63,210 nt of DNA from Candidatus Nomurabacteria bacterium (GCA_943354745.1 CALRDB010000003.1:1-63210); one strand, 5' to 3'. Positions 1 to 63,210 are shown, numbered from the stretch's first letter. The notes: a model not told the origin generated them from the sequence alone. Program-made: numbers and translations.

Positions 1-42
1 GCACAAAACGCCAATGAGAATTTTAGTGCTCAACTCTCTCAC
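1..42 (-). CDS. 5' end of a partial CDS running off the window (MRELSTKILIGVLC...), possible N-terminal membrane anchor
   Basis: Manual translation: GTG at 42 (or TTG at 33) stays open to the window edge. The hydrophobic start resembles that of the neighbouring 343..1299 protein. Confidence 0.35.
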   Translation of the reverse strand, partial: MRELSTKILIGVLC

Positions 43-186
43 ATCCACAGTATTATATCAGAGGGCTGGGGATAAGAGGTGGAAAAACAGTGGATAAGTG
101 CCAAAAAGTAAGGAGCAAAGCAACTATACTTTTTGAGCATCCCCGCGTAGACGGGGATCCAGTCTCTCTGCTCTCTTTTTTTGTCT

Positions 187-308
187 GTCATTCCCTTGAA
201 AAAGGGAATCCAGTCTTTTCTTTTCTCTAGATTCCCGCTTTAGTCTACGATTACTCTGTTGCTACTCCGCCGCGAGAGCACGCACTCGTACTTGATACGG
301 AGGATGAC
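187..308. repeat. REP/RPE-like palindromic element (GTCATTCCC...GGAATCCAG...GGATGAC family) with nested AGTCTACGA insert
   Basis: gtcattcccttgaaaaagggaatccag...ggatgac. Same termini at 3510, 30608, 35882, 54792 and 61792. Confidence 0.75.
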
Positions 309-342
309 AGAGATGGAGAGTTTCGTAACTCAAAACCATCGG

Positions 343-1299
343 TTACTTCATGAGTATATATCCTGGTTCCTCTTCCCCAAACGTTACTCTTCCCTCCTTC
401 AAAAAGGAGGCTAAGAGTATAAAAGCGTCGGTTAGGTTGTTAACGGCCGGCGGATAGGCAGAGGCCGCCGAAAGCGCGTGTATCGAATCGGTTAGCGCCC
501 TTGACATTCCCTCGACGCTACCACGGAGTTCCTCAAGAGCGTTTAAGAGTTTTAGGTGGATAGGTACTAAACTTTTAGGGCTAGGTGTGGCCTTAAAACC
601 TGTGATCATGCTTGCATAGCGTTTCACCCTATCTTCCAAGCTGGCAAGGTCCTTTTCGTCTTCATTTTCTAGAGCACGCTCAAAAATAACAATTTCGCTC
701 TCACTACCGTCGTTGTGTGCTTCCACAACCGTAGCTAAAGCGTTCCCGTAGGCATGGAGAGATGCGACGTCGTCACTCTTTGCTAGTATAATATCGCTCT
801 CGGTATAGCTTTTAGCCGGTTTCACCTCCGGATATCGCCCCACAAAATCTTCAAGAAGTGCCCGCTCATCTTCTGCGGTAAAAGGTGCCCCCGAATTCTT
901 TATCCTGAGGTATTTGGCAAACAACTCTCGCGAAAAACGGTCCGTCTCGGTCCAATCTTTATCTCCTGTGACAGTTTTCGTCTCAATGGTCTCCGCATCG
1001 AGCTCGTCCTCTGGACTAGCTTTCGCTGGGTTTCTCCCAAGTTTAATTTCCGCGCCGTCGGCAGTGCCGTCTCCATCGGTGTCGGGATTTTTCTGGTCCG
1101 TATGCCACAGATCCTCTTCCCAGTCCTTTAGGCCGTCATCATCTTGGTCACGCTCAAGCACTTCGACTGCTTTTGCCGCTTGTTTTTGGGTTACCCGAGC
1201 GAATTTGACTTCGGAGCTGCCGGTATTCAAAAACCAGAAACCACCGCCAATGAGAGCGACGGTTAGGGTGCCGATGATAACTTTGGTTGGCGTGGTCAT
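343..1299 (-). CDS. Membrane-anchored protein with bacterial TSP3-like Ca-binding repeats
   Basis: N-terminal TM helix; DQDDDGLKDWEE...DTDGDGTADGAEIKLGRNP motif; paralog of 1794..2711. Confidence 0.75.
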   Translation of the reverse strand: MTTPTKVIIGTLTVALIGGGFWFLNTGSSEVKFARVTQKQAAKAVEVLERDQDDDGLKDWEEDLWHTDQKNPDTDGDGTADGAEIKLGRNPAKASPEDELDAETIETKTVTGDKDWTETDRFSRELFAKYLRIKNSGAPFTAEDERALLEDFVGRYPEVKPAKSYTESDIILAKSDDVASLHAYGNALATVVEAHNDGSESEIVIFERALENEDEKDLASLEDRVKRYASMITGFKATPSPKSLVPIHLKLLNALEELRGSVEGMSRALTDSIHALSAASAYPPAVNNLTDAFILLASFLKEGRVTFGEEEPGYILMK

Positions 1300-1306
1300 A
1301 AGGTTT

Positions 1307-1717
1307 TTATTTAATCCCCCTTAATAAAGGGGGTGCTCCGATTCTTATCGGAGTGGGGGTTGTTTCTTTTTTTATCCATTCTTTAATCTCTCGCAAAACG
1401 CTATCCAGATTGCTTCGTACTTCTCCTTCCGAAAACCGGAGAAAAGTGATTCCACGTTGTTCTAATTCTTGTTGTCGCCTTTCGTCCTTCTCTGTTTTTG
1501 AATCATGGGTTACCCCGTCTATTTCTATAGCAAGATGGAGAGGAGAGCAATAGAAATCGACGATGTGTGAAAGAATAGGCTTTTGTCGCGTAAATGTATA
1601 ACCCATTTTCCTACCCTTTATTTCTTTCCAGAGCAGGACTTCACCAAGAGTTCCGCTTTTTCTTAATTCCCGCGACATTTTCTTCAAATGTTGGTTGTAG
1701 TAGATTTTCGTAAACAA
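1307..1717 (-). CDS. DUF559 family (Vsr-like) endonuclease
   Basis: LRKSGTLGEVLLW, FTRQKPI..IVDFYC..LAIEIDG..H, LRFSE motifs. Confidence 0.85.
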   Translation of the reverse strand: MFTKIYYNQHLKKMSRELRKSGTLGEVLLWKEIKGRKMGYTFTRQKPILSHIVDFYCSPLHLAIEIDGVTHDSKTEKDERRQQELEQRGITFLRFSEGEVRSNLDSVLREIKEWIKKETTPTPIRIGAPPLLRGIK

Positions 1718-1763
1718 CCCTCCCTGCCGAAGACGGCAGTACTCCCTTTTTTAAGGGAGATAG
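1718..1763. repeat. CCCTCCC-GCCGAAGACGGC-CTCCC/GGGAG hairpin repeat family
   Basis: gccgaagacggc palindrome plus ctcccttt..aagggag hairpin, also at about 48595-48660 and 50360-50410. Confidence 0.65.
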
Positions 1764-1793
1764 ACCGCCTCCGCAGATCATTATACCACTCTC

Positions 1794-2711
1794 CTACCTC
1801 GGGAATACAAAGATACTCCCTGGTTCAGTTGGCGAAAAGTGTATACCCTTTCGGTAAAAGAGGTCGGAGACGTCTACAAACGCGTGGCCAAGGGCAATGG
1901 TAGCGTTACTATAGGCCGTTACACCGATTTCGGACATGTAAGAATCTATTTCCGTTTCGGAAATTGTTTGGATCGCTTTCGCGTAATTCTGGTATGTGGT
2001 GACTAGTTTTTTATGTGTATCCGTGCCCTTCGGGGGTGATGCTACTGAGGCGATATCTGAGGCAAGGTGGCTGTATTTTTGAGCAAGTGTAACAAACTCT
2101 TGAATAAGTTTAGTATTCATTTTGGTATTTCCTGCCGCGCTGTTCCAAAAAGCGAGTTCGGCCGTTGAGTCCGACATCGCCGTTTGTATAAGTGCCCCCA
2201 ACGTATTTCCAAAGGTGTGTAAGGCATCTTTTTCAGGGTTATCCTCGATTTTCACTGGGTTTTCAGGAAGTTTCTGAATTTCAAGAGACGGAAGTGCTAT
2301 TTTTTCCGTGATTTCCTTTATAGATGAGCTTGTTTTTGTCGGTAAAGGTATGTCTTCCTTTGGTAATGTTGCCACGGGACCCTCGAGAGAGTCATGAGGA
2401 CCCGCCTTTTTCGGATTTCGGTGTGCCGCTACCTCTGCGCCGTCGGTAGCTCCGTCCCCGTCGGTGTCCGCAAGCTTTCTATTAGTTCCCCAAAGAGCTT
2501 CTTCCCAATCCGGTAACCCATCTCTATCGGCATCAAAGGTTTCTGTTTCTCCCGTGCCCGTTTCTTGAGCCATTTGCTTCTCTTTCGGAGCGCTGGCTAC
2601 AGGTACAGCACGTTTGTCTTCTGAGAGTAGCCATACGCCACATGTAATAAGCAGGACCGCTCCCCCTGCGAAAAGTAGTTCACGTATAAGTGTGCCAAAG
2701 GTTTTTTTCAT
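1794..2711 (-). CDS. Membrane-anchored protein with bacterial TSP3-like repeats
   Basis: N-terminal TM; DADRDGLPDWEE...DTDGDGATDGAE...NP; C-terminus (F..TEPG.IF) matches paralog 343..1299. Confidence 0.75.
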   Translation of the reverse strand: MKKTFGTLIRELLFAGGAVLLITCGVWLLSEDKRAVPVASAPKEKQMAQETGTGETETFDADRDGLPDWEEALWGTNRKLADTDGDGATDGAEVAAHRNPKKAGPHDSLEGPVATLPKEDIPLPTKTSSSIKEITEKIALPSLEIQKLPENPVKIEDNPEKDALHTFGNTLGALIQTAMSDSTAELAFWNSAAGNTKMNTKLIQEFVTLAQKYSHLASDIASVASPPKGTDTHKKLVTTYQNYAKAIQTISETEIDSYMSEIGVTAYSNATIALGHAFVDVSDLFYRKGIHFSPTEPGSIFVFPR

Positions 2712-2816
2712 GAGGATGTGTCAGATTAGTGTGGGCCTCGCGCATTAATTACCGCTTTGTTTCTTTTGCGCACTCGCTATGACTCGTTCTTTGTCGTCAT
2801 GGTATCATTGTAATAC

Positions 2817-3290
2817 ATGTTGATATCTTTCAAAAAGAAACTGATGCTAGTTTTTGTGTTTCTTGGACTCTTGTTTCCTTTTTCAACCTACGCAATTTTC
2901 GACTTCGGTGGAAGGGTCACCAATGTACCAGGGGCACCCGGTGGTATTATGAGTGCGGGCGCGCTCCCAACGTTTCCTCCTCCCGGAGTGTACAGCTTCT
3001 GGTACCCCGTCGGACCAGGCTGTCTCAATGGTGTTCAAGAAGTTAATCAAATACAAGCTCTCGGTGTACCTCAGCCACCTATCCTTCTTCAAACCATAGG
3101 GCTGTATACTTTTTCAAAAGGCCCCGCCACTCATCCTGGGCAGCAAATTTTAGGAAAGTATTTTCCCGCCATGGTTTGTATGGCGAATTTCGTCTCTTGG
3201 TATTATTGCGGTTTCTCACTGTGTCCACTAGTGACACCTCTTCCTTATTATTTCGCTCCGCTCATCATCTTTAACGGGTCCAGTATCTAG
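2817..3290 (+). CDS. Hypothetical exported protein (Pro/Gly/Cys-rich)
   Basis: Signal-peptide-like N-terminus (TYA/IFDFGGRV); fills the gap between divergent and convergent genes. Confidence 0.6.
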   Translation: MLISFKKKLMLVFVFLGLLFPFSTYAIFDFGGRVTNVPGAPGGIMSAGALPTFPPPGVYSFWYPVGPGCLNGVQEVNQIQALGVPQPPILLQTIGLYTFSKGPATHPGQQILGKYFPAMVCMANFVSWYYCGFSLCPLVTPLPYYFAPLIIFNGSSI

Positions 3291-3329
3291 ATGAACATAC
3301 GAAAATACGAATTGGAGACCTGCGAATTG

Positions 3330-4256
3330 CTACGAATTAAGAAGAGCTGAAAGACGTTTCCAGTCTTCAACCGAGAGATTTTCCGGTCTTGCTTTTTCTG
3401 CAATACCGCATGCGGTAAGTTTCAGAGGGTCAATATCCAAGTTTGAGGCAAGGAGTTTTCTGGGATGGGCGAACCCTTTTTTTAGGAGTGCGAAAAACCT
3501 TTTTTCGGTGTCATTCCCCTGAAAAGGGGAATCCAGATTCCCTTTTGTTATTCCTGGATCCCCGCATTCGCGAGAATGACCAGAGATTGCGCCAAAAGAT
3601 TTCTTTGAAATGTTCTCGATGGCGATTATCGCGGAATCTACATTTGGCGGAGGGGAAAAAGCTCCTGCCTTCACGGTGTCGATATATTTTGGCGTGCCGT
3701 AGATTTTTACGCTTATTGAAAGAATGCTTTCCTTCTTATCCTGCGCCACTATCCGTTTCGCCACTTCCTTTTGGAGTAAAAGAACCATCATAGTTGGCTG
3801 TGTATCTGACTCCAGAAACTTCCTTAAAAGAGCTCCCGTAATGTAATACGGAATGTTTGCAACGAGCTTATATGAGCACTTCGTCTCATATAATTCCTTC
3901 GCTCCGTCGAAATGAACAGAAGACTGCTCGCTTCTTCCTCGCTCGGAATTATAGCTTATAGCTTTTAGCTTATAGGAAGAGAAATCAAGATCGAGAATAT
4001 CGGCGTGCACGAGCTGGAATTTCCCCGACGCGATTTCGCTCGCGAACTGTATTTGAAGTATCGGAATGAGACGGTCATCTTTCTCCACGGCGATAACCCT
4101 CCCTGCTCTCTCGAGCAGAAGTTTCGTAAGTACTCCCTCCCCCGGTCCTACTTCGAGCACCGTATCTTCAAGTGAAAGATGTCCCGCTTCCACAATTTTA
4201 TGAAGCGCGCTTTCCGAACGGAGAAAATGTTGACCGAGTGATTTCTTTTTAAGCAT
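3330..4256 (-). CDS. rsmA: 16S rRNA m6,2A dimethyltransferase KsgA/RsmA, with two in-frame repeat-derived insertions
   Basis: KKSLGQHFL, VLEVGPGEG, VANIPYYIT, QKEVA.R, AFSPPPNVDSA motifs. Confidence 0.96.
   Translation of the reverse strand: MLKKKSLGQHFLRSESALHKIVEAGHLSLEDTVLEVGPGEGVLTKLLLERAGRVIAVEKDDRLIPILQIQFASEIASGKFQLVHADILDLDFSSYKLKAISYNSERGRSEQSSVHFDGAKELYETKCSYKLVANIPYYITGALLRKFLESDTQPTMMVLLLQKEVAKRIVAQDKKESILSISVKIYGTPKYIDTVKAGAFSPPPNVDSAIIAIENISKKSFGAISGHSRECGDPGITKGNLDSPFQGNDTEKRFFALLKKGFAHPRKLLASNLDIDPLKLTACGIAEKARPENLSVEDWKRLSALLNS
3510..3580. repeat. GTCATTCCC-family palindromic element inserted in frame in rsmA
   Basis: gtcattcccctgaaaaggggaatccag...ctggatccccgcattcgcgagaatgac; encodes the SGHSRECGDPGITKGNLDSPFQGND peptide. 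Confidence 0.8.
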
Positions 4257-4366
4257 GATACGAATGCTACAAATTAACGCACGAATGTTTCGAATATGCG
4301 AATAAAGAAGTCTGAGATTCGTGGATTTGTAGCATTCGCATGATAATTCGTTGCATTCGTGTTGTC

Positions 4367-6310
4367 TTAGTCAAAGAAGATGGTCTTCCCGCCTCCTTCG
4401 AGATAGTTCTCAGCCTGCAGGAATTCCTCATCAATGTCAAAGATGAATTCTGAAGGGACCGTTACCTGTCGTGAGCCGAAAATGGTTCGTACTCCGGCAT
4501 AGGTAAGGAACACTCGCTTCTTCGCCCTTGTTAATGCTACATAGAAAAGCCGGCGTTCTTCCTCTTTGGCACTTTCATCCTTAGTCTCGTTCATACGTTC
4601 GTGTGGGAACAGCCCTTCTTCAAGCCCTGCGATAAAGACATACTCAAACTCCAGTCCCTTTGAAGCGTGTACGGTCATAAGACGCACCGCGGGTTTTTCA
4701 TCTTTGAGCTCATCCTGATCACTTTGGAGTGCTATATCTGCAAGAAATTTATCAACACCTACTTCCCGAGCAACTTCGTGGTCGTAGCGCATCGCAAATG
4801 TGACGAGCTCTCTGATGTTTTCCAAACGCTCCTCATCTTCGCTTCCCCCTTTCTTGAGTTCTCCTTCGAGACCGCTTGCGGTGACAATCCACTTAATTGC
4901 AGATGAAAGGGGTTCAGTACGAAGTTTTTCTTGCAGTTCGGTGAGCAGTTTTCTAAACGAACCTATTTTCACCCGCATAGTGGCCGGGAGTTCTTCCTCT
5001 TTCCCCGCAAAGATTTTGAGGAGCGTTACTTTTCCAATACCACGGGGAGGAACATTGATAATACGGCGTAGATCAGCAAGACTCTCGGGATTTTCAGCCG
5101 CGCGGACATAGGAGAGAATATCTTTTATTTCCCTTCTTTCAAAAAATCTGACGCCAAGCACCTGATAGGAAACCTCTTCGCGGAGGAATGCCTCTTCGAG
5201 CGCTCGGCTTTGGAAATTCGCTCTAAACAGCACCGCGATTTCCGAGGGTGACACACCCTCAGTGATGAGTTGTTTCGATCTCTGTGCGATAAAGGAGGCT
5301 TCCTGCACTTCATCGTATGCGGTAAAGAGCCCCACTTTTTCCCCGTTGTTGTTTTTGGTAAACAACGTTTTGGGAGGACGCATCTTGTTTTTCTCGATAA
5401 TGCGGTTTGCTACCGTGAGAATGGTTTGCGTTGAACGGTAGTTCTCCTCAAGAAAAACAATCTTAGCGTTTTGGTAGTCCTTTTCAAAACCGAGAATATT
5501 TTTGATACTAGCGCCCCTCCATGAATAAATATTTTGGTCTGCATCACCCACAACAGCAATGTTTTTGTGTGACTCTGCCAATAATTTTGCGATCATATAC
5601 TGAACGTGGTTCGTATCCTGGTATTCATCAATATGGACGTAATTCCAAAGCTTTTGGTAGTGTTCCCGCACACCTTCGTCGTTTTTTAAGAGTAATGCGG
5701 TTTTAAGGAGGAGGTCATCAAAATCAAGTGCCTTTTCTTTCTTTAGAACAGCTTCATATTTTTCCCATATATCCGCGACGATGGCAGGCATGTAATCGCC
5801 ATTGGCGCGCTCCTTGAACATTTCCAGTGTTACCATCTTCCCTTTCTCTCGACTGATAGCCCCGAGAATTTTTCCCGGCTCAAAATTCTTCGGGTCAAGA
5901 TTGGTTTCTCTGACGGCTTCTTTAACCGCTTGGACTGCATCACTCTTATCAAAAATAGTGAATCTCTTAGAAAGTCCTAGTCGCTGACTGTTCTCTCGGA
6001 GGATATACACACCAAGCGCATGGAAAGTCCCGAGCCAGGGGAAGGTCGGAAGGGCTGGGTGGTCTGGCGAAAGTGAAGGGTCCGTTGTAATAAGAGCGTG
6101 TACACGCTCGCGCATCTCTTTCGCGGCTTTATTGGTGAAGGTTATAGCGAGAATTGAATGAGGAGCAACTCCCTTCTTAATGAGGTGGAGAATTCTGTGG
6201 GTGATCACACGAGTTTTTCCGGCACCAGCTCCCGCGACGATAAGGAGAGGTCCTTCGGTGTGAAGAACCGCTTCTTTTTGTCGGTCGTTTAGTCCTTCGA
6301 GGTACTGCAT
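4367..6310 (-). CDS. pcrA: ATP-dependent DNA helicase PcrA/UvrD (start reassigned to MQYLEGLN at 6310)
   Basis: AGAGAGKT Walker A, AITFTNKAA, IDEYQDTN, LMTVHASKGLEF, EERRLFYVALTRAK. Confidence 0.95.
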   Translation of the reverse strand: MQYLEGLNDRQKEAVLHTEGPLLIVAGAGAGKTRVITHRILHLIKKGVAPHSILAITFTNKAAKEMRERVHALITTDPSLSPDHPALPTFPWLGTFHALGVYILRENSQRLGLSKRFTIFDKSDAVQAVKEAVRETNLDPKNFEPGKILGAISREKGKMVTLEMFKERANGDYMPAIVADIWEKYEAVLKKEKALDFDDLLLKTALLLKNDEGVREHYQKLWNYVHIDEYQDTNHVQYMIAKLLAESHKNIAVVGDADQNIYSWRGASIKNILGFEKDYQNAKIVFLEENYRSTQTILTVANRIIEKNKMRPPKTLFTKNNNGEKVGLFTAYDEVQEASFIAQRSKQLITEGVSPSEIAVLFRANFQSRALEEAFLREEVSYQVLGVRFFERREIKDILSYVRAAENPESLADLRRIINVPPRGIGKVTLLKIFAGKEEELPATMRVKIGSFRKLLTELQEKLRTEPLSSAIKWIVTASGLEGELKKGGSEDEERLENIRELVTFAMRYDHEVAREVGVDKFLADIALQSDQDELKDEKPAVRLMTVHASKGLEFEYVFIAGLEEGLFPHERMNETKDESAKEEERRLFYVALTRAKKRVFLTYAGVRTIFGSRQVTVPSEFIFDIDEEFLQAENYLEGGGKTIFFD

Positions 6311-6463
6311 TGCGTGAGTACTATAACATGCAGTGGTAACTGGAACACGTAACAGTAACAAGTAACTGGAACAAAAGAGAAACAATGGTTCTTCTGTTTT
6401 AAGTTCCAGTCACCTGTCCTAGTTCCCGTTATTTTTCGTTATCCACAGGCTACTCTTTTTTGA

Positions 6464-6492
6464 TTGACTTTACGCTTTTAAACCGCTATAGT
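6464..6492 (+). promoter_or_regulatory. Sigma70-type promoter for the LysM/M23 gene
   Basis: TTGACT-17 bp-TATAGT. Confidence 0.65.
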
Positions 6493-6662
6493 AGAAGTGT
6501 CCTGGAAGGATGGATGATTGAAAAGAATGGCCTAAGTAGGCCGTTTTTAACGGGAGGAACCACAGACACGATAACCGAGAGCAGAGCTTTTAAAGTAACC
6601 TGATTAGTGCACATGTCATTATCACAAGAACCCATGTAATTCCTCGTAGGGTTTCTGTCATC

Positions 6663-7793
6663 TTGATAGCACGTCAGTTTCTCAAAAGTTCTCCTTCCGG
6701 CCTTTCTTTTATAGTAAAATTACCTAACAACCATAGTTACAGAACACCTCTTTTCCGGTGCACGGTTGCCAAAACGGCTAACTATATAGGCTATGCCGTT
6801 GCATGGCTCTTTGTCCTATCCCTCCTTCTGACACCTTCCTCGGTCAATGCCGGCGTCGTTTCCTTCGTGTTTGGGTTGTTTGCCGAACAAGTTGAGGCTG
6901 AAGTTACAACTTCTCCTCTTAATTCTCAAAATATCGGGCTTTTGTCTGCGGCAATTAATCCTAATCCAAACTTTGCAAAAGGAGGCGGCGATATTACCGT
7001 GGTAGGAGGAACGGCACTTCTCTCGGAAACCGGCCCTGAGGGGACCCTCGCCAATATTGAGGAAAATCAAAGCTCAACTATCAGTGTGTATGTAGTACGT
7101 GAAGGAGACACACTTGGTGATATTGCCAAAATGTTTGGCGTAACCACCAATACGATTGCCTGGGCTAACGAAATCACTCGTGGGGCTATCCGACCAGGCC
7201 AAACACTCATTATTCTTCCAATTTCAGGTGTGCGTCACCTGGTGGCGAAGAATGAGACGATTCAAAGCATTGCCAAGAAGTATAAAGCAGATGTGACCGA
7301 AATTGCGCAGTACAACCATCTTTCTGAGAATGCGAAACTTGCGATTGGTGATGTTGTCTTAGTCCCCGAGGGAGAAATAGCGCCCCCTCCTTCCGTTGGA
7401 GCAACAGGACGACCCGCGAAACTTCGTGGAAATAATGGGCCGGATCTTGAGGGATACTATCTTCGACCACTTATTGGTGGACGAAAGTCGCAAGGGCTCC
7501 ATGGGTATAACGGTATTGATTTGGCAAGTTACTTAGGTGCCCCCATTCTCGCCGCCGCTGCTGGAGAGGTGATTATCGCCAAAGGAGCTGGATGGAATGG
7601 AGGGTATGGTAACTATATTGTTATCGCACACCCAAACGGTACGCAAACATTATATGGTCACCTCTCTGCTCTTGCCGTTACCTCAGGAAAGTCAGTCACT
7701 CGTGGCGAGATTATCGGATACCTAGGAAACACGGGACGTTCAACAGGACCACATCTCCATTTCGAGGTTCGAGGAGCGAAGAATCCGTTTTAA
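6663..7793 (+). CDS. LysM + M23 family peptidoglycan endopeptidase (start uncertain)
   Basis: Two LysM domains (YVVREGDTLGDIAKMFGV; HLVAKNETIQSIAKKY); M23 motifs HGYNGIDLA, TLYGHL, STGPHLHFEVRG. Confidence 0.92.
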   Translation: MIARQFLKSSPSGLSFIVKLPNNHSYRTPLFRCTVAKTANYIGYAVAWLFVLSLLLTPSSVNAGVVSFVFGLFAEQVEAEVTTSPLNSQNIGLLSAAINPNPNFAKGGGDITVVGGTALLSETGPEGTLANIEENQSSTISVYVVREGDTLGDIAKMFGVTTNTIAWANEITRGAIRPGQTLIILPISGVRHLVAKNETIQSIAKKYKADVTEIAQYNHLSENAKLAIGDVVLVPEGEIAPPPSVGATGRPAKLRGNNGPDLEGYYLRPLIGGRKSQGLHGYNGIDLASYLGAPILAAAAGEVIIAKGAGWNGGYGNYIVIAHPNGTQTLYGHLSALAVTSGKSVTRGEIIGYLGNTGRSTGPHLHFEVRGAKNPF

Positions 7794-7823
7794 CTAATAA
7801 GTGGCTAGTAGAAAGTAGATAAG

Positions 7824-7851
7824 AAAAAACCGCCCTGTTGGGCGGTTTTTT
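7824..7851. terminator. Bidirectional intrinsic terminator
   Basis: aaaaaaccgccc-tgtt-gggcggtttttt. Confidence 0.85.
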
Positions 7852-7867
7852 GTTCATTTGACTAAGT

Positions 7868-7937
7868 TTACAACTAGATTACAACCGTTTCTAATAGGTT
7901 ACAACTGCTTGACAACCGATCTGCACCTGTTTACAAT
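7868..7937 (+). promoter_or_regulatory. Sigma70 promoter overlapped by phased TTACAAC repeats
   Basis: TTGACA(7909)-17 bp-TACAAT(7932); TTACAAC-like units at 7868, 7879, 7899, 7910 and 7931. Confidence 0.7.
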
Positions 7938-7949
7938 AGGTTTACTACT

Positions 7950-9017
7950 ATGTTATCAAATCAAGAAAGAGTTCTGGTTTTTGCCATCAAAAAGAAACAT
8001 CTGCGCACAGCCGATGTGGTTTCTCTCTTGAATGTCTCACGACAACGAGCCCATGCTTTATTGAGTAATCTTGTTAAGGAAGAAAAATTAGTAAAGCTCG
8101 GCTCTACCGCAAAAGCTTCATATGCTCTTCCAGAGTATGCGCAAACACATTTAGAGATATACCCCATACGGTTTCATAAAATCTATGCTAACTCGGAACT
8201 TGAAGAGGAAATTGTCTTGAGAGAAGTTGAGAGTCGATGGCCTTACATACGAACCTTGCGTGAAAATATCTCTTATATCTTTCGATATGGCTTCTTGGAA
8301 ATGCTTAACAATGCAATAGAGCATTCAGAATCGCGTTCTGTAGAAGTAGAGATAGTTCTCAAAGGTAGTATCCTCAATTTTGTGATAAACGACTCAGGCG
8401 TGGGGGTCTTTCGCAATATTATGAAGAAGAAACATCTTCTTTCAGAATTGGAAGCAATACAAGATGTAATGAAAGGTAAACTGACCACCGCTCCGGAAAA
8501 CCATTCGGGTCAAGGTATCTTCTTTACCTCGAAGATGGCCGATGTGTTTTATCTCGAGAGTTTTGAATATCAATTGATTATGAATAATCGTGTTGAGGAT
8601 GTCTTTTTGAAGAAGCCTAAGAAAACCAAACGAGGAACACGAGTAAGCTTTAGCATTGCTTTAGATTCACAGCGAAAGACTGAGGATGTGTTCAAGAAGT
8701 ACACTAACCTAGGAGAGCACAGCGATTACGGGTTTGATCGCACGGAAGTAAAAGTTAAACTTTACACCCGGGAGGGAAGCTACCTTTCGAGATCTCAGGC
8801 TCGACGAATCTTGGTTGGACTGGATAAATTTGAATCTATCATCTTTGACTTCAAGAAAGTAGAAACCGTTGGGCAGGCATTTGCCGATGAAATATTTCGA
8901 GTGTTCCACTCACGATATCCAGATATAAAGTTGATATCGACTAATATGAACGAGTCGGTTCAGTTCATGGTTAAACGTGTTGATTTAGGTGAACACGAAA
9001 CGAAACCTCTTTTTTAG
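7950..9017 (+). CDS. wHTH + GHKL (HATPase) + STAS-like DUF4325 domain protein
   Basis: N-terminal HTH (VVSLLNVSRQRAHALL); EMLNNAIEHS, NDSGVG and HSGQGIF boxes; C-terminal FDFKKVETVGQAFADEIF. Confidence 0.8.
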   Translation: MLSNQERVLVFAIKKKHLRTADVVSLLNVSRQRAHALLSNLVKEEKLVKLGSTAKASYALPEYAQTHLEIYPIRFHKIYANSELEEEIVLREVESRWPYIRTLRENISYIFRYGFLEMLNNAIEHSESRSVEVEIVLKGSILNFVINDSGVGVFRNIMKKKHLLSELEAIQDVMKGKLTTAPENHSGQGIFFTSKMADVFYLESFEYQLIMNNRVEDVFLKKPKKTKRGTRVSFSIALDSQRKTEDVFKKYTNLGEHSDYGFDRTEVKVKLYTREGSYLSRSQARRILVGLDKFESIIFDFKKVETVGQAFADEIFRVFHSRYPDIKLISTNMNESVQFMVKRVDLGEHETKPLF

Positions 9018-9130
9018 AGTAAATAGGTCTTCTTCCTGAGGTCTGGACAGTTACCACAAGATATATTGACGTACCTATATTTGTATGGTAGTGTCCTTGC
9101 AAACGAACAGTTCTTTTACTCCAACAAAAA

Positions 9131-9757
9131 ATGATAAATCTATCTGAATTCCTTACGCTCGCTGCCCTCCATGTTGCCGTGGTAATCAGTCCCGGCCCAA
9201 ACCTAACGCTGGTGGCAAAAAATAGCGTGACCATGCATTTCCGCTTGGCCATCTACTGTGTTCTTGGGATCGCAACTGGCGCGTTTCTCCACGTTTGTCT
9301 TGCAATCTTGGGATTGAGCGCTTTCGTGCTTACATACCCGATGTTGTATCTATTTCTGCAGCTCTTTGGCGCTGTGTACCTGGTGTACGTCGGTACCAAA
9401 GCTGTTCGGACCAAAGCGTACAATCTCGAAGAACAAGTTGCTCTGGCAACGGAAACCTCAACCGCCCACGTCGCGTTCAGCGAGGGGTTCATCAATATGA
9501 TGAGTAACCCGAAGGCGTACCTCTTCATCTTTGCCCTGTTCACACAGGTGGTAGGTGCGACACCGGTAGCGATCAAGCTTCTCTACGGACTTTGGATGTC
9601 CGCCGTTGACATCGTATGGTTTGCGTCTGTTGCGTACGTCCTTTCTCGACCAAGCGTCAAGATTCGCTTCACCGCTAGGTTGCACTACCTGGCTCGGGGA
9701 TTTGGAATCGTTCTAATCGGTTTCGGGGTATGGATATTCATTTCTGCCTTTCGGTAG
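9131..9757 (+). CDS. LysE/RhtB family amino-acid exporter
   Basis: ISPGPN motif, GAVYLVYVG, NPKA motif, six hydrophobic segments. Confidence 0.88.
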   Translation: MINLSEFLTLAALHVAVVISPGPNLTLVAKNSVTMHFRLAIYCVLGIATGAFLHVCLAILGLSAFVLTYPMLYLFLQLFGAVYLVYVGTKAVRTKAYNLEEQVALATETSTAHVAFSEGFINMMSNPKAYLFIFALFTQVVGATPVAIKLLYGLWMSAVDIVWFASVAYVLSRPSVKIRFTARLHYLARGFGIVLIGFGVWIFISAFR

Positions 9758-9786
9758 CCGTGCATCATTCAAACCCCAACACTCTC

Positions 9787-9818
9787 AACCGCCCCGAGGT
9801 TATATCGGGGCGGTTTTT
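9787..9818 (+). terminator. Intrinsic terminator
   Basis: aaccgccccga-ggttata-tcggggcggttttt. Confidence 0.8.
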
Positions 9819-9848
9819 CTTATTCATATTCCAAGTGTTCATTACGAG

Positions 9849-11423
9849 CTACGAGTTCTGCAACTGCTTCGGACGATACTGGAGAGCTTCCATGAGGTCA
9901 CCTGTGGTGATCTCGTCATGACCTTCAAGGTCGGCGACGGTGCGGGCGAGTTTAATGAGTCGATGATACGAACGGGCTGATAGGTCGTGTTTCTTCGCCG
10001 CTAGGTTTAGCGCCACTTTCACCTCATCGGAGAGCGGAATTGCGACCGCAATGTCGCGAGGGCCGACATCACTGTTTGTTGTGAATGGAAGTTTTAATTT
10101 TTTGTAGCGCTCCTGTGCTCTTGCTCTCGCCACCACAACTTTCTTGCGCACCTGTTCACTCGTCTCCTCGCTCCCGCGTCCCTCGGTCAGTTTTTCATGT
10201 TCTACTATCGATACTTCAGTCCACAGGTCGATACGGTCCACAATTGGGCCGGATATTTTCCGCTTATAGCGATCTATTTGGTGTTGACCGCAGTCACATC
10301 GCTTCCCTTTCACCCCATTATTACCACACGGACAAGGGTTCATGGCGGTGATAAGCGTGAAATGCGCTGGAAACTGCGCCGAACCTTTGACACGAGCAAT
10401 ACTGACCACGCGATCTTCAAGAGGTTGGCGGAGCGCATCAATCACTCGACGCTCAAACTCAGGAAACTCATCTAAAAACAGCACTCCTCGATGCGCGAGG
10501 GTGATCTCACCAGGCTTAGGTGTGGCTCCTCCGCCAACGAGTGCAATATACGATGCCGTGTGGTGTGGTGAACGAAATGGAGGATAGGTGATGAGTGGTT
10601 CTTGGAGTGTGCCAGCAACCGAATGAATACCCGTGACTTCAAGTGCTTGTTCGATATCAAGTGGGGGAAGGATTGAGATAAATGCTTTTGCTAGAAGCGT
10701 CTTCCCTGTTCCGGGCGGTCCCCACATAGCGATGTTGTGTCCGCCGGCTGCGGCGATTTCAAGTCCACGTTTTGCCGTTCTTTGCCCTTTAACATCTGCG
10801 AAATCAACTTGGTATTCGCGTGTCCCGACCTCAAACCGGGTTTGCGGCGTCGGCTTCATCTTTTTCTTCTGGACGAACGGCCGGTCTTCATCGGGTAAGA
10901 TATCTTTCTCGGTGAGATGGGCACAGAGTTCCCATAGATTTTTCACCCCATACACCTCAATTCCATCAATAAGCGCCGCTTCCGTCGAGTTACCAAAAGG
11001 GACGTATATTTCCTTGAAACCTAAACGCTTCGCTTCGCGTACGATAGGAAGCACTCCATGAATTGGTTGTACCATACCATCGAGAGAGAGTTCCCCAACA
11101 AACAGTTTTCCTTTTACTTCGGCAGACAAGCACTTAGAGGCGATAAGATAACCTACCGCCATCGGAAGATCAAAGCTCGGTCCCTCTTTTTTCGTGTCGG
11201 CGGGAGCAAGCGAGATGACGATTTTGTGGTTCTTTTGTTTCGGCGATTTGAAACCAGTGTTCTTAATGGCAGCAGAAATCCGATCTTTTGCTTCCTCTAC
11301 GGCTTTGTCGGGGAGGCCGACAATTGAAAACGCGTTGAGTCCTTTGGATAGGTCAACCTCAACGCGTACGAGACCTGTTTTTAGGAGATGGACTTGGGCG
11401 GAACTAACTGTTGCAAAACTCAT
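9849..11423 (-). CDS. comM: YifB/ComM family AAA+ ATPase (Mg-chelatase-like helicase)
   Basis: IVGLPDKAVEEAKDRI, DLPMA, GPPGTGKT, FRSPHHTAS, LDEFPEF, AMNPCPCG, KISGPIVDRID. Confidence 0.92.
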   Translation of the reverse strand: MSFATVSSAQVHLLKTGLVRVEVDLSKGLNAFSIVGLPDKAVEEAKDRISAAIKNTGFKSPKQKNHKIVISLAPADTKKEGPSFDLPMAVGYLIASKCLSAEVKGKLFVGELSLDGMVQPIHGVLPIVREAKRLGFKEIYVPFGNSTEAALIDGIEVYGVKNLWELCAHLTEKDILPDEDRPFVQKKKMKPTPQTRFEVGTREYQVDFADVKGQRTAKRGLEIAAAGGHNIAMWGPPGTGKTLLAKAFISILPPLDIEQALEVTGIHSVAGTLQEPLITYPPFRSPHHTASYIALVGGGATPKPGEITLAHRGVLFLDEFPEFERRVIDALRQPLEDRVVSIARVKGSAQFPAHFTLITAMNPCPCGNNGVKGKRCDCGQHQIDRYKRKISGPIVDRIDLWTEVSIVEHEKLTEGRGSEETSEQVRKKVVVARARAQERYKKLKLPFTTNSDVGPRDIAVAIPLSDEVKVALNLAAKKHDLSARSYHRLIKLARTVADLEGHDEITTGDLMEALQYRPKQLQNS

Positions 11424-11530
11424 ACAATACGAATTAACGAATTTGTTCGAATATACGAATAGAAACGAATCAGAAAGACTCTTGCCTTATTCGCAAATAT
11501 TCGTGGATTCGTTTATTCGAATATTCGCAT

Positions 11531-11887
11531 TTACCGCAGGTGCGCCTTGCACGTCATTGCCGCGGGATTCGCACCAAGTCGGTCAGTTTCAATTTCCTTT
11601 TTACAAACGATACAGGTCCCGTAACTTCCACTCTCGATTCGCTCAAGAGCGTCGCGAATCTCGGCAAGGCGTACTTCCAGTTGTCGTACGAGCGCCACAT
11701 TCTCTTCAAATGATTCGAGTTTATCGGCAACCTCATCTCGGTCCGCCGGTCTCTCTTCGGTATCGGCTTTTGGCTCCCAATCCTTCGAGTTTTCTGGATT
11801 ACGTCGCGCTACGGTGCTGAGTTCTTTCTCAACCAAGTCTTTTTCAGTGAGTAATGTTTGTTTAAATGTATGAGTGTTTGATGTCAT
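11531..11887 (-). CDS. TraR/DksA C4-type zinc finger protein
   Basis: ALERIESGSYGTCIVCKKEIETDRLGANPAAMTC; ends CKAH (three Cys seen, fourth ligand possibly His). Confidence 0.85.
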   Translation of the reverse strand: MTSNTHTFKQTLLTEKDLVEKELSTVARRNPENSKDWEPKADTEERPADRDEVADKLESFEENVALVRQLEVRLAEIRDALERIESGSYGTCIVCKKEIETDRLGANPAAMTCKAHLR

Positions 11888-12051
11888 ATGAATTAAGTAT
11901 ACGAAAATAAGAATTAAAGTCCAACGAATTGCAACGAATGAGAGACGTCACCTTTGGCTTTGGTAGGCCTGGCGAAGACGAACTATAAGGTTTTAATACG
12001 GCTTTTATTCGGAGCCATTTGTGTATTCGTATAATTCGTATCTTCGTATGT

Positions 12052-12993
12052 TTACCTCAGCCTTCCTCCCCCTGCCCTGTTAATGAGGACCTTTAAGGTA
12101 TCTTCATTGGTAGTAACAACAAGGGTCTGCTTATCGATAAAGGAATACAGAAAGACAATAGTTCCTTCTGGACTAAATATCGCACGGACGTCCTTATTCC
12201 GCACAATCGCATCTTTTACAGTAATCGTATTTTGAAGTGTTTCTAAGGTACTGCTCCCAACTTTCTGAAGTATGTTACGTGAGGAGACATCGAACAAGGG
12301 ACCCAAGGTATCGAGTATCGTTTCTTCCCAGGCAAGCATGCCAGCAAACGCGTAGTCGTATGACGAAACACTGAAAAGCAAAAAAGGTTTGCCTCCTTGT
12401 AGTCCGTGTACCCCTAGCGTTGGTGTGGTCCCGAGCGCGCGGATAAGTGACGGTGGCGTTGCTTCATCGAGTTTTGTTAGAAGCGCCTCGGTGGTAAGAG
12501 GAGAGGAGTTATCTGTAATTGGAATGATACGGATTTCGTTTTGTGGAACCGATAAGGCTTTGATACTGCTCGTGAGAGCCTTAAGTATACCTACGCGACC
12601 CTCAGTACCTTTAAGGGTGACACCGATAGAAAGAGGTATCTGTGTCTTCGGTTCAACCACCACTTTTGTTGGTGGCTTTTTGAAATAAAAGTAGGTCCCA
12701 ATACCAACACCTACCAACACGATGGCCCCTAAAGCCACGAACGCGAGAAGTTTGATGTTCCAGGGTGTGGTGATCGGGAGACTGTTCGAGATCTGGAATA
12801 CTTTTGAAGGTTTTGGTGTGGGTGGAGCAGGTACTTCCGATACCTCTTCCTTTTCTTGCTTAACCTGCCGCACACCTTCTGCAATGGCAATTGTGGCCTT
12901 AGAAACTTGTTGTTTCTTCATCATTTCCTCGACGTCGCTCTGGTAGGTATGAATACGCTTCAAAGCACCCTGTTCGTTCGATTTGGGAGGCAT
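12052..12993 (-). CDS. Hypothetical single-pass membrane protein (start MPPKSNE)
   Basis: IHTYQSD N-terminal motif, one TM segment, C-terminal LYSFID..TLVVTT; a type commonly seen in Parcubacteria. Confidence 0.7.
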   Translation of the reverse strand: MPPKSNEQGALKRIHTYQSDVEEMMKKQQVSKATIAIAEGVRQVKQEKEEVSEVPAPPTPKPSKVFQISNSLPITTPWNIKLLAFVALGAIVLVGVGIGTYFYFKKPPTKVVVEPKTQIPLSIGVTLKGTEGRVGILKALTSSIKALSVPQNEIRIIPITDNSSPLTTEALLTKLDEATPPSLIRALGTTPTLGVHGLQGGKPFLLFSVSSYDYAFAGMLAWEETILDTLGPLFDVSSRNILQKVGSSTLETLQNTITVKDAIVRNKDVRAIFSPEGTIVFLYSFIDKQTLVVTTNEDTLKVLINRAGGGRLR

Positions 12994-13041
12994 AGTATGT
13001 ATTGTCGCAATAAACAGGGGACTAATCAAACCTTCCTTTCG

Positions 13042-13845
13042 CTAGTCTTTTACCAACGTAGACTTCCACGATAACTCAAATATGGTTTTCATAATGCGGT
13101 GAATTGCCTCGTCCTCGATCACTGTCCCAATCATTTTCCCCTTTTCAAAATTCGCGATAGAAACCTTGTTTTCTCCATAGACGGTGATTTCCCCCACAAA
13201 AGGAAATTGCTCTTCTTTCACGAAACGCATTTCTGGCCGTATCTTCTTTTCTGTGTGTTCATAACGCCACACGGAAAAAGTGCGGTTCTCTTCCGTGTCG
13301 GGAAGAATGCCTCTTGTCGTAATACCGATTTTTTCTTTTTCACGCACATACTGGTTGAAGAACTTCGGTGGGAGAAATTGGCGGAGTTCCGCCGCGTTTG
13401 CGAAGGCAAGCATTTCGTAAGGACGGTTCACGGAAATATGGTCGGTATAAATAGCGAGTAATCCTTCAGCCCCTTCGTAGTAGGTGACTCTCGGCCGTTC
13501 ACCGTGAGCGCTGTAGAGACCTTCAATATCAGGAAGGACCGACTGTGCCCGCTCCGCACACTCGCGCGCCATTCCAACCTGGCTTTCTGCGTAGCGAACA
13601 ACCTTTTCCGGCTTCTCTATTTGGTAGAAAAGCTTGTTTTTCTTCTCTATTTCATTCACTAGTCCCCGAACCGACAACGTCAGTAGGACATGATACACAG
13701 TACTTCTATTTAAGCCGGTGTAGTTCGCCACTTTTGACGGATACGCCCCGCTCAGCTCCAGAAGGCAGAGATATACTCTCGCCTCTTTGTCGGAAAAGCC
13801 CGATTTTTCAAGCTTCTGCAGGAGTTCCGGGTGAGTAAATTGCAT
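13042..13845 (-). CDS. TrmB family transcriptional regulator
   Basis: GFSDKEARVYLCLLEL...GLNRSTVY wHTH; YYEG..G effector domain; EITVYGENKV. Confidence 0.88.
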   Translation of the reverse strand: MQFTHPELLQKLEKSGFSDKEARVYLCLLELSGAYPSKVANYTGLNRSTVYHVLLTLSVRGLVNEIEKKNKLFYQIEKPEKVVRYAESQVGMARECAERAQSVLPDIEGLYSAHGERPRVTYYEGAEGLLAIYTDHISVNRPYEMLAFANAAELRQFLPPKFFNQYVREKEKIGITTRGILPDTEENRTFSVWRYEHTEKKIRPEMRFVKEEQFPFVGEITVYGENKVSIANFEKGKMIGTVIEDEAIHRIMKTIFELSWKSTLVKD

Positions 13846-13989
13846 AAAACTACGATAGCAGAAGTGGTATTTTTGTCAATAAAGACGCACAAAATATATC
13901 AAAAAGCATAAAACCCTTATTTATAGGTATATTGTATCCCAATATGGATATATATGTCGCACAAATATTGACGTATCTGATATACTATT

Positions 13990-15129
13990 GTGAAGAAAGA
14001 TTATTCATTAGTAGTAATAAGTATGAAACTACATATAAAAAGTCTTGCAGGTCTTGTTCTCTTTCTGGGTCTGGTTATTTTCGGGGTTGCTCTATTCTGT
14101 TCGGGAAGTCCTGTTGTGCCTGGAAAAGAGGTTATTACCATCGGCACGACGCTTCCGCTCACAGGAAACCTCGCGTTCCTTGGTGAATCATACCGGGACG
14201 CTATTAATCTTGCGCTAAAAGACCTACCAAAGTCGGACAAATATACCTATAAGGTTGTATTTGAAGACGACGGGTTTGATCCGAAGAAAGCGGTAAGCGC
14301 GGCGCAGAAACTTATTGACAGCGACAAGGCGGACATACTTTTCTCGTTCGGTTCTCCGGCGGGTAATGCCGTGAGTCCGATTGCGGAAGCTCGCCGTATC
14401 CCCCACTTGAATGGTATCGCCTCCGATACGAATGTCGCGAACGGTGTCTACAACTTTGTACACTGGACACCGCCGTATGAGGAGGCTCGGGTGTTAACGC
14501 AAGAATTGCAGAAACGAGGCATCACCCGCGTCGGTATCTTGGAAACAAATCAGCCGGGCACGATTGCTGTCGGTAACGCGGTTCGTTCCTCTCTCGCGAA
14601 GACTCCGATACAAGTTGTATCCGAGGAACGGTTTGCCCCCGGAACGAAGGACTTTCGGTCAATCATCAGTAAAGTGAAAAATAGCGGAGCGGAAATCTAT
14701 CTTCTCGAGGCGACTTCGCCGGAACTTGAAATTATGGCGAAGCAGATGCGGGAACTCGGGGTCAAAGAGCCGTTCACCTCCATCGAAGGGTTTGAATTTA
14801 CGGACGAGCCCGCCCTCTTCGAGGGAATGTGGTACGTGAATGCCGCAGATCCGACTGCCGACTTCGTTGGACGATTCTCCAAAGAATACGGACGCGAGGC
14901 AAAAATCGGAGCCCCAAACGGATACGACGCACTGAATCTTATTGTGTACGCGGTTGAGCATGCGGGAACAAAAGAGAAACCCAACGCTTTGGACATCGTT
15001 GCGGGACTTAACCGGATCAAAGATTTCTCTGGAGCTGTCGGCACGCTGAATGTCGATAGCGAAGGCCTCATGTTGTCGCAGGCAACAGTTCGTGTGATGA
15101 GAGACGGTAAGCCGATTACCATTCGATAA
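13990..15129 (+). CDS. Periplasmic-binding protein, LivJ/LivK (branched-chain amino acid) type
   Basis: IGTTLPLTG, EDDGFDPKKAVSAAQKLI, NGYDALNLI, FSGAVGTL. No permease or ATPase adjacent. Confidence 0.85.
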   Translation: MKKDYSLVVISMKLHIKSLAGLVLFLGLVIFGVALFCSGSPVVPGKEVITIGTTLPLTGNLAFLGESYRDAINLALKDLPKSDKYTYKVVFEDDGFDPKKAVSAAQKLIDSDKADILFSFGSPAGNAVSPIAEARRIPHLNGIASDTNVANGVYNFVHWTPPYEEARVLTQELQKRGITRVGILETNQPGTIAVGNAVRSSLAKTPIQVVSEERFAPGTKDFRSIISKVKNSGAEIYLLEATSPELEIMAKQMRELGVKEPFTSIEGFEFTDEPALFEGMWYVNAADPTADFVGRFSKEYGREAKIGAPNGYDALNLIVYAVEHAGTKEKPNALDIVAGLNRIKDFSGAVGTLNVDSEGLMLSQATVRVMRDGKPITIR

Positions 15130-15189
15130 TTTTTGTCCATTCGAAAAAGAAAAAGACCCGGTAAGGGTCTTTTTCTTTGGTGTAAAAAT

Positions 15190-17325
15190 TTATACTCGCG
15201 TAGCAGGAGGGGTAGGCTTTTTGATAAAGTCAGGATTTGCGTCTTTGATAGAGAGTTTAACACGTCCACGCTCGTCGATTTCTTTTACGACGACCGGCAC
15301 CTTGTCGCCGACATGGAGGACCGATTCAACCCGGTCGATACGGAAGGGAGCGATTTCGGAAACATGGACCAAGCCTTCAGTGCTTCCATCACCGATGGCC
15401 ACGAAGGCACCGAACTCGGCGATTTTTACTACCGTTCCCTCGGCTCGTTCCCCACGCTTGTATTCGTGGGTAAGTGCTTCAATGATAGCCGCTGCCTTGT
15501 CCGCGCTTCCCTCTTTTCCGGAGATAAAAATGGTTCCGTCTTCTTCTATATCTATAGCGTCAACACCTGTCTTTTCTTTAATACCGTTGATGGTCTTCCC
15601 TCCTCCGCCGATAACCAATCCTATTTGATCTTTCTTTACGCGGATGGTGATGATTTTCGGAGCAAGCGGTGAAATATCCGGCCGAGGCGCGGAGATTTCC
15701 GCGGTAATGACCTCAAGTATTTTATAGCGAGCCTGTTTTGCTTTTTCGAATGCCTCTGCGAGAATCGGAATCGGAATACCATTCACTTTGACGTCCATTT
15801 GTACGGCGGTAACACCGGTCTTGGTGCCCGCAACTTTAAAGTCCATGTCGCCATGGTGGTCTTCCGGTCCTTGGATATCAGTAAGTACTTTGTACTCCTG
15901 TGTGTTGCGCATCATAAGACCTGACGCTATACCGGCAACCGGAGCGGAAATCGGTACCCCTCCGTCCATAAGGGCGATAGTTGAACCGCAGACACTCCCC
16001 ATCGAAGTTGAACCGTTTGAAGCGAAGGCTTCAGAAACGAGACGAATCGTGTACGGGAATTTTTCCATCACTGGAATAACTGGAAGAAGTGCTTTTTCTG
16101 CAAGCGCTCCATGGCCGATCATGCGGCGGTTCGTGGAGCCGATACGTCCCGTTTCACCTGTTGAGAAAGGAGGGAAATTGTAATGATGAATGAATCTCTT
16201 TTTTGAATCATGGATTTCCATGTTGTCGATAATCTGTGCGTCTCCCGGACCGCCGAGCGTTAGTACAGAGAGGACATGAGTTTGTCCACGATAGAACACC
16301 CCGGTTCCGTGAAGCATCTTTGAGATACTTCCCGCTTTGGCGAAGAGTGTTCGGACATCATCCATTCCTCGTCCGTCCGGACGTCGGTTGTTATCAATCG
16401 CTTCGTTGTGGATGAGATCATTTACCGCGTCTTCATACACGCGGTCTGCGATACCCGGCTTTTCACCTGGGAAACGTTCCTTGGCGATAGCCATCCACTC
16501 GCCTTTCAGTTCATAGATACGTGCGTTTCCTGCCTGACCGAAGACATACTCCTTCATTCTCGGGGCAATTTTCTCTGCGAACATCGCGGTAAGTGTTTCT
16601 GGTGTTGCTGAAATTGTTACCAGTTGCTTCTTCTTACCGATTTCAGCGACGATTTTCTTTTGCCATTCTTGTATTTTTTCAATCTCCCTTCCCGCTTCTT
16701 CAAGTGCGGCGACAATGACTCCTTCTTGTACCTCCTTCCCGCCAACCTCGATCATGTTAATCAGGCCATCTTTTCCGCACGCGACCACATCCATTTCAAA
16801 TTCAGGGTTTTCAGCGCGATCCTTGTAGACAGGGTTGATGATGAGATGGTTTGTGTCTTTAAGTTTCCCAATGCGTACCGCTGAAACAGGTCCGTCCCAT
16901 GGGATATCCGATACACCAAGGGCAAGCGAGGCGCCAATAACGGCGAAGATATCAGGATCATCCTCGGCGATAGAGAGAATAGTAATGACTACCTGCACGT
17001 CTCGGCGCATTCGTTGGTCGAACAAGGGGCGGATAGTGCGATCCACAATACGTCCCGAAAGTACCGCCTCGTCGGTCGGCCGTCCTTCTCGACGAAGAAA
17101 ACGAGAACCCAGAATTTCTCCCGCGGCGTAAAAGCGTTCCTCGTAATCGACGGTGAGGGGAAAGAAATCCATGTCCTTCTCCCCCTTCGACATCGTCGCT
17201 GTCACGAGCGCGGTCGTGTTGCCGTACTTCATAATGACCGACCCGTTCGCCTGTTCAGCAAGGTCGGTAAACTCGGCGGTCAATTTCTTTCCGCCTACTT
17301 CTATAGAAAACTCTTTCTTGGTCAT
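15190..17325 (-). CDS. pnp: Polyribonucleotide nucleotidyltransferase (start MTKKEF at 17325)
   Basis: FFPLTVDYEER, RREGRPT, HHYNFPPFSTGE, SNGSTSMGSVC, GDMDFKVAGT; KH and S1 domains. Confidence 0.97.
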   Translation of the reverse strand: MTKKEFSIEVGGKKLTAEFTDLAEQANGSVIMKYGNTTALVTATMSKGEKDMDFFPLTVDYEERFYAAGEILGSRFLRREGRPTDEAVLSGRIVDRTIRPLFDQRMRRDVQVVITILSIAEDDPDIFAVIGASLALGVSDIPWDGPVSAVRIGKLKDTNHLIINPVYKDRAENPEFEMDVVACGKDGLINMIEVGGKEVQEGVIVAALEEAGREIEKIQEWQKKIVAEIGKKKQLVTISATPETLTAMFAEKIAPRMKEYVFGQAGNARIYELKGEWMAIAKERFPGEKPGIADRVYEDAVNDLIHNEAIDNNRRPDGRGMDDVRTLFAKAGSISKMLHGTGVFYRGQTHVLSVLTLGGPGDAQIIDNMEIHDSKKRFIHHYNFPPFSTGETGRIGSTNRRMIGHGALAEKALLPVIPVMEKFPYTIRLVSEAFASNGSTSMGSVCGSTIALMDGGVPISAPVAGIASGLMMRNTQEYKVLTDIQGPEDHHGDMDFKVAGTKTGVTAVQMDVKVNGIPIPILAEAFEKAKQARYKILEVITAEISAPRPDISPLAPKIITIRVKKDQIGLVIGGGGKTINGIKEKTGVDAIDIEEDGTIFISGKEGSADKAAAIIEALTHEYKRGERAEGTVVKIAEFGAFVAIGDGSTEGLVHVSEIAPFRIDRVESVLHVGDKVPVVVKEIDERGRVKLSIKDANPDFIKKPTPPATRV

Positions 17326-17414
17326 ACGCGAATTTCCCCCCTTTTTCCTCCCCTCTTTAGAGGGGAGGATTGAGGTGGGGTGGAGTTGCTCTCTGAAATG
17401 AAGACTTGAACCCA

Positions 17415-17579
17415 GAACCCATTTCAAAAATAACCGCCGGTTTGCCTACTGCGGATGTTTTTATTTGCCTGCAACTTGCCGTTCGGATTCGGCATGGCTC
17501 GGCTATGCCTTTTCCTCCATGGCTACGTTTCGGCAGAATAAAAACCTCCTCGCTACGGCATTATTTTTGAAATGGATTC
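17415..17579. repeat. 165-bp MITE-like element with 19-bp terminal inverted repeats
   Basis: gaacccatttcaaaaataa ... ttatttttgaaatggattc (18/19 complementary); inner gtttttatt/aataaaaac arms. Confidence 0.65.
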
Positions 17580-17771
17580 TCCGTATCAAATCTCTGTTTC
17601 CAGAGACCAACCGTTACTGATAATTGTCGTCAGTCTAGCAGAAAACTCTCAGTTGTTATATTTGACATTGAGATATCTATGTGGTAGATTACATTCAGCT
17701 TTGAACATTGCCAAATAGAACATTGGTCGCACCGTCAAGTCGCGCGATGTGTTCAAAGTCTAGAAAGAAAA

Positions 17772-18275
17772 ATGATTACTATTCCTGACGCAAGTGTTTC
17801 TGTGGTAGGTGGCAGAATAAGAGAGAATCTTGATGTAAACCTCAAGTGCGAGATGGAGAACGTTAGTGATCCAGAGGTGGCACCACTCATCTTGCCAGTC
17901 GTGTCTATATGGGACGATGAAAAAGGGAAACTGGCAGAATTTGAATTTGCGGAAGGGTTGCACTATAGAGGTCTTTCGAAGAACCCAATCGACTACCGCG
18001 TTGCCTTTGAGCTCATGAGATTCGGGGAGCTCAAACCTTCAGATGACCTGGTTTCGGTCGCAGAGCCCCCCACGTCTCTCCTCAAGGCTCTCTGTGTCCT
18101 TACTGAACATGTAATGGAACCTCTCGTCAAGATCCGCTTTACCGTGAAGAAAATTCACGGCGAGACGCTTGCTGACTGCCAGATTTCCTTCAAGGGGAGG
18201 AGGTTCGTCCTGCGTGGGGATGACGTCGAAACGCCGTTGGAAGTAATAAATCAATGTTTCAGTGTCGTGCATTGA
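17772..18275 (+). CDS. Hypothetical protein
   Basis: 167-aa ORF; upstream TTGACA-17-TAGATT promoter; followed by hairpin at about 18297-18322. Confidence 0.6.
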   Translation: MITIPDASVSVVGGRIRENLDVNLKCEMENVSDPEVAPLILPVVSIWDDEKGKLAEFEFAEGLHYRGLSKNPIDYRVAFELMRFGELKPSDDLVSVAEPPTSLLKALCVLTEHVMEPLVKIRFTVKKIHGETLADCQISFKGRRFVLRGDDVETPLEVINQCFSVVH

Positions 18276-18356
18276 ATATTCCAGTGTTTGCGTTACGAGG
18301 CGAAGGGTCACCCCTTCGCCTCTTTTTTGTCTAGAAGCTAACAGCTAAAAGCTGTT

Positions 18357-18869
18357 CTACCTCCTGCTTCCCAAAAGATACTTCCTGGGATTTTCGTCGA
18401 GGTCGAGGAAGTCGTCCGCCACTTCAAGAAGTTTGGCTGATGTTGATTTGCCGAAAGCGGCAACTTCCACTTGGCAACCCTGCATTTTGAGATATTCCAC
18501 AAGCGGGACGAAGTCACCGTCACCGGCAACAATGACCACCACATCCAGCTTTGGCGCCAGTTTCACTGCGTCAATCGCAATTCCCACGTCCCAGTCCGCC
18601 TTTTTTGCGCCACTTCCGAAGATTTGAAGGGGTTTTGATTTGGTTTCAATGCCGACTTTCTCCAAAGCTTCAAAAAACCCTTTCTCTTCGCCACCTTCGG
18701 TGGTAATGAGGTACGCGATAGCGCGAACGAGGATGCGATTCCCCACCACGTCTTTTAGGACCTGGCCGAAGTTTACATTCGCATGGTAAAGATTCTTGGC
18801 GCTGTGATAAAGGTTTTGTGTGTCAATAAAAATCCCTACACGCTGTTCAACATGCTTAATAACTGCCAT
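18357..18869 (-). CDS. NYN domain (LabA/DUF88, PIN-like) protein
   Basis: FIDTQNLY, KKADWDVGIAIDA, AGDGDFVPLV, ADDFLDL. Confidence 0.92.
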   Translation of the reverse strand: MAVIKHVEQRVGIFIDTQNLYHSAKNLYHANVNFGQVLKDVVGNRILVRAIAYLITTEGGEEKGFFEALEKVGIETKSKPLQIFGSGAKKADWDVGIAIDAVKLAPKLDVVVIVAGDGDFVPLVEYLKMQGCQVEVAAFGKSTSAKLLEVADDFLDLDENPRKYLLGSRR

Positions 18870-18982
18870 AAAAATAAATACTTCCCGTAACGCGCATACT
18901 TTGCGAGGTCGGGATCTATAAAAATGAGGAACTAATACTTATAAAAATGTAACTCGTGAATCCTCTGTTCACGGGCACGGAA

Positions 18983-19249
18983 CTATTTCTTCAAGTCCAT
19001 CTTCTTCAAAATCGCATTGTAGCGCTTGGTGTTCTTCTTTTGGAGATAGCGAAGGTGAGTTTGACGGTCAGCAACCATAGAAAGGAGTCCTCGTCGTGAG
19101 TGAGTATCTTTCTTGTGCTCCTTGAGATGCTTTGAAAGTTCGTCAATGCGTTTGGTGAGCACACCAATCTGCACCTCTGGCGATCCAGTGTCCTTATCGT
19201 GAATTCCTACCTCTTTTATAATTTTCTGCTTTCGGGTCTTGGTTAACAT
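18983..19249 (-). CDS. rpsO: 30S ribosomal protein S15
   Basis: DTGSPEVQIGVLT..I..L..HL..HKKD.HSRRGLL.MV. Confidence 0.97.
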   Translation of the reverse strand: MLTKTRKQKIIKEVGIHDKDTGSPEVQIGVLTKRIDELSKHLKEHKKDTHSRRGLLSMVADRQTHLRYLQKKNTKRYNAILKKMDLKK

Positions 19250-19906
19250 GATTTTTATACAGTAGCATAAAAGGTGTTATGGTGCAAGGGTCATGCGGGT
19301 ACACGCAAACAAGTAACCATTACATTTTGTGGTGGCGCCCTATAAGGCGGTTCTGTATATTTAAGTACGGTAACGCGGACTGTGTAAAAGATAGTAACAA
19401 TGAACCACAGAAGGGATGAGGGATACATAAAGGACAGTTATCCACAGGTATGTCCTTTACGTTGTCCATGAGGGTAGTATACTACTCAGCAGTCGGGGGA
19501 ATGCGTAGATTGCATTGTCCTGAAAAATGAGCGGAGGAGCCTGTCCAAATGTCTTGTCCTTGAAGAAATTCGAGAATGGGGTTTGTCGGCAAGCTCGATC
19601 TGTTTACGGTTCTTTGAAAGAGGATCAAAACTCTCTCTTTGTCGGGGAAAATCCAAAAAACTAGATTCTAAGAGATTTCTTTTAGCTTTTCTTGTTTCGT
19701 TGATGTAGGGCGTATTATGCAAGCAGTATTGTTTGTCTGGTATTCTTTCCATCGCGGTATAAAAGGTTAAATGCTCTTTATTTTCGAGAATTATTTCTCA
19801 GGCTAGTTTCTCAGCTATTTCCTCGATCTCCTTATACCGGTCTGGCACACGTCGGACTTAGGTATTAAGCCGCCCTTTGGGTTAAACCTTCTTTCAAGTA
19901 ACTAAG

Positions 19907-19935
19907 AAGGCCGCCCTCTTTGGGCGGCTTTTCTT
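19907..19935 (+). terminator. Hairpin between the unassigned region and the 3' end of cca; U-tract on the + strand
   Basis: ggccgccc-tcttt-gggcggcttttctt. Confidence 0.6.
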
Positions 19936-19977
19936 ATCTCTTTTCTATAAGCCAGAAGCTATCAGCTATAGGCTTTC

Positions 19978-21516
19978 TTACTTCACCCAGTGTTTCTTTC
20001 GTATTTCAGAAAGTGTCTTTTCTTCTTCTTTTTCCTTCATTTCTTTCCCCTTCTTCCCTATTTGTTCAAGTTCCTTTTCAGGAAGACTTACAAGTTCTTT
20101 TGCGCGCTTTTCAAGGTATTCTTCTGTATTTCTTGCTGGATCATCTAATACTTCCTCTAAGAGAGCGTGTAAGGTATAGCCTATCTTCGGTCCAGGGGGA
20201 GTTTGTGTGAGTTCTATTATTCTACCGCCATTAATTTTGAGCATACCCACTGACAAGGGGTCACGCATAACCTCGTCTACCATAGAATGATACTTTCTAA
20301 GTCGGTACGGACTCTCTTTAGGCCTTCCTGTGCCTATACGGTCACATGTACGAACGTCCATAAGGTGCCAAATGTGCTCCTTACCTACTCTATTTACGAT
20401 TCTTCTGACAGCGGAATGAGTAATTTGTTCCGTATCTGAGAAAAACATGTGCCAGCGGACCAGTGTGGTAACGGTTTCGATCATTTTCTTTGGGAACGCC
20501 ATTCGAGTCATAATTTTGGCGGCCATTTTCGCTCCTACCATGTCATGGCCGTAGAACGTCCAATCCTTCTTCTCCTCTGACCAGCGTCTTGTGGCAGGCT
20601 TTCCAATGTCATGGAATAGGGCTGCAAGTCGTGTTTCCAGAGTGAAATCCTTCTTCGCCGAGTGTTCTACTGTTCGTAGGATGTGCTCGAAGACATCGAA
20701 CGAGTGTGCTTTGTTCTGTGCAACGCCGATTCCCTCCTCTAATTCAGGTAGCACCTGTTTCAGAATACCCAGCTTGTTGCACAAAATAAGTCCAATATGC
20801 GGACGTGGAGACATAACAATCCGTATAAATTCCTCACGGATACGCTCCCCAGCGATTTCTTTAAGGTGTCTAGCGTTGAGGGCAATTGCACTTTGTGTTG
20901 CTGGATCGATCGTGAAATCAAGTTCCATGGCTATACGAACAGCCCTTAGTATACGTAGAGCGTCTTCGCTGAATCGTGCTTCCGGTTCCCCCACCGTACG
21001 GATCGTCTTCTTCTTAAGGTCTATACGTCCATCAAAACGGTCTACTATCGTTCCTGCAAGTGTCAGGGCTATTGCATTAATGGTGAAATCACGACGTTTC
21101 AGATCATCCTCGAGCTTTGAGCTCCAGGTAACGGAATCAGGGCGTCTTTTGTCCGTGTAACCTCCTTCCAGGCGGTATGGCGTCACCTCAACAACCTTAA
21201 GAGTTGTGTCCTCTACCCCATCATTAACCACTCCGACCGTACCGTACTCGTTTTCATAGAAAGTGTTAGGAAATGAAGCTGTAATTTGTTCAGGAGTTGC
21301 GTTGGTGGTTATGTCCCAATCCTTTGGTTTTCTCCCAATTAGTAAATCTCGTACACATCCACCGATAAGATATGCCTCAAAACCCTTATTTTCCAAGGTC
21401 TCAGCAACTTTTGCTATTTCGGTCGGTATCTCCAACTTTAGCGTATTCTCGGCTTTTTCCACACCGATATTGTAGTATTTCTTTTGAAATTCGCCTAATC
21501 TAGCGTATGATTTCAA
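19978..21516 (-). CDS. cca: CCA tRNA nucleotidyltransferase / poly(A) polymerase family with HD domain (true start probably downstream)
   Basis: IGGCVRDLL, KDWDITT, DLKRRDFTINA, EDALRILRA, LFHDIGK. Confidence 0.9.
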   Translation of the reverse strand: MKSYARLGEFQKKYYNIGVEKAENTLKLEIPTEIAKVAETLENKGFEAYLIGGCVRDLLIGRKPKDWDITTNATPEQITASFPNTFYENEYGTVGVVNDGVEDTTLKVVEVTPYRLEGGYTDKRRPDSVTWSSKLEDDLKRRDFTINAIALTLAGTIVDRFDGRIDLKKKTIRTVGEPEARFSEDALRILRAVRIAMELDFTIDPATQSAIALNARHLKEIAGERIREEFIRIVMSPRPHIGLILCNKLGILKQVLPELEEGIGVAQNKAHSFDVFEHILRTVEHSAKKDFTLETRLAALFHDIGKPATRRWSEEKKDWTFYGHDMVGAKMAAKIMTRMAFPKKMIETVTTLVRWHMFFSDTEQITHSAVRRIVNRVGKEHIWHLMDVRTCDRIGTGRPKESPYRLRKYHSMVDEVMRDPLSVGMLKINGGRIIELTQTPPGPKIGYTLHALLEEVLDDPARNTEEYLEKRAKELVSLPEKELEQIGKKGKEMKEKEEEKTLSEIRKKHWVK

Positions 21517-21521
21517 TTATC

Positions 21522-21593
21522 GCTCTCGTGGTGAAATGGATATCACAACGGTCTTCGGAACCGTTATTGAGGGTTCGAATCCCCCCGAGAGCA
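21522..21593 (+). tRNA. tRNA-Arg(TCG), CCA not encoded
   Basis: GCTCTCG/CGAGAGC acceptor stem, ACGGT-CTTCGGA-ACCGT anticodon arm, GGTTCGAATCC T-arm. Confidence 0.93.
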
Positions 21594-21733
21594 TAGGCGA
21601 AGCGAAGGATGGAGAGGGGGCGCGGGGCGCTTCCAAGTGGGATTCGAAGCCCGATTGAGCATTTTTCGAGGTTTTTGCGAGGGAAAAGCCAATTGGGGTA
21701 CTGAAGCTGTAAGCTTCGAATCCCTCGAGAGCA
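21594..21733 (+). mobile_element. tRNA-3'-associated miniature element ending in a near copy of the tRNA-Arg 3' end
   Basis: ttcgaatccctcgagagca at 21715-21733 mirrors the tRNA end; gggattcgaagc (21638) is its inverted copy. Confidence 0.55.
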
Positions 21734-21784
21734 CTAGTTTTGCGGAAACACCGATTTCTGCTATCCTATTGTCAGTTAGGGTCT

Positions 21785-21855
21785 GCGGGTATGGTTTAGT
21801 GGTAGAACACGTCCTTGCCAAGGATGAGATTCGGGTTCGATTCCCGGTACCCGCA
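21785..21855 (+). tRNA. tRNA-Gly(GCC), CCA not encoded
   Basis: GCGGGTA/TACCCGC acceptor stem, CGTCC-TTGCCAA-GGATG anticodon arm, GGTTCGATTCC T-arm. Confidence 0.93.
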
Positions 21856-22078
21856 TAAATAACGAATGAAATGAGGTATTTGGCGGGTAAGCAATGTGCC
21901 TACGCACATTGCGCCCGGGAATCGAAAAGGTTCTCCCCTATCCAGTACTTATTTTTCTGAAAACAAGTACTGGATGGGAAACCTGTACTGCTCCTGTAAG
22001 CGCCCTGTTTGGCTAAGAGCGAAGCGATTAGTTACAAACAGTAGTCCCTTTAGGGGGAGAGATTTCCTGGTACCCGCA
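21856..22078 (+). mobile_element. tRNA-3'-associated miniature element ending in a near copy of the tRNA-Gly 3' end
   Basis: gatttcctggtacccgca at 22061-22078; ccgggaatcgaa (21915-21926) is the exact reverse complement of the T-arm ttcgattcccgg. Confidence 0.55.
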
Positions 22079-22207
22079 TAAAATAAAAAGAAATGAACGT
22101 TACTCCCTTTCTTCTTCGAAATTGGTGTGATGTCGAGATAAACGCAATTGGACAAAGCCTATAAACTGTGGATAAGACAGTGGATATGTGTATAAAGGAC
22201 AGGTTGA

Positions 22208-23086
22208 TGGTTCACGTGAAATCTATTTTACGGCCACAGATAAGGATTTATGGAAAAAGACAGATAAACTAAGTCCCTTAGTGTTTCACATGAAACATAC
22301 TGCATCAAAGATTGAAAATGTTGGTGAGTCAATATTTCTTCAGGTGGGAGTTAAGATCTTTCTTCGGAATGAAGATGGAAAGTATCTACTATTGAAGCGT
22401 TCTTTTGAACGGTATCCGAACATAGAAAATTTCTGGGACATACCAGGAGGGAGGATTATTCCGGGAACCAAGATCTTGGACAATATTGTTCGAGAGGTAT
22501 TCGAGGAGACTGGATTGTCTGTTAAGTCGAGTCCCATACTGCTGTATGTTCAGGATGTTTTACGTCTTCCTGGAAAACATATTGTTCGTTTAACCTTTTC
22601 CGCGTGCACTTCTGGTAATCCTGTGCTCGATGGGGAACATGATGCCTTTAGGTGGGTGACCCTGAAAGAAATGGAGGCTCTGAAGAAATTAGATAAATTT
22701 ACCCGTGAGATCATAGAAAAGAAGTTACTCAGCAAATAGAGTCATTTGTTTCATCTGAAACATATTTTTTGGAGAGTATGAGTCACACACAAAAAGTAGG
22801 TGCTGTCGGTGAGGAGTTGTCTGTAAGGTTCCTTGTGAAAAAAGGGTATGATGTCATTGATAGGAACTATCGGCGACCTTGGGGCGAGTTGGATATCGTC
22901 GCAAAGAAAAAGGGAAAGATACATTTTATTGAGGTTAAGACGTTGTCTTATAAGATTGTTTCATCTGAAACATCTAAAATAAAAGATTTCTTTCGTCCGG
23001 AAGACCATGTGAACGATGAGAAAGTCAAGCGTTTGGGCCGTATAATACAAACTTACCTTGGTGCGAAACATGTTTCATCTGAAACA
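22208..23086. promoter_or_regulatory. Cluster of five parS-like 16-bp palindromes
   Basis: Against TGTTTCACGTGAAACA: 22208 (13/16), 22282 TGTTTCACATGAAACA (15/16), and TGTTTCATCTGAAACA at 22747, 22957 and 23071 (14/16 each). Confidence 0.75.
22290..22739 (+). CDS. NUDIX hydrolase (ORF open from 22188; ATG 22290 more likely)
   Basis: WDIPGG.I.PG....NIVREVFEETGL Nudix box. Confidence 0.88.
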   Translation: MKHTASKIENVGESIFLQVGVKIFLRNEDGKYLLLKRSFERYPNIENFWDIPGGRIIPGTKILDNIVREVFEETGLSVKSSPILLYVQDVLRLPGKHIVRLTFSACTSGNPVLDGEHDAFRWVTLKEMEALKKLDKFTREIIEKKLLSK

Positions 23087-23173
23087 AAATGGCAATTCGA
23101 CGTCGTGGCTATAGTAATTGATGTCGAGGTAATGAAGGCAAAAATTAAATTTTTGGAAGATGTAACGATGTAG
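22778..23173 (+). CDS. yraN: YraN family (UPF0102) nuclease
   Basis: GAVGEE, DRNYRRPWGELDIVA, IHFIEVKT, QFDVVAI. Confidence 0.9.
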   Translation: MSHTQKVGAVGEELSVRFLVKKGYDVIDRNYRRPWGELDIVAKKKGKIHFIEVKTLSYKIVSSETSKIKDFFRPEDHVNDEKVKRLGRIIQTYLGAKHVSSETKWQFDVVAIVIDVEVMKAKIKFLEDVTM

Positions 23174-23273
23174 ACAGTAAAGGACGCAGTGTGTGTAAGA
23201 TGTCCTTAATTTCCTGTCTTTTAGAATATTTTCTAATCATATGTTAGTATCGTTGGGTCGGGACGGGTAAAGA

Positions 23274-23344
23274 CGGGGCGTAGTGTAACGGTAGCATTCA
23301 TGCTTTGGGAGCATGCGGTCCGAGTTCAAATCTCGGCGCCCCGA
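23274..23344 (+). tRNA. tRNA-Pro(TGG), CCA not encoded
   Basis: CGGGGCG/CGCCCCG acceptor stem, CATGC-TTTGGGA-GCATG anticodon arm, GTTCAAATC T-loop. Confidence 0.93.
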
Positions 23345-23516
23345 AATGAAGCGAATCAAGGTAAAGGATCCGGAATTTAAGCTGAAAGGAGGTCGGGGAA
23401 AAGGATTTTTCCCCGCGGAGGAAAATAGCGAGTCTTCGAGTTCTAGAAACCGTGGTTTCTGGGGCGCAACGCAGTGAACAGTGAACAGTGAACATTCTCG
23501 GTGTCCGAAAATATTT

Positions 23517-24290
23517 GTGAAAGTCATTGTCAACAAACTTGCTGTTGAGTATGCCGACGAAGGGAATGGACCCGTGATGCTCTTTCTTCATGGGTGGAAC
23601 ACTGATTTACATACATTTGATGCTTTAACTGCAGAGCTATCGAGAGATTTTCGAATAGCCCGTCTTGATCTCCCTGGTTTCGGAGGAAGTGAATTGCCCA
23701 AAGAATCTTGGGGGGTAGGGGAGTACTCTATTTTTGTTAAAGATTTCTGCGAAAAACTGGATATTACCCCCGTTGCGCTTCTTGGGCACTCATTTGGTGG
23801 GAGAATAGCGATCAAAGCGGTTGCGCGTGGTATCTTTACACCAGAAAAACTGATACTTCTTGGTTCTGCGGGTGTCGCAAGGAGGACGGTTGCGCGGGTT
23901 ATTACGACTAGTATCGTTGCTTTCAAGAATTTTGCCCGTTTTATACCGTCTTCCAACTTTTTTTATGCAAAAGGCCGTTTCTTCCTACGTAGGCTTGGGG
24001 GGTTCTACCAGCAACGTGAAAGTGATTATCATGCTGCGGGAGCACTAAAGAGTACCTTTTTGAAGGTGATTGCTGAGGATTTGAGCCCAGAAGCTAAAAA
24101 AATAAGCATCCCGACTCTACTTATTTGGGGAGAAGACGATACGGCGACCCCACTTTCCGAAGGAAAGCGCTTGCGAGAGCTCATTATAGGCTCTACACTT
24201 AAGGTTATTGCAGGGGCATCACATTTTGTACATCAAGAGAAACCATCTCAAGTTTCTACGTTAGTGAGAGAGTTTCTGCGTTGTCTATGA
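23517..24290 (+). CDS. Alpha/beta fold hydrolase (GTG start 23517 likely)
   Basis: FLHGW, LDLPGFGGS, GHSFGG nucleophile elbow, WGEDD, GASHF. Confidence 0.9.
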   Translation: MKVIVNKLAVEYADEGNGPVMLFLHGWNTDLHTFDALTAELSRDFRIARLDLPGFGGSELPKESWGVGEYSIFVKDFCEKLDITPVALLGHSFGGRIAIKAVARGIFTPEKLILLGSAGVARRTVARVITTSIVAFKNFARFIPSSNFFYAKGRFFLRRLGGFYQQRESDYHAAGALKSTFLKVIAEDLSPEAKKISIPTLLIWGEDDTATPLSEGKRLRELIIGSTLKVIAGASHFVHQEKPSQVSTLVREFLRCL

Positions 24291-25729
24291 ACACCATTTT
24301 TTTAAAGAACTTTCTGTCTCGTTACTCACCGAAGTATGTGCGTTCGCTTGTCTATATGATGCAAGCAAGCGAGTATCATGTTCGCGACTTTGTGAGGTGG
24401 TATTTGCGAACACTCAACTTCGCGCAAGTAGAGCAACGGAAAAAATTAGTTGTTACTCCCAAAGCATTTGTTTTCCTTTCGGTGGGGTATCTTGTCCTCG
24501 GTCTACTGTACGTCTTTGTTGTCTGGGCCGTTTTAGTAGGGATTGTATGGTGGAAGTATCTTCTCTCCCTCTTTGTTTTTCTTGGAGCGCCCATTGCTAT
24601 TGTGATCACTATGGTCGGACTTCTTCTTGTGAGCAGATATATTCAAATGCCGGTTGAGTATTTTATCGTTGCGTCCGCTAAGGAGAAACTCCGCATGCAT
24701 CCGGCTCATAAAATCGCGGTTGCGGGCAGTTTCGGGAAAACCAGCATGCGGGAAATACTCAAAACGGTACTTGGGGCAGGGAAGAAGGTTGCGGCTCCTC
24801 CTCGAAGTTACAACACACCTCTCGGTATTAGCGCGTTTGTTAAGAGTCTCAAAGGCGATGAAGAGGTTCTTATTTTTGAAATGGGTGAGTATTATCCTAA
24901 GGATATTAAACGACTATGCGCCTTTGTCCAACCAACTGTCGGCGTGATTACCGGCGTTAATGAGGCACATTTAGAAAAATTCAAGGATATTGAGCGGACG
25001 AAAAAAACTATTTTTGAGCTTGCTGATTATTTAGGCGATAAGCCGATCTACGTAAATGGTGAGAATGAATTGGCTCAAAAAAACGGAAGACCTACTGATT
25101 TGTTGTACAGTCGTTTCGGTGTCGGATCATGGAAGGTTCAAAAACCAAAGTCAGATGTATCAGGAACATCTTTTGTTCTTCAGAACGAGTCCTCTAAGGT
25201 GAGTGTCCGTTCGCAGCTTCTCGGTCTCCATCAAATCGGACCACTTTCGGTGGCGGTGGATATGGCGGCAGATTTTGGGTTGAGTCTTGAAGCTATCGAA
25301 AGGGGCATTTCTGAAACAAAACCATTCGAACATAGGTTAGAACCTAGGACAGACGTCCAAGGTATTACGATTCTTGATGATAGCTATAATGGAAACCCTG
25401 ATGGGGTTCGAGCCGTCATTGAGTTCCTTTCCTCGCTTCGAGGGGGGAGGCGTTGGTATGTTACTCCCGGTTTGGTGGAGATGGGTAAGAAGAAAGAAGA
25501 CGTACATAAAGAAATCGGCGCGCATTTGGCAAAAGCTGGTATTGAAAAGGTGGTGCTTGTTAAAAATTCAGTCACCCCGTTTATTGCTATGGGTCTTCGC
25601 GATGCGAGGTACAGTGGGGAAGTTGTCTGGTTCGATAGAGCTCTCGACGCTTTCGCAGCGCTTCCGAACCTCACGGTGAAAGGTGATATTGTACTCTTGC
25701 AGAATGACTGGCCGGACCAGTACGCGTAG
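24281..25729 (+). CDS. murF: UDP-N-acetylmuramoyl-tripeptide--D-Ala-D-Ala ligase with N-terminal TM extension
   Basis: AGSFGKTS, SYNTPLG, FEMGEY, ILDDSYNGNP, TPGLVEMG, NDWPDQY. Confidence 0.85.
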   Translation: MSMNTIFLKNFLSRYSPKYVRSLVYMMQASEYHVRDFVRWYLRTLNFAQVEQRKKLVVTPKAFVFLSVGYLVLGLLYVFVVWAVLVGIVWWKYLLSLFVFLGAPIAIVITMVGLLLVSRYIQMPVEYFIVASAKEKLRMHPAHKIAVAGSFGKTSMREILKTVLGAGKKVAAPPRSYNTPLGISAFVKSLKGDEEVLIFEMGEYYPKDIKRLCAFVQPTVGVITGVNEAHLEKFKDIERTKKTIFELADYLGDKPIYVNGENELAQKNGRPTDLLYSRFGVGSWKVQKPKSDVSGTSFVLQNESSKVSVRSQLLGLHQIGPLSVAVDMAADFGLSLEAIERGISETKPFEHRLEPRTDVQGITILDDSYNGNPDGVRAVIEFLSSLRGGRRWYVTPGLVEMGKKKEDVHKEIGAHLAKAGIEKVVLVKNSVTPFIAMGLRDARYSGEVVWFDRALDAFAALPNLTVKGDIVLLQNDWPDQYA

Positions 25730-25877
25730 GACACGGAAGCGACACAGAATAAGAACACGGAAAAAACACAGAACCCCCTGCCTCCTCTAACCCTTTAGAG
25801 GGGGGTACCGAGTCTGCGAGGCGAAGCGGTGACGAGAAGGTGGTATGTCTCTAATAATTCTGTACACTTATATTTGT

Positions 25878-27794
25878 ATGAAGTTACCTCAAGAGATTCC
25901 TAATTCAGCTGCTACTACTCCACCTGTTGAACAGTCAACGGATGAGCCTGAAGTAACTCTCACGCGGCAACACGTTCGAGGGTACTCAAAACTCCATTCT
26001 AAAGAAGAGAGGGATATGGTGGCAGAGGAGGTACGCGGTTTACGCACAGACTATTTTAGCCGTATCAGACAACTTGAAGATTCTCTCGCATTAGTTTCGA
26101 GCCAGCTTGCAGAGAAAAAGGCAAAATATGCTGAGGTCGGTGCTGCAATTCCAGAATTAGAGCGGGAATTGGCAGCACTTGAGGGAAGTTCCCTCAATTC
26201 TTTTTTGTCGCTTCTTAATCTCAACAGAAAAGAGCGGAGTTTAAAGAGGGAGGCGATACTGCAAGAGGGAACATTCAAAGAGCTTGAAATTTCCACTGGC
26301 CGTCTGACCGAAACACTTGAGGCGCTTAAGCGCGAGCGTGATTCACGCACGGAGCTGGAGCAGGCCAAGGACCGAGTTAAAGGGTTCTACGCGGAGCAGA
26401 AAGCGGAGCTGAAAACCGAAGTTCTAAAGCTTTTTGTCGAGCAGGCGAAAATACGGGATATCAACCGAATTTCTCAAGAGCATGACGTCATGTTTGTTCA
26501 CGGCATACATCCGAAATTTGTTCCGAAACAGAATTCACTAATGCATAATCAGGCTGATTGGCAAACGAAACTCAAGGTGACTTTGGCGTTTGCACCTACT
26601 GTCTCTAGCTCCACTCTTTCAGATGGAGATGGTCCTGATGCCATGTGGGCACGGATGGGCGTTATTCTCAATGGAGGGCAGGCGGAGAGTGCTTCGCGAG
26701 ATGACAATGCTACGCAAGCGCGAGGCTTTGAAAAACGTAGTGAAAGTCAAACAAAAATGACAGACTATGAGATTCAAAGCGCTATTTCCGGTCGATATAT
26801 GAGAGGCGCAAAGCGATATAATGAATTTTCTGTCGCAACGCCTAAGATAGCCGGTTTTTACTTTTCCAGGGAAGAAACTAAAAACTCACCACCCGACCTC
26901 GTTCCTCTTTCGGAAATCACCGAGACCTGTACTGCGCTCCGGCTGCCGCTCTACGAGATTGTAAAGGGTCAACCGTATCGTACTCATGTGGATGAAAAAA
27001 CAGGTGAGATAATCCGAGGTGAACCCGTTCAGAAAGAAGATTTGGTGAAAAGTTCGTGGAAGATAAGTGAAATAGAGAGAAGTCAGATTATTGAGGAATT
27101 AGTAGACGCCTCGCCGTTCAAGATTGTTCCACAGGAGGGTGACTATATGGACGCGCGGGCTCAAGGTGTCGAGAAATACTTAAATCTGGAGTTTGAGAAA
27201 TTACCCAAAGAGAAACTGGCTGAGGTTAAATCTACGACGACCTCCGGCATTTATACGTATCGTGTTGATTCATCTGGTAAGGATTTGGAACGAAGTTGTG
27301 TCGTACCGTTTCGGGAAAAAGAGCTGACAAAAGAGGAAAGATGGCAATGGAATGTGTTTGACGACCTTCCGAGAGCACTTAATCGGAGAGCTATGGATAA
27401 GTGGAACCAGACCCACCGTGTCTCTATCACGAGCCGCTGGATCATTGAAACTCTCGAGTATTTTGATGCGGAGACATTCTTGCAGGCGCTTAGTCATGAG
27501 GTTTCGCGCTTTGTAAGTTTGAAAGGGCAATTTGAGATGTTGGCAGGAAGGGAGGTAGGAAAGAAACAACATCTTGGAAATCAACTCGCTTTTTTCTTGC
27601 ATGGTTTTGGGGAAGCCGCTAGGCAATTCGGCGAAGTAAAAATTGCGGAGAAGGCGAGACTAATTGCCGACCGTTTGACAGGAGAGAGCGAATATCAAGA
27701 GGTTTTGAAGAAGCGTACTGGCAGTCGAGGATTTTTCCGACTTACTAAGGAAGACATTAAGTATTTGCAAGAAGGAAGAGTTAATGAGGTGTAA
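25878..27794 (+). CDS. Large hypothetical protein: N-terminal coiled coil plus globular domain
   Basis: 638-aa ORF from ATG 25878 (open from 25845); heptad-rich residues about 60-180; no family recognised with certainty. Confidence 0.75.
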   Translation: MKLPQEIPNSAATTPPVEQSTDEPEVTLTRQHVRGYSKLHSKEERDMVAEEVRGLRTDYFSRIRQLEDSLALVSSQLAEKKAKYAEVGAAIPELERELAALEGSSLNSFLSLLNLNRKERSLKREAILQEGTFKELEISTGRLTETLEALKRERDSRTELEQAKDRVKGFYAEQKAELKTEVLKLFVEQAKIRDINRISQEHDVMFVHGIHPKFVPKQNSLMHNQADWQTKLKVTLAFAPTVSSSTLSDGDGPDAMWARMGVILNGGQAESASRDDNATQARGFEKRSESQTKMTDYEIQSAISGRYMRGAKRYNEFSVATPKIAGFYFSREETKNSPPDLVPLSEITETCTALRLPLYEIVKGQPYRTHVDEKTGEIIRGEPVQKEDLVKSSWKISEIERSQIIEELVDASPFKIVPQEGDYMDARAQGVEKYLNLEFEKLPKEKLAEVKSTTTSGIYTYRVDSSGKDLERSCVVPFREKELTKEERWQWNVFDDLPRALNRRAMDKWNQTHRVSITSRWIIETLEYFDAETFLQALSHEVSRFVSLKGQFEMLAGREVGKKQHLGNQLAFFLHGFGEAARQFGEVKIAEKARLIADRLTGESEYQEVLKKRTGSRGFFRLTKEDIKYLQEGRVNEV

Positions 27795-27917
27795 ATAAAA
27801 ACCCTAGTGCGCAAAAAAGTGTCAAGTTTTTTGTGGACCTGGTGTAAATATGCCTAGAAATATGTACAATTCATTTGTTCAGGTAACATAGCTAGATACG
27901 TTGAGGGTTGTAAGTTT

Positions 27918-29069
27918 ATGAAAACAATAGCAGTAATTTTTGGGGGAAGAAGTGCGGAGCATGATGTCTCGATCATCACGGCGCATATTCCGATTATAGA
28001 CTCACTGCAGGCCGCAGGGGGTTTTGATATTTGGCCGGTGTATATTACGAAAGTAGGGGATTGGTACGCAGATAAAGCCATGAACAGATTGGCGTTTTTC
28101 AAACAGCCTAATTATGAAGCTGTTTTGAAGAAGCAAAAAAAGGTTCAGCTTTCCTTTGATAAAGGACTCACTCTTGTTTGGCCGGGACTGCGTGAGAAAA
28201 AAGTGAAAATCGATGTCGTCTTTCCCTCTATGCACGGGACATACGGTGAAGATGGTTCACTTATGGGGCTCCTCCGTATGGCGAAGGTGCCGTTTGTTGG
28301 CTGCGATATGGCTTCGTCGGCGGTTGCAATGGATAAAGCGTTTACCAAGCAAGTACTCGTTGCTGAGGGTGTACCTGTGGTTCCGTTTACGTGGTTTACT
28401 AAAGTAAGCTGGGCACAGTCAAAAAAGTATCTCCTCGAAAAGATATCTACACTGAAATACCCTCTCTTTGTAAAACCAGTCCACCTTGGTTCCAGTATCG
28501 GAATCACTAAGGTTAAGAGTTTCGCTCAGCTTGAAAACGCAATTGAGGTTGCGCTTCATTACGATGACAAGATTTTGGTAGAAGAAGGAGTCGAGGATTT
28601 GATTGAAGTAACGCTTCCGATTATCGGGAATTATGAACTAACACTGGCCTCAGTTGAACGACCGCTCAATAAAACAGAATTTTTTGATTTCAAAGATAAA
28701 TACCTTTCTGGAGGGAAGGGGGGTGGTGTGAATAGTGAATATAGCGAGATTCCTGCCAATATTGATGCTGAGCTTCTGAAGCAGGTGCAAGACCTTGGTA
28801 GAAAGACTTACAAAACGCTTGGTTGCTGCGGTATTGCCCGAGTTGATTTTCTTATCAATAGCGCTACCAAGAAGATTTTCGTAAATGAAGTAAATACACT
28901 CCCTGGCAGTTTGTACCAGCATAACTGGAAGAAGTCCGGCCTCTCCGGCGTAAAACTCGTCACCAAGCTCATCTCGCTCGCCGAAGAGCGCTTCGCTGCC
29001 GAGCAGCAACTCACCCACACCTTTTCTTCTGAAATTCTCTCCAAGGTCGGCGGTCCTAAAGTGCAATAA
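27918..29069 (+). CDS. ddl: D-alanine--D-alanine ligase
   Basis: FGGRSAEHDVS, HGTYGEDG, FVKPVHLGSSIG, FFDFKDKY, ARVDF, NEVNTLPG. Confidence 0.95.
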   Translation: MKTIAVIFGGRSAEHDVSIITAHIPIIDSLQAAGGFDIWPVYITKVGDWYADKAMNRLAFFKQPNYEAVLKKQKKVQLSFDKGLTLVWPGLREKKVKIDVVFPSMHGTYGEDGSLMGLLRMAKVPFVGCDMASSAVAMDKAFTKQVLVAEGVPVVPFTWFTKVSWAQSKKYLLEKISTLKYPLFVKPVHLGSSIGITKVKSFAQLENAIEVALHYDDKILVEEGVEDLIEVTLPIIGNYELTLASVERPLNKTEFFDFKDKYLSGGKGGGVNSEYSEIPANIDAELLKQVQDLGRKTYKTLGCCGIARVDFLINSATKKIFVNEVNTLPGSLYQHNWKKSGLSGVKLVTKLISLAEERFAAEQQLTHTFSSEILSKVGGPKVQ

Positions 29070-29183
29070 CAAGCTTTTTATTCTCCCTTTTCTAAAGGGA
29101 TCAGACGAAGTCGAGGGATTTCCTCCCCTCCTTTCTAAGGAGGGGATTGAGGGGTGGTAGCATTTCTCTTGCACCATCTTATG

Positions 29184-29216
29184 GGCTACTCTTTACCCAA
29201 GTAAAGAGCAGCCCCA
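29184..29216. repeat. CTCTTTA..AGTAAAGAG hairpin family (also about 32804-32836 and 37409-37443)
   Basis: gggctactctttac-ccaa-gtaaagagcagccc. Confidence 0.65.
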
Positions 29217-29226
29217 TAAATGCGGC

Positions 29227-29263
29227 AAATAAAAACCCGACAACCGTTTGATTGGTTGTCGGG
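29227..29263 (-). terminator. Intrinsic terminator of the cupin-PLP operon
   Basis: cccgacaacc-loop-ggttgtcggg-tttttattt on the minus strand. Confidence 0.75.
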
Positions 29264-29373
29264 GAAGTCGTTGAGTCGTGCCTTTACATGAGGTGCCGAC
29301 TCGTTTAAACCTTACTACCCGTTAAAGGTAGACGGGGCTGTAAACTCTTTAGTGTACGAACACCCTTTACCGA

Positions 29374-30072
29374 CTATGCGATATTCCAAATCAGAGCTCC
29401 TTTGGTTGCATGCTCCTTCACGAACCGCCAGATTTTGGAATCGTACCAAGGGGAAGACGGGTAGGGTGGCGGAAACTCTCCTCGGTCTGTCGGTTTCTCC
29501 GGTGCTTGGTACACCGTCCCCATCATGAGAGCATTTGGCATCATTCCCAAGTTCACAGTGTTTATTCGTGCCTCCGGCCACGCCATTGCCAGACATCGTG
29601 AGGTGGTGCCGGACCCTCCCGCCACCCATACTTCTTCAGGTCGAACGGGAAGATTTCGTGCCATTTCCACCAAGTGTTCCACAAACATCTTACACTCGAA
29701 GCCGATTGGCATATAATACGCACTCCGCATTTCTGCATAATGTTCGGCCAACCCAGCTAAGTTCTTTTGGTGAGCCACCCCTTCCATAAAGTAGCAAGTT
29801 ATGTTGTTCAATGACCGTGCTTTCGCATGGATGCAGGTCATCACTTCCGGTCCCGCAAAGAACAAGGTTACTTTTTTGTTGTGGTAGAGGCCGGCCAGCC
29901 CCAATGCGTAACCGGAATGTCCGTATGCATGTCCCGCGTACACAACTTCTTGTTCTGGTATTTGTGGAAACACTTCCGCTACGCACTTTGCCTTGATGCC
30001 TCCGGGAAAGAGGTCACCTCTCACGACGTTGAAACCGTCGTGCTCCTGCAGTATCAGTCTGTGGAATTCCAT
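29374..30072 (-). CDS. Minimal fold-type II (TrpB/cysteine synthase/ACC deaminase-like) PLP-dependent enzyme
   Basis: VVRGDLFPGGIKAK (candidate PLP Lys), WVAGGSGTT phosphate loop, PPPYPS..YDSKIW and IWNIA terminus. Confidence 0.7.
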   Translation of the reverse strand: MEFHRLILQEHDGFNVVRGDLFPGGIKAKCVAEVFPQIPEQEVVYAGHAYGHSGYALGLAGLYHNKKVTLFFAGPEVMTCIHAKARSLNNITCYFMEGVAHQKNLAGLAEHYAEMRSAYYMPIGFECKMFVEHLVEMARNLPVRPEEVWVAGGSGTTSRCLAMAWPEARINTVNLGMMPNALMMGTVYQAPEKPTDRGEFPPPYPSSPWYDSKIWRFVKEHATKGALIWNIA

Positions 30073-30091
30073 ATAAGTTTCCTTTCTGGTT

Positions 30092-30490
30092 TTATCTGCC
30101 TACAACGGTTAGGCGTTTTTCGCTGCCCGCCGGTTGATGATCGTTGCCGATGGAGATAAGTACCAGTTCAGTCTCCGCTTTGATTGCGTGCGGCGCATAC
30201 GGTGGTACAAGGTAAGTCATCCCCTCGAACATGGAGTACGGCCTTCCGCAGTACACAAGCACTCCCTTTCCTTTGGTCACCATAAGAATGTGCGCCCCCG
30301 GATGCGTATGCATATCAACGCCCAAGCCTGCTGGAAAGCGGATGACATCCGCGCCGAATTTATCGGAAAGTACCAACGGAAGGGCACTGCCATAGCTGTG
30401 CGCCATCTGAATCGGTTGTACCCCCTCGAATGACACAAGTTGTCCATTGATGAAGTCGCACCATTTGGATTGAATCAGTCCTGTTTGCAT
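30092..30490 (-). CDS. Cupin domain protein (ATG at 30490)
   Basis: HTHPGAHILMVTKGKG and PPYAPHAI cupin metal motifs. Confidence 0.85.
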   Translation of the reverse strand: MQTGLIQSKWCDFINGQLVSFEGVQPIQMAHSYGSALPLVLSDKFGADVIRFPAGLGVDMHTHPGAHILMVTKGKGVLVYCGRPYSMFEGMTYLVPPYAPHAIKAETELVLISIGNDHQPAGSEKRLTVVGR

Positions 30491-30607
30491 AGTTTTCAAT
30501 TTTCCTTTCTGCCCAAAACGATACCGTTTAGAGTGCGAGTGGCAAACAGGACTCGCGAGTGGTACTTACCACCTTTACAAATCCACGGCCATATGTATAA
30601 TTATCCT

Positions 30608-30671
30608 GTCATTCCACTGAAAAGTGGAATCCAGAGAAAGTAAGACTGGATTCCCGCCTATGCGGGAATGA
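30608..30671. repeat. GTCATTCC-family palindromic element
   Basis: gtcattccactgaaaagtggaatccag...ctggattcccgcctatgcgggaatga, directly upstream of a TrmB gene. Confidence 0.75.
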
Positions 30672-30680
30672 TAGAAAAAC

Positions 30681-31445
30681 ATGGACCACCAGGAACTACT
30701 CCAATCACTCGGACTATCCAAGAACGAGGCCAAGATATATGAAACCCTGCTTAGGCAGGGCGAGGTGGGCGTTGGTGTTATCTCGGAGAAATCCGGCGTG
30801 CATCGACGGAATGTGTACGATTCGCTGAACCGTCTTATGGAAAAGGGTCTTGTATTCGAGGTTGTTGAGTCGGTTGAGAACAAGTATCAGGCGTGTGAGC
30901 CGAAGAAGCTCACCGAGATAGTGATCGAGAAATTGGAGGCGGTAGACAAAGCATTGCCCGAACTTGAGAAACTCCACTTCAGTACTCCATCCACGTATCG
31001 CGTGCACACCTATCGCGGCAAAGAGGGGTGGAAACAGTACATGCGTGACATCATCAAGACCGGTGAGCCGTTCTACTCTATCGCCGCGCAGGGCGCGTGG
31101 CTGGATGAGCGAGTGAAATCATTTATTCCGGCTTTCCTCCAACAGCTCAAGGCAAAAAAGATACCGATGCACCATTTGTTTGATTATGAGGTGAAAGAAA
31201 ACAATCATCCGATTATCAAAGAGGTGGGTAAGGACTACAAATTTCTTCCGAAAAAGTACGCCACCACTTCAGGTATTGATATTTTCGGCGACCACGTGAA
31301 CATCATGCATCACCAGACCTTGGGCAAGGTCGGTACCGACGACGAAATTACCTTTACAGTTATTGTGAACAAAAATCTTGCCGATTCATTTCGAACTTGG
31401 TTTCAGTACATGTGGGACATGTGTCCGAAAACGAACGCGGACTGA
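30681..31445 (+). CDS. TrmB family transcriptional regulator
   Basis: LGLSKNEAKIYETLL..GVHRRNVYDSL wHTH; TYRGKEG effector domain; IDIFGDHV. Confidence 0.88.
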   Translation: MDHQELLQSLGLSKNEAKIYETLLRQGEVGVGVISEKSGVHRRNVYDSLNRLMEKGLVFEVVESVENKYQACEPKKLTEIVIEKLEAVDKALPELEKLHFSTPSTYRVHTYRGKEGWKQYMRDIIKTGEPFYSIAAQGAWLDERVKSFIPAFLQQLKAKKIPMHHLFDYEVKENNHPIIKEVGKDYKFLPKKYATTSGIDIFGDHVNIMHHQTLGKVGTDDEITFTVIVNKNLADSFRTWFQYMWDMCPKTNAD

Positions 31446-31483
31446 ACGCAGACTTTTGCAGACTTCACGCAGGCAAAGGACGA

Positions 31484-31512
31484 TTGACAGGGGTGTATTC
31501 AGCGTATACACT
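31484..31512 (+). promoter_or_regulatory. TA-module promoter with palindromic operator
   Basis: TTGACA-17 bp-TACACT; GTGTAT-N7-ATACAC (31493-31511) overlaps the -10. Confidence 0.65.
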
Positions 31513-31520
31513 CTGTATAT

Positions 31521-31823
31521 ATGAATAAAACTATCATCAATATCAAAACGGACAGGGATGTGAAGGCGAAGGCGCAAAAGGTGGCCAAGAAGCTTGGCAT
31601 GCCCCTCTCAACCGTGATTAACGGTTACCTCCGCGAATTCGTGCGCACCGAGACGGTGCATTTCTCGCTTCGGGATTCTCTGCCGCTGGGCAAACCGGAA
31701 GGGGTGCTCAAACCCGCTGTGGCTCGCCGTCTCGCACGGATACACAAGGATATTGTGGAGGGAAAAAATCTCGTTGGCCCGTTCAACTCTGCGAAAGAAG
31801 CGATTTCCTATTTGCGAAGCTGA
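31521..31823 (+). CDS. RelB/DinJ-like RHH antitoxin
   Basis: IINIKTDRDVKAKAQKVAKKLGMPLSTVINGYLREF. Confidence 0.8.
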   Translation: MNKTIINIKTDRDVKAKAQKVAKKLGMPLSTVINGYLREFVRTETVHFSLRDSLPLGKPEGVLKPAVARRLARIHKDIVEGKNLVGPFNSAKEAISYLRS

Positions 31824-32083
31824 TGCGCATAGATTTTCACCGCACATTCAAGAAGCAATACAAGAGAGCTCCCGCCAAAATTCGGGAGCAGTTTAACGAA
31901 CGACTCCAATTGTTTGAAGACAACCCCTTCCATCCTCTTTTGGTTAATCACGCGCTTGGAGGTGACCGACTGGGCAAGTGGAGTATCAACATCACCGGAA
32001 ACTGGCGAGCGTTATATGTCTTTCAAGACGCGGAAACAGTTGTCTTTGTTGAGATAGGGACGCATCCTCAACTATATGGATAA
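31823..32083 (+). CDS. RelE/YafQ-family mRNA interferase toxin
   Basis: FHRTFKKQYK, NHALGG, SINITGNWRALY, IGTHPQLYG; TGATG-coupled to the antitoxin. Confidence 0.85.
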   Translation: MRIDFHRTFKKQYKRAPAKIREQFNERLQLFEDNPFHPLLVNHALGGDRLGKWSINITGNWRALYVFQDAETVVFVEIGTHPQLYG

Positions 32084-32176
32084 AAATATTCTGGCATTCC
32101 CCGCCCGTACCGAACGGTACGTTCGGGCGGGTGCAGAATATCAGAATATTAATTTCGCAGTGTAGTATGGATCTTT

Positions 32177-32791
32177 ATGGATAGACAAACTGCGATTAAA
32201 CAACTGGAAGAGCTAGAGCGGCTGGGTGGGGTAAAAAAGATGCGCCTTGCGGCCGAGGGGTGGAGGGAGGAGTGGCAGACGCTTATCTCAATCCTCATGT
32301 CCGCGCGGACGCGCGATGAAGTGACGGTGATTGTTGCGGAAAATCTGTTTGCGGAGTTCCCGACGCTAGTGGAACTTTTAAAGGCGAATCCAAAGGATGT
32401 GTCGAGGATCATCGGGCCGGTGAACTTTTTTCAAAACAAAACGAAATACGTCATCGCGATTTCCCGAAGGCTGCACGAAAAACACGGCGGCAAACCGCCG
32501 CGTACGATAGAAGAGCTCATCTTGCTCCCCGGCGTCGGTCGTAAAACCGCGAATGTCTTTATTTCAGAATATGGCGCTCCCGCTATCGGCGTGGACACGC
32601 ATGTCTCCTACATCTCACAAAAACTCGGGTGGACGAAGAGCAAAACACCCGACAAAATCGAAATTGATTTGAAAAACCTTTTCCCGCAGAACTTTTGGAG
32701 CCGCGTGAACGGCAGTTGCGTCCGTTTCGGCAAAACCTATATGAGCCGCATCAAAAAAGACGAGCTACTCCAAAAGATTTCCAAAATCTAA
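32177..32791 (+). CDS. nth: Endonuclease III-like HhH-GPD glycosylase lacking the 4Fe-4S motif (copy 1)
   Basis: LMSARTRD, LPGVGRKTAN, GVDTHV; no C-terminal Cys cluster. Confidence 0.85.
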   Translation: MDRQTAIKQLEELERLGGVKKMRLAAEGWREEWQTLISILMSARTRDEVTVIVAENLFAEFPTLVELLKANPKDVSRIIGPVNFFQNKTKYVIAISRRLHEKHGGKPPRTIEELILLPGVGRKTANVFISEYGAPAIGVDTHVSYISQKLGWTKSKTPDKIEIDLKNLFPQNFWSRVNGSCVRFGKTYMSRIKKDELLQKISKI

Positions 32792-32843
32792 CACCGACTA
32801 TGCCCTAGCTGCTCTTTATCCGAGTAAAGAGTAGCAGAAAGTT

Positions 32844-33956
32844 CTATTTAGCTGATTTCTGCAGCTTAAAAATAGCAAAATCCTTGACCTTCCTCCCCTT
32901 GAGCTCGTATTCCGGTGTGAAGAGGGTGTCCACGAGATCCAAACCGGCTTCTTTGAACGCCGCCGTATACCATTCTATCGGCCGGTGCGATTCGATGATC
33001 TCATAATTACCCTCCTTCTTTATCTTTTTATAGTTGTGGTTGTCTTCGTACTTATGCTTGGTCTGCATCCTAAAATCAATTTTTGACTCGGGCACATCGA
33101 ATATGAGTGGGTTGCAGAAACCGACATAGACCGTGCCCCCCTCCTTAACTTTGAGGTATATATTCTTTAGAATATTTTTTACTTCCTTTTCCGGGACAAT
33201 ACAGAGCACGAGATTGCAGATTATGATGTTAAAGTAACTATGCGGGATGTCTTCGACTTTTTTGTATACATTTTCGCGGCCGATCCTCTCACCCGCTCTC
33301 ATCCGCATGTCGGGTGAGATGTCGAACAGTCTGCTGTCAGCTCCCTTCGCCTTGAGAGCTGTGGCCAATACCGCAGGCCCGCCCCCGTAATCAAGCACTT
33401 TTTTATTCTTGAGATTGCCGAGCAACGGAATCAGGGTGTTATCGTAGTACGCTAACTTTATCTTCTCGGACTCAAGCTCCTTTAGCACCTTTCCCCACTG
33501 GCGCTGGCCGGAAACCAGTATCCTGTTGGAATCCCACATGATCTTCCAGAATTTATCGTACGATTCTGCAGCGATTTTATTCGATATGAGAATCCCAATC
33601 GGGATTTTGGTCCAAATGATGATACCTATTTTGTCATTGCGGATTATTGTTTCCGTGAGCGGCTCAAATGATTTCTTTATAAACTTGTATTCCGTCTTCG
33701 GATACTTGTTGTCCCCCGTCCAATCTTTCAAAGACTCATTGAAAATGAGCTTCGCGTTGATTCCTAATTTTGCTCTCTCTTTGTGATACTGCGTCCAGAA
33801 ATCGTCGCCTAGCATCAGTGACTCTTTTGCGGAACCAAAAGTATGGTGATCCTTCCCACCGGCATTAAGCAGAACGGCCAGTAATTCTTTTACCTCGCCA
33901 ATCCCTTCATAAGAAACTATATGATGAGCCGTTAATTTGTGTGACGCATTCGGCAT
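32844..33956 (-). CDS. Fusion of a TrmB effector-type domain (no HTH) with a class I SAM methyltransferase (start MPNASH at 33956)
   Basis: N-half resembles the C-terminal halves of the local TrmB proteins (SYEGIGE, FWTQYHKERAKLGI, NDKIGII, SYDKFWKIMW); C-half VLDYGGGPAV, ICNLVLC. Confidence 0.7.
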   Translation of the reverse strand: MPNASHKLTAHHIVSYEGIGEVKELLAVLLNAGGKDHHTFGSAKESLMLGDDFWTQYHKERAKLGINAKLIFNESLKDWTGDNKYPKTEYKFIKKSFEPLTETIIRNDKIGIIIWTKIPIGILISNKIAAESYDKFWKIMWDSNRILVSGQRQWGKVLKELESEKIKLAYYDNTLIPLLGNLKNKKVLDYGGGPAVLATALKAKGADSRLFDISPDMRMRAGERIGRENVYKKVEDIPHSYFNIIICNLVLCIVPEKEVKNILKNIYLKVKEGGTVYVGFCNPLIFDVPESKIDFRMQTKHKYEDNHNYKKIKKEGNYEIIESHRPIEWYTAAFKEAGLDLVDTLFTPEYELKGRKVKDFAIFKLQKSAK

Positions 33957-33957
33957 G

Positions 33958-35259
33958 TTATCTTGAAAGCAACATACTAAGCAAAAGTATGACTGTTGAG
34001 CCAATCAAATACGCATTCATGTCTCGCCATTTACCCCGTACGGCAAACAACACAAGAAAAGCGGCAAATCCGGCAAACATCGCTTTGTCGAGTCCAAAGG
34101 TCCAAATAGTCACCAAAATCATTATCGCTACCGCGACAATGTCAGTCCAAGAGTACTCTTTCAAATCTTTTTTACTTGGAAACAGCATTAGACCGACAAA
34201 GAATAACGCACCTGTGGTAGCGACAACCGGAATGAGGTTTATGAGCGGCACAAGAAACAAGAAGAGTGACATCAAGAGCGCAACTACGACCGCAACCAGT
34301 CCGGTTCTGCCACCTTCTCCAATGCCAACCGCACTTTCCACATACGTAATTAAGTTTGATGTTCCGGTTGCCGCGCCGATAACCGTTCCAGCCCCGTCAA
34401 CAATTAGTCCCTCTTTGAGACGAGGCAAATTTCCCTCACTATCGACAATATTGGTGTTTCTGGTAAGGCCGATAAACTTTGCGATACTTCCGTAGAAATC
34501 AAGAATAAAAAGTACGATAATGACAGACCAGATTTTTGGGTCAAAAATAATACGCCAATCAAACGCAAAAGTTCCGGCTAACATATCTTTGGACAGTGTG
34601 ATGGGCTCGATTGGCTGTGCCACTCCTAAAAAATGAGCAAGGATTGCCGCGCCAATGATACTCAGAATAACGGCACCCTTAATTTTGAAGTGCTTCAATA
34701 TCGCAACCAGAATAAGACCGGCACAAAAGATGATTGCTTCGTGAGAAGTGAGCAACCCTAAGCCTGTAACCTGAATTCCCTCATAGGCGAGTATGCCACT
34801 CACTTTGAGAGCAATAAGCATCAGGAAAACACCAACCGCCGCGGCAAGTCCTGATTTAAGTTTGTCCGGAATTGCTTTAACGATATTTACTCGGAGTGGT
34901 GTATAGCTGAGGAGAACGGTAAAAACTCCGGACCAAAAGACTGCCCCTAACGCACCTTGCCATGTAAAACCTAAAACACCCACAACGACGTAAGCAACAT
35001 ACGCATTCATTTCCAGTCCAGGCGCGACAGCGAACGGCAGTCTTGCCCAGACACCCATCAAAAGAGTTGCGATGACAGAACCTAGAATTGTCGCAAAAAA
35101 AGCAACACTCGTGTTGATTCCTGCGGCCGATAAGATTGCCGGATTAACGACAAAGATATATGAAAGAGAAAGAAACGTTGAAAGACCCGCAAAAATCTCA
35201 ATCCTAAAAGACGAGCCAAGTCTTGTTATTCCAAAGAAATCATCCAGTCTTTTTAGCAT
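33958..35259 (-). CDS. NCS2 family (AzgA/PbuG-like) nucleobase permease
   Basis: EIFAGLSTFLSLSYIFVVNPAIL, APGLEMNAY, TYVESAVGIGEGGRTGL; about 12-13 TM. Confidence 0.9.
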   Translation of the reverse strand: MLKRLDDFFGITRLGSSFRIEIFAGLSTFLSLSYIFVVNPAILSAAGINTSVAFFATILGSVIATLLMGVWARLPFAVAPGLEMNAYVAYVVVGVLGFTWQGALGAVFWSGVFTVLLSYTPLRVNIVKAIPDKLKSGLAAAVGVFLMLIALKVSGILAYEGIQVTGLGLLTSHEAIIFCAGLILVAILKHFKIKGAVILSIIGAAILAHFLGVAQPIEPITLSKDMLAGTFAFDWRIIFDPKIWSVIIVLFILDFYGSIAKFIGLTRNTNIVDSEGNLPRLKEGLIVDGAGTVIGAATGTSNLITYVESAVGIGEGGRTGLVAVVVALLMSLFLFLVPLINLIPVVATTGALFFVGLMLFPSKKDLKEYSWTDIVAVAIMILVTIWTFGLDKAMFAGFAAFLVLFAVRGKWRDMNAYLIGSTVILLLSMLLSR

Positions 35260-35721
35260 AATGCTTTGATTAAATTGTTAATTATAAGTTTACTCCCTAC
35301 TATGCTTGAATCAACGCACAGTAGAAGACTCTATGAATCCGCCAGCCTCAGCTGATGAACTCAATAAAGTGGGGGAGGTGTGACGTTCCCCCGTGAAAGT
35401 TTTCTCGGTTAACTTACAACCGAGTGGATGTACCACTATTTATTTACCGGGAAGATACCAATTTTATTGGTACCGCCTTCTCGTAGTCTCCCCACTATCG
35501 GGGCGGCTTTTTTTACGAGAAGCTGCCAGTCATCTGACCGCGGAGGGTACGACATCATTACTAAACCCGATTCTCCGCCAATCCCTGGCATGAACCATCC
35601 GCTCCCGTCGATTCCATCATGGGGACACTCTACTACGAGTGTCCTAATTCATTACGGAATGCTTCACTTCCTTTCAGAGTCAACCCGTTTCAAAGAGCTT
35701 CCTCTTTACTGACTCCTGTAA

Positions 35722-35750
35722 TTATTGCACAGTTGTGTATGACTGTCAAT
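35722..35750 (-). promoter_or_regulatory. Sigma70-type promoter about 455 nt upstream of the permease start
   Basis: TTGACA-17 bp-AATAAT on the minus strand. Confidence 0.55.
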
Positions 35751-35881
35751 CAATATTTTACAGTAATAAGGCTAATCTGCAATATAATATTGCAAAATAA
35801 GGATAAAAAAGTGTTGACGAAGTATTGACAACAAAGGTATTTTTGCTACTATAGGACCTACGCACTTTTACTTTTTTGGGT

Positions 35882-35951
35882 GTCATTCCCTTGAAAAGGG
35901 GAATCCAGAGTATGTAGTATGGTCCTGGATTCCCGCCTCCGCGGGAATGAC
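35882..35951. repeat. GTCATTCCC-family palindromic element
   Basis: gtcattcccttgaaaaggggaatccag...ctggattcccgcctccgcgggaatgac, upstream of a TrmB gene. Confidence 0.8.
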
Positions 35952-36004
35952 GGAAGGGAAAAAGGTAAAGCATGCTAAACGCATAAGTCCTGTACTATTT
36001 CAAT

Positions 36005-36793
36005 ATGATAAATGAGCTATTAACGAAATTAGGCTTCAGTGATAAGGAGATTCAGGTGTATCTCGCCGTGCTTGAAAACGGTAAAATTGCACCTGCGCGG
36101 GTTGCTGCCGTTACCAACATCAAGCGCTCTACTGTCTATGCGGTGGCGAAAGAACTCCTGAAAAGAGGTGTTATTACCGAGGATGTTGAGGGTTCAGGTG
36201 GATATTTGGTCGCCTTACCTCCCGAAAACCTCAATTCCGCGGTAAAAGCTGAAGAGCAGGCGATTGCGGAGAAGAAGAAGATTATAAAGGAAGCAGTTTC
36301 AGAACTTCTGACGATACCACAGTCAAAATCGTACTCGGTTCCAAAAATGCGGTTCATTGACGAGTATAACGTGAAGGATTTTCTCTATCGGCAAACGCCG
36401 GTGTGGGAAGAAAGTATGTCGCTCACCAAGGAAACAACGTGGTGGGGATTCCAAGATCATACGTTCGTGGAAGACAAGGAATGCGGCGAATGGGTGGACT
36501 GGTATTGGAGCCGAGCGGCGGAAAAATTCGATTTGAAACTCATCTCCAATGATTCTGAGATTGAAGAGAAGATGAAAGCGAAGAATATTGAACGACGAGT
36601 GATTAAGTTCTGGAAGAAAGATTTCAAGTTTACCGCTACGACATGGATTCTTGGCGAGTATGTCGTCCTCATCATGTCCAAACAGCGTCCTCACTATCTC
36701 GTGGAGATTCACGATGCTGTGTACGCGCAAAATATGCGTGAAGTATTCCGCAATCTTTGGAATGTGATTGATATACCTAGCGCAAACTCATGA
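36005..36793 (+). CDS. TrmB family transcriptional regulator
   Basis: LGFSDKEIQVYLAVL..IKRSTVYAV wHTH; TWILGEYVVL. Confidence 0.88.
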   Translation: MINELLTKLGFSDKEIQVYLAVLENGKIAPARVAAVTNIKRSTVYAVAKELLKRGVITEDVEGSGGYLVALPPENLNSAVKAEEQAIAEKKKIIKEAVSELLTIPQSKSYSVPKMRFIDEYNVKDFLYRQTPVWEESMSLTKETTWWGFQDHTFVEDKECGEWVDWYWSRAAEKFDLKLISNDSEIEEKMKAKNIERRVIKFWKKDFKFTATTWILGEYVVLIMSKQRPHYLVEIHDAVYAQNMREVFRNLWNVIDIPSANS

Positions 36794-37401
36794 AAGAGAA
36801 AGCGATACGACAATTAGAGGAGTTGGAACGGCTTGGGAGCGTAAAGAAAATGCGCCTTGCGGCGGAAGGGTGGAGGGAAGAATGGCAGACCCTGATTGCG
36901 ATTCTCATGTCCGCGCGGACGCGCGATGAAGTGACGGTTATCGTGGCTGAAAATCTGTTTTCCGAATTTGGAACGCTCCAAGAAATTGGTAAGGCAAACC
37001 CACGCGATATCGCGCGGGTTATCGAGCCGGTGAACTTTTCTCAGAATAAAACAAAATACGTGATTGCTATCGCGGAAGTTTTGCTTAGGGAATACAAAGG
37101 GAACCCTCCGCACGAACTTGAAAAATTGATTCTACTTCCGGGTGTGGGACGCAAGACCGCAAATGTTTTTTTGGCGGAGTACGGGGCTGACGCCATCGGT
37201 GTTGATACACACGTTTCCTATATTTCGCAGAAGCTCGGATGGACCAAACATACGGACCCCGACAAGATTGAACAGGATTTGCTCGCGCTCTTTCCGCGGA
37301 CACACTGGCGAAAACTTAACTCCACACTGGTTCGCTTTGGGAAGACGTATCAGAGTAGAATAGAGAAAGACGAATTACTTTTGCGTATAAAGAAATGCTA
37401 A
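36790..37401 (+). CDS. nth: Endonuclease III-like HhH-GPD glycosylase lacking the 4Fe-4S motif (copy 2)
   Basis: Same motifs as 32177..32791 with long identical peptide stretches (KKMRLAAEGWREEWQTLI, SARTRDEVTVIVAENLF). Confidence 0.85.
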   Translation: MKEKAIRQLEELERLGSVKKMRLAAEGWREEWQTLIAILMSARTRDEVTVIVAENLFSEFGTLQEIGKANPRDIARVIEPVNFSQNKTKYVIAIAEVLLREYKGNPPHELEKLILLPGVGRKTANVFLAEYGADAIGVDTHVSYISQKLGWTKHTDPDKIEQDLLALFPRTHWRKLNSTLVRFGKTYQSRIEKDELLLRIKKC

Positions 37402-37549
37402 CTGTCGCCCCGGCTCCTCTTTACTTGAGTAAAGAGGAGCCGGAGGCGGGAAGACGAATTACTCGCGGAGATTTCAAAATTAAAATCCTCCGGTTCATCA
37501 GAATGAACCACCTCTAGTCTACGACTACTTCGCTTTCGCAAAGGGGGAA

Positions 37550-37680
37550 TAAAACCACCCCACCTCAATCCTCCCTACGGGAGCTGTACACTTTTCACAT
37601 TCCGAAGACGGAACGCTCAAAGTCTTGCGAAGCTCCACGTATTCGCTTCTCACCCTCTAAAGAGGGGAGGAGGAAGAAGC
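37550..37680. repeat. Composite repeat shared with 51400-51580
   Basis: ccccacctcaatcctccctacgggagctgtacactttt...cgctcaaagtcttgcgaag...ttcgcttctcaccctctaaagaggggaggagga at both loci. Confidence 0.75.
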
Positions 37681-37835
37681 AGAAAAAAGTTGATTTTTTT
37701 GGAAATGAATGGTACTATATGTTTTTGGAGACTCCTGCCGGTCCTCTTATAGAAAATCCCACTGATTTTCTATAAGGGAGAAAGGTTCATGTCGAAACCT
37801 TCTCCTTCCTTGTACTTATCCGTAGTGCGAACACT

Positions 37836-38012
37836 ATGGCACTTTTACAAGCAATAGGTTTAGGAGTCGTCATCATTGTCCTTCGAGTGCTGGTTCCCGA
37901 GATTTGGAATGCGCTTGAACATCTCGCGCTTTCCTTCCTCGCTACCGCCGGTACGCTTGCTGACCATCTGCAAGCTGCTGTCGGTGCGATGAATATCCCG
38001 TCCGCACTCTAA
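37836..38012 (+). CDS. Small membrane protein, 58 aa (below the ORF-track cutoff)
   Basis: Manual translation MALLQAIGLGVVIIVLRVLVPEIWNALEHLALSFLATAGTLADHLQAAVGAMNIPSAL*; upstream TTGATT...TACTAT promoter-like sequence. Confidence 0.55.
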   Translation: MALLQAIGLGVVIIVLRVLVPEIWNALEHLALSFLATAGTLADHLQAAVGAMNIPSAL

Positions 38013-38099
38013 CCATCTTTGAAGCCGATCCTTTCTGGATCGGCTTCTGTATTTTTACATACAGGGTATACTTACACGTATATCAATAGTCTCATACGT

Positions 38100-40064
38100 A
38101 TGTACTACCTCTTTGGCTCGTCGTTTGTCTGGGTCATTCTGTTTCTCGTCGGAATGATATATCTAAACAGTAAAATTAACCGCCTCTACGACCGGCTGGA
38201 TAAACTGACAAAAGAGGGAGGGATAAGGGCTAGTACTCCCCCTTCCCTCGTCGTACCGACCTCGCCTGGAACTGTTGCGGCCGATTTCGGTGTTACTGGA
38301 CAGAGTGCAAGTCTTGCCGATCTGGCGGGAGGGGTACCGTCTCCTTCCCCTGTATCTCCAAGTGATGTACGCTCGCCGTCTTTCAATAAACAGGTGAATA
38401 CAGAAGAGAAGGGAGGGCAATGGATCGGAAAGATTGGGGTACTCTCTATTGTGCTTGGCGTTTCTTTCTTTCTTAAATGGGCGTTTGAGAATGATCTTAT
38501 CGGTCCAATGGGACGGATCATGCTTGGGATTGTGGGAGGTGTTGCTTTTGTAGTGGTCGGACAGCTGCTACGCAAGAAGTATCTCGTGTACTCGGACATA
38601 GTCTCTGGTGGCGGTATCGCCATCCTGTATCTCTCTATTTTTGCCGCGTTCGCGTTCTATCACTTTATTGGGCAGGGTGTGGCGATGGGACTCATGTTTC
38701 TCATTACCGCTCTTTCCGTCACACTTTCGGTACTTGGCGGCACACAGCATCTTGCCGTATTAGGAATTATAGGCGGTATCGCTACGCCGGCTCTCGTTTC
38801 CTCTGGTGGGAACAATTTCGCTGGACTCATGGGTTACCTAACCATCCTCGACCTTGGTATTTTGGGTGTCGCTATTTTTAAGAAATGGAACAGACTCAAT
38901 CTCCTCGGGTTTATTGGGACCGTCTTGTGGTTCTACTCATGGTACGAGAGTTACTACAAACCGGCGAATCTTCCTGAAGTGTTCCTAGTTCTCTCGATTT
39001 TCTTCCTTATCTATCTTATTGCCGGTATCGTCCACAACGTATTGTGGAAGCAAATCTCACCGAGTGAAGACCTTTTCCTCATCACCCTCAACGCAGCCCT
39101 CTACGCTTTGGGGGCATATGCCATTTTGAATCCTTTATATCATGGCGTCATGGGATTCTTTATGTTTTTCCTTGCCCTCTTGTATTTCCTTGTCGCCTTT
39201 GTCGCGTACCGGATGAACTCCGAAGATACCATGCTCAATGTGTATCTTCCTGGCATAGCCATTGTGTTTCTCACCCTCGCAATGCCTATTCAATTCTCAG
39301 GGAAATGGATTACGCTCGCTTGGCTTATTGAAGCGGCTGTTCTGACTGCCACAGGGAGTCTGGCGCGAAGGCATAGCATGAACCTTTTCGGAGCGGCTGT
39401 CTTTGCTGTTGGTCTCGTCCGGTTCTTTACCTTTGATTTGGCTATAAACGATATTTTTACTTTTACACCGATCTTTAACGCTCGATTCTTCTTGGGACTT
39501 TCAGCTGTTGTGGTTGCGTACCTCATGGGATATATGTTTGTACGGCATCTTGGAGAAGGCGATGAAAATGGACGTAAGGAGGGAGCGATGCTTTTCTTTG
39601 TCGTGGCGAACCTACTCTCGATTTTCATGCTCACGTCTGAGATTACGACACACTATGAAAAGGCACTCGCAATCCAGACCCAACAGTTTTCCAGTCTGCG
39701 AACCGATGTCTCCAGTAACGGCGGTAGTGGGCTCAGCGAACGAATTCAAGATGAATTTCGACAGAAAGAGATTTCATTCTACCAGGAGCAACAGTCTACT
39801 CGAAATCGTAGCAACACAGTCATCTCCATCGTCTGGTCGCTCTATGCTGCGGTACTCACCGCTATTGGGTTTGGTATGAAGCGACGGCTGGTACGTCTCT
39901 TCGGTCTCATTCTGTTCTTCGTAACTGCGTTCAAAGTGCTTATCAATGTATGGGCGCTTGGAGAGGTGTATCGTATTATCTCCGCTATAAGTTTCGGCGT
40001 TATCGCATTGGTGGTCTCATTCGTCTACGCCAAGTGGCGACATCGATTACAAGAAGTACTTTGA
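38100..40064 (+). CDS. DUF2339 family polytopic membrane protein
   Basis: WIGKIGVLSIVLGVSFFLKWAFE, GGGIAILYLSIFAA, SIVWSLYA, RIISAISFG. Confidence 0.88.
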   Translation: MYYLFGSSFVWVILFLVGMIYLNSKINRLYDRLDKLTKEGGIRASTPPSLVVPTSPGTVAADFGVTGQSASLADLAGGVPSPSPVSPSDVRSPSFNKQVNTEEKGGQWIGKIGVLSIVLGVSFFLKWAFENDLIGPMGRIMLGIVGGVAFVVVGQLLRKKYLVYSDIVSGGGIAILYLSIFAAFAFYHFIGQGVAMGLMFLITALSVTLSVLGGTQHLAVLGIIGGIATPALVSSGGNNFAGLMGYLTILDLGILGVAIFKKWNRLNLLGFIGTVLWFYSWYESYYKPANLPEVFLVLSIFFLIYLIAGIVHNVLWKQISPSEDLFLITLNAALYALGAYAILNPLYHGVMGFFMFFLALLYFLVAFVAYRMNSEDTMLNVYLPGIAIVFLTLAMPIQFSGKWITLAWLIEAAVLTATGSLARRHSMNLFGAAVFAVGLVRFFTFDLAINDIFTFTPIFNARFFLGLSAVVVAYLMGYMFVRHLGEGDENGRKEGAMLFFVVANLLSIFMLTSEITTHYEKALAIQTQQFSSLRTDVSSNGGSGLSERIQDEFRQKEISFYQEQQSTRNRSNTVISIVWSLYAAVLTAIGFGMKRRLVRLFGLILFFVTAFKVLINVWALGEVYRIISAISFGVIALVVSFVYAKWRHRLQEVL

Positions 40065-40074
40065 TAATACGAAC

Positions 40075-41487
40075 ATGATACGAAATTACGAAAAAAAGAG
40101 TATAAAACAATTTTTTCTTCTTGGACTATTCATCGCGGCACCACTTTTTGCCGCAGCCGATTTCGTACCTTCAAAGTGGCAGCATCAGCGCCCCGTCACG
40201 ATTCCTTCCTTTAACGAGGTAGGCTATGTTCGCCTGAAGCTCGACCGAGCGGTGGCCGTAGGGAACAACGGCTACAAAGACATCCGCGTACTCTCAGGTG
40301 GTAGGGAAGTACCCTATCAATTTTCCGTCGGAACCAGCGTAGCTAGTGAGGAATATATTCCCTCAAAAATCATTGATAAGGTGGTGGACAACGCGGGACG
40401 TCTGCAGTTCGTGTTTGACCTCGGTCAAAACGGGACACTTCACAGTAAATTGTTTATCCAGACCGGTTCTGCCTCCCCCAATTACCAACGACAGGTGAGC
40501 GTGTACGCCTCCTCTTCGCTTCTTCCTCACAATTCACCAGGCTGGAATCTCCTTACCGATAAGGGATATATTTTCAACTTTACGGACCGAAAGACAGTGT
40601 TTAGTACAGGTTCAAGCGAGGTTTCGTATCCTCAAAATAGTTCTCGCTATCTCCGTGTTGTTGTTGAGAATGGTCCGGAAGGTCCCATCTCGCTTGCTTT
40701 CGGGGAAGTGTACCAGTACGTGGTAAGTCCTGCTCAAGAGGAAACTGAAACGCTTCCGGCGGACGTCCTCCAGAAGAAGGAAGAACAGGTGACCGAAGTT
40801 ATAACCGACCTTGGATCTTCCGGTATTCCTTCGCATGGTCTTACCCTCTCGATTAGTGATAAGGGAAACTTCAACCGGACTGCGTATCTCTTCGGGAGTA
40901 ATGATGCAACCGCGTGGTCTCGAATAGGACAAGGTCAACTTTCACAGATTGACACGCCGAGATTTACCGGCGGGAATGTAACTATCAGCTACCCTGAGGC
41001 GACGTACCGCTACTACAAAGTAAGTATCCAGAATTTTGATGATGTTGCGCTCACTGTTGCTCCTCATGTTGAGGTTGCGCATATCATCCGCACTGTCGTC
41101 TTCGAAGCAACTCCAAATGCATCGTATACACTCTACTATGGTAATCCAACGGCATACGGACCACGTTACGATCTCGCTCGTTACTTTGAATATTTCGAAA
41201 CCGCGTCGCTTCTCGAAGTCACACTTGGAAGTGAACACGAGAATCCTGAATACGTTGCAGCCGCCGGCCCTGTCGTTCCGTTCACCGAACGAAACAAGAT
41301 ATTACTCAATGTGACGCTGGCGTTTCTCTGCCTTCTTATTGCAGGATTTGTTGGGTGGTACATTTGGAGGCATGTGAACGTTCATAAGAGTTCTGAAACA
41401 TCTGCTCCGATCTCGCCGACAGTTCCTCCAACCCAGTCTGCCTCTTCTTCGTCTGAGACACCGCTACCCCCGAACTCTCACATGTAA
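40075..41487 (+). CDS. DUF3999-like exported protein with C-terminal TM anchor
   Basis: Signal peptide, DIRVL..G.EVPY, YTLYYGNP..PRYDL, C-terminal TM; typical partner of DUF2339. Confidence 0.7.
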   Translation: MIRNYEKKSIKQFFLLGLFIAAPLFAAADFVPSKWQHQRPVTIPSFNEVGYVRLKLDRAVAVGNNGYKDIRVLSGGREVPYQFSVGTSVASEEYIPSKIIDKVVDNAGRLQFVFDLGQNGTLHSKLFIQTGSASPNYQRQVSVYASSSLLPHNSPGWNLLTDKGYIFNFTDRKTVFSTGSSEVSYPQNSSRYLRVVVENGPEGPISLAFGEVYQYVVSPAQEETETLPADVLQKKEEQVTEVITDLGSSGIPSHGLTLSISDKGNFNRTAYLFGSNDATAWSRIGQGQLSQIDTPRFTGGNVTISYPEATYRYYKVSIQNFDDVALTVAPHVEVAHIIRTVVFEATPNASYTLYYGNPTAYGPRYDLARYFEYFETASLLEVTLGSEHENPEYVAAAGPVVPFTERNKILLNVTLAFLCLLIAGFVGWYIWRHVNVHKSSETSAPISPTVPPTQSASSSSETPLPPNSHM

Positions 41488-41507
41488 TCAGAAAAATCTT
41501 CTCCTCG

Positions 41508-41540
41508 AAGACCCTCCGACTTGAAGTCGGAGGGTTTTTT
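41508..41540 (+). terminator. Intrinsic terminator
   Basis: accctccgac-ttgaa-gtcggagggtttttt. Confidence 0.75.
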
Positions 41541-41546
41541 GTTACG

Positions 41547-42419
41547 ATGCAGTGTATGAAGATTACACCGGTGCATATTCGGACGTTTCAAGAAACAGTG
41601 TTTCGCTTTTATACAAAACAGAGTAGGTCCTTACCATGGAGAGATGCACGCGACCCGTACGCGATTTTGGTTTCGGAAATAATGCTTCAGCAGACGCAGG
41701 CGGAGCGAGTGGTTCCTTTTTATGAAACGTTTCTTAAGAAGTTTCCCACTCTTCAGACACTTGCTCGGGCGTCCGTTGGTGAGGTGCTGCGATTATGGCA
41801 AGGACTCGGCTACAACCGGCGCGCGCTCAATTTAAAACGTTCTGCGGAAATGATTGTAAATGAATACGGAGGAGTTTTTCCAGAAACCGTTGAGGCGATA
41901 GACACGCTTCCCGGAGTCGGTCCGTACACTGCGGGAGCTGTCGCTGCCTTCGCTTTTGGCAACTCCTCCGCGTTTATTGAAACAAATATCCGTACTGTGT
42001 ATCTTCACTTCTTTTTTCGGGACAAGTTGAACGTGTCCGATGAAGACATCTTGACGGTGATCCGTCAGACCTTACCCGACGCCCAACATTCCAACATTCT
42101 CAAGAATGTTGGAATGTTGGGACGTAAAAAAGTAGTGCGCGAGTGGTACAACGCGCTCATGGACTACGGAGCAATGTTGAAAAAGAAAGAAGGGAATGAA
42201 AATGTCAGGAGCGCTGGCTACAAAAAACAGTCAAAGTTTAAAGGTTCACAAAGAGAGTTGCGCGGAGAGATATTGCGTAAAGCTTCGCATGGTATAGTCT
42301 ATGCATCAACCTTCGCAACACGTGAGCAAAAAGGCCTTTCTGTTTCACAAACTCTTTCGGATCTTGAATCGGAAGGGTTTCTGAGAAAGAAGGGAACTGG
42401 TTTTGTATATGCATCATGA
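41547..42419 (+). CDS. mutY: A/G-specific adenine glycosylase MutY-like (no 4Fe-4S Cys motif)
   Basis: DPYAILVSEIMLQQTQ, WQGLGYNRRA, LPGVGPYTA, IETNIRTV, ALMDYGA. Confidence 0.88.
   Translation: MQCMKITPVHIRTFQETVFRFYTKQSRSLPWRDARDPYAILVSEIMLQQTQAERVVPFYETFLKKFPTLQTLARASVGEVLRLWQGLGYNRRALNLKRSAEMIVNEYGGVFPETVEAIDTLPGVGPYTAGAVAAFAFGNSSAFIETNIRTVYLHFFFRDKLNVSDEDILTVIRQTLPDAQHSNILKNVGMLGRKKVVREWYNALMDYGAMLKKKEGNENVRSAGYKKQSKFKGSQRELRGEILRKASHGIVYASTFATREQKGLSVSQTLSDLESEGFLRKKGTGFVYAS
42083..42120. repeat. Perfect 18-bp inverted repeat inserted in frame in mutY
   Basis: ccaacattccaacattct-ca-agaatgttggaatgttgg, encoding QHSNILKNVGML. Confidence 0.8.
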
Positions 42420-42730
42420 GTTTCACTCGCACAACTGAAAATTTTATATGTGAGCACTGCGGAGTGTCGGTTACAGGAAATGGTTACACAAACCATTGCC
42501 CGAACTGTCTATGGTCTAAGCATGTCGACATCCACCCGGGCGACCGCTCTTCTCTTTGTGGAGGGTCTATGGAACCTTGCAGTGTTGCTGTTTTGTCCGG
42601 AGTGCAACGAATTTTGCATGTGTGCATCGTTTGCAATTTCACGCGCACTCAAAATGCAGCAAAAGAAGATTCTGTGGAACACCTCGTCGAACTTTCGACT
42701 CGACCATTTCCCAGTTTGCCACTTTCTTAA
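42416..42730 (+). CDS. RNHCP domain protein
   Basis: FICEHCG, YTNHCPNCLWSKHVD..PGDR...CGG.M, H.C..C. Confidence 0.85.
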   Translation: MSFTRTTENFICEHCGVSVTGNGYTNHCPNCLWSKHVDIHPGDRSSLCGGSMEPCSVAVLSGVQRILHVCIVCNFTRTQNAAKEDSVEHLVELSTRPFPSLPLS

Positions 42731-42959
42731 CGGTACCTGCAGAGGCGGTACCTATGTATCAAGGTGTAGTATCTCTCGCACGTCTGCTTCAAGAAGATTT
42801 ATTTCGGCTAGCAAGGAACGCCGTGCAAACTTCCTTAGTGTGCACGATGGCTGAGTGAGGACGAAATATAAGGGTTTACTACCGTAAGGCTTGTCCCCGC
42901 GAAGTACGAGCGTTGCTTGTTCCTTAAGACCAAGTCTTGCCCTGGGGTCAATACCGCTT

Positions 42960-44312
42960 TTATTTTCCCAAAAGAGCATTTACGAGCGCTTCTCGGAGTG
43001 CCGGAAATACATTTTTTGCAAAACTAGTAGCACTGATCCGAACATCGCCCGCGAATAGAGAGGAAATGTCATCCTTATTGTGTTCTCTAAAACTTGCACC
43101 GATATGACTCATGGTGAGAGCGTTTAGGTTTCGGTCCTTTGTTTCCGCTCCTTTTGAAGCAGTGACGATAAGACCGATAAGTTGTCCTTCCTGATTTACC
43201 ACCGGGCCCCCGCTTGCGCCATGTTGAGCCAGAACTGAGCCGCCAATCGAAAAAATATCTTCGGTCCCTCCTTTAAAACTGTACACGCGTCCTGGCTGAA
43301 CAATTGAAGAACTTGGGTAGAGGTCCCTTTGAATACTGATCCCTCCAAGAAACCCTGCCGGATATCCAGCAGCAAGAACGCTGGATGTGACTCGTGTCGA
43401 AGTGCTACTAAAATCAGCAGGGACGAATGGAAACTCAGCTGGCATTTCGAAATCTGGGTGAGTGGTGTCGGTAATCAGTAGTAGAGCAAAATCGTTCTCT
43501 CCTGTTCCGGAGGCTTCTTCTTCATTTATTTTCTTTGCGTTTTCAGCGATCCATTGCGGGGAGATATATAAGAGTTTCGCCGTGTATCGATTTTGTGCGG
43601 GTTCCCCTGTGCGAATTGTACAGGTAAGGAAATCCTCACGGCCGTAATCTTTAAGCAAGAGATATTCTCCAACGTGCGCGTTTGTCAGAATAATACCGCG
43701 TGGATCGATGATGACACCGCTTCCCGACAACGGTTCAAATAGACCACTTCGTTTGCTTACACAGAGAATATTTACGAGTGCCTTTCGTGTAAGGGTATTG
43801 ATGTCGTCAAAAGAGAGTAGTGGGCGCGGAGGGATAGTTTCTACGATCGGCGTAGTGCTTGCGGTGACCGTCGGCGTTGTCATTTCTGTACTGTTTACTG
43901 AAGGGGTGGAGGTTGCTTTAAGAAGCGCGTTTAGTTTCGATCGGGTAAGTGTTCCCACTATTCCATTGGCAGTGCGCATCTTTGCGGGTGTAAGTATTTC
44001 TTTTGCGTATTTATTTTGGAAAGTAATGACGGCTCTTTTTGTCGCGGGACCAAACAGCATTGTTTCTTTTCCTGCACCGCCCGATTGTTGAGGGCCTCCA
44101 ACCTTCGTCGCCGTGTCGCGATTTAAAAGTATTTGCAGGTAGCGCACGTCTTCATTAACCGTTCCCAATTTGAGCGTACGCTCAAATCGGAATGGCGAGG
44201 GGATGGCACCTTCCGCACGCACCTCAGTTATCGCAAGAAGCCAAAATAACGATGCACCAACAAGAAGGGATGCGCGAAGAAAATAAGCAGGCATAGTGGT
44301 TTTGAAATGCAT
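42960..44312 (-). CDS. Exported trypsin-like serine protease with N-terminal peptidoglycan-binding domain
   Basis: LKLGTVNEDVRYLQILLN...FGPATKRAVITFQ; triad ILTNAHV, NDFALL, HGASGGPV. Confidence 0.85.
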   Translation of the reverse strand: MHFKTTMPAYFLRASLLVGASLFWLLAITEVRAEGAIPSPFRFERTLKLGTVNEDVRYLQILLNRDTATKVGGPQQSGGAGKETMLFGPATKRAVITFQNKYAKEILTPAKMRTANGIVGTLTRSKLNALLKATSTPSVNSTEMTTPTVTASTTPIVETIPPRPLLSFDDINTLTRKALVNILCVSKRSGLFEPLSGSGVIIDPRGIILTNAHVGEYLLLKDYGREDFLTCTIRTGEPAQNRYTAKLLYISPQWIAENAKKINEEEASGTGENDFALLLITDTTHPDFEMPAEFPFVPADFSSTSTRVTSSVLAAGYPAGFLGGISIQRDLYPSSSIVQPGRVYSFKGGTEDIFSIGGSVLAQHGASGGPVVNQEGQLIGLIVTASKGAETKDRNLNALTMSHIGASFREHNKDDISSLFAGDVRISATSFAKNVFPALREALVNALLGK

Positions 44313-44371
44313 TTCAGGAGTATATCAAAAAATTGCCCATGCGTGTTTTTTCTGCTAGGATTCGCAATTAA

Positions 44372-44442
44372 GCGGGATTAGTTTAATGGTAGAACTGCAG
44401 TTTTCCAAACTGTAGGCGGGAGTTCGATTCTCCCATCCCGCA
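44372..44442 (+). tRNA. tRNA-Gly(TCC), CCA not encoded
   Basis: GCGGGAT/ATCCCGC acceptor stem, GCAGT-TTTCCAA-ACTGT anticodon arm, GTTCGATTC T-loop. Confidence 0.92.
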
Positions 44443-44645
44443 TACCCAAAAGAAATGACCGGCCTTTGCCGGTCATTTCTTTTGGGTATGCGGAGATGAG
44501 CAAGTGAACTGCTTCACTTTCGTGGAGAATCGAAAAGCGGAGCCATGTTTTTCAGTAGAAAAACAGGCGAGCTAGGGTCGAGAATTTCGTGAGCGGCGGC
44601 GAACGAAAATTCATGACCGATCCGCGAAGCTTCTCCCCTCCCGCA
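44443..44645 (+). mobile_element. tRNA-3'-associated miniature element ending in a near copy of the tRNA-Gly 3' end
   Basis: Long hairpin starting in the tRNA 3' end (ccgcatacccaaaagaaatgaccgg...ccggtcatttcttttgggtatgcgg); inverted T-arm ggagaatcgaa; terminal ttctcccctcccgca. Confidence 0.55.
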
Positions 44646-44674
44646 CATCAAACCGAAGGACCGGATTAGGTTTG

Positions 44675-44869
44675 TCACTCTCCCCGCAAGACCTTAAATA
44701 ATTCAACTTCTAGGCGAAATAATGTATCCTGCATCTTCTTCAGTTCGTCTAATTTTTCTTGAGAAAGAATTGATTCAGGCGATTCGATAAGTTTCAGAAT
44801 AGAGTTATCGTATTTTTCATCGAGGGCTTTCCACGCGTCTCCTAATTCCTTTAGTTTTTCTTTTTTCAT
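44675..44869 (-). CDS. Small acidic/helical hypothetical protein
   Basis: 64-aa ORF whose ATG overlaps the aldolase stop (ATGA). Confidence 0.6.
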   Translation of the reverse strand: MKKEKLKELGDAWKALDEKYDNSILKLIESPESILSQEKLDELKKMQDTLFRLEVELFKVLRGE

Positions 44870-45642
44870 GTTTGTATCAATTCTGGTGATCTAATAATGC
44901 CGCGTGAGGCCAGAGCTTTTTTTATGCCGACATACCAAGTCTTTGAAGCCAAATCGAGCTCTTCCCATTTTTCCATTATCTGCCTGTTCAATTCTGCTGA
45001 TGGAGTGCCAAACATGTCGTTACATAATTTGGGCTCAGTATTGGCCAAAGAAATCAGATATCCGTCACAGCCGATAGATTCCAATAGTTGATTTTCCATT
45101 CCCTGGAGAACGCTCATTCTAAGTTTGCCGATCTTTCTAAGTTTTATCAGTTTTGTAAAGAGATCCATGTTCTTGGAACTGTCTTTGATGGCGATGATAT
45201 TTTCGATACGGTCTACTTCCCGAATCGCCCGTACTGATTTGAGCGCCGTAGTCTCGGTATTGTAAATGATAATAGGGAGAGAAACTTCCTCTGATATTTT
45301 CTTGAAGAACATGATATTTTTGTCATCGGAATTGAATGGAACAGGTATAACGACAGCTTCACATCCAAGTTTCTCCGCACTTCTAGCGAGCCGAATGATA
45401 CTTTTTATTTCTTTCCGTTTGATACCGGCGATAACGGGTTTTGTTGTTTTTGCTCTAACCGTTTTCACAACTTCTATCCATTGTGAATCAGACAAAAGTC
45501 CCCCTTCTCCGGAACTCAAACAGGGTACGTAGCCATCGACATGTGGTTCGACCGTGTTCATTAGATCCCTCATCGAATCGCTGTCGAATTTCCCATGGTA
45601 CATGGGCGTAACAAGCGGTATCCATAGTCCTGTTATTTGCAT
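44866..45642 (-). CDS. DHDPS/NAL-family class I aldolase (RohR-like candidate)
   Basis: LWIPLVTPM, CLSSGEG, IIIYNT (Tyr), IAIKDSS (Schiff-base Lys), DGYLISLAN; lacks the canonical DapA GTTGE. Confidence 0.8.
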   Translation of the reverse strand: MQITGLWIPLVTPMYHGKFDSDSMRDLMNTVEPHVDGYVPCLSSGEGGLLSDSQWIEVVKTVRAKTTKPVIAGIKRKEIKSIIRLARSAEKLGCEAVVIPVPFNSDDKNIMFFKKISEEVSLPIIIYNTETTALKSVRAIREVDRIENIIAIKDSSKNMDLFTKLIKLRKIGKLRMSVLQGMENQLLESIGCDGYLISLANTEPKLCNDMFGTPSAELNRQIMEKWEELDLASKTWYVGIKKALASRGIIRSPELIQT

Positions 45643-46793
45643 AAATTTTTTTCGTATGTATCGAGAGCTCTACGTACTAACGTAATTGCCGGCTTAAACA
45701 TCTCGGTATTGCGGGCCAGCGCGATCCTCACATAACGCTCTCCTTTTGTACGATCGCTCCAGAAAAAGTAAGTGCCGGGAAGAATATATACACCGGCGTC
45801 CAAAACCAACTTTTGCAGTTCCGTCGCTGTTACTCGGGGTTCTTTGATCCTCAACCAAGCGACGCTCACCCCTGCTTCCGATTCTTGGTATTCCAAAAGG
45901 GATCCAGCAAGCATTTCTTTTAACAGATTTCGGTTTGTATCGAGCAGATTATAAACCGATTCAAAGTGATCTCTTTCGGAGTCCAGAATATACTGCGTAG
46001 CAAGATTCAAGATGAAGGGAGAAACATTCAAGAGGTAGGAAGTATGGATGTTGTATATTTCCTCATGCAAGTCTTTGCTCGTTTTGAGCATGGCCACTTT
46101 CGTATCTTGGATTGGATATGTTTTGCCTGTGTCTTCGATGGCGATGTAACTCACTCCTGATCGTTCTAGTATTTCGTAGACGGGAGCTACTTTGATATGC
46201 GGGGCGTAGTCTACGAAAGGCGCAAAGCAGTAGTCGATCAGTAAAAGCTTGTTTTTGTCTTTGGCGAAGCGGATCAGTTCGCTGTATGCTTTGTCGCCAT
46301 GTGAAAAGAGCGTGAATCCTGTTGGGTTATTGGGATCAACAATAAAGATAGCATCTGTTTTTACATGCTTCTCAAGGTTGTCATACAAGGTGGAAGGGTT
46401 ATGAAGCCATTCTTCCTTAAGTACCACTATCTCGATCTGCATGTGTTCCAAAATGTCATGGATATTGTCGAAACAGGGCTCAAGCAGACTCACTGACATT
46501 TTGTTCTTCATAAGATAGTTTGCGACTATCACCATGGCAATAGAAGAGGCGTACACGAGCATTGTCGGCGTTTTTAGTGCGTATTCCTGTTTCTGGACAC
46601 GGAAAAAAGTCTCGATAAATTTCTGTTCCGTGTCATATTGCCGTGTCTTTTCCGCTTCGTACCAAAGACTGGAAAGTCTGCCCACAATTTCCCTTTGGGA
46701 AGGGGATTGGGATTGGTGGGTATGTGCGTCGGCGAGGTTGTATTTCACTTTCAACGCCTCGATCTCATGTTGTGTAATATCTTTATATTCCAT
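45633..46793 (-). CDS. PLP-dependent L-arginine oxidase/hydroxylase, RohP/MppP/Ind4 family (fold type I)
   Basis: ITQHE...KYNLADAHTHQ, EPCFDN, VDPNNPTGF, IDYCF, EDTGKTYP (PLP Lys), HTSYLLNVSPF, LPGTYFFWS, YVRIALAR match family motifs as recalled. Confidence 0.85.
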   Translation of the reverse strand: MEYKDITQHEIEALKVKYNLADAHTHQSQSPSQREIVGRLSSLWYEAEKTRQYDTEQKFIETFFRVQKQEYALKTPTMLVYASSIAMVIVANYLMKNKMSVSLLEPCFDNIHDILEHMQIEIVVLKEEWLHNPSTLYDNLEKHVKTDAIFIVDPNNPTGFTLFSHGDKAYSELIRFAKDKNKLLLIDYCFAPFVDYAPHIKVAPVYEILERSGVSYIAIEDTGKTYPIQDTKVAMLKTSKDLHEEIYNIHTSYLLNVSPFILNLATQYILDSERDHFESVYNLLDTNRNLLKEMLAGSLLEYQESEAGVSVAWLRIKEPRVTATELQKLVLDAGVYILPGTYFFWSDRTKGERYVRIALARNTEMFKPAITLVRRALDTYEKNLCK

Positions 46794-46962
46794 ATTTCTG
46801 ATTATTTATTCTGGAATAATTTTCCCACGAACTTGCAATTCTGTCTAATAAGTGTTAAAATAGAGACATCAAAAGTGGATAATATGGCTCTAATGCGTGG
46901 AGTAGATGTCAAAAACTGTCAGATTTATTGACTTTTTGTGCTTTGGGGTAGATACTAAACGT

Positions 46963-47694
46963 ATGATAGAAACCTTAAAATTGCTTGGAATAAAAGACAA
47001 AGCCGCGCATGTATACAGCGCGGCTCTTGCTCTCGGAACCTCTTCCGTCAAGGATATTGCCGAAAAAGCGGCCCTCAAGCGGCCAACGGTCTATGTATAC
47101 CTTGAAGAGTTGGCAAAAGATGGCTTTGTCCAAAAGATCACGATCGGCAAGAAAGAGTATTACCAAGCGACTTCGCCGCGGCTTATTGAAATGCGTCTTG
47201 AGGAGAATCTAAAGTCGCTCAAAAAAGAGATGCCGCATCTTGAGATGCTCCACATGCAAGCGCAAGGTAAACCGGGTGTCACGGTCTTTGAAGGAGAAAG
47301 AGGATTGAATCAGCTCTATGAGGAAGTGAAGCGCACCAAGGACCTTATCTTCTGGTCGGACCTTTCCTCGGTGGAAGCGCTGTTTCCGGATACGGTTCGT
47401 AAAATAAGCGAGGCGATTCTTGATAATAAAATCTTTACACGCGAGATTCTCGCCGATACGCCGGAAGCACGGGCAAGTTCCCGCCGGTTCAAGGTGGTTG
47501 CGGCGGATTTCTACATGGGACGTCTTGCGACCGGTCCAATCTTCAACGACAGCGTTATTTATGACAACGTCGTCGCGTTTTTCCGTATTCAGCAAAACAA
47601 TCTCTTTGTCGTTCGTATCGAAGACCCGACGATTGCCGTAACGATGAAAACGCTATTCGAAATGGCCTGGCAGTCGGCCAAGCCGTTTAAGTAA
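46963..47694 (+). CDS. TrmB family transcriptional regulator (ATG 46963)
   Basis: LGIKDKAAHVYSAAL..LKRPTVYVYL wHTH; VFEGERGL; DSVIYDNVV. Confidence 0.87.
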   Translation: MIETLKLLGIKDKAAHVYSAALALGTSSVKDIAEKAALKRPTVYVYLEELAKDGFVQKITIGKKEYYQATSPRLIEMRLEENLKSLKKEMPHLEMLHMQAQGKPGVTVFEGERGLNQLYEEVKRTKDLIFWSDLSSVEALFPDTVRKISEAILDNKIFTREILADTPEARASSRRFKVVAADFYMGRLATGPIFNDSVIYDNVVAFFRIQQNNLFVVRIEDPTIAVTMKTLFEMAWQSAKPFK

Positions 47695-47745
47695 GGAGAT
47701 TCTGCTCGGTTAAGCAATAGTGAACGGCCGTACACTATTGCTAAA

Positions 47746-48528
47746 TCAGTTGCGGAGCTTGGAGTCGAGACGTTTGGCCTCTGCCCAGGCGAGTTCGTAG
47801 ATTTTCTTCATCGCGTCGGCGATCTCCGCGCTTTCAATGATGATGCCGAGCTTTTCGCGCCATGACGCAATCAAGATTTTATTGTCGTAAATGTTTATTT
47901 CCGGAGAAAAAGAAAATTTATCTGGAGGTATAAAGGCAATCTCTCGTTTTTCTTCTTCACCATAGGGCACGCGGGCGCGCGCTATCGGCGTGTGGGGAAC
48001 AATCGCGCGTATCGCGATACCCGCGTCTGCTCGTCGTTTGTAGTATTCGGGAAAGTAATTCGGGAGACCTTTGTGCATATCTTCCACGTTGGCGTACGCA
48101 CGGATAGGTTCCTGTGAAGTAAGTGTATCTTCGTACACCTGTTTTAAACCATCAGTTCCTTCGTAAAATTTTATTTTCGGCCGGTTTTGCGTCGCGTGTA
48201 CTGAACGGAGCTGGGGGAGAAGTGCTCCAGCCTTTTCGATGCGATCCCTCGCAAGTTCCGCTTCGCGCTTTAAGTAGGCAACCACCGATTCCGGCGGTTC
48301 TGCGGCATACTCTTGTTTCGGCTCCTTTCCGGTCACGTTTACAATGCCTTTGCTTGAGAGGGAATCCAAGATGTCATAGCCGGTCGTGCGGTTGATGCCC
48401 GCCTTACGGGCTATTTCAGTAACAGTGCCATGTCCAAGCTCCAGCAATGCCACATAGACAATTGATTCCTTTTCGCTAAACCCAAGTGTGTGCAGGGTAG
48501 AGGGGAGTTCTTTGTTTTGTGTTTCCAT
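47746..48528 (-). CDS. TrmB family transcriptional regulator
   Basis: LGFSEKESIVYVALLEL..GINRTTGYDIL; FYEGTDGL; EINIYDNKI. Confidence 0.9.
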   Translation of the reverse strand: METQNKELPSTLHTLGFSEKESIVYVALLELGHGTVTEIARKAGINRTTGYDILDSLSSKGIVNVTGKEPKQEYAAEPPESVVAYLKREAELARDRIEKAGALLPQLRSVHATQNRPKIKFYEGTDGLKQVYEDTLTSQEPIRAYANVEDMHKGLPNYFPEYYKRRADAGIAIRAIVPHTPIARARVPYGEEEKREIAFIPPDKFSFSPEINIYDNKILIASWREKLGIIIESAEIADAMKKIYELAWAEAKRLDSKLRN

Positions 48529-48829
48529 GTTTGTTGTCTTAATTCTCCCTTTATAAAAGTGAGGGGACTGCTTGCGGTGAGGGATTTCAAAATCCTTCCC
48601 GCCGAAGACGGCGTGTGCTCCCTTTAGGAAAAGCTTGCAGTCGTAGACTGGGAGAATAAGACAATCCTACACCCCAACCTCTCTTTGTGTCAATTATCTT
48701 CCACAGAAATATGCCTAGTGTACTGAATACTATTGTAAAATAAGGCTTTAGTGCTCATTTTTACTGACGATTTACTTTGACAGTATGTATCGTACTACGA
48801 TATGATATCCGCAGAAAGTCAATTGTTTC

Positions 48830-50245
48830 TTGAAATTTTATACAGAGATAAAGTTCGCAACACAAAACCTCAACGAATGGACTAAAGCAATGCAAAACAA
48901 GACAACCTTAGTACTCACATACAACAAAGTGGACGGATTCAAGCCGGGTGCTTACGGAAACGGACGCGTCGTGGTTCTCCAGGCCGACCTCGCGAAGTTC
49001 AAGGATAACGACACGGAGAAAAGCTCATTCGAGCTTTACTTCCAGACGTTCAACCTGGTGAAGAGAAACATTGCCGAGGCAATTATTTACCTCGGCGATC
49101 TCAAAGAGGCTTCACCTAATTGGCAAGCAAAACGCCGAGCGTTTGATGCGATGTATCGCACAGCCATAGCACACGTCAAGACAGCGGATAAGGTGCTTAT
49201 GGTTACATGTCGATGTGACCGTGACCTGAAGGAAAAGTTTGCCGAACAGCTCAGGGTCAAGCTTATCTGGTCAGGGTGTGGGGGAGGGAGAACGCTCGGG
49301 CGGCTAATACAGGAGCGTCTGGATGAAGTACCCCAAGCTCCAACAGTCAGAGAGCTCGCGCTTCAAGTGGAGTTCGCTACTCTGGCACAGGAGAATGGCT
49401 GGGTACAGACACCCTCCTTTAGGAACTTCGCCGTTCTCGGTGCAACGCTCTTTGCTAACAGAAACGACGGAACCATTTTTAAAAAAACCGAAAGTGGTTG
49501 GGACGAAAATGGTTTGCAGATCGCTTTCGGTGCTAACGAAATGAAAGAAAACAGAGATAGGAAAAAACTGAAGATACTAGTGTTCGCTGGTGGCGGAATA
49601 GATCGCAAATCAGCCGAGTTCAGTCTCGCAGGTCATGAGCTCACCATCGTGGGGACTTATGACGAGGCACAAGATGCTCTGATCCCCAAAACGAACTACA
49701 CAGAAAAAGAGAGTATTTACCGCAAGCTTTCCGCGGAAAAGGGTGGGGGGATTAGAATGTGGAAGAGAGAGGAAATGATGGCGAAAGCGGAAACACTGGC
49801 CACAACGTTTCCGGACTTTGATGTCGTCTTAACCGACCTGCTTGTGCCGGCATCGGCGAGGATTCAAGGTTTCCAACAATTCGTTGGTCAGAAGATGCCT
49901 CTCGGATCCGTGATTGCCTTGTTGGCACTTACCGCGCGTGTCAAAAATGTGGCGGTGGTAACCGATATGAATCACCACAACCCCCCGGCATCGGCGGCCT
50001 TCGATTGCTTTACGGAAAAACAACATTGCGAAGGTATCAGAATACTGTGCACGAACAATGTTGGTCGTATTAGAATTGACACTGAAACAAATACGGCGGT
50101 CGCTCATGATTTCCTCGAGTCCGATGCCAGCCTGGAGAAATATCCGTATTTGAGGCAAGGGGAAGAAGGGTGGGGAGAACGCAAAGGTCTCACTATTGGT
50201 GGCAAGGATTGGGGAAAAATCCTCCGTTTGGTGGTTGGCGACTAA
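48830..50245 (+). CDS. Hypothetical multi-domain protein; C-terminal half receiver (REC)-like (start perhaps 48890)
   Basis: C-half LKILVF..., FDVVLTDLLVP, PLGSVIALLA, VAVVTD pattern; N-half unrecognised. Confidence 0.65.
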   Translation: MKFYTEIKFATQNLNEWTKAMQNKTTLVLTYNKVDGFKPGAYGNGRVVVLQADLAKFKDNDTEKSSFELYFQTFNLVKRNIAEAIIYLGDLKEASPNWQAKRRAFDAMYRTAIAHVKTADKVLMVTCRCDRDLKEKFAEQLRVKLIWSGCGGGRTLGRLIQERLDEVPQAPTVRELALQVEFATLAQENGWVQTPSFRNFAVLGATLFANRNDGTIFKKTESGWDENGLQIAFGANEMKENRDRKKLKILVFAGGGIDRKSAEFSLAGHELTIVGTYDEAQDALIPKTNYTEKESIYRKLSAEKGGGIRMWKREEMMAKAETLATTFPDFDVVLTDLLVPASARIQGFQQFVGQKMPLGSVIALLALTARVKNVAVVTDMNHHNPPASAAFDCFTEKQHCEGIRILCTNNVGRIRIDTETNTAVAHDFLESDASLEKYPYLRQGEEGWGERKGLTIGGKDWGKILRLVVGD

Positions 50246-50449
50246 GTTGAGAGTCTCTTCCTCAAATTTTCATACCTCGCAGTTCGCTTCGGCGGACTGC
50301 GGGGTTTTTATTTACACACCACCCCTTCATTTCCCCTCCTCAACCAAGGAGGGGAAAGAAATCCCTCCCGCCGAAGACGGCGTGTGCTCCCTTTATGAAA
50401 GGGAGAATAAGAAGAAGTGTCGAAGCGTTGATGATACAATATATTCGTT

Positions 50450-51277
50450 ATGAGTGATTCGGAAACGACAAAAATAGTGCTGTTCAAGGGCGCGAAGGTT
50501 CGGAAGACACTGCATCATGGCGAGTGGTGGTTTGTGATTGTTGATGTGATTTCTGCTCTTACGGACTCCACTCAACCAGAGGGCTATTTAAAAGATATGC
50601 GTCGGCGGGATGAAGAACTTGCTAAAGGGTGGGGGCAGATTGCCACCCCCCTTTCAATTGGAACGGAAGGAGGGACTCAAAAGATGAACTGTGCTACGAC
50701 CGAAGGTCTCTTCCGTATAGTGCAATCCATCCCGTCTCCCAAAGCTGAGCCGTTCAAACGATGGCTGGCGAAGGTGGGGTATGAGCGAGTGCAGGAAATA
50801 GAGAATCCGGAACTGGCGACGAAGCGGACGAGAATGCTCTACAAACTGAAAGGGTATAGTGAGGACTGGATAGAGAAACGGATGCGCGGAATCGCCATTC
50901 GGGAGGAGTTGACGGATGAATGGAAGAATCGGGGAGCGCGAGATAGACAGGACTATGAGATATTGACCGCGGAAATATCAAAAGCGACATTTGGCGTAAC
51001 GCCGAGCGAATACAAGAAACTGAAAGGACTGCAGAGAGAAAATCTGCGGGACCATATGACGGATTTCGAGCTCATCTTCAATATGCTTGGTGAACGCGCA
51101 ACGACGGAGATTCATCGTGTCGAAGACTCGAAGGGTATACCGAAACTGAAAAGCGATGCGAAGGCCGGTGGAGATATCGCAGGAGGGGCGAGAAAGAAAT
51201 TGGAAGATAGGCTCGGGCAGTCGGTTGTATCTAAGAAGAATTATTTAAAGAATAGGGAAGATAAGAGGTTAAGATAA
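50450..51277 (+). CDS. Bro-N domain (antirepressor-like) protein
   Basis: WWFVIVDVISALT, RIVQSIPSPKAEPFKRWLAKVGYER, ENLRDHMTD.ELIF. Confidence 0.87.
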   Translation: MSDSETTKIVLFKGAKVRKTLHHGEWWFVIVDVISALTDSTQPEGYLKDMRRRDEELAKGWGQIATPLSIGTEGGTQKMNCATTEGLFRIVQSIPSPKAEPFKRWLAKVGYERVQEIENPELATKRTRMLYKLKGYSEDWIEKRMRGIAIREELTDEWKNRGARDRQDYEILTAEISKATFGVTPSEYKKLKGLQRENLRDHMTDFELIFNMLGERATTEIHRVEDSKGIPKLKSDAKAGGDIAGGARKKLEDRLGQSVVSKKNYLKNREDKRLR

Positions 51278-51592
51278 ACACCACCCCCTCTCAATCGCCC
51301 ACCCCTCAACTGAGAGGGAGAGGCAGAGAAATCCCTCCACGCATAAGAATGCGGTGCTCCCTTTAGTCTACGACTACAGGTTACAAAGGGAGAATAAGAT
51401 AAACACCCCACCTCAATCCTCCCTACGGGAGCTGTACACTTTTCGCTTTTTGAAGACAAAACGCTCAAAGTCTTGCGAAGTGCCACATGGGTAATTCTTG
51501 TTTTCTAATTCGCTTTGCTCATAAGAAAACAAAGTCGCTCCAAGTGTTCGCTTCTCACCCTCTAAAGAGGGGAGGAGGAAAGAGGAGAACAC

Positions 51593-51616
51593 AAAACCCG
51601 CCGAGAGGCGGGTTTT
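51593..51616. terminator. Bidirectional intrinsic terminator after hup
   Basis: aaaacccgcc-gaga-ggcgggtttt. Confidence 0.8.
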
Positions 51617-51660
51617 GGGGGACTGGATTCCAACTTTCGTTGGAATGACAGAGGGGAAAG

Positions 51661-51933
51661 TTATTTTACTGCGTCCTTGAGTGCCTTGGCGGCGCGGAAT
51701 TTTGGAACCTTCATCGCCTGAACTTGCACCATCTCGCCGGTGCGAGGGTTGCGTGCCTGACGAGCTGCGCGTTGCTTGACCGAAAAGATACCTAAGCCCG
51801 CAATGGAGACTTCCTCTCCGGTCTTGAGCGTGTTGACGATCGACTCGAGTACTTTATCTACTGCCTGCTCTGCTTGTACTTTTGTGCCACCGAGTAATAC
51901 GTGAACTGCTTCTACAATGCCTTGTTTGTTCAT
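51661..51933 (-). CDS. hup: DNA-binding protein HU (start MNKQG at 51933)
   Basis: GEEVSIAGLGIF, RAARQARNPRTGE, PKFRAAKALKDAV. Confidence 0.95.
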   Translation of the reverse strand: MNKQGIVEAVHVLLGGTKVQAEQAVDKVLESIVNTLKTGEEVSIAGLGIFSVKQRAARQARNPRTGEMVQVQAMKVPKFRAAKALKDAVK

Positions 51934-52236
51934 ATTAGATAAACATACGAAAATACGAATTATACGAATTATACGAATCAACGAATGGCTACGAATGAGG
52001 CACTCGAGACACGTAAGTCGTACTTCAGTATATTTTTAAAAATTACTAAAACTTCGACCTACTAGCTAATAATTATGAAAGAGGATACTGAATCATTATA
52101 TAGGAGGCCATTTTTGGTGCAATAGCAAGGTGAATGTTGACAGAATTGTGTCTTATTGTACAGAAACGAAAGAGCGCTCGTTGCGGAGCGCTCTTTGTGT
52201 TCGTACTTTCGTATCCCGTTCGGAGTTCGTATTGTC

Positions 52237-53763
52237 TTATCTGGCGAATTCAATACACCTCGTCTCGCGAATGACAGTGATTTTGATTTCACCAGGGTAT
52301 TTGAGCTCCTTTTCGATGCGATCTGCTACTCCGCGGGCCATATTCTTAGCCTCAAGGTCGCTTACTTTTTCGGGGGAGATGAAAATACGGATCTCACGGC
52401 CTGCTTGGAGAGCATACGCCTTCTCAACACCAGGGAAGGAGGTTGCGATACCTTCAAGGTCACCAAGGCGCTTCAGATAGTTCTCTACCGAGTCACGCCG
52501 CGCTCCCGGACGTGCTCCGGAAATAGCGTCAGCTGTCTGTACGATATAGGACTCGATCGTTTCGTAAGGATACTCGTCATGATGGGCTTCCATCGCTTTA
52601 ACGACAAGTGGGTCAACACCGAACTTTTGCATAATTCTGCGGCCAATCTCTACGTGTGTCCCTTGTACTTCATGGTCGACAGCTTTACCCAGGTCATGGA
52701 GGAGTGCTCCTGCTTTTGCAACGGCTACGTTCGCCTTCAGCTCCTCGGCGATCATGCCAGCAATGTGTGTCATTTCGATAGAGTGCTGAAGTACGTTCTG
52801 TCCGTAGCTGGTTCGGAAATGGAGCCGTCCCAAAATGGCGATAACTTGCGGAGGCAGGTTTATAACGCCACATTCGTATGCAGCCTGCTGACCTTTCTCT
52901 TTGATAATTTTATTGATGTCCTGTGTGGCTTTTTCTACTACGCCTTCAATCTTGGCGGGCTGAATTCTGCCGTCCAAGATGAGGTTTTCAAGAGCGATGC
53001 GCGCGATCTGCCGTCTGATAGGGTCAAACGAAGAAATCGTAATGGATCCCGGTGTATCGTCCACGATAACTTCAACGCCGGTGGCACGCTCAAACGCCTT
53101 GATGTTGCGTCCTTCCTTGCCGATAATTTTACCTTTGATTTCGTCGTTCGGAATGGCGACAGAGGTGGTGAGCACGTCGGCTGACACCGAATTTCCAAGG
53201 CGTTGTATAGCGGTCGTGAGGATTTCTTGCGCACGCTTCTCAAATCGTTCCTCCCCGGCGCGTTCAAGCTTCTGCATTCGGCTCAGGATATCCTCCTCGG
53301 ACTTCCGTTCTACCGCCGCGAGAAGTTGGCTTTTCGCTTCTTCTTCGGAGAGATGTGCGATTTTCTCAAGTTCCGCGCGCTTACCCTCCTCCATTTCCAA
53401 CACTTTCTCCTTAATGCGTTTTACCTCGGCTATCTTACCTTTTAGTTCCTCGACTTCTTTATCGATATCGGTTTGTCGCTTATCGAGCAGGTCCTCTTTC
53501 TTGATGAGACGGTCTTCTGTTTTCTTTATTTTCTCGTCTTTTTCTTTGAGTTCGACGCGAGCCTCATGGAGTACTTTAGTTGCTTCCTCTTGGGCGTGGA
53601 GTGTAATCTTCTTCGCTTCCTCCTTAGCCGCAAGTTCCATCGACTTGATCTGAAGCTCCATAGAGCCACGCTTGCCAAGCGAAATGATCAGCCGAAGATA
53701 GTAGCCTAATGCGATTCCAACGATACCCGCGGCACTCATGATGAGCACCACGTTTATTGACAT
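52237..53763 (-). CDS. rny: Ribonuclease Y
   Basis: N-terminal TM, coiled coil, KH (KGKIIGKEGRNI), RTSYGQNVLQHS, LLHDLGK, DAISGARPGAR. Confidence 0.96.
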   Translation of the reverse strand: MSINVVLIMSAAGIVGIALGYYLRLIISLGKRGSMELQIKSMELAAKEEAKKITLHAQEEATKVLHEARVELKEKDEKIKKTEDRLIKKEDLLDKRQTDIDKEVEELKGKIAEVKRIKEKVLEMEEGKRAELEKIAHLSEEEAKSQLLAAVERKSEEDILSRMQKLERAGEERFEKRAQEILTTAIQRLGNSVSADVLTTSVAIPNDEIKGKIIGKEGRNIKAFERATGVEVIVDDTPGSITISSFDPIRRQIARIALENLILDGRIQPAKIEGVVEKATQDINKIIKEKGQQAAYECGVINLPPQVIAILGRLHFRTSYGQNVLQHSIEMTHIAGMIAEELKANVAVAKAGALLHDLGKAVDHEVQGTHVEIGRRIMQKFGVDPLVVKAMEAHHDEYPYETIESYIVQTADAISGARPGARRDSVENYLKRLGDLEGIATSFPGVEKAYALQAGREIRIFISPEKVSDLEAKNMARGVADRIEKELKYPGEIKITVIRETRCIEFAR

Positions 53764-54142
53764 AACATTTTAAAAAACCCCGCTTTTATGCGTTCCTTAC
53801 CTCTATGAAAACTAATTGTTTGATTTTCATACTGCTTACCCGAATCGAACGATGTGCTCAAAACGATGGAAACAAAGGCTTAAACTGGCTAAAACATTTT
53901 GCTTCGCAAAATGTTCGCCCGAATCCACCGGAGGTGGATACTGGGGAAAGTAACGCGGTAAATGGCGAAGTTTTGAATAACAAATTTTTAATATTCTAAA
54001 TATACAAGGAAAGGGAGAAAAAGTCCAACTCGAGAAAACACTGAAGCAACACGGAAGGAAGAACACGGAACAAACACAGAACTGTCTGGCGAGGAGTTCC
54101 GATTCAGTTCCGCGCTGGCGACGTTCCGTGTGGCTTCCGTGT

Positions 54143-54730
54143 CTAGGCAATTACCTGTATCACTTTATCCACGATGCCATACTTCTTCGCTTCGTCTGCC
54201 GTCATGAAGAAGTCCCGTTCGACGTCCTTTTCGATTTGAGTAAGAGGTTTACCACAGTTCAGAGCGAGCATTTTGTTTAGCCTGTCCCTTGTTTGAAGAA
54301 TGTGCTTTGCGGTAATGGCGATATCGGTCGCTTGGCCTTCCACACCACCGAGAGGTTGGTGAATCATCACCTCCGCGTTGGGGAGGATAAAGCGTTTTCC
54401 TTTCTTGCCGGCAGAGAGCACCATCGCGGCCCCCGAAGCGGCGATGCCCACACAGGTTGTCGCTACGTCATTTTTGACGTGGTTCATTGTGTCGATAATC
54501 GCAAGAGTGGAACTTACCGAACCACCAGGGGAATTGATGTAGACGTTAACCTCTTTCTTTGGATCTTCAGACTGTAAAAACAAAAGTTGAGCAATGATGA
54601 GGTTGGCGGTGTGGTCGTCAATTCCGCCACCAAGGAAGATAATGTTTTCTTTCAATAGACGAGAGTAAATATCGTACGCTCGTTCGCCGTACGTGGTTTT
54701 TTCGATAACGGTTGGAATGAGAATTGACAT
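54143..54730 (-). CDS. clpP: ATP-dependent Clp protease proteolytic subunit
   Basis: [36 protein letters not shown]. Confidence 0.96.
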
Positions 54731-54791
54731 GATGTATCGATGTTATGGTTAATCAACTTATCTTTGAATTACGAAACTAACATTTTAGGTT

Positions 54792-54953
54792 GTCATTCCC
54801 GCGTAGGCGCGCCGATGCCGAAACGGCTATGGCGGGTAGACGGGAATCCAGACCTATACGATTGGCCCTACCTGGATCCCCGTACCACAGGCATTGCGAT
54901 TTCTCTAGGGCTCGAAATCTCGCTCAGAAATCGGTTACATTCGCGAGGATGAC
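54792..54953. repeat. GTCATTCCC-family element, expanded by nested inserts
   Basis: gtcattcccgcg...cgggaatccag...ctggatcccc...gcgaggatgac; tail gagtttcgtaactca shared with 318-332. Confidence 0.7.
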
Positions 54954-55040
54954 AGAAGCAGGGAGTTTCGTAACTCACAGACTTATAGGCGTGGGACAAA
55001 ATGAGTATACAAAGGAAAAGGGAAATTGACAAAAACATAC

Positions 55041-55069
55041 AAAAACTCCGGCTGTAGGCCGGAGTTTTT
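55041..55069. terminator. Bidirectional intrinsic terminator
   Basis: aaaaactccggc-tgtag-gccggagttttt. Confidence 0.8.
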
Positions 55070-55110
55070 GTATGGAGCACTTAGTAATGTTGATTGCTAT
55101 CGGTGCTGTG

Positions 55111-55530
55111 CTATTCGACAATCACGACACCAACAACGTTCGAGTCTTGGAGGTTTTTGTATCCCCAGATGCCTGGTTGGGTGAGGGACACTCCAAAGGT
55201 TTCTCCTCTTCCTAATGATTTTGCTGTCTGGAAGCCAAGATAGGCACTTGTTCCATCTCGCGGGTCTTTGACAGGTGCAATACGGAGGGCCCTATCGCTG
55301 TTGTTTACAAACTGGATAGATCCACCGCGGGTAATCTTAACGACTGCAGGGAAGAAGGCGTTCCCGGTAAAGGTTACAACTGCGGGCGAAGTAACACCAT
55401 TTCCTGTTGTGGCTGCCGGAGTGGCGAGTGTCGATACGGTGAACGCGATATTCGATGAGCGAGCCATAACCACCCCACCTACCAAAATTACCGCTACGAG
55501 TAGACCGATTGCTAAGTTTGCTTTATTCAT
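55111..55530 (-). CDS. Exported cupredoxin-fold protein, no obvious type-1 copper ligands
   Basis: N-terminal TM; F.P..V.I..G..I.F.N pattern; PG.WGYKNL; lacks Cys/His. Confidence 0.65.
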   Translation of the reverse strand: MNKANLAIGLLVAVILVGGVVMARSSNIAFTVSTLATPAATTGNGVTSPAVVTFTGNAFFPAVVKITRGGSIQFVNNSDRALRIAPVKDPRDGTSAYLGFQTAKSLGRGETFGVSLTQPGIWGYKNLQDSNVVGVVIVE

Positions 55531-55667
55531 ACATTATCGAGCTGAAGAAATAATAGTTCATTCATTGTAAGTTATTTTAGGAATCTTAGCGCGTAAAGTT
55601 ATCAACAGGTGGCTTTAACAACGTAATCCTCCTTTATCCTTTCCTCGTTCTCCTTTATACTTCCTCT

Positions 55668-56372
55668 ATGCGACTACATCGATTTTTTGTTGAACAGAAA
55701 CTGAATCCAAGCGAACGCGTGGTTATCGAGGACGAGAAGCTGCTTCATCAGTGGCGCAATGTATTACGGCTGGAAGCGGGAGATCAGGTCGTCCTCTTCG
55801 ACGGATTCGGACAAGATCACCTCTGTGAGTTAGCTACTTTGGCACGCAAGGAGGCGGTTTGTATCATCCGAGAGTCAAAGAAAAGCGCTCCTGCTCCTAC
55901 GCAGCAGTTTTTTCTCTTCGTCTCGCTTATCAAAAAAGAACGTTTTGAATGGCTACTGGAGAAAGCAACTGAACTTGGTGTCGCGCAAATACGTCCCGTT
56001 ATCGCCGAGCGGTCTGAGTTGAAGCACTTTAATCTTGAACGCGCCAAAGACATCCTCAAAGAGGCGGCGGAGCAATCAGGGCGGGGAAACCTACCCGCAC
56101 TCTACGAACCTATGGAGCTTTCTAATGTATTCAAGGAGTACCACTATTTCACCTCAATCGCATTCGATCCTCAGGGAGAGGTGTTTGTTAAAGATAGATA
56201 TCATAAAGAGGACAAACTTGGCGCACTAATCGGACCGGAAGGGGGGTGGAGTGCTCGCGAACTAGAGCTATTTCGTGAGAAGAAAGTTCCGGTCTATTCG
56301 CTTGGTACCCCGACACTGCGAGCTGAAACTGCGGGGGTAGCAGTTATGAGCCTTTTACTTCTTCAGTCCTGA
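55668..56372 (+). CDS. rsmE: 16S rRNA m3U1498 methyltransferase
   Basis: EKATELGV, EAAEQSGR, LIGPEGGWS, SLG..TLRAETA. Confidence 0.95.
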   Translation: MRLHRFFVEQKLNPSERVVIEDEKLLHQWRNVLRLEAGDQVVLFDGFGQDHLCELATLARKEAVCIIRESKKSAPAPTQQFFLFVSLIKKERFEWLLEKATELGVAQIRPVIAERSELKHFNLERAKDILKEAAEQSGRGNLPALYEPMELSNVFKEYHYFTSIAFDPQGEVFVKDRYHKEDKLGALIGPEGGWSARELELFREKKVPVYSLGTPTLRAETAGVAVMSLLLLQS

Positions 56373-56450
56373 AGAAGCGCTAGCTTTCTAGCAGGCTGCT
56401 TCTTAGAAAGTCTTAGTTTTAACCAGCTAATAAGCTAATTAGTTGAAAAG

Positions 56451-57461
56451 CTATTTTTGTTCTTCCAAAAAAGCGAGAACTTTTTGATTCGTAAGGAGTG
56501 TCTCGATGTAGCTTTGGACATTTTCTGGCTTCGCATTTTTGTAGTGTTCGAGGAGGTGTTTCACCTCTTCTTCAACCTGTGCTTCTGAGGCGGTAAGTTT
56601 TTCAGCACGAGCTATTTGGAACATCACCAGCTGAAGCCTCGCTCGTCGTTCTGCATCGATACGCCACTCTTTTTTAAGTGTTGCGTCGTCTTTTTTGATC
56701 TCCTTTAAATACTCGTCAAAGGATCCTCCCATCTTTTCGATTTGGGCTCGAAGTTCACTTTCCATACGGACAAGCTCACTATCGATAAGTACATTCGGAA
56801 TTTCACCTTTTGCTTTTTCGGTGAGTGCATCGAGTAATTCTGCGCGACGTTTTTCCTTGTTTCGCTCTTCTCTGTGAGACAGGAGTCCTTCTTTTACCTT
56901 GGTTCTGAATTCAATAACCGTCTCAAATTTCCCGAAGGCCTTTACCGATTCATCGGTAACAGCGAACTCTTTGGCTCCTGAAGCCGTTTCGTGTTGCTTG
57001 GTGATTTCCTGCACAACAGAATCAATCTCTTTTTCTCCAATTACCACAATCTCTTGTTTTCTCTTGTTTTGCTCGGTTGCGATCTTCTTGTAGTCCGGCA
57101 GTGTTAGTTCAGGGTAGAGGGAGAGGGTAACCTTGAATTCAGCAGGCTGTTCAGGAGTAAGTTTCACTGCTTCGACGCGAGGACGGCCAATAACATCGAG
57201 CTTTTCGTCCTTGAATATTTGCGCAAGCACTTCGGAGAGTGCTTCGGTTGACGCATCTTCCCATAGCGCCGTTTCGCCCACATGCTCGCGTAGGATTTTT
57301 TCTGGAACGAACCCTTTCCTAAAACCAGGAAGGGTAGCGTCCTTCTTTAGGTGAGCGAGTGCGTGGTTTCGGTGCTTTCCAATTTCCTCGTGTGGTATCT
57401 CGATGTGGAGAAAGAATTCCGACCCAGGAAGTGATTTTTTTTCTTGTATCGTAAATAGCAT
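56451..57461 (-). CDS. tig: Trigger factor lacking the FKBP PPIase domain
   Basis: PGFRKGFVPE signature, 336 aa, C-terminal chaperone domain (AERRARLQL). Confidence 0.88.
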   Translation of the reverse strand: MLFTIQEKKSLPGSEFFLHIEIPHEEIGKHRNHALAHLKKDATLPGFRKGFVPEKILREHVGETALWEDASTEALSEVLAQIFKDEKLDVIGRPRVEAVKLTPEQPAEFKVTLSLYPELTLPDYKKIATEQNKRKQEIVVIGEKEIDSVVQEITKQHETASGAKEFAVTDESVKAFGKFETVIEFRTKVKEGLLSHREERNKEKRRAELLDALTEKAKGEIPNVLIDSELVRMESELRAQIEKMGGSFDEYLKEIKKDDATLKKEWRIDAERRARLQLVMFQIARAEKLTASEAQVEEEVKHLLEHYKNAKPENVQSYIETLLTNQKVLAFLEEQK

Positions 57462-57605
57462 AGTGCTCCACTGTACTTATTTTTTAAAAATTTGCAAATC
57501 TAGCTACCTCAAAGAATCCAACTATGCGACTGTGTAGTGGTGGTTGTGTAAGAGCTCGTTTGTTTGCGCGAGTCTTTATGACTAACAAAGCATGAGAGAT
57601 GTACG

Positions 57606-57932
57606 TTAGGGAGTCATCTCAAAACCTTCGGTGGTCGTCGGGTTTTCAACTTCAGCTACGTCTGTGAAGTTAATGGCCGTGTCGATCTTTGGAACGAGAA
57701 CCTCTTCCTCATCTTGTTCGGCAAGCTTCGCCCCCCAGAAGTAGAGTGCTCCAACTATGAGGACAAGGAGAATGATGATACTACCTAAGGTCGCACCCCA
57801 AGAGTCTTTTTGTGGAGCGGACAGAAGATTTTCCGACAAAACGGGTAACAATGGTGGTGGAGTAGCAACCGCGTTGGTGGTTGTTACTGGAGGTTGCACC
57901 GGAGTGATAGGTGGCATTTGGTTTGGTTCCAT
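57606..57932 (-). CDS. Hypothetical single-pass membrane protein
   Basis: Pro-rich N-terminus, WGATLGSIIILLVLIVGALYFWG TM. Confidence 0.7.
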   Translation of the reverse strand: MEPNQMPPITPVQPPVTTTNAVATPPPLLPVLSENLLSAPQKDSWGATLGSIIILLVLIVGALYFWGAKLAEQDEEEVLVPKIDTAINFTDVAEVENPTTTEGFEMTP

Positions 57933-58052
57933 ATCGTTTAATTAGGGGAATATGTCTGGAGTATACCACAAATGAAAAACACTATTCAAACGAATAGTGT
58001 TTTTCATTCTTTTGGCCCTTTCCCCACGACCGTACAAAGATACGGCTATTGT

Positions 58053-60047
58053 TTAGAGTAAAAAGGGAATGAGAAGTAACGCAACTATGTTTAAGATTTT
58101 AATCATTGGGTTAATCGCAGGTCCCGCCGTATCCTTGTACGGGTCGCCTACGGTGTCACCGGTGATAGCAGCCTTGTGAGCCTCCGAACCTTTTCCGCCG
58201 AAGTTTCCTTTTTCAATGTATTTTTTGGCGTTATCCCATGCTCCACCACCTGAGGTCATTGAGATGGCGAGGAAGAGACCTGTGACGATAGAGCCGACAA
58301 GCAGTCCTCCGAGAGCAACAGGACCGAAGAGAAAACCAACAACAATCGGAGCAAGTACCGGGATAAGTGCCGGTATGATCATCTCTCGAATGGCGGCCTT
58401 TGTGACAATATCAACACATTTTGCATATTCCGGTTTAGCGGTGCCTTGCATGATGCCCTTAATTTCACGGAACTGGCGACGAACCTCCTCAACTACCGCA
58501 CTCGCTGCTTTTCGGACCGATTCCATCGAAATGGCGGCAAAGTAATAAGGGAGAAGTCCTCCGATAAAGAGCCCGACGATAACCATCGGGTCTCGTAGAT
58601 CAAAGGTGAGTGTCTTGCCTAGCATCTCGAATTCTTGTGTGTACGAGGAGAAGAGTACGATAGCCGCAAGACCCGCGGAACCTATCGCGTAACCTTTAGT
58701 AACAGCTTTGGTGGTGTTGCCAACCGCATCGAGCGCGTCGGTAATCTCGCGAACCTCCTTTGATAAGTTGCTCATCTCAGCAATACCTCCCGCGTTGTCA
58801 GTGATGGGTCCGTAAGCGTCGATAGCGACAATGATACCTGCCATAGAGAGCATGCTCATCGCGGCAATCGCGATACCGTACAGTCCAGCGAAGTAGTGAC
58901 TTGCAAGGATTCCCGCGACAATCGTGAGAAGTGGAAGCGCGGTTGCTTTCATTGATATAGCAAGACCTTGGATGATGTTCGTGCCGTGTCCAGACTGTGA
59001 TGCTGCCGCGATGGACTTTACTGGGTAGTGACTCGTTCCGGTGTAGTACTCGGTAATCCAAACCAAGAGACCTGTCACGATAAGACCAACGAGTGTGGCA
59101 TGGAACAGTGCAACCGTTGAGAAGTGACCGTTACCCGCCATGATCTTTTCGGTGAGAGGGTAGAAGGCAATAGCAGAAAGTACACCCGAGGCGATAAGCC
59201 CTTTATAGAGTGCACCCATGATGTTTCCACTTTTACCCAGACGAACAAAGAAGGTGCCAATGATTGAAGCGATAATAGAAACAGCCCCGATGGCGAGAGG
59301 GTACAGAAGGGCCCCCTCAAAGTTCGGGAAGATAATCGTCGCAAGAAGCATCGCCGCAATTGCGGTTACTGCGTATGTTTCAAAAAGGTCCGCAGCCATA
59401 CCCGCGCAATCACCCACGTTGTCACCGACGTTATCGGCAATAACGGCTGGGTTTCGTGGGTCGTCTTCTGGGATACCGGCCTCTACTTTACCGACGAGGT
59501 CGGCACCGACATCGGCGGCCTTAGTGAAGATACCACCGCCGAGACGCGCGAAGACAGAGATAAGCGATGCACCAAAGGAGAGTCCGATAAGCGCCTTCAC
59601 ATCTCCTGTCATTGCGAAGAATCCGGCGACACCCAAAAGTGCGAGACCAACCACAAGAAGGCCGGTGATGGCACCACCCTGAAAGGCTAGCGCGAGGGCG
59701 GGCTTCATGCCGAGTGTAGCCGCTTGTGCGACGCGTGAGTTGGCGCGCACCGATACGTTCATACCAATGTATCCAGCGAATGAAGAGAATACCGCTCCCA
59801 CCAGAAAACCAAAAGCTGTTGTCAGGTTAAACGCGAAGTACAGTACCACCGCAAGCACGAGGGCAATAACGGCGATAGTTTTGTACTGGCGGTTGAGGTA
59901 GGCCTTCGCGCCCTCCCGAATCGCTGCTGAGATTTCTTTCATGCGGTCATTACCCGCGTTCATCTTAAGTAGACGGCTCGATGCGATCGCTCCATAGAGA
60001 AGGGCGAGTACAGCGGAACCAAGAGCGAACCAAATGACGGAATTCAT
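58053..60047 (-). CDS. hppA: Membrane-integral ion-translocating pyrophosphatase, K+-independent type
   Basis: [51 protein letters not shown]; GNTTKA carries Lys at the K+-dependence position. Confidence 0.95.
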
Positions 60048-60160
60048 ACGATGAAGATTAATTTTTAATGCTCAATTTTTAATTTCCAAATAATGATTCA
60101 CTGTTTGAAACAGGAAGAAATTATTTAAAAATTATAAAACTAAAAATTGGAAATTCGCAA

Positions 60161-61441
60161 CTACTTAACTTCTTCGGCTGGTTTTTCTTCGGTAGTTGTC
60201 GGTTGCTTGCCCGACTGAACTTCGTTCTCATGAATTTGGGCGGGCGAGTTGCCTGCTCCGTTAGGCGTCTCGGCTTTTACGGGGTCAGTTGTAGGTTCTG
60301 CTACCGCGCCGGCGACTACGTCACCCTTTGTGGAGCGAATGTCTATTTTCCAACCTGTGAGTTTTGCTGCGAGGCGTACATTTTGTCCTCCTTTCCCGAT
60401 AGCGAGAGACTGTTCCGCTTCGGTGACTTCGACAATCGCCTTTTTCTCTGCCTCGTCTATTTTTACCGAAATGACTTCAGCAGGAGAGAGTGATGACTCG
60501 ACAAACTTCGCCGCATCAGGTGACCATTCGATGATGTCGATTTTCTCTCCACCGAGCTCCGACATAACCGTCGAAACACGGACACCGCGCTGACCGACGA
60601 GAGATCCAACGGGGTCGATGTGTGAGTCGTTTGAGGCGACCGCTATCTTGCTCCGTGAGCCGGGCTCGCGAGCAATCGCCTTTATTTCAACCGCACCGGA
60701 GGCTACTTCAGGAGCTTCCTGTTTGAACAATTCGTGGATAAGTTTCGGATGTGAGCGCGAGAGTTTGAGGAAAATACCTTTTGGGGTTTCTTCTACGCGG
60801 TAGAGATAGGCGCGGACACGTTCACCTTGGCGATAGCGTTCACCCGGGATCTGCTCTTCATAAGGAAGAAGGCCTGTTGCTCGTCCCATATCAATAAAGA
60901 GATTACCGCGTTCGATCCGCTGTACGGTTCCGCTTACGATTTCGCCTTGACGCGCACCGTACTCGGTCATGACACTTGTCTTTTCCGCCTCACGGATCTT
61001 CTGGATGATCACCTGTTTCGCGGTTTGCGCGGCAATGCGTCCGTAGTCGCCTTTGCTCTCGAGAGGGAAAACGATTTCGTCGTCGAGCTGAGCGTCCTTC
61101 TTTATTTTTCGCGCGTCATCAATCATGATGTGATGTTCGGAGTTGAAATAGATACGCTCGTCTTCTTGTGAGCGCTCAGTCTCTTCCACTTTCATCTTCT
61201 CCATCTCGTCTTCGGGAATAACGCGTGTGTTGTCCACGACAACCTTCACCTGAATGAACGTCGTTCCACCTGTCGAGATATCAAACTTGGCGCGTACGAT
61301 CTGGCCCTTCTTGCCGTACTCCTTCTTATACGCTGTCGCCAAGGCTGCTTCGATGGCTTCGAAGACTTTCTCTCGCGGTATACCGCGCTCTTCCTCGAGT
61401 TGGTCGAGGACCGAATTGATTATTTTGAGATCGAATAACAT
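60161..61441 (-). CDS. nusA: Transcription termination/antitermination factor NusA (start MLFDLK at 61441)
   Basis: RIAAQTAKQVIIQKIREAE, AREPGSRSKIAV, DPVGSLVGQRG, AIGKGGQNVRLAAKLTGWKIDI. Confidence 0.96.
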   Translation of the reverse strand: MLFDLKIINSVLDQLEEERGIPREKVFEAIEAALATAYKKEYGKKGQIVRAKFDISTGGTTFIQVKVVVDNTRVIPEDEMEKMKVEETERSQEDERIYFNSEHHIMIDDARKIKKDAQLDDEIVFPLESKGDYGRIAAQTAKQVIIQKIREAEKTSVMTEYGARQGEIVSGTVQRIERGNLFIDMGRATGLLPYEEQIPGERYRQGERVRAYLYRVEETPKGIFLKLSRSHPKLIHELFKQEAPEVASGAVEIKAIAREPGSRSKIAVASNDSHIDPVGSLVGQRGVRVSTVMSELGGEKIDIIEWSPDAAKFVESSLSPAEVISVKIDEAEKKAIVEVTEAEQSLAIGKGGQNVRLAAKLTGWKIDIRSTKGDVVAGAVAEPTTDPVKAETPNGAGNSPAQIHENEVQSGKQPTTTEEKPAEEVK

Positions 61442-61791
61442 GGTGAGTATGCGAATATCCGAATGAACGAATCTACGAATAGCTACGAATAAGAACAGAC
61501 TTCTTCTGATTCGCACTTATTCGTATATTCGGATGAATTCGCTAATTCGCATTTACTAATAAAAATGCCCGCCCCCTCGGGCGAACACTGAATACATAAA
61601 GAATAGCAGGCGAGAAGGCCTGATGTCAATATCACAACACAACACTCCGTCATGTATTTGTTCAAAAACCTTGCTTTAGGCCGTAGAACTGAATAAACGC
61701 CCATGTATAGGGCTGGTTTTCCCCAGATTATCCACCTTTTATGCACAGGAAGAAGAAAGTGTAGGACTTAAGTAAAAACTCATTCTCGAGT

Positions 61792-61920
61792 GTCATTCCC
61801 GCGGATGCGGGAATCCAGAGTATTGAACCAGAGCCGCATTTTGGACCCAGCATGGTCAGTCTACGACTATTTCACTACGACCACAGGATTACTTTGCTAC
61901 TACTACGTCGTGAGAATGAA
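61792..61920. repeat. GTCATTCCC-family element with nested AGTCTACGACTA insert
   Basis: gtcattcccgcggatgcgggaatccag...agtctacgacta...gagaatgaa. Confidence 0.7.
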
Positions 61921-62140
61921 TCGAGTATGTAAGTCCTAGAAAGAAGAAATCGGGTTTCTTTTTTCAGTGGAATGGCGAAAAAAAGGATGGAGTATGTAGA
62001 CTTTGCATCCCCGTTTTCACAGGGATGCTCAAAAAACATAGTCGCTTTGCTTGTTTTTTGTACTTATCAACACAATCTCCATTGTGGGTGAAGAGTAACT
62101 CTCGTATAATAGATGTAATTATTACCTAACTCTTTGCTTT

Positions 62141-62500
62141 ATGGAAAGTGAACCTAAAAAAGTCGTATATTCTGTCATAGCTCTCATCGTCATAGGTCTG
62201 CTCGGTTGGTGGCTTCTCTCTGCTGGACCGTCAGGTTCCGCCATTCCGAAAGGGGAGAGCGTCAAACCGGTCGCTAATCAGGCTCCTGTAGAGCTCGCAC
62301 CGGCACTACAACTCACCGCGAAAGAGAAGGCGGGGGATGTGGGAGAGAAGCGAGCGCAGATACTCACACTCGTGAATTCGAAAACACCGCTTACTCCTGA
62401 AGAAAAGGCTGATATTGGCGGTATTATGCTCACGAAGGCCAACGTATACAAATTCACCGAGGTGGAGCGACAGGCAATTTTCGCAGCGCTCAGTCGGTAG
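62141..62500 (+). CDS. Hypothetical membrane-anchored protein
   Basis: 119-aa ORF with N-terminal TM; upstream TATAAT at 62106. Confidence 0.7.
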   Translation: MESEPKKVVYSVIALIVIGLLGWWLLSAGPSGSAIPKGESVKPVANQAPVELAPALQLTAKEKAGDVGEKRAQILTLVNSKTPLTPEEKADIGGIMLTKANVYKFTEVERQAIFAALSR

Positions 62501-62605
62501 TTACAATAGGTAGAAAGTAGAAACAGAAACCCCGATTCCCTGCGTTTATGTGGGAGAAGTAGAAACCTTTGGGGATTAGCGATGGAGTAGCTCTTGATAC
62601 TAAAG

Positions 62606-63210
62606 ATGATGTTATCTTCTCTCAGAAAGACTTTCGTTGCTTTCCTGGCGTTTGTCGGAATGGCGTCTTTTCTCTTGGTTGGGGTGGCTACTGCTTACGC
62701 GGTAAGTGCTCCTACTAGTGTTACTCCTTCGGGAGTCAAAAATGAAGGTGATGCGTATTCCGTCACGGTTGCAGTAACAAATGATCGCACTGAGTCTATT
62801 ACTGTCCAAAGCGACTGGTATTACTCTGTGAACTGTTCTGACTGTTGGACTTACTGGGGGAGTGAAAACTATTCCGTTGGTAGAGATGCCACGGTAACGA
62901 AGAGTAAAGGAAGCAATGCGGGCGTTCCGGGCACCGTCATGAAGTTTGCCGTCAATACGTACTGGGCCGAGGCGGCAGGGGCAACTACCCTACTTCAATC
63001 TTCTGCAGGGTTTACGGTACCTCTGGTCAAGTTCACCGTCACCAGTACAGGGGGCGGATCGGGCGGTTCAATTTCTCCCGCAACGCAGTCTGTTACTGGT
63101 GGAAACACAACTACTTTTACGTTGGCCCCGGGCACAGGTTTCATCGGGAGCGCGACTGGTTGCGGGGGAAGCTTGTCTGGTAACACGTACACCACCGGAG
63201 CCATCACCGC
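62606..63210 (+). CDS. Partial exported surface protein with a divergent InlB B-repeat-like module (runs off the window)
   Basis: Manual translation MMLSSLRKTFVAFLAFVG...AYA/VSAP...GGSISPATQSVTGGNTTTFTLAPGTGFIGSATGCGGSLSGNTYTTGAIT; no stop before the window end. Confidence 0.75.
   Translation, partial: MMLSSLRKTFVAFLAFVGMASFLLVGVATAYAVSAPTSVTPSGVKNEGDAYSVTVAVTNDRTESITVQSDWYYSVNCSDCWTYWGSENYSVGRDATVTKSKGSNAGVPGTVMKFAVNTYWAEAAGATTLLQSSAGFTVPLVKFTVTSTGGGSGGSISPATQSVTGGNTTTFTLAPGTGFIGSATGCGGSLSGNTYTTGAIT

What the first reader, a model, noticed from the sequence alone, without database searches (positions are those of the whole stretch)
44675..47694. RohP/MppP-like O2-dependent arginine oxidase plus RohR-like aldolase operon in a CPR-type genome
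Seen: a coupled minus-strand operon (45633..46793, 44866..45642, 44675..44869) divergent from a TrmB gene and lying directly behind tRNA-Gly(TCC). The PLP enzyme carries NLADAHTHQ, DPNNPTG, EDTGK and LLNVSPF, and the partner is a DHDPS-family enzyme without the DapA GTTGE motif. Established: RohP/MppP/Ind4 enzymes oxidise L-Arg with O2 to 2-ketoarginine or 4-hydroxy-2-ketoarginine, releasing NH3 and H2O2. In azomycin biosynthesis RohR cleaves the product to pyruvate plus guanidinoacetaldehyde, which cyclises to 2-aminoimidazole. Inference: a presumed fermentative, host-dependent cell has a truncated roh pathway (no RohQ/S/T-like gene in the window). It could use it to make a 2-aminoimidazole-type effector, to get pyruvate from arginine, or to scavenge O2. 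The 64-aa ORF may be an unknown accessory subunit.
Basis: partly seen in the sequence, partly recalled or inferred. Interest (0 to 1): 0.88.

Follow-up and report, generated by a model that had tools for sequence, protein, structure and literature searches.

The report
Truncated azomycin-type arginine operon in Patescibacteria
An ultra-small (Patescibacteria) bacterium carries a three-gene operon with clear relatives of the first two azomycin-pathway enzymes plus an undescribed 64-residue protein, so it probably converts arginine and oxygen into pyruvate and 2-aminoimidazole, which I found no report of for this group.

Summary
The 386-aa PLP protein (P, 45633-46793, minus strand) matches the solved RohP structure 6c3a at E 6.6e-133. 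Ordinary aminotransferases score 37 bits or less. Every active-site residue reported for MilM/MppP/RohP is present. The 258-aa DHDPS-family protein (R) scores 216 bits on an HMM built only from RohR proteins of complete roh clusters. E. coli DapA and NanA score about 100 on that HMM. R keeps the Schiff-base Lys and the catalytic Tyr but lacks DapA's Arg138 and Tyr107. In most of about 90 loci from several phyla, a RohR-type gene lies beside the RohP-type gene. NusA places the window in Patescibacteria, near Taylorbacteria. RohQ, RohS and the Rieske gene are absent from all 63 kb. The window belongs to a clade (CPR, Pseudanabaenaceae, proteobacterial MAGs) that never carries RohS, so the predicted end product is 2-aminoimidazole, not azomycin. 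New here: the 64-aa ORF is a real family (X, 54 representative clusters, helical hairpin). X lies next to R or P in 11 of 13 informative loci and never occurs with RohQ. This is a new variant of a known pathway. Enzyme activities and physiological role are untested.

The parts
45633..46793 (-). rohP-like gene (P): fold-type I PLP enzyme, predicted O2-dependent L-arginine oxidase / C4-hydroxylase, 386 aa
   Evidence: PDB 6c3a (RohP) E 6.6e-133, MppP 5dj1 E 9e-46, 7n79 E 1e-37, generic aminotransferases <=37 bits. MilM/MppP/RohP active-site residues map to T7, E10, H24, Y81, S84, F108, N110, N156, D187, K224, K232, T251, R356. All are invariant among 11 diverse homologues. 52% identical to S. 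eurocidicus RohP.
44866..45642 (-). rohR-like gene (R): DHDPS-family class I (Schiff-base) aldolase, 258 aa, predicted 4-hydroxy-2-ketoarginine retro-aldolase
   Evidence: 216 bits (E 6e-67) on an HMM of 45 RohR proteins from RohS-containing clusters. E. coli DapA scores 105 and NanA 101. NCBIfam dapA 88.9 bits, below the 206 cut-off. Schiff-base Lys (AIKDSS) and Tyr (IYNTE) are kept, LSSGEG matches RohR LSTGEG, and DapA R138 and Y107 are replaced. A RohR-type gene lies beside P in most loci surveyed.
44675..44869 (-). gene X: 64-aa helical-hairpin protein, a cluster-linked accessory gene of unknown function that occupies the position RohQ has in sister clusters
   Evidence: 54 representative clusters at E<=1e-3, nearly all 58-84 aa. 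Signature W13, L16, D/N17, Y20, D21 ... K44, M46, Q47, L50, E54. AF2 pLDDT 92.6, two helices. Adjacent to R or P in 11 of 13 informative loci and never seen with RohQ. No Pfam or NCBIfam hit and no informative fold match.
46794..46905 (.). 112-bp divergent intergenic region between P and the TrmB-like gene; likely promoter/operator region
   Evidence: Sequence. Consensus promoter-like sites occur on both strands (minus strand 46847-46819; plus strand 46833-46861 and 46855-46883), but no more often than in shuffled sequence. This is inference only.
46906..47694 (+). TrmB-family regulator, divergent from P; possible but unproven regulator of the operon
   Evidence: Pfam TrmB E 3e-12. A TrmB-like gene is also divergent from P in L086/87/88, L051 and L103. 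The window alone has five TrmB-like genes, so adjacency may be chance.
44441..44490 (.). Perfect 27-bp-stem hairpin between X and tRNA-Gly(TCC); likely bidirectional terminator ending the operon
   Evidence: Predicted fold -51.5 kcal/mol; the arms are at 44441-44463 and 44468-44490 and extend to 27 pairs. The hairpin overlaps the last 2 nt of the tRNA.

Best explanation
The operon is a minimal, oxygenase-less version of the azomycin (roh) pathway. Step 1 (inferred from close homology): P binds L-arginine as a PLP aldimine and uses O2 as electron acceptor. It makes (S)-4-hydroxy-2-ketoarginine, with 2-ketoarginine as a by-product, and releases NH3 and H2O2. Step 2 (inferred from subfamily membership and conserved synteny): R forms a Schiff base through its conserved lysine and cleaves that 4-hydroxy-2-keto acid by a retro-aldol reaction into pyruvate and guanidinoacetaldehyde. 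Step 3 (inferred): guanidinoacetaldehyde cyclises and dehydrates to 2-aminoimidazole. In other clusters RohQ accelerates this reaction, which also proceeds spontaneously. This window has no RohQ, so the step is either spontaneous or assisted by protein X. No N-oxygenase (RohS) is present, so the pathway stops at 2-aminoimidazole and does not reach the nitroimidazole. I consider 2-aminoimidazole, or a close derivative, the selected product, with pyruvate as a useful by-product. The three genes are co-transcribed and translationally coupled. Transcription ends at a strong hairpin in front of tRNA-Gly.
For: P: 447 bits to RohP 6c3a, 160 to MppP, 133 to 7n79 and <=37 to ordinary aminotransferases. 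The Lys of EDTGK in 6c3a is chain residue 255, which is 235 after a 20-aa tag. That matches the published RohP Lys235. All residues shown by mutagenesis or modelling to bind PLP and L-Arg in MilM are conserved, including the catalytic His and the N-terminal Thr/Glu. R: 216 bits on the RohR-only HMM against about 100 for DapA and NanA. It shares the RohR motifs P-x-L-S-[ST]-G-E-G, LQG[MW]E and a short C-terminus. In the NJ tree it is monophyletic with RohR relative to DapA and NanA. Synteny: a RohR-type gene lies beside P in most of about 90 loci from Actinomycetota, Gammaproteobacteria, Cyanobacteria and at least nine CPR lineages. These include the characterised S. eurocidicus rohPQRST cluster, L079. 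Pathway chemistry: RohP oxidase, RohR retro-aldolase and RohQ cyclodehydratase convert L-Arg stepwise to 2-aminoimidazole (PMC10724926). The RohQ reaction is described as spontaneous in the title of Wei et al., JACS 2025, cited in PMC13133933. End product: 11 of 21 RohS-less sister clusters keep RohQ (= DUF6190 = PDB 9c5w 'Cyclodehydratase RohQ'). RohQ only makes sense if 2-aminoimidazole is wanted. Operon structure: 10-nt and 4-nt gene overlaps and a terminal hairpin.
Against: No activity was measured. Identity to characterised enzymes is moderate: P about 52% to S. eurocidicus RohP, and R only 28% to S. eurocidicus RohR. Hydroxylase versus desaturase outcome in this enzyme family is reported to depend on dynamics rather than on simple residues (PMC12464687), so the C4-hydroxylation is inferred mainly from the presence of the aldolase. 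P scores below the NCBIfam MppP equivalog cut-off (159 against 450), though that model is MppP-specific. RohQ could be encoded elsewhere in the genome, because only 63 kb were available. The physiological purpose is not established. The chemistry costs two O2 and yields two H2O2 per product, which is awkward for a cell with limited redox defences, and no peroxide-handling gene is seen in the window.
Confidence: 0.68

Rival explanations
1. Same chemistry, different purpose. The pair is a catabolic or protective module that harvests pyruvate and ammonia from scavenged arginine, or consumes O2. Guanidinoacetaldehyde and 2-aminoimidazole are then waste.
For: CPR cells depend on imported amino acids and on fermentation of pyruvate-level intermediates. 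O2 scavenging has been proposed for terminal oxidases of freshwater CPR (PMC9166423). The window's cluster, four Pseudanabaenaceae clusters and one Uhrbacteria cluster lack RohQ. A LysE-type exporter and an amino-acid-type binding protein lie elsewhere in the window.
Against: Yield is poor: one pyruvate for two O2 and two H2O2. H2O2 production is the opposite of protection. Eleven of 21 RohS-less sister clusters retain the dedicated cyclodehydratase RohQ, and some add a methyltransferase. That points to the heterocycle as the product. Every characterised relative is biosynthetic (PMC12464687).
Confidence: 0.15
2. The DHDPS-like enzyme works like MilN of mildiomycin biosynthesis. It would use 4-hydroxy-2-ketoarginine or 2-ketoarginine in a C-C coupling or some other non-cleaving reaction. 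The product would then be a larger guanidino compound, not 2-aminoimidazole.
For: In the mildiomycin cluster a RohP homologue (MilM, 60% identical to RohP) is accompanied by MilN, a DHDPS-like protein. MilN is proposed to take part in attaching the arginine-derived keto acid to the nucleoside (bioRxiv 10.64898/2026.02.25.707955). Class I aldolases are reversible.
Against: No candidate partner-substrate genes lie in the operon, which has only three genes. R scores as well on the RohR-only HMM as R proteins of clusters that carry RohQ. RohQ co-occurs with the same R clade in sister CPR clusters, which implies guanidinoacetaldehyde is formed there. No MilN sequence was available for direct comparison.
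Confidence: 0.07
3. P is a desaturase-type arginine oxidase (Ind4/Plu4-like) or only a 2-ketoarginine-forming oxidase, and R acts on something else.
For: Desaturases and hydroxylases share active-site residues and the early mechanism (PMC12464687), so sequence alone cannot fully separate them. P matches 7n79 at E 1e-37; from memory, 7n79 is the desaturase Plu4.
Against: P is far closer to the hydroxylase RohP (447 bits) than to 7n79 (133 bits). In most loci surveyed it is paired with the aldolase, which needs the 4-hydroxy group.
Confidence: 0.06
4. These are ordinary housekeeping enzymes: a class I aminotransferase and a DapA for diaminopimelate/lysine synthesis feeding peptidoglycan.
For: Public annotations call the homologues 'aspartate/tyrosine/aromatic aminotransferase'. 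The best solved-structure hits of R are DapA proteins. The window encodes a Mur ligase and Ddl.
Against: P gives 447 bits to RohP and <=37 to real aminotransferases. R is below the dapA equivalog cut-off (88.9 against 206), lacks DapA Arg138 and Tyr107, and scores 216 on the RohR HMM where real DapA scores 105. Genuine S. eurocidicus RohR also has DapA 3flu as its best PDB hit at the same E-value, so that hit says nothing specific.
Confidence: 0.02

Closest known systems
rohPQRST azomycin (2-nitroimidazole) cluster of Streptomyces eurocidicus / S. cattleya / Pseudomonas (Hedges & Ryan 2019; PMC12713392; PMC10724926)
   Same: P is homologous to RohP (52% to S. eurocidicus RohP; E 6.6e-133 to the RohP structure 6c3a). 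R belongs to the RohR subfamily. The genes are adjacent on the same strand. The predicted chemistry of the first two steps is the same.
   Different: The window has no RohQ, no RohS (N-oxygenase) and no Rieske protein, so the predicted end point is 2-aminoimidazole, not azomycin. Gene order is P-R-X instead of P-Q-R-S-T. An unrelated 64-aa protein sits where sister CPR clusters have RohQ. The host is a Patescibacterium. P and R belong to a separate clade (CPR, Pseudanabaenaceae, proteobacterial MAGs) that never carries RohS.
P-R-Q clusters of other Patescibacteria and MAGs found here (L001 Patescibacteria, L003 Yanofskybacteria, L005/L006 Peribacteria, L051 Kerfeldbacteria, L086 groundwater)
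   Same: Same clade of P and R, same absence of RohS, same kind of host.
   Different: They keep RohQ (DUF6190), and the window has X instead. The closest P (L086, 83%) is paired with an R that is only 48% identical. This is an outlier (z = -2.8), which suggests the downstream half of the operon was exchanged.
MppP/MppQ/MppR (enduracididine biosynthesis)
   Same: MppP catalyses the same O2/PLP-dependent arginine hydroxylation. The catalytic Lys, His and N-terminal Thr/Glu are conserved.
   Different: P gives only 160 bits to MppP and is below the MppP equivalog cut-off. No MppR- or MppQ-type partner was seen among the window ORFs scanned. The partner here is an aldolase that cleaves the product rather than cyclising it.
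MilM/MilN (mildiomycin biosynthesis)
   Same: A RohP-type hydroxylase accompanied by a DHDPS-like protein.
   Different: MilM/MilN sit in a 17-gene nucleoside-antibiotic cluster, and the keto acid is incorporated rather than cleaved. Here the operon has three genes and R groups with RohR. MilN was not available for direct comparison.
DapA / NanA (dihydrodipicolinate synthase, N-acetylneuraminate lyase)
   Same: Same family, with the Schiff-base Lys and catalytic Tyr conserved.
   Different: GTTGE is replaced by LSSGEG, DapA Arg138 by Thr and Tyr107 by Phe. The C-terminal domain is about 30 aa shorter. R is below the dapA cut-off.

Membership tests
RohP/MppP/MilM-type O2-, PLP-dependent L-arginine oxidases | Fold-type I PLP enzyme with the Schiff-base lysine in the E-D-T-G-K motif (RohP K235, MppP K221, MilM K232) | tested here: met
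   Window K224 in EDTGK aligns with the lysine of 6c3a and 5dj1. The column is invariant in alignment A1. Pfam Aminotran_1_2 E 2e-14.
RohP/MppP/MilM-type O2-, PLP-dependent L-arginine oxidases | Catalytic His (MppP H29, MilM H31) and the N-terminal helix Thr/Glu that close over the guanidinium, plus the remaining PLP/Arg ligands (Y89, S92, F116, N118, N164, D195, K240, T259, R364 in MilM numbering) | tested here: met
   The window equivalents are T7, E10, H24, Y81, S84, F108, N110, N156, D187, K232, T251 and R356. All are present and invariant among 11 diverse homologues. The residue list is from bioRxiv 10.64898/2026.02.25.707955.
RohP/MppP/MilM-type O2-, PLP-dependent L-arginine oxidases | Much closer in sequence to characterised arginine oxidases than to transaminases | tested here: met
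   447 bits to RohP, 160 to MppP, 133 to 7n79, and 37 bits for the best ordinary aminotransferase.
RohP/MppP/MilM-type O2-, PLP-dependent L-arginine oxidases | L-Arg-dependent O2 consumption with H2O2 and NH3 release; 4-hydroxy-2-ketoarginine as product | not testable with these tools
   Biochemical assay needed.
MppP equivalog (NCBIfam TIGR04462) | Score at or above the curated cut-off of 450 bits | tested here: not met
   158.9 bits. P is not an MppP orthologue. It is of the RohP branch, for which this call returned no dedicated NCBIfam model.
RohR-type retro-aldolases (DHDPS superfamily) | Class I aldolase with Schiff-base Lys and catalytic Tyr | tested here: met
   The Lys in AIKDSS aligns with DapA K161, and the Tyr in IYNTE with DapA Y133. 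Pfam DHDPS E 7e-25.
RohR-type retro-aldolases (DHDPS superfamily) | Groups with RohR of complete roh clusters rather than with DapA or NanA | tested here: met
   RohR-only HMM: window 216 bits, DapA 105, NanA 101. The NJ tree shows monophyly with RohR. It shares the P-x-L-S-[ST]-G-E-G and LQG[MW]E motifs.
RohR-type retro-aldolases (DHDPS superfamily) | Encoded next to a rohP gene | tested here: met
   Overlaps P by 10 nt. The same adjacency is seen in most surveyed loci.
RohR-type retro-aldolases (DHDPS superfamily) | Cleaves 4-hydroxy-2-ketoarginine to pyruvate and guanidinoacetaldehyde | not testable with these tools
   Biochemical assay needed. No RohR structure was found in the PDB copy searched.
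Azomycin biosynthetic gene cluster (rohPQRST) | Cyclodehydratase RohQ (DUF6190) | tested here: not met
   No hit in the window by tblastn or by an HMM of 71 RohQ sequences, best E 0.99. The rest of the genome could not be searched.
Azomycin biosynthetic gene cluster (rohPQRST) | N-oxygenase RohS (PF14518, HDO family) and the associated Rieske protein | tested here: not met
   No hit in the window. RohS is absent from all 21 loci of the window's clade.
DapA (4-hydroxy-tetrahydrodipicolinate synthase) | TIGR00674 cut-off (206 bits); GTTGE motif; Arg138 for aspartate semialdehyde; Tyr107 of the catalytic triad | tested here: not met
   88.9 bits. LSSGEG replaces GTTGE, R138 is Thr and Y107 is Phe.

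The most novel reading that the evidence does not exclude
Protein X is a non-homologous replacement for the cyclodehydratase RohQ. On this reading the 64-residue helical hairpin captures guanidinoacetaldehyde leaving the aldolase and promotes, or chaperones, its ring closure to 2-aminoimidazole. Its invariant Trp/Tyr/Asp/Gln/Glu residues would form the binding surface. More broadly, the RohS-less P-R-(Q or X) module would be a widespread 2-aminoimidazole factory of ultra-small symbionts: many CPR lineages and possibly a DPANN archaeon. Its product would act on hosts or neighbours as a diffusible effector.
Probability: 0.2. Interest if true: 0.78.

Novelty: new variant of a known kind. Interest (0 to 1): 0.6.

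Why it matters
Patescibacteria have minimal genomes with very little recognisable secondary metabolism, and how they influence their hosts is largely unknown. This analysis finds a compact, well-conserved module, currently annotated as 'aminotransferase' plus 'dihydrodipicolinate synthase'. It appears in many CPR lineages, in Pseudanabaenaceae and in proteobacterial MAGs, and by close homology it should make 2-aminoimidazole from arginine and O2. If correct, it gives CPR biology a concrete small molecule that can be assayed. It shows that an O2-dependent PLP oxidase is maintained in cells usually described as fermenters. It separates a 2-aminoimidazole-only branch of the roh family from the nitroimidazole-producing branch. 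It also defines a new small-protein family (X) that alternates with RohQ. That offers an experimentally tractable question about why an enzyme is kept for a reaction that also occurs spontaneously.

Tried and rejected
1. I looked for a degraded RohQ in the 180-nt spacer between X and the hairpin, and elsewhere in the window. Nothing was found by tblastn or HMM.
2. I scanned the window against Rfam for a riboswitch, for example a guanidine-type one. Only four tRNAs were found.
3. The sigma-70 promoter scan gave no more sites than shuffled sequence, so no promoter is claimed.
4. The word-based homology search for X found only one relative. The exhaustive HMMER search was needed and found 54.
5. 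The Foldseek search of the X model found only generic helical hairpins and designed coiled coils (best E 0.5), so no functional inference is drawn.
6. I tried to name the source organism from cluster-member names. None were available. A NusA homology search was used instead.
7. The TrmB-like regulator as a dedicated regulator: it is adjacent to P in only 4 lineages, and TrmB genes are very common here, so the link is weak.
8. The context of the 'Pacearchaeota' homologue was uninformative, because P sits at the contig end.
9. The RohQ mechanism paper (JACS 2025) is not held in the library, so the spontaneity of the cyclisation rests on its title as cited elsewhere.
10. The 516-aa ORF I first took as 'RohT' in L079 is probably a spurious high-GC ORF. 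The conserved gene after RohS is a small Rieske protein.


Full report
OBSERVATION. The R start codon lies inside the last codons of P, a 10-nt overlap. The R stop and X start share ATGA. The genes therefore look translationally coupled. tRNA-Gly(TCC) lies at 44372-44442 on the other strand. Between it and X there is a perfect hairpin with a 27-bp stem (44441-44490, -51.5 kcal/mol), which is the obvious terminator. A TrmB-family gene (46906-47694, +) is divergent from P across 112 bp. All four quoted motifs are present in P, and R has LSSGEG in place of GTTGE.

THE GENOME. The window is an ordinary bacterial chromosome segment. It encodes UvrD, PNPase, a CCA-adding enzyme, a Mur ligase, Ddl, RNase Y, ClpP, trigger factor, an H+-pyrophosphatase and NusA. 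It also has five TrmB-like regulators and three HhH-GPD glycosylases. The closest named relatives of its NusA are Candidatus Taylorbacteria (85%) and Parcubacteria/Patescibacteria group bacteria. The P protein is also found on NCBI assembly GCA_943350625.1. That accession series neighbours a lake-derived Peribacteria MAG (L005). 'CPR-type genome' is therefore correct. GC content across the operon is unremarkable.

THE PLP ENZYME. Against all PDB sequences, P hits 6c3a-6c3d at E 6.6e-133 (447 bits). MppP follows at 160 bits and 7n79 at 133 bits. Real aminotransferases score at most 37 bits. The 6c3a entry is labelled 'Uncharacterized protein'. From memory it is RohP of S. cattleya. This is supported by the EDTGK lysine of the chain being residue 255, which is 235 after a 20-residue tag. 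That is the number given for RohP in the MilM preprint. S. cattleya as the source of RohP is stated in PMC7497351. The residues assigned to PLP and L-arginine binding and catalysis in MilM are T14, E17, H31, Y89, S92, F116, N118, N164, D195, K232, K240, T259 and R364. They correspond to T7, E10, H24, Y81, S84, F108, N110, N156, D187, K224, K232, T251 and R356 in P. These are invariant in an alignment of 11 diverse homologues that includes RohP. NCBIfam ranks the MppP model first, but P scores below its equivalog cut-off. P is therefore of the RohP branch and is not an MppP orthologue.

THE ALDOLASE. Pfam and NCBIfam see only a generic DHDPS-family protein. The dapA model gives 88.9 bits against a cut-off of 206. 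I built an HMM from 45 proteins occupying the RohR position in clusters that also contain RohS. These are complete azomycin-type clusters of actinomycetes and gammaproteobacteria. The window's R scores 216 bits (E 6e-67) on it, while E. coli DapA and NanA score 105 and 101. In the alignment R keeps the Schiff-base lysine and the catalytic tyrosine. It shares P-x-L-S-[ST]-G-E-G, LQG[MW]E and a shortened C-terminus with RohR. It has Thr and Phe where DapA has Arg138 and Tyr107. An NJ tree puts every P-adjacent aldolase in one group apart from DapA and NanA. Genuine S. eurocidicus RohR has the same best PDB hit (DapA 3flu, E 1.4e-17) as the window's R (E 1.7e-17). The DapA resemblance is therefore just the family background.

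SYNTENY AND THE SHAPE OF THE FAMILY. A scan of one genome per species returned 80 loci. Further loci came from contig look-ups. In S. eurocidicus, L079 is the canonical cluster. It has P, Q (DUF6190, Pfam 1.6e-63; PDB 9c5w 'Cyclodehydratase RohQ', E 1e-27), R, S (PF14518) and a small Rieske gene. The pathway is described as RohP oxidase, RohR retro-aldolase and RohQ cyclodehydratase giving 2-aminoimidazole, which RohS oxidises to azomycin (PMC10724926). The P and R trees both split into two groups. One is an actinomycete plus gammaproteobacterial group that has RohS. The other contains CPR lineages (Peribacteria, Andersenbacteria, Yanofskybacteria, Doudnabacteria, Kerfeldbacteria, Uhrbacteria and unclassified Patescibacteria), Pseudanabaenaceae and proteobacterial MAGs, and it never has RohS. 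The window belongs to the second group. Neither tblastn nor HMMs find Q, S or the Rieske gene anywhere in the window.

THE 64-RESIDUE PROTEIN. X has no Pfam or NCBIfam match, and the word-based search found only one relative. Homologues nevertheless lie directly after R in Andersenbacteria (L008, 67% identity), Doudnabacteria (L018) and L011, where the protein is a tandem-duplicated 147-aa form. In a Peribacteria locus (L009) a homologue is divergent from P. A metagenome scan seeded with X gave P-R-X or R-X in L089, L090 and L094. An exhaustive HMMER search found 54 representative clusters, nearly all 58-84 aa. Contexts of five of them gave R-X three times (L099, L100, L101), P-X once (L098) and one contig-edge case. 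In total X is adjacent to R or P in 11 of 13 informative loci. The exceptions are L091 and L095. Among the 21 RohS-less loci found through P, 11 have Q, 5 have X, 5 have neither and none has both. The nominal hypergeometric p is about 0.012, or about 0.02 after collapsing close relatives. This is my arithmetic and is not corrected for phylogeny. The AlphaFold model is a confident two-helix hairpin (pLDDT 92.6) with no informative structural neighbour. Across 52 members the near-invariant residues are W13, Y20, D21, Q47 and E54, with L16, D/N17, K44, M46 and L50 also strongly conserved. These residues recur at i+4 and i+7 spacing, which suggests a conserved polar surface.

MOSAICISM. The closest P (L086, a groundwater contig, 83% identity) belongs to a P-R-Q cluster, and its R is only 48% identical to the window's R. 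Other pairs with P at 83-86% have R at 73-77%. This pair is the strongest negative outlier of 190 pairs (z = -2.8). The downstream part of the operon (R plus Q or X) has probably been exchanged.

MECHANISM AND PURPOSE. The best-supported reading is this. L-Arg plus O2 gives 4-hydroxy-2-ketoarginine (P). That is cleaved to pyruvate and guanidinoacetaldehyde (R). The aldehyde closes to 2-aminoimidazole, either spontaneously or helped by X, and no nitro group is formed. All steps are inferred from homology and synteny, and none is shown. That RohQ catalyses a reaction which is also spontaneous is known to me only from the title of Wei et al. 2025 as cited in PMC13133933. That paper is not held. 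Retention of RohQ in half of the sister clusters, and an added methyltransferase in L001, argue that the heterocycle is the selected product rather than pyruvate. The O2 requirement is not paradoxical. [quoted passage not shown] Peroxiredoxins, glutaredoxins and catalases are reported in almost all freshwater CPR MAGs (PMC9166423). That the window's MAG comes from that study is my inference from accession and name patterns only.

RIVALS. There are four. (a) A catabolic or O2-scavenging role with the same chemistry. (b) A MilN-like, non-cleaving role for R. (c) An Ind4/Plu4-like desaturase outcome for P, which sequence cannot fully exclude. (d) Ordinary aminotransferase plus DapA, which the data reject.

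NOVELTY. The enzymes are new members of known families. The architecture is a new variant: P-R-X, no RohS, in Patescibacteria. A full-text search found no paper linking 2-aminoimidazole, RohR or 4-hydroxy-2-ketoarginine to Patescibacteria. Public annotations call these proteins aminotransferases. I rate interest at 0.6. The result is solid, unreported as far as I could find, and experimentally tractable. It is nonetheless an extension of known chemistry rather than a new principle. The upside lies in X and in the biology of 2-aminoimidazole in ultra-small symbionts.

Noticed in passing
window 13042-13845(-), 30681-31445(+), 36005-36793(+), 46906-47694(+), 47746-48528(-); 32177-32791(+), 36790-37401(+), 41547-42419(+): The 63-kb window holds five TrmB-like regulator genes and three HhH-GPD DNA-glycosylase genes. 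One TrmB gene (36005-36793) overlaps the start of a glycosylase gene (36790-37401), as if the two form a pair.
   Followed up: no
L037 8001-12689 (S. eurocidicus second cluster) and most actinomycete loci L021-L065: Most actinomycete loci are not the canonical rohPQRST. They are P-Q-R-S-Rieske plus a 357-aa PRMT-like methyltransferase. S. eurocidicus, S. albireticuli and S. blastmyceticus carry both cluster types. This suggests a second, possibly methylated, nitroimidazole-type product.
   Followed up: partly
window 45633-46793 and 44866-45642 versus L086 562-1716 and 1901-2644: P is 83% identical between the window and the groundwater contig L086, but R is only 48% identical (z = -2.8 among 190 pairs). 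L086 has RohQ where the window has X. This looks like an exchange of the downstream half of the operon.
   Followed up: partly
L001 8566-9237; L003 7198-8022: Other CPR clusters carry extra genes. L001 has a 223-aa SAM methyltransferase after RohQ. The Yanofskybacteria locus L003 has a 274-aa protein without a Pfam hit between P and R; its N-terminus looks like a signal or transmembrane segment (my reading of the sequence). These hint at modified 2-aminoimidazole products.
   Followed up: no
P0026 (458 aa, Planctomycetota MAG): A RohP homologue (67% identity) is fused to an N-terminal excisionase/MerR-type helix-turn-helix domain.
   Followed up: no
L025, L032, L044 (filamentous cyanobacteria); L009 7663-8829 (Peribacteria): These RohP homologues have no RohR-type aldolase beside them. 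L009 has only the duplicated X gene, divergent from P. The arginine oxidase may therefore serve other pathways there.
   Followed up: partly
L103 5001-6182 (contig attributed to a Pacearchaeota archaeon): A 58%-identical RohP homologue occurs on a contig labelled DPANN archaeon. A TrmB-like gene lies upstream on the opposite strand. P sits at the contig end, so the presence of R could not be judged.
   Followed up: partly
window 44441-44490: A perfect inverted repeat with a 27-bp stem (-51.5 kcal/mol) overlaps the last 2 nt of tRNA-Gly(TCC). It is unusually long for a terminator, and each arm occurs only once in the window.
   Followed up: partly
window 9131-9757(+), 13990-15129(+), 33958-35259(-): The window has a LysE-type exporter (a family I recall as exporting basic amino acids), a Peripla_BP_6 solute-binding protein and a xanthine/uracil-family permease. 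These are conceivable transport partners for arginine or 2-aminoimidazole, but they are 10-35 kb from the operon.
   Followed up: no
window 25845-27794(+), 48830-50245(+), 343-1299(-), 12052-13029(-), 50450-51277(+): Several large ORFs have no Pfam match (649, 471, 318 and 325 aa). A Bro-N domain protein lies just downstream of the second TrmB gene.
   Followed up: no
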